Both the position numbers and the translations under genes were made by a program. Positions 1 to 64,000 of a stretch of DNA of 64,000 nt are shown in pieces. A model generated the notes under the pieces. It had not been told where the DNA came from. It searched no databases and was given only the letters and a program-made list of their open reading frames with translations. Source of the DNA: Phoronis australis (Eukaryota; Animalia; Phoronida); assembly GCA_002633005.1 (NCBI GenBank), contig NMRA01000363.1, forward strand, positions 308,935-372,934, read 5' to 3'. How positions within the stretch are numbered: position 1 is the first letter of the stretch; every line of letters starts with the position of its first letter.

Positions 1-500
1 GTGTAGGAGCTGACATTTGCGTAGATTTGGCTTTAATTACAACAAAATAAATGAACCTTTGGACTAACCATGATTTACATGCCATACGAGTAGCCCGTCG
101 TTATTGTGGTGGTCTTTTGGAATGAAAGTTCAATAGTCAGTTTTTTTATCGTGAAACTGCCTCTGAAAGCAGTCATGTTAAAGTTAGTTGTTGTTCGACT
201 TGTTGACCTTGGTCTAAAAACCAAAAAAAACAATGGACTTGCACATGAGCCAATGTTAACAGATTAAATAAATTATTATCATTCTGTCTCAGGGACCTCC
301 TGAGTAGCAGTCCAATTAATTTGACATTTTGATTTGGTCGGTGAATGAGGCATAAGGGTTGGGTTGGGTTACTCTCAGCATATTATTGATTTAAAGTAAC
401 AGTGCATTGCACGTTTTTCTTGGTTTTTGTTTTATTTCAACAAATTTTTGTTAAATCTTGAAGAAACTAGATACTTTAGGTTGAATGTGGCTATTTTCAG

Positions 501-598
501 TCGCCATCCAAGGATACCTTTGACTCATTGTCTGCACTTGACATCGCTGAACAACTAACGTACCTGGATCACCAGATATTTATGAACATCAGAAGCGA
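501..598 (+). CDS. RASGRF: RasGRF-like Ras guanine nucleotide exchange factor, RasGEF/CDC25 domain exon (gene starts upstream of window)
   Basis: tttcag|TCG...AGCGA|gtgagt; translates SPSKDTFDSLSALDIAEQLTYLDHQIFMNIRSE, matching the CDC25-domain 'A.QLT.LD..IF..I' motif. Join 501-598,1431-1515,5932-6129,6988-7067,8093-8210,9757-9825,10760-10873 stays in frame (253 aa). Confidence 0.93.
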
Positions 599-1430
599 GT
601 GAGTATTAATTGGAGTGGAAGCTACAGTCAAATTTCTCCAATTTAGAACACATTATGAAACTGTATTTTCTCAATTTTTCATAGACGTGTAGCATCAAAT
701 CATTGCTTCGCCATGTTCAAGCTTTGTATTCTAACTACCATCAGAAAATACTTTGAAAAAAGTTTAAGCATTTGCAGCAATATTAGAAGACCTTGAAAAA
801 CAAAAAATGGGTAATTTTGGCAATTATTTTTGTATGAAGTTGATGAGATTTTAACGTGAAAGTAACCGTGGTCAATCATGTGCTACTGTTTTTAGTGGAC
901 TTGCCATTTGTCAAACCACGCCTTTCAGAATTTTTTTGCATCGAGTTTTGAATAATTAGTTATTAGATACTCTTTTTGAATATGTAGGCTCATTAGATAC
1001 CTCTGTTTGAATAGTTGTAGGCTCATTAGAGATCCTGTTTGAATACATAGACATCTTGTATCTTTGTCAATTAATGGGATCGGTAATTTCTATCACTGTC
1101 TTAAGTTACGTATCAATGATTTGACAGCAACCAAACTCAGTCAAGCTGAAATCAACTGAAAATGTATGCACAAAACGTAACGAGAGCGGCGCACATGAAG
1201 TAATATCCCACGAGACATTATTCCACGTATCAACCTCGACCTTAGGTCTCTGTCGATACCAGCCATGGGGCTGATCATAGTACAGTGGAAATTCAAAGCT
1301 TTTCTCCTAATTGATCCGATCTCTTTTAAAGGGGATGCTTACGGCATGTAAATGAAAAGTATTTTTTTGATAGGAAGCAGCTTGATTGCCGCTTTAATAC
1401 AGTTTTGACTTAACCATTTTGACCTTGCAG

Positions 1431-1515
1431 GGAACTGCTGTGTCAAGCCTGGATGAAGCCGGAGAAGGCCAAAAAGGCACCCCATGTCCTACTGGTCAGC
1501 AAGAGGTTCAATGAG
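1431..1515 (+). CDS. RASGRF: RasGRF-like exon
   Basis: ttgcag|G...GAG|gtatg; (E)ELLCQAWMKPEKAKKAPHVLLVSKRFNE; phase matches the previous exon. Confidence 0.93.
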
Positions 1516-2296
1516 GTATGACCGAGGTCACAACTAAACTGTAGTAACCCCTGGAGTGTTGTGTTGTGTAAATAGTGTAGTGTAGCGTAGTGGGTGTCTT
1601 ACCATCTATTCATCGCCAACATTTTTTTAGAATTCAGGGGTTTGTCTAGTTGAAATCTTCCCCAATTAGTGGTACTGCTCGCGCACGGCTGCAAGAAAAT
1701 TTTGTAAACATTCCTTGGTAAAAGCGTTTATTGAGATTTAACCTCAGCATGGTCAGATGGCGCTTGGATCGAGAAAAACTCCATGTATTGATTTGATTTT
1801 TGAGGCTCACTTTCTTTCTTATTTTAGTATGATGGCTGCATGCATAGTCATCTAGCCTCAAAGGGCATGTTGCAGTGGACCCATATTTTTAATTCCTGTA
1901 TGCTTTAGTATTTATTGTTTAATACGTCACCGCACCGAGTTATCTGTGATGTCACTGGATGTTTACGAGCCAGCAACCTTCCCACAATGCATTTGAGAAA
2001 CAACAGCAGCGATGTACAGTGTATACGTGAATTACTGATTTTGTAATATTTGCACTTCAAGTCTAAATTATTCAGACAAAATGACCTAGAATTTTCTTAC
2101 GTGATGGCTGGGCGGAAGCCAAATTCTTCGTCAGAGAATTACCGGAATGTGCTGTCATGACATGGAAACGTATGTCCTGATTGTCTGTCAATGGAAGATT
2201 GATACTGCTATATAATTATGTTGAGGCTAATTGAAGCACACATGCCAACTGCTAAATAAGAAAGATATACGTTTCAGGTCATTCATACTGTGACTT

Positions 2297-2560
2297 AAAA
2301 AATTAGTGCAGATGGTCTCACTGATACACGTTGTACGTTGTATCAGAGGTGTGCAGGCCACTCAGCCAGATCCAATGGATGAAACACCTGAATCAAATTT
2401 CTTGTTTTACCAACATATTACATATAACTCGCATAGTAGACAAGTTAAAGCCAAGCTGAGGAGCTAGAGATCCGACTCAAGGGTCTAGCAGTGGGGTCCA
2501 GTGGGATTTGAACTAACACAGGAGGTGGGCACTCATCCAACTTTACCACACTGCCTCCTC
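2297..2560 (-). mobile_element. tRNA-derived SINE-like element, diverged copy
   Basis: Reverse complement aligns with 42797-43035 (gaggaggcagtgtgg...gttcaaatcc...actgcta[g/a]acccttgag...ctagctcctcagcttgg...tacaacgtgtatcag...ctgcact); the head has Pol III A/B-box-like motifs. Confidence 0.6.
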
Positions 2561-3219
2561 GCTACAGGTCACCCAGTTTAGTATTTTCGTAAAAATCTCA
2601 AAAGTTTCGGAAAGAGTATGGTAAAATGTCACCAAGTTAGAACACAATAGTGCGGTCAGGTTTTTTCACAACTGATGTACATCAGGTACCAGAATGAGGA
2701 TTTGCCAGATACAAGCTCTGCATCACAGCTGTCAGCGGACAATGCTCTGAAAAATTGTGGACATTCGCACCAATGTTAGAAAGTTGTGAAAACTGTCAGG
2801 GATTGGTGAGATTTTACTGTTTAGCACGTCCAAAATTGGTTTTTAGCTTTTAAAGTCCTCCAACTATGTTTTGAGTGTCCAAAATATTGGCTGTGGTATA
2901 AAACTAAAATTGATAATTAACGCATTTATTAGGTACACCTGACCTTTTATGGAAGATTTTAAGGATTAGTAAAACTACTTGTCTGCCATATTCAGTCCTA
3001 AATTGGTGACAGAGATTTTGCCCTAAGTTTTGCTTGATGCCATGATCTGTTTTTTTTTAGAGCAGAATTTTTATTTCGTGAAAATATTTTTTTTGTAAAA
3101 TCCACTTTCTGTTCGTGGCTTGAATTACAATTTTTGTTAAATATTTTATGTTAAATATTTGTTCGAAACTCACTGCAGTCGTATTTTATTGAGACTTTCT
3201 AATTCCCTCAAAATTCATC

Positions 3220-5631
3220 TACCGTAAACGTTCGGGTAAACGCCCATGCTCAGTTAACCGCCCACCCCCTACTTTAGGTGGATTTTCGATTTAACCGCCC
3301 ACTGCTCGGTTAAGCGCCCACCTCTCGGTTAAGCGCCCATCCCCGACTTTTAAAGAATGAAGATTTAGTGCCCAGTGCTAAGGAAACGTGCGATTTCCCG
3401 ACTTTTAGAAAAAGATCGATGATCACAAAGAGCGCAACGACGCCGGGCTTCCGAGACGGTGGTTTAGCAATGTGAATTACAATTCAAGTAACGAGTTATT
3501 GTCTTGGATCATGGACTCACTTCAAAATATAATACTTGAACGTTTTTGTCACTTTATTTTCTTCCCATGTTTGCAAAGTTTAAGAACGCCGCCGGCGTCA
3601 AAACCTCCGCTTTCAGCGACTTTGTCTGCCGCGCTGAGTTTCCATCTGTAGTGCACAAAATGAAATATATATTCGAAAAAATCAGGCCAGAGAAATGTGA
3701 CCATGGTTTTGCCAACCCTCCAAATTCTATTAAGGTGGGAAGCTCTCGTATTTTGAACAAATCGCACAACTCACGGAAAGATGTCAAATTCTCAATATTT
3801 TGATGAATGTAACTGCCGGGTTATAGAGGATGTGTGGCGATCGAAGGGACAGTACAAGTTCCTTACTGGATTATTGATTTCGTTGCTGCCTGTCGATTTC
3901 TGAATTCAAAGGTTGACAATAATGTATGTTTGTGTATGATCTTGAGGTAATAAAAAACTGCTAGTCAAATTTTGTTTTTCGCGTATTGCGTCTCAGTCAA
4001 ACTGGCGTTAGCAGATTTAACTAATGTCGCTGGCTGTTTACTATTTCTTGTGTCAGCCCCCACGTAAGCGTGACTGTGTGAATTATCGTTTCCACATCCC
4101 CTTTTTAGCCATCCAGAATAATTTTGTTTATACATTGGCCAGTTTCAGCCTGAACAAAAATTCCTAACATTCTAGTCTGAAATATATACGACGTAGACTG
4201 ACTGAAAATTGGCGATAGTGGGTAAGAGATGAACGCAGCTAGCTACGGGCATGGGCTTAGGGAACATCGAGCCGGGAAATATCGGAATTGACTTGACATC
4301 GCAGTTTTGGGGAACATTGGCAATGGAGGAACATCGTAAAGAATTGGGTCTTTTGTAGCAACAGCTTAAAAGTACATAGTCACGCCCGTTTTTGATACTT
4401 AGGACTGTCGCTATTCTCTTTGGCGACTTTGTTGTGGTGCACGTGCGCAAGTTCCCACACTTTGGAGTGCATGTTACCTTGACACCAACATGTGATTGAC
4501 AGGTGACTCACACGTAGGCCCTACGTGCGTGCTGAATCCCGCCGCTATCTTTTGCCATAAAAAAACGAGGTGCATATATCGAAAGAGGCCGTTATATTAC
4601 TTGACGGCATTTATAAATCACGATTGTCAGCCGACTGAGACATTGCGCGCTAACAGCCTGACCGATCAGTGCCGCAATGCGATTTTGCAAGTGATATAAA
4701 TAGGATAATCTGGACATCCTGCATGAAAAATAAATGTTTTTCCACCACGAAGTTTGGTAAGGTGATCGTTTAAGAATGAATTGAAACATCGCTGTTTTGT
4801 GGCGTTTTATCACATATTTATGCCGTGGCTCGAAATTTTATTGTTGATTGACGAGTGGCTCACCCCGATTCTTGTCTTAGGCCTACTTCTTTGCCGAGCA
4901 TGTTTGGCGCAACGGCAAGTGAGCAATGCCGGGCGGTCGAGATAAAAAAGCTAGCCGCAGAACCATACGCTGAAACTGTCATTGAGTCACGGAGTGTCGA
5001 CATCCCAAACACAAAAAACATCTGAGTTAAGTTTATCAAACTTTTAGTACAACTAATTTTAAAACTGCTCTCTGACTATGAACTTGGCAGCTAGTACGAG
5101 ACTGTAACCATAAATTTGATGTCTGCTGTGACGTCTGCAACAAGTGAAGCTTGCACGCGCGCACTTTAGCAAGGTCACGTGTTGAAATATTTGCAAAGTA
5201 GAGGCTGCGTGGTCTCTGGTCGTCTGCGCTGCGCAGGGCAAAGTAACAAGACTGCAGGATGGCACGGGGCTATTACTCAGCAATTCTGTAAATTTAATAG
5301 AGTGAATAACTAATCTGAGGGCAAGAGAACCTTTGTTGGGATCATCCGCTGTTATGACATTTTCCCCGTCATGTGGCAACGTGACGATAACGCTCTTTGA
5401 AAAGTGCTACACGTTCCGAGTGCGTGTGTGGTGTGGGGACTTAGATCACGAGGTAAGATTAACCGCCCAGGGCGGTTGCTTGTCGTAATTAGCGCCCATG
5501 TTCGGTTAACCGCCCACCCTGGATTTCTTGAAATTTCACGTTTAAGCGCCCATGTCTGGTTAACCGCCCACCCCCGATTTTTTGGGTTTGCCAATTTAAC
5601 CGCCCAGGGCGTTAACCCGAACGTTTAGGTA
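3220..5631. mobile_element. Non-autonomous Tc1/mariner-superfamily (Tc2/pogo-like) DNA transposon, about 2.4 kb, in a RasGRF intron
   Basis: TA|CCGTAAACGTTCGGGTAAACGCCC ... GGGCGTTAACCCGAACGTTTA-GG|TA terminal inverted repeats; many subterminal TTAA(C/G)CGCCCA repeats; no transposase ORF recognised. Confidence 0.8.
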
Positions 5632-5931
5632 ATTATTACCAAACGCTGTGTGGTAAAATCTTAGCAATGCAGGGCACGATATGATGGACAAGTGAAATTT
5701 TATTTTCTCATTTTTTCTATAAATGATATTTAAGTAACATCAAATTAGTGCCTTCTTATCTTCAGGCTCTGTACCACAGCTTGCATTGGATATTTTCAAA
5801 AAATTGCTGGCATTCATCATGATGTCAGGCGTTCTTGAAAAATGAAAATGGGTGGCTTTAGCGCATATTTTTGTCTGAACTCCGTGACAGCTTAAGGTAT
5901 CTACAAAGGACTGCCTTTTCTCTTGCCACAG

Positions 5932-6129
5932 GTCAGTAGACTTGTGGTCTCAGAGATTATCCAACGTCACAGCATGCTGGACAGAGTGGCGGCCATTGAG
6001 AAGTGGGCGGCCATAGCGGACATATGTCGCTGTATGCACAACTACAATGGCGTGTTGCAAATCTGCGCTGCGTTTGTCAACAGCTCTGTCTACCGGCTCA
6101 AGAAGACATGGGATAGATTGTCCAAACAG
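5932..6129 (+). CDS. RASGRF: RasGRF-like exon
   Basis: ccacag|GTC...CAG|gtaag; VSRLVVSEII...IEKWAAIADICRCMHNYNGVLQICAAFVNSSVYRLKKTWDRLSKQ, a CDC25 signature. Confidence 0.96.
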
Positions 6130-6987
6130 GTAAGAATATTTGGCTATTGGATTCATTGTCAGTAAAATACAATGTAAACAGTTATTTGAATGTTTTGCTA
6201 GTTATGTTCGTTTTTATTGTCACAATTTAGATACTGTTGTGAGATTATTTAAGTTGCATGTTGCGGTGTGTTCAGCTGGCTAAAGAAACAAATTAGGTCA
6301 TTGTACACTCAATTATCAGTAAAATTAGACCTAATTCCATTTTCATTTTTAGCCAGCTCAATAAGGCAAAGTTTACACCTGATAAAACATAGTCCTGTCA
6401 AGGAATTTTAACCAGCTATAAACCATACAGTCGTTGGATCACATTTGGCTATGTAATTCTCGAACCACTTGGACCCTGGCACGTTTTAACTCAATTTGAA
6501 ATAATGCAAAGCATTTATTAGTCTCCACAACAAATTTAATAGTGTTGTTTCTTTTATATTATGGTATCATCCAATTTGCAGCTACATTTTATCAAATGCC
6601 ATCTAGAACTCTCTAAATTTTATGAAGGTTTTGCCTCTGATTTTCTAAATAGAACCTGATAGATGCCACAACTATCAATGGTAAAAATTTTCCGATTTGG
6701 GACAGTCTCTAGAATTTGGGACACGGAAACTCCTGCAAAAAAATTGAATTTCCACAATTCTAAATTTTGGGACAAGGGCAATTCTGACGTTTACCATACT
6801 TCTCAAATTTCGGACGTGTTTTCAGTCTACAGAGTGGGTAATTTTGCAGTCTTTCCATTGATTCTTCAATGTGGGACGGCCAATATTGCCTTTTTCTAGA
6901 ATTTGGGACAATTAAGCAAAATAATTAATTTTCACTGTCCCTAGCTGGGGGATGTTTACCGCACTTACTAAACTGGTTGTTTTGTAG

Positions 6988-7067
6988 ACAAAGCAAATGA
7001 TTGAGAAGTTACAGACTTTAGTAGCCTCAGATGGAAGGTTTAAGAATATGAGGGATGCCTTGCACAG
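6988..7067 (+). CDS. RASGRF: RasGRF-like exon
   Basis: ttgtag|ACA...CAG|gtaag; TKQMIEKLQTLVASDGRFKNMRDALHR (RasGRF-like 'KLQ.LV.S.GRFKN.R.AL'). Confidence 0.95.
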
Positions 7068-8092
7068 GTAAGTCAAATCACACAACTGGACCTGGGCCAT
7101 TCCGTCTTCATTTCTTCCGATATTTTCTTGAAATATCGTACTGATTTTGAATTATCTGTAGTTCTGAGTAATGATTTTGTTGATTTTGTATCAACCCTTT
7201 CCTAGAACAAAAAGATAAAAAGAGCCTATTGTAGCATGGTCTTTTTTACTAGGCTAATTGTTTTTTGTTGAATCTTGAAAATTTTTGCATGTCACCTGTT
7301 TTTAGTCTAATGATTTAATTTATTATTTTTCTTAATGAAGTGTATTAAATTGAATGTTATAGAGTGACAAAACTTAGAGTGTTGTCGCCTGAACTGAGAA
7401 GAAGATATTTATAATGGGATATATTAATTGCTGCCTGTGCGGCTGACCTGACAAACACTTTGGGCATTTTCACTTAAAGGGTTGTTATTGTTTTCCTGTT
7501 GAAAATGCATTTTATTTGTTATTATTATTGGATGGGTAAGACTTGAAGGTATTAGCTTTGGCCAGACCTTTACAATATCCATAATTTTGTGTTTTTGTGA
7601 TTTCATGACAAGTCCCCACAATCCTCACTGTTGTCAGTCAGAAATTCGCTGAAATTGAGGCTGGTGGCTTTACTAGATAAATACCCATTAAAGTAGAATA
7701 TCATTGATCGAATGGGATTTAGCTCTGCCAGAAGATTGTTTGACTGCAAGCGCTAGGATTACAGGTTCTAATCCACATTGGGGCTATAACCTCTGAAAAC
7801 GGCTTTTCTTGCCGACGGTGTCCCCTTTAAGCTTATCACTGGTGGGACTGTTGGGGAGAAATGAGACCCTGTCACATGTTCTAACTCACTAGTAGCTATT
7901 CAGTCACTCTTCAGTGACAGCCATTTGCCAATACCGAGATACGAGCTTAGGGATATTTTGTTATTTGTTCATCAATCGCTGACCGAATGTTGTGTTAGAA
8001 TTGCACCGTCTCGTTAGATTTGCATTATCTACTACATCCCTGTTTGTCAGCTATGTGCCTCCCTGTACAACCAGTGACCCTTGTTATTCCAG

Positions 8093-8210
8093 GTGTGATC
8101 CCCCGTGTATACCTTATCTGGGCATGTACCTGACTGACTTGTCCTTCATTGAAGAATCCACTCCCAACATCACAGAGGAGTCACTAGTCAACTACTCCAA
8201 AATGAGAATG
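8093..8210 (+). CDS. RASGRF: RasGRF-like exon
   Basis: ttccag|G...ATG|gtcagt; [39 protein letters not shown]. Confidence 0.96.
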
Positions 8211-8290
8211 GTCAGTTGTGTTTCTTCCTTGTATGATAACGTGCCATGAACTTGCTCAGTGCAGCTCAAGTAAGCTGATAAGGTTGTCTC

Positions 8291-8790
8291 AAGGCCTTTT
8301 CATACTGACTTAACTCCAGTTTGAGCGGAGTGTCGACGTAAACTGCAAACTTAAGTTAACTTGCTTCGGTAGTTAGTGCACTTCAAAGTAAACGGTAGGT
8401 GACACTGTTGTAATCGAAGTAAATCACCAGGTTAAGCTGCACGCTAAGATTTTTCTAATTTGACAATTTGGGAACATTTACAGGTGCTAATTGACATAAA
8501 ACTTATTTTTAATTTGACTGGTGATTGTTAGAGCAAAATGAAACCAACTGTTAGCGACGGCACTACCCTGTAATTGTTGATGATAACAGTGGCACCTGGC
8601 GATAACTTTGATTGGACCAAAGTTGACCATTCATACTGCACCTCAGCGTCGACGCTCCGCTCATAAATCCACTTATTAACTGTGAAGTTAAGTGGCGCTG
8701 TTCATTTTGATCCAGGACCGAAGTTAAGCATTCATACTGACCGCAACTCCCCAAAACATCGATGCGTCGACGTTAGTATGAAAGGCCCTT
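8291..8790. mobile_element. MITE with PIF/Harbinger-like termini, about 500 bp
   Basis: Imperfect TIRs aaggccttttcatactgac / gttagtatgaaaggccctt; its 3' half recurs at 41408-41614. Confidence 0.65.
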
Positions 8791-9756
8791 TGTTTAGTAA
8801 GTGTGGAGGCAGACTTGACCAAGCCTTTATTGTTCTCTTTCAACTGAGGGTTTGATCATATAACAGTAGTAGGACTTATTGAAAGTCAAGTTGGCTGATA
8901 CATACAAAGTTGCACACTGTTGCATTGCTGTGCAATACTGATCAATAATCCTACATAGGATTTGCTTATTTTTGTTGACAACTATTTCTTGAGGCATATT
9001 GTTGCTATTTCATACGAAGAAAGACTTGAGTTTGTGAAGCGATGGATGTTAAGTAGTATTTACCGATGAAAGTCACGGATAACGTAATGTCCGTGATCAC
9101 TCCGTCAAAGTGTTGTGTTGCAGGGCCATAGGTGGGATGACTTCATTGTCTAGTGGGAGCAAGACCCTCAATTAAGGATAATTACCCGACCATAAACTGG
9201 AGTAATCATCTCTGCCTGTTGTAGTGCTAGCTATTTAACAACCTTTCCACTTCATTAGCTCAGATCTACTCCTGTACAAAGGGCATGCTGAATAGGCATC
9301 ATTAAAGTTGTCTGGGGCTTAGAGAATCTGAGAGGTGACCAGTGTAAGCAAGAAATTCTCCACATGTGTCATTATTGTGGGATATAGGCAGAATTCATTG
9401 ACTGAGAAGGTTGACAAAGGCAAAATGGCCAATTTTGTGAATGGTAGTTTGCTGAAATGATGAATCCTTACAAGATGTTTTGCTGTAAGCAGGTTTGACT
9501 GTCACCATGACAATGGGGAAACAGTAATCTCTACTTATTTGGCACATTGTGATAATTGTGTAATCATGTTGAAGATAATCACTCTGACTTGTTGCTATAA
9601 CCTGTAGAATTTCAATGAGTTCAATTTTCATAGTCTATCACATTTGGATCCAAATTTTAGCTGATTTTGTTTTCTTTGAATCCCTTTCGGTATTTCAATT
9701 CTTTTGATACAAATCACAAACAGTCCATTTAGCTCTGAAGTGATGACCTATTTCAG

Positions 9757-9825
9757 ATAGCCCATGTGATCAGAGAGGTGCAGCAGTTTCAGCAGACTCC
9801 GTACAAAATAGAACATCATCAGAGG
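9757..9825 (+). CDS. RASGRF: RasGRF-like exon
   Basis: tttcag|ATA...AGG|gtgag; IAHVIREVQQFQQTPYKIEHHQR. Confidence 0.95.
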
Positions 9826-10298
9826 GTGAGATAATTACTGCATTTAATTACTTTGGAATCATTTCCTGCACACCAGTTGTTTGTTGTTAATGCAAGCATT
9901 AGAAACTGCCTTTTTCACTGCACTTTTTACTCTTCATCAAGAGGCCTGACTGTTTATCAGGGAATCTGATTTAACGTCCTGTTGTGGAGTGGAGCAATCA
10001 ACACATTAGCTTATGGCTTCATATGGCAGTAAAACACTGGCTAAAATAGATTGTATCGTCGACTAAAACTGGTGATTTTTCAAACTGTTCAACTTCTGAA
10101 ATTGAATTCCTCATGAAAAGCTAAGTTGACAACAGTTTTACCTGAAAAAATGGGGTAAGAATTAGCCTTTAGTGGATATGTTAGGTTTAATCTGTCTTCT
10201 GGTACCCGTTTATAAATTGGTTTAGGTACATGTACTCTGTGAAGCATGGTAGATAGTTGACCTACAATATTATGAGACAGATTTTTTTTTTATTCCAC

Positions 10299-10706
10299 CA
10301 TAGATTATAGACAACAGATTCGCAACTCCGACATTTTAATGCGTACTATCATAGGGGAAGCGCCACTCTCCTAAATTACCAGTTTCAGTTTCCGGTTAGT
10401 GTATTGTGACGGGAAATTCTCGCATCTATTTTACAGCCGTGCAATGAAAAATAAAATTCGACATTCAAACGATTTCAAAGTCTTCCAGTAATAGAACTGT
10501 TGGTATCGTGAGTACTTTTGGCACCCGACCTCACAACAGCCAACCATGATTAGCAGACGAAGTACTTCCTGGAAGTAAAACTTGCTAATTTTGCCAGTTG
10601 TTGCTAGTGAATAGTGACGTCACGCCTTATGCGTAAGATGGCAGATTTCGTGCATTGAAAATATACGGTGTTGGCAGTCCATGTATTACAGAACTATAAG
10701 TCTATG
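10299..10706. mobile_element. MITE with CATAG termini and 7-bp target-site duplication (P-element-like)
   Basis: attccac|CATAGA-TTATAG ... CTATAAGTCTATG|attccac. Confidence 0.65.
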
Positions 10707-10759
10707 ATTCCACTAAAAAGGGTGTTGTACAGCTTTGATAATTTATATTAATTTTACAG

Positions 10760-10873
10760 GTGACTAATTATTTATTGGATGAAAGTAAACTGTTGGATGA
10801 AGACGAGACGTACAAGGCATCCCTGTGCATTGAGCCACGACAGTCACGGGTCTCCATGACACCATCGCTATAG
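10760..10873 (+). CDS. RASGRF: RasGRF-like terminal coding exon
   Basis: ttacag|GTG; VTNYLLDESKLLDEDETYKASLCIEPRQSRVSMTPSL*, with the typical 'Y..SL.IEP(K/R)' end of RasGEF domains. Confidence 0.94.
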   Translation: MTNYLLDESKLLDEDETYKASLCIEPRQSRVSMTPSL

Positions 10874-13800
10874 CAACTGTACAATGGCAGCACTGCTGCA
10901 GAGTTGACCAAAAGGATTAAATCTTGCCAAATATTTGTCATGTATGTCGAACACGTCGTCAAATGCTGTTAAATATGAATGAGATTCTCCAAATATATGA
11001 TAATTTTTTATCCAAAGATTTAGTTTGTGAGGAAGCTATATTATATTGAAATAAGGAAATTTATTTATTTATTTATTGCTGGGTGTTTTAAGTTGTGTGC
11101 TGTGTGCTTGTGTTGAGGGGGTAATTAGATAGTAAACTGAAGGTCTGCTTTCTAGTCAAAAGTCAGATGTAAAGCATTTTTAGAAGTCAATCAAGCAATT
11201 GATTTTACAGTGAGATTGTTTCTAAATATCACTTTGAGCACCCCTAAATTATGTAGAGGTAATTTCTCAGATGTTAGTGTTTTGGGATATTCTGCAAACA
11301 TATGACCATTTTGTTGTTTTTTTTTCACTAAAATGTTTATTCTTCGGTTCACATATTTGTTTGTAGCCTTTTCATATATGGACTGCATTGTTTTGTTTTC
11401 AAAGTGTTTTTTCTTTTTCAACATGTGCAATATTATTTATTAGTGCTCCTGTGAGTGCAATGTCTGCTACGTGCAGATGTTATGTTTGTCATAACATTCC
11501 ATGGTCCATGTCAGGTAATGGCAGTTTATTGTGGATTAACTGGATTTATGAATTGAATATTGAAGTGTTGTCAAGTTTATCTTTGCACGTTTTGCTGGTA
11601 TAAACTACCAACGTTTTTCATTTTTATTTCCTGTGCAATGACAAAGTGTACGAATTAGAGGGTGGAAACAACATGGCTGCCTCACTGGTAAACGTAGTTT
11701 CTCTCTTACCAACACAGATCTCAGGCGTCTGTGCAAAACTCAGTTCTCACACTTTGTGCACAGACTCACAAAACATGGTTTGTGACCCAAAAGACATGGT
11801 TCATCGACTCGCAAACTTGCGCTTGGTCTCGCCAAAGGTTTGCATAGTTGTCTATGCCACATGTTGGGTGGTCCATGAGTCGTGTTTGTGAATCCAGACC
11901 TGTGCTTTTGGGTGAGGTGATTGTGTTTTGTGGATTTGGCACCATGTTTGGTACTCGGTGTGTCGTGTTTGTGAATTGGTGTGCTGAGTTTACTGAACAA
12001 GTAAGCTGTGTTTCTAAGTGAGGAACTGTGTTCATGGGTATGACAACCTTGTTGAATCCACCCCTTGAAAGTGTGTATCTTAAGGTATATTTTGCAAAAT
12101 GCAGTGCATGCTTGGATAGATCTGGGAAGCATTACTTTAACTAAGTGACTTGCATTTATTTTGTTGTTTCTTTGTTGATCTATGAGAGGTATTTGACAAC
12201 ATAGATCGCGACACGATAGCTGTCCAACATGCTTTAGGGTCGTTTTCAAGTAGATCTGTGAGACGTATTCAAGGACATAGGAATGATAAGACATTTGTCC
12301 CGATTGCATGGTATGGTGATGTGTGCTGATCGAGTGTTTTTATACTGTTTTATTACATTTTAGTAAACAAGGAGCATGTTTCCTACGATATTGATATGCA
12401 TTGTGTGAGACTGGTATTGGTTGAATATGAGGCTAACCCGTGTTCATACAATGTACAGATTTGCAGCTTTCATTCATAATTGTTTTTAAAACAAACAATA
12501 TCCATTTCATTGTGAATAGCATGAGTTGAGTTGAATTAATTTGCATACATTTAAGTCAGTGGGCATAGTTTGTATGTGCGTAGAAGAAACATTAAAGGTG
12601 GAATGGAGAAACAGATCAGTAGCAGAACTTGTGGACTTAAGCTGGATTAATGGACTCTGGTGGAAATTATGGACTCTGAGAACTTATAGTCTGTTGGGAC
12701 TTCAGGACTGTGGTGGGACTTATGGCTCAAGACTGGTGGGATTTAGAGACTAGGGGTGGAGTTGTGAACACTGACAGGACTAAATGTAGTGTGTTGTGAC
12801 TTGGGATTGTGGTTGGACCAATGAATTCTTGCTGTTATGTCTAATATGGAGTGTGATAGCATCAACTTATGAACTGTGATGAGGTTTATGGACTTTTGCG
12901 GGACTATGGTACTACTTTAGGGAATACTGTGACTCATACCTCATTGGTTAGTTTTTATGTATCTTCCTACTGGTCTGTTTGTCCACTCTTTGACAATGTT
13001 TGCCATTGACCTATTTATGGTGAGAGATTTGCGAGGTATCTGCAATGGGATGTCAGTCAACCAGGCAAATTAAAAACAACCAATGAAGCCACAGCACAAA
13101 CCATTACATTTACTAACAAAATGAGGAACATGTATGTTCTACAATTCTCTAACCATAAAAAGGTCATGTGACTCGGATCAGCAATGCTACATTTAATTCT
13201 ACGAATGATTCCTCTGTCATGTTTCTGTAAATAATTCATGTTTTGTTCGATGCTATTTGTTGAATTTTGTATACATGTGAAATTTAATGTTTAAATGTTT
13301 CACTGCCTTTTGTATATTACAGTTTTTACCTATTTAAAAATTGAAATTTTCCAGGTAGCATGGTATATTTATTGTTGACATGAAGTTTTCAAATTTTATT
13401 GTTTTTTTGTTCTGTTCACGTGTTGTGTCTAAATTAATTTGTTGTGGGTTTTGTGTTGTTTTTATTTTGAGGGGTTAAGGTGTGAAGAAAAGTATTGACT
13501 CAGTTTCATGTAGAATTTCATATTTGTAGTTGTATTACCATTATTGTACTTGACAATGGTGTCAGTGTGAGTCAAAGGACGGAAGTTATAGATAAGTATT
13601 CCTTAAAAAATTGTTGGACCTAAGTGCTCTATTTGGATGACAGTCATCTCATAAGAATGTCAACTGCCAGTATTCCTTGTTTAATTTTGATAAAGACTTC
13701 TCGATGTTGACATCAGGTGTTTCCCAAGTTCTGTAACTGACTATTTGTCATTCAGTTTAATTTTTGAGATTATGGAGTTTGTGAGGTTTCCTAGTCCGGG

Positions 13801-13990
13801 GTTTCTGACTTTCAACGAATAACTCCAGGTCAATTTACTGTATTCATTTGATGGAATTTGCAACTTCTGATAGCGTTGTTTTGTCTACTTGTTTGCTGTG
13901 TTCTTTATTTGGGTAACTGATAAATACAATTTGGCCATTGAGCTCTTTTGACAAAATTGGTATTTGTAAATTTCACCGTGTCATTGATTT
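10874..13990 (+). other. Probable long 3' UTR of the RasGRF-like gene (end approximate)
   Basis: T/GT-rich non-coding sequence continuing from the stop codon; no clear AATAAA, only a variant GATAAA/AATACA near 13920. Confidence 0.5.
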
Positions 13991-14152
13991 AGTTTGTATA
14001 CAGTACAAGCCAAAAGTAGACAGGCTGGGCGGAAGCACAATTCATCGTTAGAAAACTCTTCCCTTACGACCGAGAATAAAAGAGGAATCAGTAGCGAAGT
14101 TATGAAGGTGCCATTATGTCATTATTCCTGGCCACCCTTATTACCAGTCATC

Positions 14153-15790
14153 TTTATGCCCCCTCATATTTATGTTTGGATACATGATCATCCACGTTCC
14201 TCAGGCATCCACTGCTCTAACTCCAAGACTCTTTGATGTATGTTCATGAAGTTTGTGTTCCTTTTATGAATGGTACGGCATGAATGAACTTTCAGACGGA
14301 TTCGACAACTGGTGTGCCCCCCTTGTGGCAATTATATTTTTTACGTCGAGTCTGTATTTTCAAGTCGTCGTCGATTTTCATAAAATTTGACATATAGGCA
14401 TTTGTTAGTGGGACGACACTATTGGATAAATTTGAGGTATTTTTTGCCACCTAGTGGCCATTTTTACTGTTTTCGAGTCTGTTTTTTGGCGTCTGCCCCT
14501 CTATCAATCAAACCACTCTAAGGATGATTGTGGAAATTTGCATGTATGTTCTTGTTATGAAGAGGACGGCTGGCGATTTTCCAACTTCACCGACTGTGGC
14601 TCCTCCTAGTGACAGTTTTGTTCTGCGCCCATGGCTGTATCTCGTAAACTCTGCAGGATTTTTACTAAATTTAGCAAGTTAGTGTATTGATATGAGGTTG
14701 ACAACGAACAACTTTCCAACGGATCTGACTGTGTGCTCCCTAGTGGAAAATTTTAGTTTTTTTTATGTTAACCTCTGATCTACAAAGGTCCTCAATGGAT
14801 TTTTATAAAATTTGGAATATAGGCATCTATTTGTGAAGCGACGCTATCCTCCCATTTTGGGATGGATTGAAAGTATTTTGCACCACCTAGTGACTATTTT
14901 TGCTGTTTTCAAGTCTTTTTGGTGTCTGCCCCTTTGTCAACGAAACTTGGAAATTGGCATGCATGTTCCTAATATGAAAAGGACGGCTATGATTTTCCGA
15001 CTTCTACTGCTGTTGCACCTCCTGGTGGCAGTTTTCCCATACAAAAAAAGAAAGTGAGAATCTCACTGGATTCCAGTTAGATTCCAGTTAGATTCTCACT
15101 AAATCACCAATTATAGTTAGAAATGCCAGTGAGAACCCAGTGGGAATTGAACAACAGGGGCAGTCAGTGAGAATGAGTGAGAAAATGTTATGTAACAGTG
15201 AGAATCCAGTGAGAATTTTGGTCTTAGAAAAATTCTGAGTGAGAATCAGTGAGAATTTCAGACTTAGGAAAAATCTGAGTGAGAATTGAGTGAGAATTTG
15301 GACTTGCCAAAATTGGAGTGAGAATTCAGTGAGAATCTNTGGTGGCAGTTTTGTCCTCTTTATTAACCATTCTAATTATTTTAAAAATTGGCGTACCGTA
15401 TTTGTTCTCAGTGTGAAGAGGATGGTTGACGTTGACTACTGTGGCTCCTCCTGATGGCAGTTTTGTTTTGTTCCCATAGCTGTATCTCCTAAACCCATTG
15501 CAGAATCTTTATTAAATTAAGTAAATGCATTTATACGAAGTTAATAACAGACGACTTTTAGACAGATGCGACGAATGCTGTACCCCCAAGTGGCAATTTC
15601 ATCTTTTCCATTGCCCTGTGTTTCTTAGAAGTTCCTTGACATGATGGACGTGTCCCGATTTCGGATGGATTCGATGTACTTTGCGCCATCTAGTGGTCAT
15701 TTTTATGAAACAAATAAACAACCTTAGAAGCACACCATTGGTGCATTCATGGGCGCATCTCTATACTCCGTGTTGCTCTTGTTGCTGTTA
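14153..15790. repeat. Degenerate tandem array (about 140-bp subunits, about 430-bp period), probably a Helentron-associated/DINE-1-like element
   Basis: Repeating blocks such as tttttggcgtctgcccct...ggaaatt(t/g)gcatg...atgaa(g/a)aggacggct and a recurrent (C)CC(T/A)(A/G/T)GTGG core; begins TTTATGCCCCC. Family assignment is inference. Confidence 0.55.
15036..15338. mobile_element. One end of a CCC-initiated (CACTA/EnSpm-like) element with GTGAGAAT subterminal repeats, cut by an assembly gap (N at 15339)
   Basis: CCCATAC start followed by more than 10 GTGAGAA(T) repeats; N at 15339. Confidence 0.5.
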
Positions 15791-15986
15791 AGAGAAATGG
15801 CTCTCATGACGGGATGATATTTCTCCATTTACTTTGTATCGTATAACATGTCATGTAACAAGCTTGGCTTTGTTCGTATTTTAAAGCTGACTATTTTGGA
15901 GTCACCGAATCAACACTCAATACAGCTTCACAAAATTCTGTATGTGCGAATAATGTACAACAAAATGTAACAAAAACAACATGAAA

Positions 15987-15992
15987 TTTATT
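15987..15992 (-). terminator. Putative polyadenylation signal of the DAZAP1-like gene
   Basis: AATAAA on the minus strand followed by a GT/T-rich tract (gttgtttttgttacattttgttg), about 1.5 kb past the stop. Confidence 0.55.
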
Positions 15993-17493
15993 CATAATTC
16001 AAGGTTAGTAATCATTATAAATTACCACAAACCAGTCATTTGCCACAACTCGGGATCAGCTTTGTTGATGGACCACCCAATTTGAGGAACAACAAACTGC
16101 TGACACTTTGAAATCCTTGCCCACTTTGTAAACCAGCCATGATAATTCAAAAGTTGACAACTGTGATTTCAAAGTGTTGAAACGAACACAAATTCTACAC
16201 TCTTGAACACAATTCCTCACTTATGAACACAGCTTACAGATTAGTAAATTCAATTTGTCAACTCACAAACGGCGCACCAATCACCAGACATGGCCTTGGA
16301 TTAACAAAATGCAGTTAATGCCGGCGAGGCATGCTAAGAAGTGATTAGTAGGGAGTGCAAGTGTTCTGTCATCCTTGACTTCACAATGCAGCCATAGATT
16401 ATACTAAAGTGTGAAGTTAAGCGAATTTATGAGAAACTTAGATATATCCGGCAACTCGTATGCGCTTAACTCACCACTCATTTGTCAGGTGGTCCGAACT
16501 AACTCCAACTTTGTAAAAAATGCTGGTTCACTTATCATTGACACTGATTGCTTGTCAATCAAAAACACAATTACACCTTTCACTCGAGGTGGCTTGTTAA
16601 ATATAAATCAATATCAAAAACGGCATAACAATAAAATCAACAAAGAACCCACAACTGTAATGCCTTAAACTAGCAACATTGTGTAATGACAATTTGTTCA
16701 GAGGTTGTTCACAACAGTCAAAATATTTTAAAGTATATTAATGTGAACAGAAAAGTCAAAAATATGGCAATGCAAGAGACAATCCTCGTAAAAATAAAAG
16801 CATAACAAAAATAAAGTCGAACCATTGCAACGAAACAACACTGTTATCACCACCAAACAACCCAGCCTGTTAATTTCCAAATTGTGTGAGCAGAATTTTC
16901 AAGATCGAAATAGATGAACGGCAAACAGACAAGTTTTAAATATAAAACTAAGACTAAAAAGATTACTTAAAACATAACAATAGTCATATGATATACCGGT
17001 TATGGTGAGTTTTACAAAAAATGAATTCGGCACCAATGTCAGTTAAAATGTCTGATAAATAACACCACCCTGAGCAATCGGACAAAGAAACGAAATAAGC
17101 TGATTCTCTCCTCAGGCTCATTGCCCATAGCATGTGACCTCTTTTGACAGAGTCAGAAAACTGTTATAACAGCACACTGTATTAAAGATATACAATTCTT
17201 TGAATAATTCCTTTGAGACTTAACTTATCCATTTGTAATCATCGATTCATGGTAAAATGAAACCTTTTTAAGAAATACCAGAATAATTAATGACTGGGTG
17301 ATAATGATCGCAAGAAATGAAAAATACTGTAATCATACACCTTGCATGAAGATCTCTTGAGGAAACACACTACAAGAGGGCAACGAATCCCCAAGCTAGA
17401 ACATGGGGAGAATCGTGCTCATTGCTAAATGGAATTTCCCTAAACAAATGGGTTTCCCCTTCCACACTCGAGCAATATTTAAAAAAAGTTCAT

Positions 17494-17624
17494 TCAGAAA
17501 TGTATATTTCCAAGTCGAGGCGTTGTGGGTGGCGACAAGTAGGGTGTGAAACATGGCCGAGGAGATGGTGGACTCATGCACGGTGACATGGGGATAGGGG
17601 GCGGAGTCTCGCAGGTGCAGTAGC
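17494..17624 (-). CDS. DAZAP1: DAZAP1/Hrp48-like RNA-binding protein, last coding exon (Pro-rich tail)
   Basis: tgtcatag| acceptor with pyrimidine tract; phase 1 gives YCTCETPPPIPMSPCMSPPSPRPCFTPYLSPPTTPRLGNIHF*. Confidence 0.7.
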
Positions 17625-18093
17625 CTATGACAGAAACAAAACAAAGTGAAGCTGAAATGCACAAACTTTAATGCAGATTATTAATTTTCTAACAAGAAAT
17701 AGAAAAAAACATAGTTGCTATACTGCGAGCTTTCCAGGATACATTTTTCATTCTCCACAAATTGTCTGAGGGCACGTCGTAAACTTACTGTATTTTTTGC
17801 AACTATTCATATATTGCACGAAGCATTATGGCTGGCGAGAACTCCTGACAAGAGTTGCAAAGTGACGGTTTTTTACTCCCCTCCCCAAGTTCCCAAGGAG
17901 TAGTCTGAATGATTTTTTACTCTGTTGAGTTGGCTATGCATGCTTAGAAATTCCTTTGTCCTTAACTGACTTCCATGATGAGTAAGTATAAATATCACAA
18001 AAAGCGTAGCTTTTCAAAGGCTGACATGACTGTGGGCAATTGAATAGGCTCACTCAGTACACATGGACTCTACTGAAAGTGACCTATACTTAC

Positions 18094-18195
18094 GGAACTG
18101 CATGCTGGGATATTGTACAGGAGAAGAAGGCAGCGTGGCAAAATTTGGTGTTGCTATGGACGGCGGTGACGATGGCACATACTGCTGTTCAGTGG
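18094..18195 (-). CDS. DAZAP1: DAZAP1-like exon 8 (Pro/Ser-rich, symmetric phase 1-1)
   Basis: ttgcag|CC...TTCC|gtaagt; ATEQQYVPSSPPSIATPNFATLPSSPVQYPSMQF; alternative acceptors lie upstream. Confidence 0.7.
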
Positions 18196-19051
18196 CTGCA
18201 ATATCAACAGTGATGGATAGACAAACTATAACACTAGAAAGTGGAGGGGAAACGAAACAAAAGAAAGAAAGCATTATATATGATTGCAATGAAGTACATG
18301 ACATTCTATTACGGCGTTCTTCCGTTCAGTGACTTTACCAGACACAGAGCGGTTAAGAGCATGCGATAACAAAGTAGCTCCTTTTTTACCTGCCAAGAAC
18401 AGTCTTTTGCCTGGTATGACAACATGCAGGCAAATTATATACCAGGCTTATTACCAACCACATGTGAACACATTCAAACCCTGTGCGTTGGTACGTTAGA
18501 ACAGAATTGTCAACTTCAGTTGAAGTTGAGCGATTTTGGTGATCAAAAAACTAAGCATCATCAGCATTTGACGAGGAATTCATTTATATTATTGCTTTAT
18601 GCTCAAGCATTTTTAACAACACAGCCCAGTCAGGTGTAGATACAATCTTATCCCAGGTCAGAGCAATTATCGAAGAAAAGAGAGCTGACACTTCAACCAT
18701 AAGTGCTGGAATGAACTTAATCTGTTGTGTTAGATTGGCTACAGCAGTCATCCAGAAAACTTAATTGTTGTGTTATACAACCGAACAAATTGGACTCAAC
18801 TGGAGAACGCTATAATGACCATGAAGCAGCCCCTCTAACTGATCGCCATGAATTGACTGTTAAAGAAACTAACATAATTCAACCAAATACTACAGGCTAT
18901 CGTGCGTCTCACACAGATGAAGAATGGTCTATGCATGGGCAAAGGGAGTCCTTATACCTGATCAAATCACTAATTGATTTTGATCGATACAATTGGCCCC
19001 CTTGGAATACATGACATTCGAATCTCGCAATATATCCATCAAGGCATTTGT

Positions 19052-19281
19052 TGATAACTCAATATTGGAATGTGTTTATATCCTGTCGTTACATAATATT
19101 CTATCCTGTTGTTGTTTATGGTTTAGTGGTTCCTGTTTTGTAGTCAGTAATGTATTAGTCATATATTCCTAGAACCTAATGACTTCCTGTACATTTCTGT
19201 ATTCTATTATTTGTTGATATCAATACACTTTTAGTTCGACAGCCAACTGGGCACAATCTTTGTTTTACTCACGACTTTTCA
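19052..19281 (+). repeat. 5' LTR
   Basis: 230 bp; differs from the 3' LTR by 4 substitutions and 2 small indels in a hand alignment. Confidence 0.95.
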
Positions 19282-19302
19282 TGGTAGCAGATCAAGGTTG
19301 AA

Positions 19303-22095
19303 ATGTCTTCAACTGTTAGCTACAAGAACCCACCTAGGTTTGGGGAAAACTATCAGGAGTGGAAGCAAGAGATAGAACTGTGGAAGAGGGTAACTGATTT
19401 ACCTTGTGAAAAACAGGGCCTAGCGGTGAGTTTAACTCTCACAGGGAGAGCGCGGGAAACTGCACTGCAACTGGAGGCCAAGGACCTAGAGAAAAAAGAC
19501 GGTCTAATAACACTAGTGGGAGAACTAGACAAGATCTATCTTAAGGAGAGCAAGGACTATGCTTATGAAGCATACAAAAATTTTGACACCTTTATGCGTA
19601 AGGACGGTCAGCCAATTAGTGATTTTATTTGTGACTTTGACGGCTTAAATAAGAAGTGTCACAAATATGACATGTTTTTGCCGGATGCTGTTCTAGCATT
19701 CAAGCTTCTGGATGGGGCAAATCTCAGCAAAACAGAGAAACAAATGACACTGACGGCGTGTACGGACTTAACTTATGAAAGTATGAAATCGGCACTTCGG
19801 CGAATTTTCGGAACGTATGATATTAAAAGTGAGGCGTCGGAGGGCGTTGCGATAAAAGATGAAGTCCTCTATGGGAAGTGGAGGAGAGCTCCACAGACAG
19901 CCAAAACCGATATGACACAGAGGGGAACGAACCCATTAAACAAATATGGCAGAAGAACATCCTGCAGGATCTGCAATTCTGTGTTTCATTGGGCTAAAGA
20001 CTGCCCAGAGAAGAAACAAAATCATGTTGACTGGTCACTGGACAATGACACTGTTTTGCTGACAGAAACCAAGAACTATGCTATTCTTGACACGGGGTGT
20101 TCAAGAACAGTATGTGGGCAAAACTGGCTGGACACTTATCTCGAGAGCCAGCCTGAAGTTGAAGTCAAGACCGTTCCCAGTCAAAGATCATTCAAATTTG
20201 GCTTTGGGAAGAATATCGTGTCAACCAAGACAGTAACATTGCCAGCGCAGATTGGGGACACTGTATGCCAAATTAAAGTCGAGGTAGTTCCCGTTGACGT
20301 TCCTCTACTGCTGAGCAATGAAAGTCTAAAGAGGGCAGACACAAAAATTGACCTAAAGGAGAGCCGAGTGTCAATGTTTGGTCAAGATGTACCTATTAAA
20401 CACACATCATGTGGACATATGTGTGTAGATATCAGCAGTGTACCACAGAAAGAAGAGACTGCAGAGGGTGAGCTTTTCTTCTTAGATGATAAGAATTTGA
20501 GTGTTAGTCAGAAGTCAAAAATGCTTATGAAATTACACTGTCAATTTGGCCATGCTACTTGTGATAGAATTAAGCAATTGCTGAAGTGTGCAGGCGTCAA
20601 TGATGAGAATGTGTTTACATTGTTGAAAGACATAATCAAGAAATGTGATACATGTCTAAAATTCAAGAAGCCAAGTCCTAGACCAGCTGTTGGCTTGCCA
20701 CTTGCAAGTGATTTTAATCAGACTGTGGCAGTCGATTTGCACCAGTTGGGTCCAAATATATGGTATTTACACATCATTGACGAATTCACACGCTTTAGTT
20801 CTGGCTGTATAATGCATTGTAAGAAAGCGAATGTATTTGTTGAAAATTTCATTAAGCATTGGATCAGTATTTTTGGGGCACCTCAACGATTGTTCAGTGA
20901 TAATGGGGGAGAATTCAATAACGATGAAGTTAGGGACATGGCAGAGAATTTCAACATAGAGGTACTGACCACCCCGGCATATTCCCCCTGGTCTAATGGT
21001 ACTCTAGAAAGAAACAACATGACGTTGACTGATATTCTGGAAAAATTGAAATCAAGTCATAATCTTGATTGGGAAACAGCATTGGCATGGGCCTTAATGG
21101 CTAAAAATTCATTGCACAATACATATGGTTTCAGTCCATATCAGCTGGTTTTCGGCAGAAATCCAAATTTGCCATCAGTTTTAACAGATAAACCCCCTGC
21201 ATTGGAGGGCACAACCATGAGTGAAAAAGTTGGTAATCACATCAACGCGATGTATGCAGCAAGAGCTGCTTTTGCTAAGGCTGAAAGTTCAGAAAAGATT
21301 AGAAGAGCATTAAGGAAACAAACACGATCAGTTACTAATTCTTGTGATACTGGGGATAAAGTATACTACAAAAGACCTGGTTTTTCCGAATGGAAGGGTC
21401 CTGGCGTTGTTATTGGAAGAGATGGATCTACTATTATTGTCAAACATGGCGGTTCTATTGTGAGAGTTCATGAAATCAGATTACAAAAAGCTATCCCTGA
21501 AGTTTCGGCTAATGAGGGTCATGGGAGTAAAAATGACCAGATTTCAGAAACATCCACCAGAGAATGTTTGGCAAATAAATATGAGGATGATGACGATGAT
21601 GAAATACCTGTTAGCAGCTTGCCTGAAGGAGAGGCAGGAAATAATCCTGAGTCAGCCAGAACACATGAGACAGACTCTGATGACTCAAGTTCTGAGAATC
21701 AAATGAGCACTGATGGGGTTGACACTGCACCAAATGTCCCTTATCAGTCATTAAAATCTGGACAAATTATTACTTACAGGCACAGTGATGACAACTCTGT
21801 AATACGAGCTGTAGTCATGGGGAGAGCTACTAAGGCTTCTGGCAAAAACAACAGCTGGTATAATTTAAACATTACAAGTCCTGATGAGTTAGAGGGCGCA
21901 ACATTGTCTGTTGACCTCAAAAGTGTGAATGACCTGAAGATAGTTGACAATGACATAATTGATACTACAGAAAGTGTTTTGATTACTGATGATGTTCAAT
22001 TAAAGGATGCAAAATTGGCTGAACTGGAAAGTTGGAAACAAAACAATGTTTATAGTGAAGTGCCAAATGAAGGTCAGAAATGTATCTCCGCTTAG
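19303..22095 (+). CDS. Copia gag-protease-integrase polyprotein (N-terminal part, ends prematurely)
   Basis: CCHC knuckle CRICNSVFHWAKDC; protease AILDTGCS; integrase H..FGH...C..C and D(VAVDLH), D(SDNGGEF), E(NGTLER). Confidence 0.9.
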   Translation: MSSTVSYKNPPRFGENYQEWKQEIELWKRVTDLPCEKQGLAVSLTLTGRARETALQLEAKDLEKKDGLITLVGELDKIYLKESKDYAYEAYKNFDTFMRKDGQPISDFICDFDGLNKKCHKYDMFLPDAVLAFKLLDGANLSKTEKQMTLTACTDLTYESMKSALRRIFGTYDIKSEASEGVAIKDEVLYGKWRRAPQTAKTDMTQRGTNPLNKYGRRTSCRICNSVFHWAKDCPEKKQNHVDWSLDNDTVLLTETKNYAILDTGCSRTVCGQNWLDTYLESQPEVEVKTVPSQRSFKFGFGKNIVSTKTVTLPAQIGDTVCQIKVEVVPVDVPLLLSNESLKRADTKIDLKESRVSMFGQDVPIKHTSCGHMCVDISSVPQKEETAEGELFFLDDKNLSVSQKSKMLMKLHCQFGHATCDRIKQLLKCAGVNDENVFTLLKDIIKKCDTCLKFKKPSPRPAVGLPLASDFNQTVAVDLHQLGPNIWYLHIIDEFTRFSSGCIMHCKKANVFVENFIKHWISIFGAPQRLFSDNGGEFNNDEVRDMAENFNIEVLTTPAYSPWSNGTLERNNMTLTDILEKLKSSHNLDWETALAWALMAKNSLHNTYGFSPYQLVFGRNPNLPSVLTDKPPALEGTTMSEKVGNHINAMYAARAAFAKAESSEKIRRALRKQTRSVTNSCDTGDKVYYKRPGFSEWKGPGVVIGRDGSTIIVKHGGSIVRVHEIRLQKAIPEVSANEGHGSKNDQISETSTRECLANKYEDDDDDEIPVSSLPEGEAGNNPESARTHETDSDDSSSENQMSTDGVDTAPNVPYQSLKSGQIITYRHSDDNSVIRAVVMGRATKASGKNNSWYNLNITSPDELEGATLSVDLKSVNDLKIVDNDIIDTTESVLITDDVQLKDAKLAELESWKQNNVYSEVPNEGQKCISA

Positions 22096-23417
22096 TTGCT
22101 AGAGGTTTTGAGGAATTTCAAAATGACATTCAAAAAGATTCACCTACATGTGCGCATGAGTCACTGCGCTTGATTTTTGCAATTTTGGCCATGAAAAACT
22201 GGAAAATGAATTCAATGGACATTAAGACAGCATTTTTGCAGGGAAATCCTATTGACAGGGAAATATATATCAGACCCCCCAAAGAAGCCAATGCGAACAG
22301 TAAATTATGGCGATTGGAAAAATGCGTATATGGCCTAAGCGACGCTTCACTGAACTGGTATTTTCGGGTGAAATCAGTCATGTTGGAAAACGGGGGGAAG
22401 ATGTCAAGGGTGGATCCTGCTGTATTTTACTGGATGAATGATAGAAATGAGGTCTATGGTATACTCGCATGTCATGTTGATGATTTTGTCTGGGGAGGTA
22501 CAGAAGAGTTTGAGACTGTTATTTCCAAAATTAGATCAACTTTTAAGGTTGGCAAAGAGAATAGTGATGCATTCAAATACTGTGGGATTGAATTGCAATG
22601 CACAGGTGACAATAGGATAATTTTGCATCAGAATAAATATACGGATGATTTGTTGCAGATTGATGTTAGTGCTAGTAGAGCTAGTGAACAGGATTCTGTG
22701 TTGACTGAGAATGAGAAGCATGCTCTTAGGTCCAAAGTTGGGCAATTGTTATGGTTAGCACACCAAAGTAGACCAGATTTACTGTTTGATGTTAGTGTTG
22801 TGGCGAACAATATCAAATGTTGTACTGTAAAAGACATGCTGATGGTAAACAAGATTATTGGCAAGGCTAAAGCAACAAAGATGTCTCTAAAGTATCAATC
22901 CTTAGGACAGGACAGTGACTTGTGCGTGGCTTTGTTCAGTGATGCTGCCTTGGGCAATTTACCTGACGGTGGAAGTCAAGGGGGTTATTTTATTGGTTTG
23001 ATGAACAAGTCTGGGAAAATAACACCTATTTGGTGGAATTCAAAGAAAATCAGACGGGTAGTTAGAAGTACATTGGCAGCTGAAACTTTAGCCATGGCAG
23101 AAGGCATTGATGTGTCTCTCTTCATAATGACACTTTTAGGTGAATTGACGTGTGGGACACCAGATTCTACTGTTGTACAACTGGTATGTTTTACTGATTG
23201 TAAGTCATTATTTGAGGCAATTAAGTCACAAAAGTTTGTAACAGAGAAGAGGCTTCGCATGGAAATCAGTGGTATAAAGGAACTCATTGAAAACAAACAG
23301 ATTAAAGAAATTAAATGGTGTGATTCTAAAGCTCAACTAGCTGATTGTCTTACAAAACGTGGAGCATCCTCTATTGTACTGCGAAAAGTGTTAGAGACAG
23401 GCATGTTAGAATTTTAG
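22092..23417 (+). pseudogene. Copia reverse transcriptase-RNase H, out of frame with the upstream polyprotein
   Basis: RLVARGF, DIKTAFLQG, YGLSDA, HVDD, SRPDL, FSDA, LAAETLA, TDCKSL, QLADCLTK; the usual 'RWV.T.K...KA' segment between CIS and RLVARGF is missing. Confidence 0.85.
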
Positions 23418-23508
23418 TCAGAACATTTATTGTATACGTGTTAGGAAAACTATATTAGATAGTTTTTGGTGTATGGATCATCTTAAGGAAAAGAAAGAGA
23501 GTGGAATT

Positions 23509-23740
23509 TGATAACTATATTGGAATGTGTTTATATCCTGTCGTTACATAATATTCTATCCTGTTGTTGTTTATGGTTTAGTGGTTCATGTTTTGTAGTC
23601 AGTACTGTATTAGTCATATATTCCTAGAACCTATTGACTTCCTGTACATTTCTGTATATATTCTATTATTTGTTGATATCAATACACTTTTAGTTCGACA
23701 GCCAACTGGGCACAATCTTTGTTTTACTCACAACTTTTCA
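23509..23740 (+). repeat. 3' LTR
   Basis: 232-bp copy of the 5' LTR, followed by TSD TTTGT. Confidence 0.95.
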
Positions 23741-23787
23741 TTTGTAGCTGCTCGTTTTTGCACCACTGAAGTTCCCTGACATGTTCC

Positions 23788-23810
23788 TTGTTGTTGTTGT
23801 TGTTGTTGTT
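23788..23810. repeat. (TTG)n microsatellite
   Basis: About 7 TTG units. Confidence 0.9.
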
Positions 23811-24152
23811 CTCGTATTCTTAATTGAACATTTTTCTTTGCTGCATTAATGTCAACAAAGTATTGCACCTGTGCTGTGAGCTACAACACTCCGACGCCAG
23901 AAACTTGGATAAGTGTGACAAATATCCTTGGATATAATGAATGCATCATGTTCTTCACCATCCCAGCATCAATTAAAGGCAAAAAATGCACCGTCGATAA
24001 AGCAAGTTCATCAGGTAAATTTGAACCAAACAGAATCCCCATTCTTCTGGATACCCTTTCAATTTCGGTACTTTTAAACGGTTGACATTGAGACTTTTTT
24101 CACGATCATGGCACACATACACGTCGACAGTGATCGACTGACATGACTTGTG

Positions 24153-24269
24153 AAAAAGTGTCTGACAAAGTGAAGGCAATAATAAGGTGCTTTCTATACC
24201 TCTGGGACAAAAAGTGTCTGACAAAGTGAAGGCAATAACAAGGTGCTTTCTATACCTCTGGGACAAAAA
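24153..24269. repeat. 56-bp tandem duplication
   Basis: aaaaagtgtctgacaaagtgaaggcaataa(t/c)aaggtgctttctatacctctgggac occurs twice with one mismatch. Confidence 0.9.
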
Positions 24270-24541
24270 AGACTATCACTGTGTAATCCGGGCCAAGCCT
24301 TAGGCTGTCTTCTTTCTGAGCTGGTTGATTATTGTACAACTGCCATGACTGGACTCACAGTAAAACTCGGCTATGGGCCCATAAACTTCATGTAATAAAA
24401 TGTTTCCACAGCAGTGCTTAATGAAGAAAAGGTTTCTGGATGGTGACAACATGGTTAAAGGACTTGAAATTTAGCGTAGCATTTATTATCAACATTGGGA
24501 TTGTACACCGTCATTTAAACATTCTTCGCTACACTCCTTAC

Positions 24542-24806
24542 CTGACATCCAAGCATTGGAGGAGTAGAACACTTGAGACGGCTGAGGCTGGGGACTGTAG
24601 CCTGCTGACATCTGTTGAGGGACAGGTGGAAACACAGGACCAGAAGCTGCCACTGGTGAGCCGGGCACAGAGCCATGGTTCAAGTACACCACACCTCCTG
24701 GTGGGGCGGGTGATGGGTACATTGGTGGACTAACCATCTTCCACACACCTTGATGGGGAGCAGTTTTATTCGAGACATCACGAGGCTCGGCAGGCTTGCA
24801 CTCCAC
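24542..24806 (-). CDS. DAZAP1: DAZAP1-like exon 7 (end of RRM2 and start of Pro-rich region)
   Basis: ctacag|GTG GAG TGC AAG: VECKPAEPRD, compare DAZAP1 VEVKRAEPRD; ends at TCAG|gtaagg. Confidence 0.9.
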
Positions 24807-25814
24807 CTGTAGAGATAGACTGGCAACTTTAGTAAGGGTGATTGGTCGACACCTGCAGTAGAAATTATGTTGCAGGTGATATTAGGTGTTAATTACAACA
24901 GCTAAGCCTGCCTTTCACCACAAAAAGCAAGTTTAGATTCAGACCTGACAAACCGTTATGAAATGCACAGGTCTCGAATTCTTGCCTGAGACTATAATTG
25001 CGGATGGGCATGATCGAGCTGTCTTACAAGTACATCTCTTGCGGCGCTTTTCATTTGCCCATCTTACCAGTGATTAGTATTTTTTACCCGTTACTTATGT
25101 TCAGTCACTACCTATTACTTGTAATTGTATTAGTCATAAAAATGACCTTACTTATAATTGTATTAGTCATAATAAATGACCTTATATCGCCTACCCCGAT
25201 CTTTGTTTTATCTCTGGTAACGAGCTTGTGATGCATGAACTACATCATTCGGGACACTTAATATATGTCGATCATAAATACATGTAATGCACACGCAGGA
25301 GCAAAATCGGTAGAGCATATCTGCAGAGACTCATACTTAAAACAACAAAAATGGTACAAGTGACAGGAATTGTTTCACTATTTAAGTAATTCTCTTTCAT
25401 TGGTACTATGTGAGCAACTATATAATGCTATCTACAATCTTTGAAGAATACCATTAATAGCAAGTCAGACCATATGATGGTAAAGTATACAATTCCCTTA
25501 TGAACAAATATCAAATATGGAATTTGCCCATCCACAAACAGGTTAGTGTCACTGAATTTTAATGTCAGTAAAAACTCCGGACAAATTCTTTTCAATCCTT
25601 CACATTGCTCAGCTCAGTTGTAAGCTACAACTCAGTAATTGTTATTTGAAACAAGTTGACAGGCCACCATATGTTAACTTGTGTCAAGCATTAGTGGTGA
25701 TGCACAATGTCATAAGGTCTTCCAAGCCCATGAATCATAATTTTGACTGAACAAATATGAGACCAAATTCATATTATGGTATCGGAGGCATAAATCAGAA
25801 GTTTGTAACAGATG

Positions 25815-26311
25815 ACCATCAATGTAATATAACATACCTGTTTACCGACCACCAGTGTAATATACCTGTTTACCATCAGTGTAATAACATACCTGTCTAC
25901 CACCAGTGTAATAATATACCTGTTCACCATCAGTGTAATGAGATACCTGTCTACCATCAGTGTAATAACATACCTGTCTACCATCAGTGTAATAACATAC
26001 CTATCTACCATCAGTGTAATAACATACCTGCCCAGAAAATATGACATACCAGTCTACCATCAGCGTAATACAACATACCTGTCTACCATCAGTGTAATAC
26101 AACATGCCTGTCTACCATCAGTGTAATATAACATACCTGTTTAACATCAGTGTAATAACATACCAGTTTACCATAAATAAAATAACATACTTGTTTACCA
26201 TCAGTGTAATAACATACCTGTTTACCATCAGTGTAATAACATACCAGTTTACCATTAATAAATTAACATACTTGTTTACCATCAGTGTAATAACATACCT
26301 GTTTACCATCA
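25815..26311 (-). repeat. 27-bp minisatellite (18 units) made of the exon end plus its 5' splice site
   Basis: Minus-strand unit TGATGGTAAACAG|GTATGTTATTACAC; the first unit is the true exon 6/intron junction. Confidence 0.92.
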
Positions 26312-26381
26312 ATACTGACGTACTGTTGTGAACAGATCTTCTCCATGGACTCTTTGTCCTCGAAAGACACAAATCCAAATC
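26299..26381 (-). CDS. DAZAP1: DAZAP1-like exon 6 (RRM2 RNP1)
   Basis: actcag|GA TTT GGA TTT: (G)FGFVSFEDKESMEKICSQQYVSIDGKQ|gtatgt. Confidence 0.92.
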
Positions 26382-27938
26382 CTGAGTGTGAAGAAGGGAT
26401 AAAGTAAGCCATTAGTTACACCTAGGTTACACATATGACAAAGTCACGACTTGTCCCAAATGAATCCTCCCACTCATTCAAGATAGTCAGCTCCTGAGAT
26501 CAGCCTTCATGTTATTTATCATAACCTATTTTGCCCGGGGTTGCCACCAGCTAAGATGCATAGTAAAACAAGATGGCGATTGCGAACAATGTCATTTATT
26601 ATGACGTAAGTAGAAGAACTAAATAAGACATGGAAAAAACGCCACTGGCATGTATAATAAATTGCCCCTAATGATGGAACTAAAACAAATGACTTAACAA
26701 CTGCCTGAAGGGTCGAAAGAAAATGTACAAAGGAAAGATATAAACAAACAAAAGACGTGAAGGGCCTACCAAGTAAATAAGAATGAGAAAAAATTAAAAC
26801 AGGCACCTGGAATGGAGCGGGGTGGGAAAAATATAGAGGAAAACATAGGTCTTGTAGACGATGAGGTAGGTGGCTGAATGGACTTGACCATATTATACTG
26901 AACAAAGGAATATGAGTGACTAATTAGGTGTTAATAAATGCATGCATGCAAATACAAAAGTAGAACCCTGAGGCTGTAATTAGAAATGAGTAAAATAATG
27001 TAAAATAAACCCTAAGGGTTGATATAAAAGTAAAACTATCAAATGCCCGGCAAAATAATGACGATAAATGCATTTAACAATTTAGTTAAACTCAAAGTGG
27101 GAGCTTTATTAACAAGTTAAGTTTTAAATTTAGTAATTTTCTGACAGAAGAACGCCAGTTTTTAAAGTTTATTCCAAGGTAGTCTACCATCAAGCCAACT
27201 GTTCTGTGAATAACTTTCGTGACCCACAACCCAGTAGGAAAACACATTAGGGCCTCATTTAAAAAATGATGTGCTGATTCGATAGGGACAGAATACTATA
27301 GAACACTTGGCAAGTTTATTAACTTTCTATTAGAGTTGTTGAACACAACACAGCAGTAAAACTTCGATGCCATCAAATACATTATATAAATTGCAGCCAA
27401 GAAAATAATGCAAAAATCAAAACGACAACAAATAACATTGAGAAATTCCAATGGCACAAAAATGAGGGGTGAGATTCAAGTATCTCGATCAGTGTAATTG
27501 AGGACATCCATTGGGTCAAATGTCTTTTCGACAGAATTTTAGCAAAAAAGAAAGGCTCATTAATAGCAAATCGATAACAAAACGAAAAAAGCCTGTGAGG
27601 TGTCTAAATTATCATCATTTGCGTTTTATGGAACTCATGAGTTTTTTCATTAATATCATTTTTTCAATTGCACATCATACAAAAGTAGAATATATTGAAC
27701 ACAATTCCTAACAATGTTTTGGTGCATAAAGCATTAATTTTATTAATAGTATTAGCGAGTTTCATACAAACACTTCTGATACATAATTTTCCAAATGTTG
27801 CCTTCAGCTGACTTGATGAGTGCCTTAAATTAAAACACGTCCTTTTTTAGAAAATTAATTTGAGTCTTTAAGCTAAATGCATGTTCGTTCCAGCTCAATG
27901 TTATCAACTGCTTGACGACAATTGTAGACGGTGCGTAC

Positions 27939-27999
27939 CTCTGGAGTTTCCTCGAGTCCCATCTTTAAGTTGGTCACACATTATTGTGACCTCTGTCAC
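27939..27999 (-). CDS. DAZAP1: DAZAP1-like exon 5
   Basis: tttcag|VTEVTIMCDQLKDGTRGNSR(G)|gtacg, compare DAZAP1 VTEVVMIYDAEKQRPRG. Confidence 0.9.
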
Positions 28000-28497
28000 C
28001 TGAAATCAACAGTAGGGGATTACAACAAAGAATCTCCACAATAAAAACACTCAGTGAATTAGCATATTGTATTTATATTTAACTGGTTACCAGGAAAGTG
28101 CGATACGAAAATGTCAATTTCAATCTTCTCAAACTTAAATTCATTAGGCCAAAGGCATGTGATTGTCGCTATCTATCCGACATGCGTATTAGTTGAGACC
28201 AATTTCATTATAATGGTAAGTGGCATATCGTAGCTTTCCATAGTCTCAACCTGAGCAGTCTTATTGTATTCAAAATTTTCAATTAATTTTGAATGAAAAT
28301 TAATTAAGAAAATTTACTGTTTTTTGTATGGTCCATAAGACAGCTGTTGAGGTTAAAATACTGGAATTACGCCAAATAAGTTTGAACCTTTACTTCTACA
28401 AGAAAAGCACGAGTCATTATAATTGCACTGTTCCTTGCATTCAGTCACAAAATGAACTTCACCGAATTAACCAATGGGTATTCATCCTGCAATTTAC

Positions 28498-28638
28498 CTT
28501 GCCAAAGTATTCGTTGAAGAAACTCTTTAGGGATGCTTCATCAACAGATGGCGACAGTCCACCCACAAAGATCTTATTCTTCTTCTCACCAAGCTTGGCT
28601 TTGTTCTCGCTCCGTGGATTACAAGCCTTGGGATCAAT
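28498..28638 (-). CDS. DAZAP1: DAZAP1-like exon 4 (RRM linker and RRM2 RNP2)
   Basis: IDPKACNPRSENKAKLGEKKNKIFVGGLSPSVDEASLKSFFNEYFGK|gtaaat. Confidence 0.94.
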
Positions 28639-29335
28639 CTGTGTGATATGTACGACAGTACGGAGAATGTCACTTGATGAGTTTTGGCCATAACTGAATA
28701 GCTACGTTAAACCTGTGCTTTCAATCAAAAGTCTAAATTTTGATTCGAGGCCAGTGAATCTAGGGCTGGTGGAAGAACTGACAATTTGTTATAATGGTCA
28801 TTTCATGCACATGATAGTTCACGTCATCACGCGACTTTCAAATTTGATGATAAACAGGCCTCTTGACAACAAACCTAATTGACAAAGGCCAAATTACAAG
28901 ATGACACGAAACGGGTCTCAACTTCCTAATAGGATTATACCTAACAAAAAAATACAGGAGTCTTCACTAAATCTGTTTTTATGACATCTACACAGCGCAC
29001 AAACCAATAGTCATTAAAAATGTTCACAATTTTATTTTTGGCAAGAAAATTGGTAAAATGAAATTTCACTTGTCAGCCATATTGTGAGCTTAGTGAAGAC
29101 TTATTACCGTAAAATAAACAAAATCCGCTGACTTCCATGCACAGACTAATGAGGCCTAGCAATGTTGATGTTATGAAATGGACAATTTTCATGTTTCGGA
29201 CTCCACACTGCACAGAATGCGCTCAGTATCCGTAATTTGAGAAACGAGAAAGGCAAAAGTCAACCGACACTGTGTCCCTGTATTTAAAACAACGACAACC
29301 AAAATCAATCTTTGCTGGAACTGCTGTACACTTAC

Positions 29336-29502
29336 TACTCTTCCGTCCAAAGCATGGGGTCCGTTGGATAGCACATCGTCCACACAACTTGGCTCTCGAT
29401 ATTTGACAAAGCCAAAACCTCTGGATTTTCCAGTCATGCTATTGTTCATGACAACGCAGTCAATCACCTCGCCATACTTTTGGAAATAGTTGAGAAGACT
29501 TT
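29336..29502 (-). CDS. DAZAP1: DAZAP1-like exon 3 (RRM1 core)
   Basis: ESLLNYFQKYGEVIDCVVMNNSMTGKSRGFGFVKYREPSCVDDVLSNGPHALDGRV|gtaagt. Confidence 0.96.
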
Positions 29503-30732
29503 CTAAAACAGTTGAAAAGACACTGTCTCAAACATAATCCCGGACAATGGAACATGACTCCGGATCTGAACTGGCAAAGCAGACTTTCTAAAATGGCTGA
29601 TTGGAATCAGTCTGCTGTAATTAAAAAGTTCTGAATTAGCTTTGTAATTAATTAAACTTTTCACTATCGAGAAGGTTCCTAGCATAGGGGAGAAGACTAT
29701 CGGAGACATTCTAAAATAGTGCCACAGTAATCATAGACAAACTATATTAAGAACAAATTCAAGCAAATCTAAAATTTAGCTGGTATAAAATTGACGCATT
29801 TTTGTAGCTTAATTTACCTGTCTTAATACGATGAATATTTTCAGGCATCCAGTTGAGTAAATAATATGAAAAAAATTAAATCAATTACTGGACTTATGGA
29901 TTGGCTTTATGTTGCGTCCTCCTCTTGAGGATTGACTTTGGCAGGCTACTGAGGTGTCACGTGACTCATCATGTGATAATGGCCTGCCAATGTCTTCGAG
30001 ATGAGGACGCAACATAGCCAACTCAATATTTAAGTCCAGTAATTGATTCATTTTTTTCATATTACCTGTCTCAAAGTTATGTAGGGCCATATCAACTAGT
30101 CTAATGTATTTGGCCAAATATCTGGAAAACTAGATTACGACTCAGGAAAAGTATACATTTTCTGAAAGCCTATAGAATTTGATGTTAGGTTTTATACATC
30201 AATGAATTAACCACTAATTGGGTCATGTGAACACGCATTTCTAGTATTTTAGCAGAAACGAATGGTACATCATTCCATAACAAAACAACGATATCAATTA
30301 CATGACCGAATTTCATTTGATGTAAATGATCTAGTTGAAATCTCAATAATGCTATTACAGTTTTCTAACTTAGTTTGCTTTATGCACCCTTCGAGTTCTT
30401 TAATAAAAAATATGATGAAAAGCTCCATTTTGATAGCCCTTATGCCAAAGTACAACATTTCAAAAGCAATTTCTACAGAGTTGCAGAGAAATGTGCAAAA
30501 AGCTTGGAGAAAGTTTTATGTCAATGGCATCAGCCATCTCTGAGATTTAATGCCCCAAAGTTTACATAATTTGGACATTTTCTAAGGGTTCTGCATAACC
30601 TTATAACTAAATAGTCAAATCATATTACAATGTGCCTGGTTCGTAAGCTGAAAATGCTTGGTTGCAATGAACAAAACCGATCATGTTTGTATTCCAATGA
30701 AAACAATTATTACTAGTGACGGGATGACTTAC

Positions 30733-30773
30733 CATGCGTGGTTGCCCAGCTTAGCCCTCCAACAAAGATTTTT
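30733..30773 (-). CDS. DAZAP1: DAZAP1-like exon 2 (RRM1 RNP2)
   Basis: ttgtag|A AAA ATC TTT GTT GGA GGG CTA AGC TGG: KIFVGGLSWATTH|gtaagt. Confidence 0.94.
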
Positions 30774-31369
30774 CTACAACAAACACATGAGTTATACAGC
30801 TAAAGATTTGTAGTTACAATAATGTGTACAAGGGAATGTAGAACGGGGACGTCAACTTGTACCTAACACAAAAGTGGTAATCGCTTCGAGTAGAACTTAA
30901 AATATCACACATAAAAAATGAAAGGCTTCATCCCCGGAGTAAGGTTATTGTCTACTTATGTCGCACCAAAGTAATTGCTAAAATTGTCATTTGTCCATTT
31001 CTAAAGGCTGGTTGCATACTTTGCTGCAAATACAAAAAAACAAAAATTCTTTTTTAATGCTACCTACGCAGTTACAAAAAGTCCTCAGTCATAGACTAAA
31101 ATATTCTAATCAATATATAAAGAAAATTAAAAACGCAATGTTTCGCCAGAGTCTACAGGCCAATGTGCGACCTCTAGTGGATTCGATTGGAGATGATAAA
31201 ATCGGCGGGAAACTTTATTCACTCTGTCCCAGGCATGTGATAGGTTGAATTTCAATTAAAGCCTGTGGTTAAAAGACACTGTTTTCAATAATTTCATATC
31301 TACACTCTTTGTCTCCCATTCCAACCAATTTTTATGTGCCCACATATTTATATGTGGGTGCATATTGCC

Positions 31370-31503
31370 GTCATTCTCTTTGTCAAGAATTAGAACACTT
31401 TCAAGGTCAAAGTTGTGACCCGATTCCTGACAGAGGGTAAATACGGCAGAGTCATAAGCGTCACAAAAGCTAGGTCCACGATGTTGGGAAAACAGTGCTT
31501 TCA
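31370..31503 (-). mobile_element. Penelope-like retroelement remnant (C-terminal part of GIY-YIG endonuclease)
   Basis: KALFSQHRGPSFCDAYDSAVFTLCQESGHNFDLESVLILDKE resembles the 'QHRR....DSAV..H....GH.F....V.ILD.E' tail of Penelope endonucleases. Confidence 0.6.
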
Positions 31504-31817
31504 AAAACTGCCGATTTTCTCAACTCCAACGGAACCCACCAGAGGTCGCACAGGCTTGAAAAAGCCAGCAGATGCTGGCAAAACGTTGCCCTTTTATCTC
31601 AAGGAAGTTCAGTAACATCTCATAATTTTCTGCACAATTATCACACTCTTACTGAATGAGTCATAAAAATTTTAATGTTAATTTTCTGAAAGTTGCGTAC
31701 AGTTACAATTTTTTGTTTTATAGGACTTAATTAGTGGAATGTTTGTAGAGTACAATATACTATTTTTTGATGATATCTTCTGAGAAATTTTTGTTAAACA
31801 ACTCTATGTAAGGCGAG

Positions 31818-31900
31818 TACCGTATTCGCCCTAATAAGCGCCTATGCCCCAATAAGCACCCCCCATGTGTTTTCAGACTTTGCTAAAATAAGCGCCCAGT
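31818..31900. mobile_element. One end of a TA|CCGTA (Tc2/pogo-like) DNA transposon
   Basis: TA|CCGTATTCGCCCTAATAAGCGCC with repeated AATAAGC(G/A)CC; partner end not found. Confidence 0.5.
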
Positions 31901-33446
31901 CAATGAACGCCATGTACATGCGAAAAATGCCTTACAGTTCTAAAATTCTACGTCTTCGATTTATCAATAAGATCCACCACCCGCAGTCCTGAAAAAATCA
32001 TTGCGCGCGGAATTTGTAGACCACGAGCCTCGCCGCTATGTTGATATTTAGCCGTGACTATACATTTCAAACTTCTGCCGTGCTTCAAAAAGAACACAAA
32101 GTTTTGCTGATCTAGTGAGAGATGTATCCTATTATGGTCTGGCCTTTCAGAACAGACGCAGCGTACTTGTCAATGTGATTGTATTGTATCTTTCCCGTAC
32201 ATATCTTCTCCCTCAACAGAAATCCAAATTTCGTTGTATACGTGAAAACCGCAAATCGAAAACTAATAAAATCTTGACCTTTGTTAAAAACACGTGGTCA
32301 GGAAGTGCGCGCTACATACAAGTACCTGTCATCGAAGATTAGTCTTCGGGAACTATCTATTCATGAAATGAATAGCATAGCATCGGCAAGAAATAGTGTG
32401 ATGCATTTTTCAAAAGTTTCTTCTAATACTCTAAAAACGTTTGCATTATTTGTAAGATGAATTATTTAATTACTCGTATGTTTTTAAAGTGAAAATGAAC
32501 GAGCGATAGTGAATACTTCATGAACCTTACACCCCCCTCCAAATCTCCCAAAAAATAACTGTTAGACTTTCACGATCCATGCAGTCACCCAGCGACTCAA
32601 TATCAGCCTCACGGAGACAATTCTCTAACGTTTTTAGCAAATAAGATCAACAAGTGCCAAATAAAACATGTTCTGCTTTACTGCTTGTGCTAATTTCTTT
32701 AGTTACAATGCACACCTAGATCGTTCATGCCTACTCTGTCATTTATGAACTCTGACCTTGACACGCACTGCTCGCTCACTCACACATGTAGACGAACTCC
32801 AAAACAAACAGCACATGACAACAACATGTGTGTTCTTCCAGAGATTTCTCTCGTGTTCTGGAATACGATTTAGCACAGATTTGGACTTAATATGCAGTTA
32901 ATCCTGACTCCACAGGAACTTAAAAATGTTAGGGACGCTATTTTGAAAACTTAAGGAGGACTTCAAGTAATTTGTTTAGTCAAAACTATATTTTTACTCA
33001 AAGATTTGGCGATCACAAGGCAGTGACGCATCAGTTGGCGAGTTTTCGCACTTGGATTTTCTGAAAAATGCTCGTAATTTAACAACAAAGTTTGATAGCA
33101 CTGAATACACTGCAATTTTGTAGAAACTCTGTCTTAACCCATTACAGGTGCATCACAGAATGTAAATTTGATGAATTCTACCTTAGGATTTCAGGGTTTC
33201 AACCACTTTGGGCTATAATAACAAGTGGAGAATTTCTCCTTTACACTGGTCATGGATCTTCAGACAACTTTTATAATGCCTATTCAGCACACCCTTTGTA
33301 TTGATGTAGATCTAAGCTAATGGTGTGGAAAGGTAACAGCTAGCTAGCACTACTTATGGTGGTGGTTATTACACCCAAATTGTTTTTCTCTGGCATTTGC
33401 ACAGAGTTAAAGCCTGCAATGTGAAGAGCAGTTTTAACTTGATACA

Positions 33447-34629
33447 TTTTAAATATTACAAGAAGACTCAAACTTAATTTGCATTGATCTTGACAAAGGG
33501 CCACTTCCCAAAGGAATTGGTTTTAAATACATTTCATACCTGTCTTCATCTCCTTTCTACTTGTTTTTTTACCGGTTAGGGTTGCTATCTTTTTATTTTG
33601 TGTTTAAACGAAGTATCAAAACAACTTAGAAGTCAGTCAATTGTGAACCCATGCATCCCTAAATTTTCCAGGTTACACTTCAAACATGTCACAGCAAACA
33701 AAACTACACGTGTCATTAGTTCAAGTTCAATATTTATTAGAACTCAAATCATAAAATATATACAAGTGTAAATATGGTGATAGCCAAACTGAAGATTTGG
33801 AACCTCTGGAAATTTTGGTTGCAGTAACTACATATAACTATTCTAGCTTTTCCTTAGTCATAAAAATGAAATGACAGCTCCGGTCTTGCGCACCAACCAA
33901 CCTCATCCACTGCTTGCACTCTCTCGTTGGCTACAGGGCTAGCCATCTTAGTTGTCTTCACAGGTGTTCCATTACAACTACCAGCTAACTATTGACATTG
34001 GCATATTTCCGCGAATAACAGTTCTCCGGTTATTGGACTGCTCCTGGACTAAAGTAGTTCGGCATGCACTGGGCCATAAGCGATGTTTTAAAAGTTATTG
34101 ACATCTAATTTGGTCACTGTGTGTTGTTTATAGATGTTTCAATGTAGCTTAGTTGTATATTAAAAGAATAATTTACATGATACCGTATTGTTAACTCGGA
34201 TCATCGCTTGAAAATCACTGAGTATATCAATACTCACAGTCGTTTATCCTCAATCGTACCCAATGTTTGTAATTTTTAGCTTAATAGTTCATCCATTTTA
34301 AAAAAATGAAAATCAAACTTGGTTGTTTTTTCCATCTGAATAAAGCTGTGGTATTTGTTTTTAACGAAAACTGTTGGTTAATGCGGCATTTTGAAAATTC
34401 ACCTATTAATGTACAGGTACAGATGCTCACTACAGTTCATAGTCGGGTAACTACATTTAATTGGGTCTTGCTCGCACTGGACAATGTGGTCATCGCAAAT
34501 GAGTCCGACTCTGGCCCTGCGCTTTCTTTTTGATCCCAGTAAAAACCGCTCAGAAGGACGAGCGGTGAAAAGTCACGCATATCTTTAGAAATGCGTGATT
34601 TTTGTGTAAGCGTATTATTCATGGCATGA
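33447..34629 (+). repeat. Left arm of a diverged long inverted repeat pair in DAZAP1-like intron 1
   Basis: Collinear reverse-complement matches to 37862-38760 (tacattttaaatattaca, cacttccc-aaagga, cacagcaaacaaa, agaactcaaatcataaaa, cagaaggacgag); about 33880-34250 has no partner. Confidence 0.8.
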
Positions 34630-34657
34630 GCGCCCCCTTCCCAAAGCAAATTTTTCT

Positions 34658-34730
34658 AAGCGCAATGTACCCGGTTGCATGAAACAGTCCCAAATAGGGA
34701 CTATTTCATGCAACCGGGCACTGGGCGCTT
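34658..34730. repeat. Near-perfect hairpin, probably a collapsed MITE
   Basis: cccggttgcatgaaacagtccc-aaata-gggactatttcatgcaaccggg (22-bp stem, 1 mismatch); one arm recurs at about 53074-53105. Confidence 0.8.
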
Positions 34731-34913
34731 GGCATACATGCATGACGGACGAACGATCTGAATTTCTAGAACGAAATTGTTTGTTGTGGCCAACATTAAT
34801 GTCAATTCAAAATAATTCAAACTTCAGTATTTAGGCGATAGTGGTCTTTTGCTATTGACTCAATGTTTTTTAATCAAAATACACCGACTGACCTTTTGCA
34901 TGAAATCATCACC

Positions 34914-35069
34914 CCAGGTGTGCGTTAAGTAACGCTACGACATACGCTAGGACCTAGCTAAAATCTAGTCAGTCACCTGTTCTGATTTAAAATACATGGC
35001 AATGTCTCGCGTAATCTTGTAAAGTCTTGCTTTTTAGCGAGGTCCTAGCGCCACTGAACCGGAGGCAGG
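34914..35069 (-). mobile_element. MITE family A (about 150 bp), inverted copy
   Basis: Reverse complement of 53456-53619 (gttcagtaacgctaggacctcgctaaaaagcaagactt...tattttaaat...ttttagctaggtcctagcgt). Confidence 0.75.
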
Positions 35070-37861
35070 TAAGCCAATGCTGTCCGGAATGTACTCTAGG
35101 ATTTTAGCTTTTCAACTTTAGATTAATGATACGAGACCTCCTCTTAAAATCTTCAATCTCTTTGGAGATAGTAAACAGCTTTGGGTAAGAGTGACAGGGA
35201 TTATTTTGTATTCGACACCTGTTGGCACATGTAAGGAAACCTACCTTGACACCTAAAGCAGTGGAGTTGCTCAATGTCCACTGGTTTGCCTACCTCAGGA
35301 AATTGCCGATTCGGATCAAAGACCTCATGGCCTCAAGCTGCTGTCACCCAACATAAACACACTGGGGGTGAAGGATTTTTTATTTTTGATTTAAAAGATT
35401 TTAAATAGCATATTTGAATCATTCATGAAAAGTAGACATTGCTTGACTTTTGAATTATTAAAATCGGACAAGAAATGTGACTTTTAGCTTTTGAATTTTA
35501 ACCAAATGTTGACCAAATCTCAAGCATTGTTCTGTGCCTCATTAATTCTGTGGGGTTTGCAACATAATGGGCCAATTACCCAACCAGTAGGGAGCTTTGG
35601 ACTTTGAGGTAGGCCAAGTGTCAGACAATTCTAGGCATGTAATCAGGAAAACTGTTTTTATGCATTAAATAGCTCGAATACAAATTCGAAACTAGTAAAT
35701 AAACATGACTATTCTAAATACAAAATGTGAAATAAAGTTTAAACCTTACTAATCATCATTGTAATAAATCAGTATTTTAACTTATTTTTTATTATAGGAC
35801 TTGTCCTAAGCTTGTAGACTTGTCTGGGTCATGTGGCTGATAATTTTGATGGGTGCCCATGTTAATAATAAAGGTGCTGTTTTAAAAGTATTAGTAACAG
35901 GACTTCAGTATCTTTTTATAACAAACTATGAAGAAAACAATTGGTTCAGCATGGTTTAGTTGACAGCATTGCCTTGTGGAATTTGAATTTTGATTGAAAT
36001 CACCAGTGCTGTCTTGCAGTGTTAAGGCAGACATTAAATCTCATTTATATAACTTAAGGATTATGATTTAGGAATATGTGGAGCTACTAAAATTTCAAAT
36101 GTTTGTCCTTAGTGATAAGCTTGAGTGGCTTTTTGCTTAGCTTTTTAATTCAATACTACCTTCTTTTCAATTTTAAAAGAGGTATTAAATCAAGGTCGCA
36201 TTACAATTCACACAGATACAATTATGAATTTCATGATCAACGATGGCATTTTTTCGAGTTTCAGAGAACTTTCCTGCAGATATTTGTTCCTCTCCCAGTT
36301 GCTTAAGGTCTCCAGCAATTTCTTTTTTTGTTTCTAAATGCTAGTTCAATCTACACGAAGCTCAGCAGAACACATAGTCTTTCTTAAAAAGATTGCGAGA
36401 TCAAGGTTCTCGTTTTGCCAAAAATATGCAAAATGAGACAGTATACTCATTTGGCACGAAACAAGCCACCTAAGACACTGAAAAACACAAGAGCTACTAC
36501 AGTCACTGAAGGTGTGACAAAAATGTTTAATAAAGTACGTCATATGCGGCTACCTCTTAAAAATGCCCGGTGTCAGCTTTTTCAACTAAAAACAGCATAG
36601 AGAGTCAGAGCAAAATTAACAGGATTCCAGCAGAGCAGCAACTTGATATGGATTCTTTTAGTTTCCTTATTATTTTAACGTCAGAGCACCCATGGAAATC
36701 TTTTAGATGAATATGTTTTGATTGATCAGTTTTCAAAAAAGTGAGAATTTTTTACAAACACGTTGCATCTCCTGCAAGTTTGGTAAGTAAAAATACCATC
36801 TAAGGTTATTTTTATTGGCTGAAAATAGTAATTTTGATGTTACGGACGTTGATGACGGATGTGCAAATTGTCTGTAAAAGTTTGTACCTCCATCAAAACT
36901 TTTGGTCAACAGTTTTGAGAAATAAGTTAAAAGAGAATCTGAAATTATTTTAATTTCTATTCAAAACTTTTGACGTGACAAAACTTTTTGACACTTGTTT
37001 GTGAGACGTACAGCACCATGATATCCAGGAATTGGCTTTTGACCCCAAGAGGTCAAATGATAGTTTTTAGAAAGTTCAGGCTTCATGTGATTGCACAAAT
37101 TTGATAATACGGTACAGAAAAATACCGATAATAAGCTAATTTATTACAATAATTAGCATTAGACAGATAAAAACTAGAGTAATTTTCTAGAAAAACTGGT
37201 CCGTTGAAGAAAAAAATGGAAAGCTACAGGAAATTCAAATATGAGCCCTGAAACTAGAGACTGGGTTTCAGACGACACCAGAAATGTCAATCTAGTCACA
37301 GTTTTAATTTTTTGTCTCTAGGTTGACCTTTTCACGGAATTATCCAAATAATTTTACGATATTTTTTGAAAAAGTGTATCAACATATTTTTTCCGCTATT
37401 AAATCTTTGGTATTTTTACGCTAAACTTTACACGGTAATCTGTACTTGTCAACATGACTATTTTCTCCATTATTTCTCAGGCATTTTATAAGCACCCTCC
37501 ATTAGCAAGTATGGAGGTTTCGTTGCTCTGGTTTATCTGGAGAGTGTAGTGCCCATGGCCAAATACTTGTTTTGTGTGCAAAACCAAAAAGCGCGAACTG
37601 ATGTCATGAAGTAACAATGGGTTTGGTGAGCCATGTCTGGTATCTGCAGGTGGCCTGATCAGTGATTTACTGTAGCTGTCGCATTTTACATAGTTGGCAT
37701 TTGCAAGTTAAATCCACTATTCTTAGCGGGTCACATTTCAGTCTCTCATGTCAGACCACAATTGGAAGTCTCTTTTTAATTCGTGCAGTTTGCTATCCCC
37801 GTCTCCCACGTGCACTTTAATTCATTTTCATTTCTGTTGAATGTTTCATTTTTCTAGTATT

Positions 37862-38760
37862 TCATACTGTCAATAATACACTTACAAGGAAGTCACGCAT
37901 TTCTACACATATGCGTGAATTTTCACCACTCGTCCTTCTGAACGGCTTTTACCTGAGGATCAAAGTGAGTGCGGTGCCGCAGTCGGATACAGTTGTGATG
38001 ATCACATTGTCCAGAGTGAAGAAGAGCCAATTAGTGTAATTAACGGTCCATAAACTGTAGTAAACATCTCTGCCTGTACAAAGTGGCAAATTTTCAAAAC
38101 GCATTAACCCATAATTTTTGTTAAAAACGAACACCACGGTGGTATTCAGGTGGAAAAGACAACCACGTATGGTTTTCGATTTTTAAAAATTGGTGAACCA
38201 ATAAGCTAAAAACTACAAACATTGATCAGAGTTAACAATATCGTATGGATTATTCTTTTAATATTTTTCAATCTGGTTTAACCAGATTTTTCGGACTAGG
38301 AAACAGTTGTCCTTAACTTGTGCCCACTCTTCCCTTTTATGACTGACAAAAAGCTAGAAAAGTTATGTAGTCTGTGCAACCGAAATTGCCCAGAACGGTT
38401 CAATTTGGCCATCACCATATTTGCACTTTTATATATTTTTATGATTTGAGTTCTTTTATGAGATAAAACTTGAACTATTAACATGTTTAAATTTGTTTGC
38501 TGTGAAATGTTCAGAGTAGCTGTAGTCTGGAAAGTTGAGGGATGAGTTCACAATAAACCACGGTTTTGGTACTACAAATTTAAAAAAATAAAATATAAAG
38601 ATATCAACCAGTTCCCGGTAAAAAAATCAAGTTGCGACAGAAGTATTAAAACTGAAATAATGAAAACTGGTACGAAACATTCGCTCCTTTGGGGAAGTGT
38701 CTTTTTGTGAAGAGAAGCACAAATTAACCTTTTTAGTCATTTTGTAATATTTAAAATGTA
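37862..38760 (-). repeat. Right arm of the diverged long inverted repeat pair
   Basis: See 33447-34629; ends abruptly at TA|GGGTAGTTCCGGGAAACTCGGAC (38761), probably the terminus of another DNA transposon. Confidence 0.8.
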
Positions 38761-41407
38761 GGGTAGTTCCGGGAAACTCGGACGGCGGTAAAATTCGGAC
38801 AAGTCTAAATAAACGTCAAATATATTAACAACCAAGATGCCTTACCACTAAATGTAGCGAGGACAACATATGTCACCAAATCGCTTCGCGTATCTGTCAC
38901 CGTGTAAAATTTGCACATTACAATCGGCAAAAAATCACTCAAAAATGCAATAAATGTGAATAAAAATTACTTCAAAGTATGAAATAATATGTTATTTTAC
39001 TTAAATGTTAGTCTTTTTTCGTCGCAAAATCCGTTTAATAATACTTTGCACGAGTTTTTTTGCAGCGACGTGACCGACATTTCAAAGCAAAATGGTCGCC
39101 GGTAAAAACAACTGGTATTTGATTTTCAACTCAGGAGAAGACTAAACTCTCGAATTTTGGCGTGAAACTTCGTGAACCTGTAGAAGAAACCCTTACGCAC
39201 GTTATTACGTAAGTATTTTTCACTTTCGTGGTCTTAAAAGTTGAAAAAGTTGCCAGTTCCCGCGACCTTCAACTTTGACCTGAATTAATTGGTACATTTC
39301 CTAATTTGCGCACATAATGAATCGTATTGCGCACTAAAGGGTTCATCAATGAACTATTTCAAACACTTGTTGCAAACGGGCCCTTCGTCGATTTCTGACA
39401 ATCCGGCGTATTTCTGACTCACTTCGTAGTTCCGGGTACTGCCGCTAGGGGTGCTCCTTCGAATCGCGGCGAATTTTTGGTTCCCAAACTAAAGCATTTC
39501 AACTTTTCCTGTTGAAAAGTTAATGTAAAAGACACCCAAAAAGTAATTTCTTGTTGTGAGAACAATGATTCTCTCATTTAAGGTTCTTTTTTCCTATTTT
39601 TGCCTCACATTTTTGTAGGTCAGGCCGGCACTAAGACCTGACTTGTGGCCAGACAGGACCACCCATACTGGCAAAGACAGTTTAGCCAGCATATGTCAAG
39701 ATAGAAAATGAAAACATTTTAATTTTAGAGTAAACAAGTATTACAACTGTGTATTTCTACTCCAGTGCTGTGTTTTCAACCAAAACTTTATGTTTACTAC
39801 CATGAAAAACTCATGCTATCAATATTTTTTTTGAATAGATAGTTTTTACAAAACAATTCAGATTCTTCTAGATTGTTATATATCTCAGCCTGGCCTATAT
39901 CTTTCAGGTAACCTTTGTTGGAAAATGCTGTGGACCAAACCAGTTGTTACTTTCTTCATCATTTTTTTCTTATAATTTCATTCCTGTTTGTCAGTTTACT
40001 ATAATACATATCATCATGTCTCAGCTCGCATTTCTGTCTCATCAGACTAGCTCTTGGTCCAGATCCTTCTTCTTTCCTGCTTCTACCAATTCTACTTGCA
40101 GTCAGCAAGTGAGTTTGGCTCAATACCCACTACGATGAAGATGAGGCTCTGCGCACCTTTCGGATAATGGGACGATTTTGGTTAAGAGAACCTCGAAGTG
40201 CTGGAGTGCTCCATATTGTGTATTGGTATTCCACTGACTTAACAACCCCCTTCCTGGAAGATGATACAACTCTGTGAAGTACTCCACTGACTTAGTGAAA
40301 GTGTTTGGCTCCCCCCCCCCTCCTTGAGGATGCCATAAGTCTGTAAGGCACTCCACTGACTTTCGATAGTCAGTGAAAGGGTTTGGCCCCTTGAAGAGGC
40401 CACAAGTCTGTGTAAGGAACTCCACTGATTGTCTGTTTACTTGCAGGTACTCACTGTCAATAATCAGTGAAAAGGTTTGACCTTCCTTCCTTGAGGATGC
40501 CTTGAGAACTTTACTTATCTGCCCATCATACATACCTTTATGTGTTCAGATCAAGACAACTTTGAAAATAAATATTGCAGTTCTCGTTTCCGGCATAGCA
40601 TGAACTTTCCTGCATGGCTTAAGACAAGGTCTGCATTTTGTTACATTGTTGTGGAAAGTATGTTTAATTTCTATTTAGTGTGTGAAGCTTGTATTAAAAT
40701 TTTTGTTTATCATACTTTTCATCAATACATATTTGAAATGATGTTGTTTATCTTTAATCTTTTAAAGTAATGCATTTTGACATTTAAGTAAGTCGCAAAC
40801 TGCATGTGCATGTCAACAAAAAAAGTCACACAATAATATTAATAATTTGCCCAAACCAATTATGAGATTTCAACTTCCCTGATGAAAAATCTTGAAATGA
40901 TACTAGCTTATTTTTTTTCTTGAGTAATTGTTATTTTATGCCAATTTGGAACGACAAAATTGTACATACTGACTTTTCTTCGTCGACTTTGTTGACTTGA
41001 AGGTCAATATCTTCGCACAGGAATGTCCAATCGGAATGTCCGTTTTTGCAAATTATTCATCATAAAATTTTCTTTGAAATGATGTATAACATGTCTGTCT
41101 AGGTTACGTAGATTTGTAACCATTATATTTCAAACTCACAAATTTGATTAGACAGAATTTTTACCAAAAAATTTGACACAAAAACACAATTTTCTCCGGA
41201 ACCGTAAGTCCGATTTAAAAATTTTTTGCACCGTTCTTTTAGTCTCGTAGAGAGCTTTCTCGTGATGTATATTACATGCACATTTTCTAAAATTTTTGAA
41301 AAATGCTGTTCTCACTACTAAATGAAAAGATTATTCACTTCTTTGAACAATAGTGCAATCGATTGGTGATTATTGGACCAAAATATAAGCAACTATTAAC
41401 AACCATT

Positions 41408-41614
41408 ACGGCACTACCCTGTAATTGTTGACGATAACAGTGGCACCTGGCGATAACTTCGATAGGACTGAAGTTGACCGTTCATACTGCACCGCAGCGT
41501 CGACTCTGCGCTGTTAAATCCACCTGTTAACTGCGATCCAGGACCGAAGTTAATTAAGCTTTCATACTGACCGCAACCCCCCAAACCATCGACGCGTCGA
41601 CGTAAAGGCCCTTT
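41408..41614 (+). mobile_element. Partial copy of the Harbinger-like MITE at 8291-8790
   Basis: acggcactaccctgtaattgttga...ttcatactgaccgcaac...gcgtcgacgt...aaaggccctt matches 8556-8790. Confidence 0.8.
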
Positions 41615-41863
41615 TTGAGTTGTAAAATAGTCGGCCGTGACAGTGGCAGCGCCAGCGGTTGTTCGAACCGGCTACATTAGTCATTATACATTATGTAGCC
41701 GTTTCGAACAAGTAAGTAGGCCTACCGAACTAAGTGTGAAGCGTTGGCGTAGCAGTGCACCAATTTTCGCGGGCTGGAGACCATGCTGGAGAGTAGCAGG
41801 GTATAAATATCGATATTGTCGTTCAACAATTCAAAGGTGTATACAGCACCTCGTATTACTTAC

Positions 41864-41919
41864 CCAGTTTCATCAGATATGTAAGGAGGTAGATTGGGCA
41901 ACCTGCTTTTGTCGGACAT
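41864..41919 (-). CDS. DAZAP1: DAZAP1-like exon 1 (start codon)
   Basis: aaaATG TCC GAC...: MSDKSRLPNLPPYISDETG|gtaagt; phase 2 joins to KIFVGG as in DAZAP1 'DEIG|KLFVGG'. The full join gives 348 aa. Confidence 0.88.
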
Positions 41920-42069
41920 TTTATAATTCAAGAAAGATCGCGAGCAGCTCGCGAGATTCTAAAAGTAGCAGACGACTTGAAAAAGCAATATCTAACCACG
42001 TGCTTCGAAACTGTAACCTGTGACATCTGACCTATTTATTCACAAAAGTCTATCACATGACTTGACAAA
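41920..42069. promoter_or_regulatory. Compact bidirectional promoter shared by DAZAP1-like and GLMP
   Basis: 150 bp between divergent ATGs; palindrome TCGCGAGC-A-GCTCGCGA (41938-41954), E-box CACGTG (41997-42002), M-box/CLEAR-like TCACATGAC (42053-42061), YY1-like CAAAATGGC over the GLMP ATG. Confidence 0.75.
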
Positions 42070-42171
42070 ATGGCTGCTCACATGATTAGATGCTGTTGTT
42101 TTGGGCTTCAGATTTTGCTCGTTATTTTTGTAGTACAGATAGCCAGTGATGACCAGAATTTCTCAAGGACG
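42070..42171 (+). CDS. GLMP: Glycosylated lysosomal membrane protein (NCU-G1), exon 1 with signal peptide
   Basis: MAAHMIRCCCFGLQILLVIFVVQIASDDQNFSRT|gtaaat. Join 42070-42171,44970-45257,45932-46129,46926-47147,48431-48720,50313-50481 gives 422 aa. Confidence 0.85.
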
Positions 42172-42796
42172 GTAAATTAACACATAATGACGTGTTTTTT
42201 ATTGAATTTAGAAGGTTCACGATTGAGAATTATGTGCCATGAATAATATTGTAGATTTTGTAATCACCGTCTCTAGTACCAGTACTACTACTAGTACTAG
42301 AAATAGAAGTAGCCTAGCGTAGCTGTGCTTAGCTGTATGAAGACTGTCGTCAAAATACAGCTAGGTACCACTGTGTGTATTTCTTCCATAGACCCCGAAA
42401 TTGCATGCAACCAGGGTAGTTCTGCTCGTCACCGCGCCGTGAAACTTGCATCAAAATGTAAAGCTAAAGACTGGACGGGGTGCATGCAAAATCTGAGATT
42501 ATCAACCGATTGCCTGTTACAGCCTTGACAGTGCCACCGTCTCGACTGGCAGTAATATAAACTTGGGCTGCTTCGGAAGAATAAACCAACATATTTACAT
42601 GCACCTATCCATTTCAAAAACACAGCATCTAGACAAATAATGAAATTAATCATCAATCTTATGAGAATTAAATAAGGCACACAATCTTTTGTTTCAAGGA
42701 ATGTTCTCATAATGTCCACTTGTGATTGGTATCTTGATCTTGTTATTGCCACAATGGAATTTGGTCAATGATATTCTCTCATTAGTGTTAAGCACA

Positions 42797-43035
42797 GAGG
42801 AGGCAGTGTGGCCTGCTTGATTAAGTGCCCGCTTTCTTTACTCGACGTTGTGGGTTCAAGTCCTACCAGGTCACACTGCTAAACCCTTGAGCCAGGTTTC
42901 TAGCTCCTCAGCTTGGTTTTAACCATATATTAATAAAGCATAAAAATATTTCCGGGTGATCAGTGCAATGGGCCCACATGTGAGGCCTGCGCACGTCTGG
43001 TACAACGTGTATCAGACCGCCTGCACTTATTTTTT
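42797..43035 (+). mobile_element. tRNA-derived SINE-like element
   Basis: A-box-like GTGGCC and B-box GGTTCAAGTCC (42853-42863); second copy inverted at 2297-2560. Confidence 0.6.
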
Positions 43036-43895
43036 ATATTATAAGCACAGAAAGGTATTTTTCTAATTTTAGCTTATTGGTTAGTCTGAATTTGTTTGGT
43101 TGTCAGTGGTCTTTCAGTATCTTTCACTCAAAAGTTATTGTCTGCTCCCAGCACTAAATGTTGTCGTTGCTTGGTAAAATGCACTGGAGGGCTGCCTTGT
43201 ATGGCAGAATAGCTAGGCTCATGAATCAGCTACCAGTGGCATTGCCACTTCTGCTAGTGGTGTCAGGTTTTGGGGATTCCTTGCGGACATTCATAGCCTA
43301 GAGTAATCGTATTTTGTGACGTCGGCAAGAGATATCTGGAACTCAGTATTAGTCTCAAGTGTTTTTGGCGGTCTTAGTATGTTATGCATGAACTTGGAAT
43401 CCTGCATAATCTCAAGATCCATATGGATGAACTTTGAATTGAATATTCATGTGGGAAATCCAGTGAATTTTTTGTTCACTGTAAAGAATTGTAATTATTG
43501 GCCCCATGATCACCCATTTTCTCCTTTAACGTAACTTGTGCGAAAGAATGAGAGGAATAAGTAAGTTAAACCAATTATTGTTTTATGAGTAAGATCGCCA
43601 ATAGTTGAAAAAGGATTGGTTAAAATTTACTTTATTTTATTAACATGATTGCAATTTTTATCAAAGTGAACTTGATTAATTGTTAATTAGAGTGCACTTG
43701 TCAAGTTTCCTCGCGTATTCCAAGTTCACGCATTCACACAACAGTTCCTTCAATTCAATTGCAGAAATTGTGTCTCATGAAGACCATGCCGTTTGATCTT
43801 TGTACAGTTGTGATTTGCTGAGTAGTTAGTCAGAGGTAAATGCTATCTGTCTGTGTATCATTGTTACTGTTCGAATATATTATTAAGGTCTGCTA

Positions 43896-44058
43896 TACCG
43901 TAATCGTTCGGGTTAACGCCCATGCTCAGTTAACCGCCCATCCCCGACTTTAAGTGGATTTTCGATTTAACCGCCCACTGCTCGGTTAACCGCCCTCCCC
44001 CGATTTTTTGGATTCACCAATTTAACCGCCCAGGGCGTTAACCCGAACGATTACGGTA
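43896..44058. mobile_element. About 160-bp MITE, internal-deletion derivative of the family at 3220-5631
   Basis: TA|CCGTAATCGTTCGGGTTAACGCCC ... GGGCGTTAACCCGAACGATTACGG|TA; perfect 24-bp TIR and TA duplication. Confidence 0.88.
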
Positions 44059-44969
44059 ATTTGTGAATGACATGCTGCCGGGCAACAAACTGGTTCCCAA
44101 GGCAGATCTTTTGGTTCAAGTCCCCTGCTCTGTACATTAAGTTCTCCTCGTGGCTGTCTACTAGTAAGTCAGATGCCCCTTTCCAGCTGCGATCCTGTGA
44201 AACTAAACGGGCACCAAATTCAAAGTATTGTTCCAAGACTCCCCGGCAAAGTTTTTTATGTCAGCTCTCTATGATGGCACCCCTTGAGAGGGGAAGATTT
44301 AAAAAGATTCCGAATATTAATACAAAGTATGTATGTGGTACCCTTTTATGGAGAGTTTTCTGATATGGGAGGACCTTTAGTTCTAGATGTCTCTATTTTT
44401 GCCACATTTTTAACTACTAGTCGGGGATATTCCTAGACTGCGCCTTTGCACCATTATCATGTAAAAAAGTAAAAAGGCGCAAGTACATTGCAGCATTGCA
44501 ACACTGTTCCAAAAATGCAAGATTTTTGTCAACTTACTGTCAGTCAGGTAAAACATGACTCTTCTTATTTTGATTGACCTTGGGGTGTCTGTTTTATATT
44601 AAATACCACTTCAATTACACTAAGTCTGCTGGGCACAACTTTTTGAAAAAAGGCACGCTTTTTATCATCAAGTGTTCAAACCTGGTCAGTAATATTCCCG
44701 ACTTATTTCTGTGATGATTCTTTACTTACGGTATATCACTCAAAACCAATAGCCAAAACTGCCATGTCTCAAGGGCTGGTGCCTTTTCACATCTACACAT
44801 GCAGTACAAACCAGTAGACTAGAAATTGCTTGATATTTATTTTCGTGGAGAAATTTGATGATTGAGAGATAGAATTTCACTTGTCAACCACATTGTGTGC
44901 TAAGTAAGTGATGAATTAAGATTGACTGTGTGAATCATTGGATAGTTAGCCTTCTGAATGTCATTTCAG

Positions 44970-45257
44970 ATCAAGAAAATAGAGTTTAATCCAGGCTGTA
45001 ACATCAGCTTTTGTCAGAATGCGTCGTCCAATGGTAGTCACGTCAACGTGATTCACGTGGAAGCACGGGGTCCCAGGGACAGTCTCCATTATATAGCCAG
45101 CACAGTAGTGACCCCTGTGGTCATTATAGCAAGGACTGTGGGGGAAGGTGCCAAGCTGGTGGTAGATTGGAACAGGTTGCTGAATGGTTCCAATGTGGCA
45201 GATTGTGTACGACTGGATCAAAAGGTGTCATACAGTGAGGCCATGGTGATTACAAGA
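44970..45257 (+). CDS. GLMP: GLMP exon 2
   Basis: tttcag|IKKIEFNPGC...VNVIHVEARGPRDSLHYI...LVVDWNRLL...ITR|gtaagt; the 'NPGC...HV.A.G....LHY' pattern is typical of NCU-G1. Confidence 0.92.
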
Positions 45258-45931
45258 GTAAGTTTGGAGTCAATTGTGACAAGGGAAGTGGAGGACGTGG
45301 TAATGTTACTACCAAATGCTATTGCTTGTGTGCATTATTCGTCATTTTTAGGTGATGGAGGACCTTATAAGTCTTTGAAATTTACTTCTGTAAGAGTATG
45401 TGTTTTCTGAAAGTTGAAAGCTTAGTATAAAATTTGATTTTTGACTTGATACCAATCTGCCATTGACTGGGTCTAGAGATCGTGTCTTTTTAGTAAAATA
45501 TGACAAAAAAGAAACGTACATTTATTGTACAGCAGCAATATCATCAACACTGACTTAATTTAGTTTGATACGAAGTCTCAAAAATGCTGTTTTGTGTTTC
45601 TAATTGATCATTTTGTTTTATTCAGATTTGTAGGGAGTTGTTTAATTAAAATCATGGAAGTGATGATCACTTATGGCATAATGTATCTAATCCCATTGCA
45701 AGAGCACAGCTAAACTATTGTAGTTGTCAGTGTGAGTCATCCAGTAAGTTTTTGTAAGATTTCAGACCGAATTGTTACACATGTGTATTAGCAGAATTAA
45801 AGTGTCCTAGCTCTGGTTTGACTAATATGGTAAAGGGGTCTATTGTTTACATTTCTTTTGAAAACTGTCAAATACATTTATCCTTGATTTTCAGGTTCAA
45901 ACTTGAATTGCAGCTCACTTTTCATTTTCAG

Positions 45932-46129
45932 ATGATAGAGTTCAATGACACTGGGGACAAAGCCAATTTGACAGCATCCAATTTGACATTGTCACACCCC
46001 CTGGGTGATTTCAACTGGGCAAAGGCAGAGTTATTTTCCAATGACACCGCCCATCTTATTGTGTTCAATGCCACTTGGAAGCTCAACACAGACAAGTTTA
46101 AGGCAAAGAACGGATCGTTAAATATAAAA
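45932..46129 (+). CDS. GLMP: GLMP exon 3
   Basis: tttcag|MIEFNDTGDKANLT...NGSLNIK|gtgagt; many N-glycosylation sequons. Confidence 0.92.
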
Positions 46130-46925
46130 GTGAGTTCTTTATTGGATGGCGGGACTTAGGTCATCGCTGACCACTGCTGCAGGAAAAACTGCTCTGGTAA
46201 TGAATTTGGCTTCTGCTCAGCACTCGTGACGAGGAATTTCGGACCACTTTTTCTGAATACTTTTGGATTGTACTGTTAATCTGTAAGCCTATGCTTATAA
46301 TCTTACTTATGTCGTATCAATTTATCTCCACGATGTAACCAGGTGCGGCATTTTCACATGCAAAAAGCACTACATTATTGTGTAATATCAGACTTCAAAA
46401 TTAATAATAAGCGACCATTTCTGCCTTTGATAACTTCATTTTGCTTCCTTTGTCATAAATTTCCCCTTTGCTAAATTAGTTTTGAGTGGTCTCACGAAAT
46501 GTTATGATCGTTTCCATGTTGTTTGGCAATTTCAAGTGAACTGACTTGTGGATGAGAGTGTGTCGCTTCCTGCTGACTGGCATGCAAGTGCTTTACTGCA
46601 GATGGCTCTGTAAACTGTGTCATAAACCCTTGAGTACAACAAACAGGAGTACTGTAAATGTTATAAAGTTTGAGACGCAATATTGTAGGCAAATGAAAAT
46701 TTATTTTGTTGAATTTTCGAACTGAAATAACTAAGAACGTTGAGCATGGTTTGCACAGTGTATCAAAATTACAGTATTTTTTAATATTTAGTTGTAGCAA
46801 GTCTGAGTGGTTAGAAAAATGCTAAGTTTAGCAATTATTTTTGTCTGAAGTTGAAGATTATTTAAATGTCATTAAATGGCAATACTGTATAAATTGTACA
46901 TCTTGTTCACATTTCTCACCGACAG

Positions 46926-47147
46926 GTGAAGGTTTATGGCGACACTGGGAGGCCAGACAAACTACCAAGACTAGCGACCACGCCTAACATGTCGCAGGTG
47001 GAGTTTGAATTAGACAACTTCACCAGCACATGGAATGGTTCACGGTTTGCTCTCGAGATGGTGCTGATGACCAACGACAAGGATGATCCGACCAAATTAG
47101 AGGTGTTGAACTCTATTGATGATGAGCACTCTCCTGGGGTGTTTGAG
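46926..47147 (+). CDS. GLMP: GLMP exon 4
   Basis: VKVYGDTGRPDKLPRL...SRFALE...SIDDEHSPGVFE|gtacgt; SIDDE.(S/T)PGVF is the NCU-G1 hallmark. Confidence 0.96.
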
Positions 47148-48096
47148 GTACGTCACATGGTGTGGCATCCCAAGTCGGATATTAAGTCATCCAGGCTTGA
47201 TATATCATCAACAATGAAACGTTTTGGTGACACTGAAAGTTCTCATGAAAGATTGAGTGGAAATGTCTCACCATATTGGTGTGATTTGCCATTTAGGGCA
47301 TTTGATTAAAAATATCGATGGACATACATTGTACAGTGTATGCAAATTTTTCAAAAGTGGATATGCTTCTGCATAGTATCTGAACTGCTTATTTGGGTAA
47401 CTATGAGGTAGTTGTATTTACATAAGCCATGTCACAGTCAGGTACCACTTTGCAAGTGACCTCTCTGTACTGTTCAACCGGAATCAGTAAAGCTCTTGTG
47501 AAACAATATAGATCCAGTTTGGTCAGAGCGAGTTTGACAATCGTCTTCAGGAGGTTATTGTTTCTGTGCAGGGTATGGTGTAGTCCAAATTGATAGAAAG
47601 TGCTCCCAAAATTTTTATAATACAGTCCTTAGGCTAGTTGTTTCATGTATAATGCAAGATCTATTAAGTGTACATGAGCAAAATGAACACCATTAAAAGG
47701 TGAATGGACATCTGTATAGAAATTTGTTTCACGAGAGCATACCTTTTCTGAAACACTATCTGTTCACTATTTTTGTTACATTTATTTGTTCGGTACAACG
47801 TCATTTTGACATTTTGGATCCAGTCATATAAAATTAATTGCCAAATTAAAAGTGATAATAATTAGGCCAGATTTGCGTAGTGCTGTAAATTACTAATCAC
47901 TTCAAAAGTTACTACTTAAGTAATGACGTACTCAATCTTGTAACCTTCTCAACTTCCCGGGAGCATGCAATGGGTGCAACTGTTGTCTGGGCATCTGATT
48001 AATCCAAACGCATAATTCTGTCAAATTATCGAGTGTAAATTTGGCCCTATCATTAAGTGAGTCGGAAAAAATCTAAAACCTGTAAAATGTTTGAAA

Positions 48097-48318
48097 ATGT
48101 GTTGCTACTATGCATTCCTGTTTCATAATAGTGGTAGATACATAGTCACTTAGTATCTGAGCAAGGCCATGTGTTGCTACTATGCATTCCTGTTTCATAA
48201 TAGTGGTAGATACATATAGTCACTTAATATCTGAGCAAGGCCATGTGTTGCTACTATGCATTCCTGTTTCATAATAGTGGTAGATACATAGTCACTTAAT
48301 ATCTGAGCAAGGCCATGT
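48097..48318. repeat. Three nearly identical tandem 72-74-bp units in a GLMP intron
   Basis: atgtgttgctactatgcattcctgtttcataatagtggtagatacatagtcactta(g/a)tatctgagcaaggcc x3. Confidence 0.93.
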
Positions 48319-48430
48319 TTCTCACCATGAATTACTCACACTTGACCAGGCTTATTGAATGCTCTTCTCACTTAAACAGCAGAATGAATGTCTCTCCCAT
48401 TAGAGTGATGGCAATTGTTTTCCATTTCAG

Positions 48431-48720
48431 ATTGTCAACTGGCGTTTGAATAATATCCAAAAATCGACGTACTCAGGCTACATGCAGTGGAAGCCTGTCT
48501 GTTACTTGAGTCGCGACAGAGGACGCAGTACAGCGACACGCACAAAGCATTACACTCTGACGAACAAGCCTGCCCGTGAGGTGGGTGCTATGGTGCCAGC
48601 GGGGAGTGTTGCGGTTGCATTCTTTGGAGATCAACTGTCTCACATGGTGATGAATGCTACCAATGTGTCGTTTGGATTATCACAGGATAAGTTCTACGTG
48701 GGTCATAACTACACAGTCTG
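48431..48720 (+). CDS. GLMP: GLMP exon 5
   Basis: IVNWRL...GYMQWKPVCY...NVSFGLSQDKFY...NYTVW|gtgagt (conserved QWKPV.Y). Confidence 0.96.
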
Positions 48721-48951
48721 GTGAGTTGCAATGAGTTCACATGCTTTGAAGATTCAACTAAAACAATGATGGCAGATTATTTGAGACGACGCATGACTAC
48801 GAGTAGCTTCTTTTGAAATGGAGAACAGCTTTACTTCAGTTTGTTATTGCTTTAGGTTCATCATGTTAACTGACTCAGCAATAATTTCTATGCACCAAGC
48901 ATAGTCTCACCTAGTAACAAACTTATTTTCAAGTTCACAAGTAAATTCTGT

Positions 48952-48992
48952 GTAGAGTTCAGTAACGCGGTCCTTTCGTTACTGAACTCTAC
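48952..48992. repeat. 16-bp-stem hairpin, joined TIRs of MITE family A
   Basis: gtagagttcagtaacg-cggtccttt-cgttactgaactctac; same terminus as 55078/59503. Confidence 0.75.
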
Positions 48993-49910
48993 CTTGATTT
49001 GTGGTTAAGGTATCCAGTTTGGGACAGCCTCTAACATCTGGGACACTGAAGTTCAAGCACTTGGGCACTTTTGGCCATTGTCACATTTCCCAGATATCAA
49101 ACTCTACGTTTTGTTTCAACAAAGTCTGGGAAAAAAGTGTTGCAATTGCCACCAACACAGCAGAATTCAGAATTTGTATTGTCTCATAATTCTTGAATTT
49201 GGAATGGTCATGATACACATTTTTAAAATTTGGTGCAAGCTCTGACCTAGCTGAATTTTTATGTACCAAACGAGAGAATTTACTGTAAATAAGGCAAGTT
49301 TATTGGACTTTCAATTTGGAATGCTGTAACCTCTCAAAAAATGTCCATTTTGAGACAAAGATTTTTGAAGAAAAAAACATTTCCATATGTTATTAAAGTA
49401 TGCCTGAGCTATTAATGGCCTGTTTTGTTTTAAAACTATTGACTATTGATTTCTAGTAAAATGACCCAAAAGAACTTAGCTGTGCAGTGTAGTACATATA
49501 CGCTTGACAAAATGATGACAGTACTTTGCTAAGTTTGAAGATGATTTGTCTAATATACAGTGCAAATGGGTCTAGTAATTCAGCAGGTTTTTGGGTACCG
49601 GTCCTGAATCTAGAAAATCCCATCAACGTTTCTAGCACTCTTGTTACGATAACCATTTTTTATTAGTTGGTAACTCAAAGGTAAATCAGACGTATCAAAA
49701 AATCTTGAATTTGTTTGTTGGAGCAGTCTCTTTTTCTTAATTTGAATTTCATGCTTGGAAAACTTTGTCTCTTGGTAATTATTGATTAGCAACTTTGAAT
49801 AAGATTAGTGGTCAGTAATCAAGTTATCTTTAGAGAATTCCATCACCAATCACAACGTGTTTTCTTACCAATTGGTTACCAAAGTATACAAAACCCATGA
49901 CCTTTGTGTA

Positions 49911-50132
49911 TAGCAGACATCTTTATTTAAGTGCACTTGAATGTATCTCATTGGCTGCACTTGATTGATTTCGCCGGTTTTGCTTGTTCACCTAGCCAAG
50001 ACGTCTCAATGACCAATTCCAGCTTATAGCCCAATCAAATGTCTTATCTGGACGACTTGACGGAACCGAGGAAGTCAGTCAAGTGCAGCCAGTGAGATAC
50101 ACCCAAGTGCACTTAAATAAAGATGTCTGCTA
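49911..50132. mobile_element. Foldback-like MITE with about 65-bp TIRs
   Basis: tagcagacatctttatttaagtgcacttg...ggctgcacttga / tcaagtgcagcc...caagtgcacttaaataaagatgtctgcta. Confidence 0.8.
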
Positions 50133-50312
50133 CACTGCTAGGGAGGTTACGCTGTCGTATTGTGGAAACTTGAATAATGTACGTCCAATAAACTTGGATG
50201 CATCTTTCATTCATCAGTCGAGTAGTTTTTTTTTGCTTTGTTATTGAAGCTTGATGTGTCTATGGTTGTATACTGGTGGTGTATCTGACGAGGCTTTTTT
50301 ATGTCCCTGTAG

Positions 50313-50481
50313 GTCTGTCTCGCTAGGTTACGGCACCATCCCCGTTGACGGTCTGTCGCTGTTGGTCATCGTCATCATTGTCGCCGGTCTTGGACTTCCA
50401 GTCATACTGATGGTAGTGGGTGGTATATTCCTGGCTCTACGTCGACGGAATGTTAGGTCCCAGTATCAGGCTATACAGTGA
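50313..50481 (+). CDS. GLMP: GLMP terminal exon (TM helix and YxxPhi lysosomal sorting signal)
   Basis: SVSLGYGTIPVDGLSLLVIVIIVAGLGLPVILMVVGGIFLALRRRNVRSQYQAIQ*. Confidence 0.96.
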
Positions 50482-53455
50482 TGTGATTGGATGGCATTTC
50501 TCTGGCTTGTTGCTTGAAGAGCTTATGGCCAAAGGTTGATTTTTTCTCTTTGGGCTTTAGCTTTTAATCTGTTCCCAAGCAGGCTACGGATTTCAAATTA
50601 AATCAGTGTTTGGCCGCAGCAAGATTAAAAACTGGACGATCGCTTCACAAATAAAAAAGTTCAATCAATGTTTCTTCTATCAGGAATTACTGTACATTAA
50701 AGAGTCATTGGCCATTCAGAATCAGCATGCTTCTGATTCTCTGAATAACATGCAGAGCTCAGTGACCCTGCAACTATGGTGATGACCAGCTACTGATTAT
50801 ATTCCCCGTATCTCTCACTTCATTTTATGGATGTTACCTGAGCTGTATGTTGACACTTGCTGTCCTACGGATTTCTATCTTTTAAATTCAAGACGCATAT
50901 GAGACTTTCTAATTTCGTGAAACAGCTTAGGCCATATGGTGATTTTTAGCCAAGAGACTTCAAGCAACAACCCCCTGGTCATAGTGCTACCAATGGCTGG
51001 TATCCGTGATGTCATAGGCAACTCACATTAACCGCCATTTGCAGTACAAGTGTACAAAACACTTTCCGATGCCTCCTTTCCTGGATATTGCTGTTTCTAT
51101 AAATATCAACATTCATTTAGTATGTAATCTATGTGTTTTTCGTCAAATTTTTAATTCCGTTGTTTGTACAGGAAAGCGGTAATGCCAAAGGCTTATTTTC
51201 ACGACATTTTTTCTGAAAAAGCGTAAAATATTTAAAGTAATTTTTGGCTTTTGGCCTCACACAAAATGACGCTCCTTGAGTTTTATACACTTGAGAAAAT
51301 GACATTAGACGTGAATACCCCTCAGGCCATCACATACTGTTGGACTTTTTAGTTGTGAGGTTTTCTTGATAATGTGATTGTAGTAATTCAGATGTCAGTG
51401 GTTCATTTGAATATTTTTAGTACCAAGAATTTCCGAAAAAGTGCTCTGGTTGCTCTTTGCAAACAATGATTTCTTGAAGTCACTTCTTTTGGTTGTCCTG
51501 TTGACGCCACCTGATATCTTTTATCTTTGAAATGTCCTGGTCTTGTATTTGGTACACCTTTTTTACATTTTGTTATGTACTACTCTCTCTCAAACCATTC
51601 AAAGTACACATAAGTGGGTTACAAAGGAAACACTGGATCTCTAAAAAGTTCAGAGAAGAGAGTTAATCAAGTTGGGATACAGTATGAGAGAAAAATTCAC
51701 AACAAAAATGTCGGAAAATTGTACTCATTGGCTTGCCTGAACTGCTCTGTGTATTATTGTCACCAGAGGATGTTCTTATATACAGAGTTCTGTGTAACAA
51801 AAATTCCAAGCATAGGTAGTTTTGCATGAAGTTGGAATAAGAGTTTTGATGTTTTATATTTCACTTGGTACCTACCTCGTACATCATGAGATGTTTCATA
51901 ATGAGAAATTCTAAGAACACATAGTGTGTGACAGCTGGAGGACATGGATGAATGGTTTTCATGTACACCCAGTGCCACTGTGGTCATATTGTATGAATGA
52001 GGTATTTGTGTGTGAGCTTGAGTGAAGGTTTTGATTTGTGCATAGTCTGAGTTATTTATTAAAAAAGCTTTGTGGGTCAGTCAATATTGCCTGGATGTGA
52101 AGTCTAATCTTTGTACATGAAAAGAAAAACAGAAATTTACCAATGGCATGGCATGCTTCAAGTAAAGGTTACAAATTTTTGTTAGAGTTATGCCTGGTGA
52201 TGGTTAGCAATTTTCGAGTATGAGCCGAGTCTTTGGTTCGAAGTATAAACCCACGGCACTGCACTAATTAATCACCTGCTGTAGATGTGTTCAGCACATG
52301 TGGCAAGTGAACGTGTATTATCTCATACATGTTGAATCAGTGAGTACACATGGGCTGAGCACCATAGGGGCTGGGGGCTATAGCCTCCGCTTTTTTCAGT
52401 GCTGTGCCGTCCATTGTCTATGGGCGATGCACCACAGTCGCAGCAGTATACATGTAAATAATACTCAACTTGCAATGAGGTCCCAAACGTAAAATCTGGA
52501 AAAAGGCTGTTAATTTTATGACAGTTCTGTCTCAGCTTTCAATTGCTAAATATATCGTCTGCAACTCAGGCGCCGATTCCTCGATACCTACACTATCAAA
52601 TCTTGTTGTTATTTAACTATTTTCAGGAAATGTTACAAGTTCAGTGCACAGTTACCATTGTTTTCATCTTTGTTATCTCTTTTCAAGTAATAGATCGTTG
52701 CATTCTGAAACTTCAAGGAATTTACCTGTCGGTTTGTGTTCCATTTGATGAATCGACCGATTGCTATTTATGGCCAGTGAGGATCTTACAGTGTACTAAG
52801 ATCTCGGAACTAGGACTCTTTTAAAGACTAGAACGTGAAGCAGTCAGCCGCGTAATCCGGAGTATAAATTAGTAACTTCACTCGAAGCGCGCCATGCCAT
52901 ATGGTAAATTTTTGAGTGAGTTACGAGTACGAATCTGGGAACACGGATTTCAAGTTTAGCGCCGCGTGATTCTCGCAAAATTTAAGTTTACTCGAAATCG
53001 ACTATTGTTGATTTTTAGTTTCTAGTTACGAGGACAGATTAGACACGGATCCCTGGTAAAATAATGCTGTGGCTGGTTGCATGAAACAGTCCCAAACAGG
53101 GACTCAAATAAGGTCCCAAAGCCTTTTGCGTATTTTTGTCTTTACGTACTCACAGATGCAACATTTTTCTATCATTTCATTTTTATTATGAGCTCCTCTT
53201 TGATTAATGATGTTTTGTAATAATTGAACTAAAAACTGAGCTCAGAGTTCATTGAAAATAAATAGGGACTCAGTCCTTCAATTGGGGGTGTTATTTTTGA
53301 ATTTCTGTACAAGGAATGACATTTTTACTCGGTCCAGTTATTGCTTGATAACAAACACATGACGAAATGCAATTATCACCAACACTGGCATACATTAGTA
53401 TACTTTCCTTGAGCAAGGCGGAGGATGTAGTGATTATCTCCCTCAGCGTCGTAGG

Positions 53456-53619
53456 CCTGCCTCCCGTTCAGTAACGCTAGGACCTCGCTAAAAAGCAAGA
53501 CTTCGCGAGATTACGTGAGATATTGCCGTGTATTTTAAATGCGAACACGTGACTTTGACTAGGTTTTAGCTAGGTCCTAGCGTAGGTCCTAGCGTCTACT
53601 GAACGCCGCGCACGCCTGG
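53456..53619 (+). mobile_element. MITE family A, intact copy
   Basis: Inverted ends gttcagta-acgctaggacct / aggtcctagcgtctactgaac; serves as the uninterrupted reference for the split copy at 55078-59503. Confidence 0.75.
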
Positions 53620-54207
53620 TTAAAGTTGTCGCCATTCCAAATTTTTTAAAAAAGATCTTTGCCCAGCTCTTGGGAAACCAAAACTGTGTTAACATGTATA
53701 TTAACGACATGGACTATCTCTCGGAAATTCCTGAAGTTAGAATTTCCCGAATATCCGTGCATTTTGATTTGGGACTCGGATGATGTCCTGATGCAAAATA
53801 CATGTATGTTATGTTTAATAATGAAATAAGAAAAAAACTTTGCTAAAGAAACCACACGTGTTTCTGTTGTTTTTTACGCACACGGCTTGTTTCCTAATTT
53901 GGAATCTTAAAACTTGATAACCGTGATAAGCTACAGAAAGCATCCAAGGGCAAATGATGCTTTCTCAGATTTCAATGTTAATTTTGTTTTGGTGTATAAG
54001 CTTATTCGTTGCTGGATCACTGAAGTGACTGGGAAGTCTTAAGATAACAAAAATTCGTTGAAGGCTATTTCAAAATAAAAAATAGTCGGGCTATAAACAT
54101 ATTTTTGTGTCGGAACATCTGCCTGCCCTCACACATACAGGGCTTCTCGGCCTACTTAGCTGATACAACCGTTCCGCTGAAACTTGTCGCCGTAGTCGGC
54201 AGAATAG

Positions 54208-54813
54208 TATGATGGGCCGTTGGGGGGAAAGTGTCGCCGGAAAAATACGAGCATAATCGTGTACATTACGCCGTTATTTACGCCGTTAATTACGCCGTAC
54301 AATTACGAGCGTAATTTAATTCTTTACGGCGTAAAATTACGCTCGTAATTTAGTTTAAACTCTTAGCCAATGACGTTGGGTTTTACAATCCACGATCGCG
54401 CGCGCTCATGGAAATACTTATTTATTGACGGATTTCATGTCTACGATGCGAGCGCTAAATCATGGCGGATCAAATCGTTGCTGCCATGTCAGCGAATGTG
54501 CAAGAACGAGCTGCCCAGCAACAGTCGTGTATGTTAGGTCATCACTGATTGGTTTAAATTTGGAACGTTCTTAAGGTAGTTTACGAGCGTAATTTACGGC
54601 GACATTTCCCCCATTTAATTTACGGGCGTAATTTTACTGCAACACTTTTGCAATTTAACTTACGCTGCTAATTACGAGCGTAATTTTACGGCGAAACTTT
54701 TCCCCATTTAATGTACGAGCATAATTGTTCGGCGACACTCCTGCAATTTAATTTAAGCTCGTAATTACAAGCGTAATTTTACGGCGACACTTTCCCCTCA
54801 ACGGCCCACCATA
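54208..54813. mobile_element. Non-autonomous TIR element with internal palindromic TTACG-NN-CGTAA repeats
   Basis: About 32-bp TIR tatgatgggccgttggggggaaagtgtcgccg / cggcgacactttcccctcaacggcccaccata; superfamily unresolved. Confidence 0.78.
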
Positions 54814-56094
54814 GAATGGACTGTTTACTTAATAAAGCGGATTTTAACACGTAACGCGAAGAAGCTTAGTCTATCCTTATTGCCAAATGACGGCAGTACT
54901 TTTTATGTGACACCGGACTTTTAAAAACATTTTGATTTGTGCTGGTGAATCAAGAAAATTGCCGCCAATTGTGAATAGCATTGTACTTTATATGAATTTT
55001 AATGAGGCAATGAAACTTTCGCCTTTTGTGATAAAATTCCCTCTAATTTAAGCCAGTTACTCCTTTAAAGTTGCTCTGGGTAGATTTCAATAACACTAGT
55101 ACCTCGCTAAAACGCAAGAGTTCGCGAGATTGCGTGATATAATAGATTTCGCAAAGCGACGTCAACTTGAATTATTACGCACACATAATTCCGGCGCGTC
55201 ATACATGCCATTGTTGGCTGTGACGTAATCCCGTTAGTCTACGCATTTTACGCCAATAAAACGTATTCACGTAGTCGCCATTTTAGTATTCAGCCTATTT
55301 TTAAGTTAAAAAAACAATGCATTTGGGACATAAATATAACGAGGCAAGCAAAAAATCACGCTTTGCGCTGCATTTAAGCGCAGAATGCAACCGAAAAACA
55401 GGCTTATTTTTACAATGGCGACTGCTTGAATGCAGTGTATACAGGGAGATTCGCGTCGTGTTAAACGTAAAACCTGTGGTCCCCTTTTAATTCTTATTTG
55501 GAAAGACGTTGAAACGATTTTTATTTTGATAGGGTTCTCAATCTTTCATCTTTATTTCAGTGTAAAATGAACACGATTGTTCTTAAAGTCTAGCAGAAGA
55601 AAGGGCTTTTTCCAAGGTCCTTATTCTGCCGTCGTTCGCTGGATTTCATCGAACTAGAATGGATTTTTAACAGATATGATTTTGTGTTCATTGTTAACTT
55701 TTTACATACATCTGTTTATTTTAAACTGCAAATAAATTATGTAATATAAGAGGTGCCCATTTTTTCACGAGTTTGTACATATAGAAACAACTTTTTTCAC
55801 ATTCAACATCTATTCCCATTTTGCTTGCCTGTAGTAAAAGTATTAAACGAAACATGTTTCATTGAAGATTTTGTAAAACGTACGTGTACCGATTGTCCAT
55901 GTAAGCAATACAATAATCAAGTCATATGAGATGTAACCGCCTCGCCATTTACTAACCTTACAGCTAAAATGTAGACTTCTAGAAAAAATGAACAACAATT
56001 ACACAGTCAACTGTTTTGGGAAGCTTTTATCCTTTTGTTTTATTGTTTCATTTATTTTTTGTGCTCGTCTTTTACGGCTTCAAAACATGGAAAT

Positions 56095-56750
56095 TGGCTA
56101 AATATTGTTCGAGCCACGGCGGGGATAGGCCAAAAAACCTAGATGTTTGATTTCCATTTTTCAAGTGTGACACTTTGACATAATGGCGCCGACAACATGA
56201 TATTTCGCAACACGCTGGAGGAAAAATTTAAGTTCTTGAAATCGAGAAAGGCGAAGTATTTCAAGATCTTCTGTAACTCCCATTTCACGCACTCCCGAAC
56301 TGATAACATTCTGTGATTGAATTGCTGCTGATCATCGTCCACGCTGGATCTTTTAAATGGACCAGGGCTTAGATTTTTCCTCTTTTAAGGGTATTTCCTC
56401 TTTTTTGGTTTCGATTTCCTCTTATTTGATTTCCATGTTCCTCTTATTTCGTTTTTTTATCATTATTTTTAATTTTTTATGCAAAAACGTTTATTTCAGT
56501 TAAATTTTACAACACAAAAAATATTTCTAACACACAAGCCTATTAATTTGTGGAACGATACATTACGTGAAAAACTTTCCTCTTTTCGTCATTGGCTATT
56601 CCAAGCCCTAATGGACTGACAGGAGACTTTCGCATTGGGTAAGCAGGATTCCCATCAAATGCGAATGCTTGCCCACTTTGGTGTCTTTGTATATTGCCGA
56701 GTTCGTCCAATAACAACCTTTCATTGACGAGAGCGCAATCAGTATTGATG
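56095..56750 (-). pseudogene. Harbinger DDE transposase remnant (C-terminal part)
   Basis: ...AFAFDGNPAYPMRKSPVSP|FKRSSVDDDQQQFNHRMLSVRECVKWELQKILKYFAFLDFKNL, then frameshifted KYHVVGAIMSKCHT...GNQTSRFFGLSPPWLEQYL; matches the 'GD.AYP...PF...FN..MS.VR..VEW.F' pattern; interrupted by a MITE. Confidence 0.8.
56363..56609. mobile_element. hAT-like MITE inserted in the Harbinger transposase
   Basis: aatggac|CAGGGCTT ... AAGCCCT|aatggac; internal TTTCCTCTT repeats; removing it restores the ...SPFKR... frame. Confidence 0.75.
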
Positions 56751-57137
56751 TATCTTATAGGGCACGTGAAGACAGAGCCCGTGCAATGTGCTCAGCATTT
56801 CGAATGGAAAATCCGAAATCCCTGAAAGGATGAGTTTCTAGCTTGATCTTGAACACGAAAAATCATTGTAATAAAAGATAATTATTGTAAAGTGTCCCAG
56901 TGTGCTTGAAATGTAGCAAACCAACATTTTGTTTGCTTCCAGATAGCAAGCGTCCTATTTTATGCTCCGTATTTGCTTGCTACCAATACATTAAAGTACT
57001 GCGTTGTTTGGAACACCCTTTGTAATGTGAAGGTTAGGCACAATCGATTTTAAGCAACAAACAACTTCACTGCAGGTTTAATTTGTTTTAGGACTAATGC
57101 TTATCGAGCACATGGTTCAAGGATTAATTCGTTACAG

Positions 57138-57292
57138 ATCTGGAAATGATGAAGACTATGATGAGCGTAAAGGTTTAGTAACAGAAATAGGCGAGTTGGT
57201 GAAAGAGGCTGACAAAGAATCTGAAAAAGAAAAACTTAAAACAGAAAGTCAATGACAAGATATCAGAAGAATTGCTACGGCTTCATTAGGCA
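57138..57292 (+). pseudogene. Remnant of the second (Myb/SANT-type) Harbinger gene
   Basis: ttacag|SGNDEDYDERKGLVTEIGELVKEADKESEKEKLKTESQ*QDIRRIATASLG resembles the 'SG..E.Y.E...LL.EI......IR..A...LG' segment of such proteins; in-frame stop. Confidence 0.55.
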
Positions 57293-57952
57293 ATAGAGAT
57301 GCAGATTCGTCGAGTAAGCGTATTTAAATTGACATCATTACAAAGCCAGTTTGATTGGGAAACTGGATTTAAGGCTCTTCTCGCTTGCTTTGTTGAGTAA
57401 GATTGCATACTAAATAGGCTATACCTGACCTGAAAGACAACATTCTTCAAAATATGAATACGACTTCCAACATCTTATTCTGCTCGAAAAAAAATTTGTT
57501 TGCAAAACGTGACTTCCTTCTGCGCGATAATCGTATGCTCTGTTTCGGTGCCGCGGTTCCTACTTTTGTTTTGGTGAAGGGTTAACACTATTTTTTCATT
57601 CTTAGCTAGCAATGTCGCTTCCAAAAAACGATGTGCGATCTCAACTTTCTCAAAAAACATGACACAGAGCTGGATATACTAGAGTAAGAGATAAAACTGC
57701 TTCGCAAAATTAACTAAAAATTTGACTAAATTGAATTGACTGATTTGTGTTATTTATTTACCTAAACATCATTCAACAAAGAATGGACTCACCGGAGACA
57801 GCCCAAGAGTTGTTATCTCTGCGGCGAAGGATGTTAAAGTTGAGTCTCCGATGAGTTGCCAGCAGTCACTGGTACGGTGCGCGGCTTTAGACGCTCTGCG
57901 GCTGGGTAAAAGATCTTTTATAGGCCTAACTATCCCCAATTCCCGTACCAGG

Positions 57953-59069
57953 CACAGGCGCTTGGGTTTATCGCAAATGACGTCACTCAATAATATATAT
58001 AAGAAAACATAAAGGTTGGACACTTAAACTTTGCCAAGCCGAGGCTCCCAACTTCAACCGTCCAAAATCCAAATAAAATCTGCGTGCACCTCCCTCAGTC
58101 TGGTGTTGCATAAACCTTCGAAGCCTTATCTTTCCTAGATCCCATTAACTGTATTCGTGAGAGGTGAATTGGCGATGGAATTTCTAAAACAATCTCAAAA
58201 CTCTGAATTCAAGGACCTGAAATAGTAAACATGGCGGATTTCAGTTGTGCTTCAACTTGTACGCCTGTCGTAGGTGAAACTTCGAGTTTGAGCAGGCAAC
58301 CTATATTTCAAATTCAATAATTCTAATCCAAAACTCAACTAATTGAGAATGTTAAAGTTAGTATTTTAATGATTATTTGTAACTTTATTCCACTGACGGC
58401 TCATTTTAGCCCTTAACTTAAAATTTTATTTCATAAACTGGCGTATCTTGTTTCTCATTTTGAAATCACGCACTTTTTTGATTGAAGCACAACACACACT
58501 CGGCCAGGAAACGCAGTCCGTGCAAGTATTACAATGCGCGTGGCCGACGAGTTAACTCAATGGTTTTGGCCAAAAGTAAAACCTTCATAAGAAATCACAG
58601 TACACAAAAAACTTCGCATATCAATACAGTATCAGGATAATTTATATTTGACACAAATATGTGAGTAATTACATTTATTTGGCAATAAAGTGCTCTCTGC
58701 TTCTCATGATCAAGTAGTCGAGGGATTGACGATGAAAGCCGCGCGAAATTAGACTTTCGGATTTAGCTCGGGAGCGTCCGTCAAAAACCCGGATGTGCGA
58801 AGACCGTCTGCCATGACATCACGGAATCACTTCCTTGAATTTGTGATTTTGGCATTCTTTTGGCATTTTTGTCGCCAAATCACCACTCGAAGGCAATTTG
58901 AAGAGATCAAATGAAAGAAGGTATTCTAAGAGTTGTCCGATGCTAGTTTCGTGGAGTTCTATGCACATTTGAGTAGAAAATTCTGAGCAAACAGATTTCG
59001 AGTGTCCAACCTTTATGTTTTCTTATATATTATGAGTGACGTCATTTGCGATAAACCCAAGCGCCTGTG
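57953..59069. mobile_element. Non-autonomous P-element-like transposon (1117 bp)
   Basis: GTACCAGG|CACAGGCGCTTGGGTTTATCGCAAATGACGTCACTCA... about 70-bp TIRs ...CGCCTGTG|GTACCAGG; perfect 8-bp TSD. Confidence 0.85.
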
Positions 59070-60149
59070 GTACCAGGATGAATTTCAAAAATAACTTGAC
59101 TTGGCTGCGTCAGATGTGATATGCGACGTTGATGTTGAAATTGCGCCATATTTTTTATGTTGATTTCCTTTGTTGGTTTATAATTCATATGAGCATGAAA
59201 AGATAAGAAGTTGCATTCGCAGAGTGATTTTTAAGTAGTTTGTAATCTAACGAATATCTACTACGATAACTGGACACCCTGAGCTCAGTTTTTCGGTTTA
59301 CGTTTACTTTCACGTTCACGTAAAAATTTAGCTATTGCAAAACCCATTTTTCTTACTGTAACGTGAATCGGCACGCGCAGTAATATATGCGTGATAATTC
59401 ACGTTCACGTCACTTTACGAAACCCCCATATTGCTGAGTATTTTAAATGAGAACACGCGATTTTGGCTCGATTTTAGCGTCCTAGCGTTATTGAACTCTA
59501 CCCTTGTCTTGATCTTCACTTAAATTGAAAAAGATTTCTAGGCTTGAGACGAACAGGTGGATATTGATTGAGACCATTCCATAGAGTTGGTGGTCACTGC
59601 GGATTAGTTTCAATCAGCAACGCAGAATGACCATCACTAGCCAGGCACTTGGTTAAGACTAGCGTCGAAAAGCCTAGTTATTCAGTTTTGTACCAAAGCT
59701 AGGTCGTCTTCTTCAATGTGATATATATATTTATTGAAGAATGAATAGATCATACAAGGAAAATAATGGCAAATCCTGAAATCGCGAAGCCTTATATCTG
59801 GGCTAGGTCGTCAGGAGAATTATTTGTTTTTATTGTCTGATTTGATTTTAAATTAAAGATAATGACTCGTTGACGTTGATTTGGAATGAAGGTCAAATAC
59901 GGTTGAATAAAAATGTTTTTAGGTGAACACCGGTGCTTTCAACATATTGCCTGAACTAATGCTTTCAACATTTGATGAATAACTGTGCCATGGTATCAGT
60001 ATCTGCGTTCTTATGTTTGACATAACGCGACGTAAGAATGACATGGCGTTGTTTGGTAATCCTACCGCGAACGTGCTCTGAAGGATACGTCTGCAATGCC
60101 AGTGATCATACCGCACGCAGTTTCCAATTTCTATTTGTCGTCTTGTAAC

Positions 60150-60250
60150 TATATAAATCATAAGAATAGAGAATGTATTATTTGAATTTAAATCAACTGG
60201 GTGAGCTATGATGTATTTACCTGAGCTATATTTGTTTTTTACAATTGCAG
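60150..60250 (+). promoter_or_regulatory. Putative TATA box and non-coding first exon of the repeat-protein gene
   Basis: TATATAAA at 60150-60157; strong donor CAG|GTAAG at 60250/60251; acceptor tttttgtag ends at 60618, directly before the ATG. Confidence 0.4.
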
Positions 60251-60618
60251 GTAAGCCTTGTTGAAGTATTAGGGACCTACAGTTTACAATAACCTCCGTG
60301 TTTCGTTAAAAATACGAGTTTTGTAAAAACTCTGACTGGGTACATTCCTATCTACAATTTTTAGTTCATTGACACGTGTGTTAACAATTTAAAGAGCGAG
60401 GTTGCATTTCGTAAATCATTGTTGGACGGAATTAACTTTTTGTCTCTCTTCTTAAACGGTTGTTGGGACGTACCCGTAAAGATGAAGAGGTAGAGGGTCG
60501 ATCAATATAGATTTTTTTTTTATTTCTCTGAACCCTGTGAAACCAGTTGCTCACTCGTCTTAGCAGTTTTCAGGGAGGAAATGTGTGTCTTCCTATCATG
60601 GTTTCCTAATTTTTGTAG

Positions 60619-63600
60619 ATGAATCAAACAGAAGATCAATACAGAACAGATATAGTTGCCTTGGTTTTCGGCTTGTCAGTTGGAATGGCTTTGGTTGGCT
60701 ATATTATTTTGTGCACGTGCCGCCGGGAAAAAAAGTTAGTTTCCTCATCGGCCCAGAGAGAATTCAAGCAGCTGACAACAGCTCTTCTTGAAGCCTTACG
60801 ATCCATTGACATTGAAACCATAGAAAGTGCTCTCAAGTCTTACATCGACTACGGCCAAGCCAATGATGATATTACTCTGGACAAGGACCTTATGAAAGAG
60901 GCAAATGACGCCATAGAGTCTCAGCGTAAGACCGTAGCTGATATTAATCAAGTTCACGAGACATTGAAGAAAGTCCTGGAAGACAGTATCGCTACCAAGC
61001 GAGCGTCAGTGGTGAGAGAAAGTGTTAAACAGTATGAGGAGTTTTCACAAGATTTTAGTGAGAAAGTGGACTGCGACAAACGGTTGCTGGCCGAGGGTAA
61101 GCGATTGGTAGCTAAGGATGACGCGGAGACGTATGTAACTGAGTTGAGGGAGGCGGTGCGCAAGCACAACGTCAACTATATTCAGGAGTCCCTACCAACT
61201 TATGAACGTCTCGTGCTTGAATATAAGGATGTGTTGGAGGTAAACAAAAAGGTAGTTCATGATGCAAAACATGTGCTGAAGGAATTTGAGTCTGTTGTAA
61301 AACACAGTGACATACTGCGACGAGATCTGGAGAAGACGGTCATGGGGAACGACATGGCTCACGTGGAGAAAGTACTGAAAAAGTACACTGACTTTCTGGA
61401 ATCGTGTGGATTTCCGGTCTCACGCGATCAAAATCTTATGAACAAGGCAAACAGTCTCCTTCTGGAAAAAAGGTCTCAAATGGAAGCTCTTGCTTCTGAG
61501 CACACGAGTGCTAAGGGTGCACTCAAAAGTGCCTTGGTGGCCAACAGGCTCACGCAAATATCGATTTCGGTGAAGGCTTATGAACAATTTGTTTGTGATC
61601 ATAGAAATGTTGAGCCCGACAACACGTTGCTAGGCGACGCGAAAAAGCACCTACGCGATATGCAAAGGGAGCAAGTAGCGCTGACGAAAGAACACGATGG
61701 TTTGCGGAGGAAAGTGGAGGTAGCCATAGAGAACAACAATTACACTGCCATAAAAACTGCATTGCAGCATTACGAAGAGTTTTCAGAAAAGCACAAGGAT
61801 CGGTTCAATGCAAATTCAAGTCTGCTGACGATAGCACGAACTATTGTGAGTGAACGCGAGAATGAATTACAAAACGTTGGTAAGAAGCATGACGACTTGA
61901 AGTCTAAGTTAGTCTCTGCGACGTCGTCACGTCGGTTGGTTTCGATGCAAGAAGCCCTGAGTAGCTACGAGTTGTTCGGTAAGGAAAACGCCACGCTTGT
62001 GAACATTGACCAAGGTCTGGTTCGTAAAACGAAGGAGCAAGTAACAAAACTGCAGAAAGATGTCAACCAGGCACGCAGAGATTACGCAGAACTTTACAAG
62101 GCACTGCAAAAGGCCATTTTGTCTCGAGCGAACACGACTATCTTGGAGGCCTTGCACAGATATGAAACGTTCGCACGCCAACATGGTGAGAATATAGATA
62201 TCGACAACGAAATTATTCAGCAAGCAAAGAACATTGTTAAAGAGATGAACGAGCAAGTGCGCTCGAAAATAGAAAAACACAACACTTTGAAGCACGATCT
62301 TGTGGAAGCCACGAAGGAGCGCAACATGAGCCAAATGATAACCTGCCTAGCAAATTATGAAAAGTTTTCAAAGTCAAATACGAAGATCTGTGATCTAGCA
62401 CTTATTAGGCAAACTAAAGACGTCATTAAAAACCGGGAAAATGAAATAGTGCAGCTGAAAAGGAAACATAGTAATCTACGACAAGACCTAAAGACGGCGA
62501 CTGGTGGTCGCAACCGAACTCAGATTGCTCAAAAGCTAGAGATCTACGAAACCTTTGCAGAAGAAAATAGCAACGTCGTTAAAGCAGATGTGCAACTGAC
62601 GGCTGACTCTAAAAGTTTGCTCGAAGAACTGGACATTTTAGCGGCCAAGACCATGGAAGACGCAAACAAATTAAAGGAAGAGTTACTGAAAACAATGACT
62701 TCTGTAAATTTGGATGAAATGAAAAGCGCCTTGTCGAAATACACGGACTTTGTAAAAGCTAATTCGACGTTAATTAGCAAAGATGAAGGGTTGACCAAGC
62801 AAGCCACTGATCTAGTGAAAATGCGAGAACAAGAATGCTTTGAAGTGTATAAACAGCGTGACCGTATTGTGAAGAAACTGGAGACAGCGATTGCTTCACG
62901 TGATGACGCAGCTATTGCAAGCACTCTGGCTGAGTATCAACAGTACGTTCGTGAATATTTCCAAGACATAACTTTGAACAACGACTTAGTGGAACGGTCT
63001 CAGTCAAAGATTAAAGAGATTGCTGACATGAGATCTAATGCCAAGTGTCGTGACGCAGATCTGAAGGAAAAGGTGCGCAGGGCGATGAAGACAGGAAATT
63101 TAGGAGATATGAAATCTGCTGTCGGGGCCTACAAAGAGTTTGCCAGCACTGTATCGGGTGTCGTTGATATTGACGGAAGCTTCACGGAAGAGGCTGACCG
63201 TGAGATAAAGAAGCGAGAAGCTGACATTCAAAAAGCAAAGAACGGGCAGCTTGAGCTTCGCCGTGAGTTGGAAGCCGCTTGTGCCTCTAGAGACAAAGGC
63301 GCTATAGAAAATATACTAAAAAAATACGAAAATTACGTTAAATCTAACGCCGAGAACATTGAACTTGAAACCGATATAATTAATCAATCAAAATCACTCA
63401 TCACTGAAATCGAACAAAAGTGCAATCACGCAAAAGAAGGACTCCTGTTGGCAAAACGAAAAATCGCAGGTGCCATTAAATCGTTTAGACTAGAAGACAT
63501 GAAAACAGCTCTAGAAGCGTATTTAGAATTTACGCGCGTGAACAAGGAATTTGTTGAGCTCGACCAGTTGGTCGTAAAACAGGCGCAAGAGTCAATAGCT

Positions 63601-64000
63601 AAACGAGAAGAAGAACTTAAGGAACTGTCGAAGGAGCAGACGTCCCTTGAAAATCAACTACGGAAATTCATAACAGACCGCAACAGAACTGCCATCGAAG
63701 AGCAGTTGTCTTTGTACGCAGAGTTCACCCGGCAACACTTCAACCAGATTCAGCCTCACAAGGAACTTCTCAACTCGGCAAAAGCAATTGTAGATGAAAT
63801 AGAACAGTCCGAACGTCTGGCGCAGAAGGAGTGCTCCGCGTTGGAGAAAAATTTGGAGGACGCCCTACAGTCTCTTAAATTGGAAGATATGAAGAATGCT
63901 TTGACGAAATACCAGGATTTTATGAAGATAAAATCTTCCGTTGTCGACGTTGATAGCACTTTGGTGAAAAAGGCCGAGCAAGCAATTAAGAAAAGAGAGC
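60619..64000 (+). CDS. Large uncharacterised single-pass membrane protein with at least 17 tandem 65-aa alpha-helical repeats (3' incomplete)
   Basis: Hand translation of frame +1 is open from ATG 60619 to the window end (1127 codons): MNQTEDQYRTDIVALVFGLSVGMALVGYIILCTCRREKK..., then Y-x-x-(F/Y/L) motifs mostly 195 nt apart. Confidence 0.9.
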   Translation, partial: MNQTEDQYRTDIVALVFGLSVGMALVGYIILCTCRREKKLVSSSAQREFKQLTTALLEALRSIDIETIESALKSYIDYGQANDDITLDKDLMKEANDAIESQRKTVADINQVHETLKKVLEDSIATKRASVVRESVKQYEEFSQDFSEKVDCDKRLLAEGKRLVAKDDAETYVTELREAVRKHNVNYIQESLPTYERLVLEYKDVLEVNKKVVHDAKHVLKEFESVVKHSDILRRDLEKTVMGNDMAHVEKVLKKYTDFLESCGFPVSRDQNLMNKANSLLLEKRSQMEALASEHTSAKGALKSALVANRLTQISISVKAYEQFVCDHRNVEPDNTLLGDAKKHLRDMQREQVALTKEHDGLRRKVEVAIENNNYTAIKTALQHYEEFSEKHKDRFNANSSLLTIARTIVSERENELQNVGKKHDDLKSKLVSATSSRRLVSMQEALSSYELFGKENATLVNIDQGLVRKTKEQVTKLQKDVNQARRDYAELYKALQKAILSRANTTILEALHRYETFARQHGENIDIDNEIIQQAKNIVKEMNEQVRSKIEKHNTLKHDLVEATKERNMSQMITCLANYEKFSKSNTKICDLALIRQTKDVIKNRENEIVQLKRKHSNLRQDLKTATGGRNRTQIAQKLEIYETFAEENSNVVKADVQLTADSKSLLEELDILAAKTMEDANKLKEELLKTMTSVNLDEMKSALSKYTDFVKANSTLISKDEGLTKQATDLVKMREQECFEVYKQRDRIVKKLETAIASRDDAAIASTLAEYQQYVREYFQDITLNNDLVERSQSKIKEIADMRSNAKCRDADLKEKVRRAMKTGNLGDMKSAVGAYKEFASTVSGVVDIDGSFTEEADREIKKREADIQKAKNGQLELRRELEAACASRDKGAIENILKKYENYVKSNAENIELETDIINQSKSLITEIEQKCNHAKEGLLLAKRKIAGAIKSFRLEDMKTALEAYLEFTRVNKEFVELDQLVVKQAQESIAKREEELKELSKEQTSLENQLRKFITDRNRTAIEEQLSLYAEFTRQHFNQIQPHKELLNSAKAIVDEIEQSERLAQKECSALEKNLEDALQSLKLEDMKNALTKYQDFMKIKSSVVDVDSTLVKKAEQAIKKRE

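Follow-up and report, generated by a model that had tools for sequence, protein, structure and literature searches.

A transcribed long open reading frame of Phoronis australis encodes tandem 65-residue units predicted to form a membrane-anchored helical rod

A long open frame with a spliced 5' end

The 64,000-nucleotide stretch of the Phoronis australis genome analyzed here (part of contig NMRA01000363.1 and referred to below as the window) ends inside a long open reading frame, which raises the question of whether this frame belongs to a real gene and, if so, what kind of protein that gene encodes. The frame occupies positions 60619 to 63999 of the + strand, comprises 1127 codons without a stop and continues beyond the window end, as had been claimed in an earlier interpretation made from the letters alone (here called the sequence-only reading). 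On the basis of base composition, about 71 stops would be expected in this frame, as opposed to the 0 observed (log10 P of about -32), and the remaining five frames contain 37 to 95 stops each over the same region. The start had originally been placed at 60781; it is located at 60619 instead, and the part omitted by that reading contains the N-terminal anchor described below. Recounting reproduced the remaining numbers: all 17 coordinates given for a Y-x-x-(F/Y/L) motif are in frame and fit the motif, 11 of the 16 intervals between them measure 195 nt, and proline is nearly absent (4 of 1127 residues, with tryptophan at 0 of 1127). No further copy of the open reading frame (ORF) was found within the 64-kb window.

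The gene had also been described as lacking introns, a claim that does not hold, since a 368-nt intron with GT..AG borders (60251 to 60618, + strand) is present upstream of the start codon. This intron is defined by an RNA read joint (60248>60617, cut +2; 15 reads in run X1 and 8 reads in run X2, the shorter side spanning 70 and 74 letters), and no joint inside the ORF was found among the 15 of 22 joints listed. Exon 1 (60175 to 60250, + strand; its 5' end is a lower bound) is noncoding for the long frame and carries an in-frame TGA (60209 to 60211), and exon 2 (60619 to 64000, + strand) starts with the first base of the ATG and is still open at the window end. A TATA-like box (60150 to 60157, + strand), the sole match to TATA[AT]A[AT] within 60001 to 60260, lies 18 to 22 nt 5' of the furthest visible extent of exon 1 and would be the promoter element. 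Additionally, an out-of-frame upstream ORF (60208 to 60791, + strand; 71 codons across the intron, with its stop at 60789 to 60791) begins with two adjacent ATGs (60208 and 60211). Because this upstream ORF overlaps the start codon, efficient translation from 60619 cannot be taken for granted, and a function as translational repressor is possible.

Sense-strand RNA depth over the ORF was 29 to 49x in two of the three raw-read runs (X1 and X2), and the transcript was spliced and strand-specific in both of these runs. The locus represents a genuine animal gene that is both spliced and transcribed. The third run, X3, contained zero reads over 60009 to 64000 and differed from X1 and X2 at several sites in GLMP, a neighboring gene, such that absence and silence of the gene are indistinguishable in X3. 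In the X4 contigs, GLMP was covered and the ORF was not, an observation that is uninformative given the small size of that set. The neighboring genes (RasGEF, RRM and GLMP) are ordinary for animals, and transposon-like inverted repeats are located 1 to 2.7 kb upstream of the gene.

The single long coding exon, the inverted repeats and the missing X3 reads (absent or silent gene alike) might be taken to indicate a dispensable gene, or one acquired from a bacterium, virus or transposon, that is carried by some individuals only, for example, as an immune or symbiosis factor. We regard such an origin as very improbable: the gene has a canonical spliced 5' exon with a TATA-like box and ordinary animal neighbors, and no match was found in viral, metagenome and prokaryote-genome collections (all three reaching close relatives only), in plasmid and phage collections or among viral structures.

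An alternating repeat of about 65 residues

Following the anchor, the protein carries at least 17 units of about 65 aa. Protein self-similarity peaked at offsets of 130 (0.34) and 65 (0.16), compared to a best value of -0.41 at any offset in 30 shuffles, and peaked at 195 as well; an offset of 34 was outside the top 15. Units 1 to 3 (60766 to 61308, + strand) are irregular, with lengths of 64, 56 and 61 aa. Units 4 to 17 (61309 to 63999, + strand) measure 63 to 65 aa, the last being incomplete, are each predicted to form a three-helix bundle and alternate between an A type (even numbers) and a B type (odd numbers). This alternation, which corresponds to a higher-order period of 130 aa (p of about 0.002), had gone unmentioned in the sequence-only reading.

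Mean identity between units is 19 to 28%. The repeat had been called invisible at the DNA level, but a faint signal does exist, with DNA identity reaching 0.34 at an offset of 195 and 0.36 at 390, versus 0.26 to 0.27 at control offsets of 100 and 300. The idea of purifying selection on an old structure fared better, as between-unit identities of 0.37, 0.53 and 0.28 at the three codon positions (expected, 0.28, 0.31 and 0.25) point to constraint at the protein level. Within the unit, hydrophobic residues are nearly invariant at columns 3, 7, 19, 23, 26, 29, 37, 43, 44 and 51, small residues occupy columns 10, 22 and 47, and Cys is not conserved at any column of the units. The A units have Glu at column 53 (7/7) and Arg at column 14 (5/7), and the B units have Asp or Glu at column 18 (4/7) and Arg at column 54 (5/7), with all four Asp/Glu units having the Arg; these counts stem from related units and hence do not represent independent events. 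Such type-specific charge pairs would fit antiparallel packing inside the bundle, stabilized by intramolecular salt bridges.

Predicted fold

AlphaFold modeling of an A/B pair from a 7-row alignment gave a mean pLDDT of 93.1 and a pTM of 0.72 (pLDDT of 89.6 to 93.1 over five models), with helices at residues 2 to 13, 16 to 32, 41 to 78, 81 to 97 and 106 to 129. The pair is thereby predicted to consist of two three-helix bundles sharing one 38-residue helix, and the rod of small bundles joined via shared long helices that had been proposed earlier is indeed seen in this model (pLDDT 93). A unit would be built from the end of a long helix (about 12 to 17 aa), a 17-aa return helix, a loop of 8 aa and the beginning of the 38-aa helix that follows. 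With some 21 long-helix residues at 1.5 Å each, the rise would amount to about 3 nm per unit, and we estimate, from the model, a rod length of roughly 50 nm or more. Only about 5 helix residues would be free between bundles, so that the rod would be fairly stiff. A 325-aa model built from a single sequence was weaker (pLDDT 75.6, pTM 0.36) and merged one unit into a single helix of 64 residues, and the long-range shape of the rod is, for that reason, not established. The earlier statement that spectrin has a different period stands as far as length is concerned (65 aa), but the predicted architecture is spectrin-like and, as such, a variant of a known design.

Fold comparisons were read on a scale on which helical bundles with Z under about 13 represent a common arrangement. 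Several of the matches that align over both bundles are rods of tandem three-helix bundles, and these fall within that range: plectin 5j1g (SR7-8; Z 7.3, rmsd 6.9 Å, 127 aligned), alpha-spectrin 1u5p (R15-16; Z 7.3, rmsd 6.9 Å, 128 aligned) and SbsC 2ra1 (Z 7.3, rmsd 8.5 Å, 130 aligned). Single-bundle matches (TPR-like fragments, ribosomal S20) scored equal to or above these. Foldseek returned nothing significant against the PDB (best E, 0.11 and 0.037 [SbsC, rmsd 13]) or against viral structures (best E, 0.46), and neither did VIA-align (best Z, 10.1 [rmsd 54], 8.1 and 8.6); Ebh, Embp and EzrA were absent among the fold matches listed.

Peptide-binding bundles (MIT, BAG and TPR fragments) match single bundles at Z 7 to 8, and, together with the conserved polar columns specific to A or B, this might suggest a multivalent scaffold, in which each bundle binds a partner and ligands are clustered under the membrane, with no spacing role. 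We consider this quite improbable, however, as identity between the units is low on average and the polar columns would fit salt bridges within the chain.

N-terminal anchor and sidedness

The membrane anchoring suggested by the sequence-only reading is supported by hydropathy. A single hydrophobic segment, aa 12 to 33 (60652 to 60717, + strand), is predicted to be a reverse signal-anchor (N-out, C-in) from hydropathy and flanking charges; in a 19-residue Kyte-Doolittle window, the maximum of 2.46 is found at aa 12, and past aa 40 nothing exceeds 0.81. Three acidic residues and one basic residue precede the segment, and a Cys pair next to the membrane, together with a basic cluster (aa 32 to 39; 60712 to 60735, + strand), provides a positive-inside signal after it. 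Since acidic residues before and basic residues after the anchor argue for N-out, C-in insertion, the rod, judged by flanking charges only, is likely to lie in the cytosol. Palmitoylation of the Cys pair is possible. The protein contains 10 N-glycosylation sequons, compared to 7.2 ± 2.5 expected (p = 0.18; no enrichment), and 9 of the 10 lie within the repeat region, several of them at a helix-capping column.

If the topology were type II, the rod would face outward, forming a cell-surface or lumenal stalk like that of Ebh/Embp, with a role in adhesion, gamete recognition or matrix building. The two-bundle, shared-helix pair of about 126 to 130 aa, as described for the Embp FG repeat in PMC7587433, would be in line with such a stalk, as would the location of the sequons and the all-or-none expression between runs. 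Nevertheless, we consider it unlikely, given that the charge asymmetry of the anchor favors C-in, that the sequons are not enriched and in several cases occupy a helix-capping column, that the units share no conserved Cys column and that Ebh and Embp are absent among the fold matches listed, even if the family is not thereby excluded.

By analogy with known proteins, our preferred explanation, to which we assign about an even chance, is that of a membrane-anchored cytosolic spacer or tether. The anchor would leave the remainder of the protein in the cytosol, where the 17 or more units would stack as a rod, setting a fixed distance between the membrane and a C-terminal part lying beyond the window. 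Where expressed, the protein might act like kinectin, nesprins or EzrA, as a membrane-to-cytoskeleton or membrane-to-membrane link.

Searches for related sequences

A control search with a GLMP exon returned only 1 protein among 53 candidates, which means that search sensitivity for this animal is low. A phmmer search with 520 aa (61705 to 63264) as one sequence against 1.84 billion representatives gave 0 matches at E up to 0.001, a word-indexed search with residues 40 to 1127 left none of 7993 candidates at an E of 0.1 or lower, and a 130-aa profile run against proteins of 229 to 2000 aa matched 0 of 7994 candidates. PDB sequences compared to the protein and both profiles yielded best E values of 0.98, 0.14 and 0.38, and NCBIfam yielded 0 matches. 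Scanning contigs from metagenomes, viruses and prokaryotes for the pattern, an approach that reaches close relatives only, confirmed 0 of 119, 8 and 87 stretches, and tblastn against plasmids and phages found no match. The ESM Atlas provided no usable match for the whole protein and, for four units, one weak lead, a eukaryotic hypothetical-protein cluster at 0.80. With the whole protein, Pfam at E up to 1 (6 families) returned no spectrin, GA, FIVAR or KASH profile; with single units, no family was found in more than 2/17, and spectrin was absent among the 25 listed. The summed whole-protein score for TPR_Slam (PF24575) did exceed its cutoff (56.5 versus 35.2 bits), with one stretch passing, but as this is a sum of weak matches, with 1/17 units matching alone (E 0.009), we do not read it as an assignment to TPR. 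Nothing relevant on such a repeat was found in the literature covered, most subscription journals being outside its scope. The repeat may resemble the helical repeats of invertebrate hillarin-type proteins.

The protein might belong to a described family (shortened spectrin, plakin or nesprin repeats, kinectin-like proteins of the endoplasmic reticulum or a helical repeat of eukaryotes that carries no name) from which it has diverged so far that it escaped searches of such low sensitivity, the exhaustive one of which used a single sequence and no profile, and both the ESM Atlas lead and the TPR_Slam score would be compatible with it. Still, this seems rather unlikely to us in view of the missing spectrin, GA, FIVAR and KASH profiles at E up to 1, the lack of any family in more than 2/17 units, the best E of 0.14 for a profile against PDB sequences and a unit of 65 aa versus the 99 to 122 aa given for spectrin repeats in PMC4243239. 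As for the undescribed family put forward in the sequence-only reading, no convincing family match speaks against it, but the negative searches are weak; neither of the two outcomes named there as counting against the reading, a strong profile match to a described repeat family or known gene or a lack of transcription along with frame disruptions in relatives, appeared.

Tentatively, and at somewhat less than an even chance, we propose an undescribed animal "mini-spectrin" family, independent of spectrin in origin and amplified as an A/B pair converging on Ebh, that forms an anchored rod of at least 50 nm and whose expression is fully on in some tissues or individuals and fully off in others. 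If true, this would be a second, lineage-specific animal route to a spectrin-type tether. An expressed 65-aa unit with a shared helix, an A/B period and an anchor would broaden the known repeat folds and offer a compact module for force spectroscopy and design, and would draw attention to a large gene overlooked by annotation. It opens no long-standing question as yet.

Comparison with known systems

In animals, rods of tandem three-helix bundles are known mainly from the spectrin superfamily, whose repeat is Pfam PF00435. Nesprin/KASH proteins carry a C-terminal membrane helix with a KASH peptide, and EzrA has an N-terminal membrane helix. As in spectrin, the bundles described here are predicted by AlphaFold to be joined by a continuous helix, but there is no Pfam spectrin profile match, Trp is absent, and the A/B alternation, N-terminal membrane anchor and one long coding exon are unlike spectrin and plakins. 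Single bundles overlay TPR fragments (Z 7 to 8), whereas the TPR period is 34, not 65/130, and a 38-residue shared helix is foreign to TPR. According to PMC4243239, spectrin repeats span 99 to 122 aa, a range that units 4 to 16, at 63 to 65 aa, fall well short of, and Trp in helix A is common but not strict.

The same source (PMC4243239) describes EzrA as a cytoplasmic chain of triple-helical bundles that links membrane and cytoskeleton and has no sequence homology to spectrin; this protein of Firmicutes is bacterial and has five repeats of about 100 aa in a semicircle, and the phoronid protein shows no sequence match to it (NCBIfam, Pfam). The 130-aa A/B pair with its shared helix resembles staphylococcal Ebh/Embp (PDB 6GV5 and 2DGJ), in which the Embp FG repeat is reported (PMC7587433) to comprise about 126 aa, with two unlike three-helix bundles and a shared helix, and to form rods. 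These are, however, bacterial cell-surface proteins with a shared helix of about 40 Å, versus 38 residues (about 57 Å) here, and no GA/FIVAR family match was found (Pfam, NCBIfam). Convergence is the likely source of the resemblance. Kinectin, according to PMC11580933, has an N-terminal anchor and, behind it, about 1000 helical residues in the cytosol, with partners at the far end. The arrangement found here, one N-terminal anchor ahead of about 1000 helical residues that are cytosolic as judged from charges, is similar to that of kinectin (KTN1) and p180 (RRBP1), but kinectin forms its rod as a parallel dimeric coiled coil that lacks a 65-aa period, the chain described here is predicted to fold back into bundles, and Pfam and sequence searches gave no kinectin/p180 match. 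In summary, the rod would, according to the model, be a variant of the known spectrin/EzrA/Ebh layout with much smaller bundles, a bit over half the size of those in spectrin.

Transcription and structure of the repeat gene

The long open reading frame (ORF) is a transcribed animal gene. It runs on the + strand from 60619 to the window end and, on translation, stays open for 1127 codons directly downstream of an in-frame TAG at 60616; base composition predicts ~71 stops for this frame, and the remaining five contain 37 to 95. Three raw RNA-read runs (X1 to X3) and a small contig set (X4), which does not extend over the ORF, were mapped to window positions 44001 to 64000. Across five bins spanning 60676 to 64000, depth was 36.5 to 49.1 in X1 and 29.4 to 36.4 in X2, with nearly all ORF reads in the same direction as the mRNA of the neighboring conserved gene GLMP. 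By hand calculation, the X1 level was ~23 reads per kb per million reads, 2 to 3 times that of the GLMP 3' UTR. Since depth is undiminished towards 64000, the transcript continues further. In X3, depth over the ORF was zero, where ~800 reads would be expected at the level of X1, and GLMP was ~4 to 5 times higher than in X1 and X2; since X3 differs in sequence from X1 and X2 at GLMP sites, tissue, condition, and individual are confounded here.

A GT..AG intron (60251 to 60618) was crossed by 15 and 8 spliced reads in X1 and X2, respectively. Exon 1 extends at least back to 60175 to 60179, with a TATA-like box at 60150, and is interrupted by a stop in that frame, which places the protein start at the ATG opening exon 2 (60619). 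Among the joints and indels listed (15 of 22 joints; all but 20 indels), none fell within the ORF. An out-of-frame upstream ORF of 71 codons, with adjacent ATGs in exon 1 (60208/60211), ends at 60791, beyond the main start, and may hinder translation of the long frame. By eye, its 14 exon 1 codons finish with a hydrophobic stretch, and splicing to either of two AG sites, 13 and 16 nt inside exon 2, would fuse it in frame with the long ORF; no junction at these sites was present among the 15 of 22 joints listed.

Neighbors in the window comprise RasGEF-domain exons (5896 to 8246, + strand) and RRM-domain exons (28462 to 29527, - strand), both from a profile scan (80 of 95 listed frames), an LTR-retrotransposon-type element (19288 to 23417, + strand) whose two overlapping frames carry a zinc knuckle, integrase, and RVT_2 reverse transcriptase, and GLMP/NCU-G1 (44970 to 50481, + strand), with four confirmed spliced junctions, a long 3' UTR, and one exon whose single match was a land-snail protein (45% identity). 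Two elements with inverted repeats, at 54208 to 54813 (42 nt at 90%) and 57953 to 59069 (37 nt at 100%), resemble non-autonomous DNA transposons; the latter, lying ~1.1 kb before exon 1, has reads from both strands. A patch at ~55660 to 55680 shows the same run pattern as the repeat gene (sense-strand reads: X1, 21; X2, 17; X3, none). Since almost every read there carries two differences, it may derive from another locus, and none of the 15 of 22 joints listed links it to the repeat gene.

A probably old array of paired units

All 17 Y-x-x-(F/Y/L) positions named in the sequence-only reading lie in frame, and the 195-nt spacing claimed there holds in 11 of 16 intervals, the others measuring 192, 168, 183, 192, and 189 nt. 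Mean BLOSUM62 self-similarity was 0.34 at offset 130, 0.16 at 65, and -0.05 at 195, the highest value at any offset in shuffles (n = 30) being -0.41. A unit profile run against the six frames of the window recovered all 17 units in the ORF, as it must by construction, and no second copy elsewhere (best other E value, 0.79).

Among units 4 to 17, identity was 25.5% within the same parity versus 20.1% between parities (permutation P = 0.0016), running 19, 28, 21, 25, 21, 25, 20, and 23% with increasing distance. One branch of the tree of 17 units groups seven of the nine odd units (86/94, not starred), and the parity label changes 3 times versus 6.0 in shuffles, an equally low count arising in 2 to 4 of 500. 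The array likely grew through duplication of a 130-aa pair, one even-numbered (A) and one odd-numbered (B) unit.

Between-unit identity at codon positions 1, 2, and 3 was 0.37, 0.53, and 0.28 (expected, 0.28, 0.31, and 0.25) and, at four-fold sites (n = 566), 0.29 (expected, 0.26). Silent sites are thus near saturation while second positions are retained, the pattern that old duplications would leave under protein-level constraint. The age and constraint proposed earlier are supported by this measure, which compares units of one protein and is distinct from dN/dS between orthologues. A dispensable or acquired gene seems a very improbable reading.

Predicted fold and possible relatives

An AlphaFold model of an A/B pair, with six other pairs as alignment, reached a pLDDT of 93.1 (pTM, 0.72), with helix limits at 2-13, 16-32, 41-78, 81-97, and 106-129. 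A single-sequence model of five units was less confident (75.6; pTM, 0.36), most units still showing the short-helix/long-helix pattern. The small bundles with shared long helices envisaged from sequence alone agree with the pair model and with the column table, in which hydrophobic residues of the long helix follow a 3-4 pattern; the conserved columns fit three-helix bundles. By these columns, a small residue at column 47 would lie opposite the invariant Tyr (column 26); candidate pairs are Arg14 (5/7) with Glu53 (7/7) in A units and Asp/Glu18 (4/7) with Arg54 (5/7) in B units. The register of the pairs suggests ~5 free residues between bundles and a rise of ~3 nm per unit, and the 17-unit rod would, if straight, measure at least 50 nm. 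By comparison, a spectrin repeat spans ~50 Å (PMC4243239) and the 126-aa Embp FG repeat ~70 Å (PMC7587433).

An exhaustive single-sequence phmmer search with 520 aa of the product gave 0 matches, and word-indexed searches gave 0 of 7993 candidates (whole protein) and 0 of 7994 (A/B pair profile). The repeat matched nothing in PDB sequences, NCBIfam, or viral, metagenome, prokaryote, plasmid, and phage collections, and ESM Atlas gave a single lead (0.80); searches of literature mostly outside subscription journals yielded no relevant publication on such a repeat. Since a control exon (96 aa) from GLMP, a widespread gene, found one protein among 53 candidates, these blanks are weak evidence of novelty. 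The only Pfam score above a cut-off, that of TPR_Slam (56.5 bits, whole protein), comes down to 1 of 17 units when these are scanned singly. Fold searches (Foldseek, VIA-align, and viral structures) gave no significant match; the top rows were single bundles (Z, ~8), and those spanning both bundles included plectin and spectrin tandems and SbsC (Z, 6.7 to 7.6; rmsd, 7 to 10 Å). Since designed repeat proteins and SRP72/68 also appear among the latter, the likeness, as judged from these comparisons, is one of common arrangement, not kinship. A far-diverged member of a described family is an unlikely identity for the product.

Membrane segment and proposed role

The sole hydrophobic segment (residues 12 to 33; score, 2.46; next best, 0.81) has three acidic and one basic side chain among the 11 residues ahead of it and, behind it, one Cys and four basic residues among five; the repeat region begins at ~aa 50. 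Membrane proteins tend to follow the positive-inside rule, by which these charges predict a reverse signal-anchor that leaves the rod on the cytosolic side. An outward-facing stalk would place the rod on the opposite side, where N-glycosylation sequons might matter; they are not enriched (10 versus 7.2 ± 2.5), and we hold this topology to be a lesser possibility. A multivalent scaffold, for which the 17 units could also serve, seems doubtful. We favor, at about even odds, a membrane-anchored cytosolic spacer or tether: the anchor would fix the N terminus at the membrane, and the stacked bundles, if stiff, would hold the unseen C-terminal part at least 50 nm away, as kinectin and EzrA do.

Kinectin carries its partners via a coiled coil (PMC11580933) and EzrA uses larger bundles (PMC4243239). 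The product resembles a spectrin-type rod in build, yet neither unit length nor profile places it in the spectrin family, and its period does not fit TPR. With Ebh/Embp it has the two-bundle pair in common, with no sequence link. We conclude that this is a real orphan gene whose repeat, though of known architecture, is apparently undescribed.
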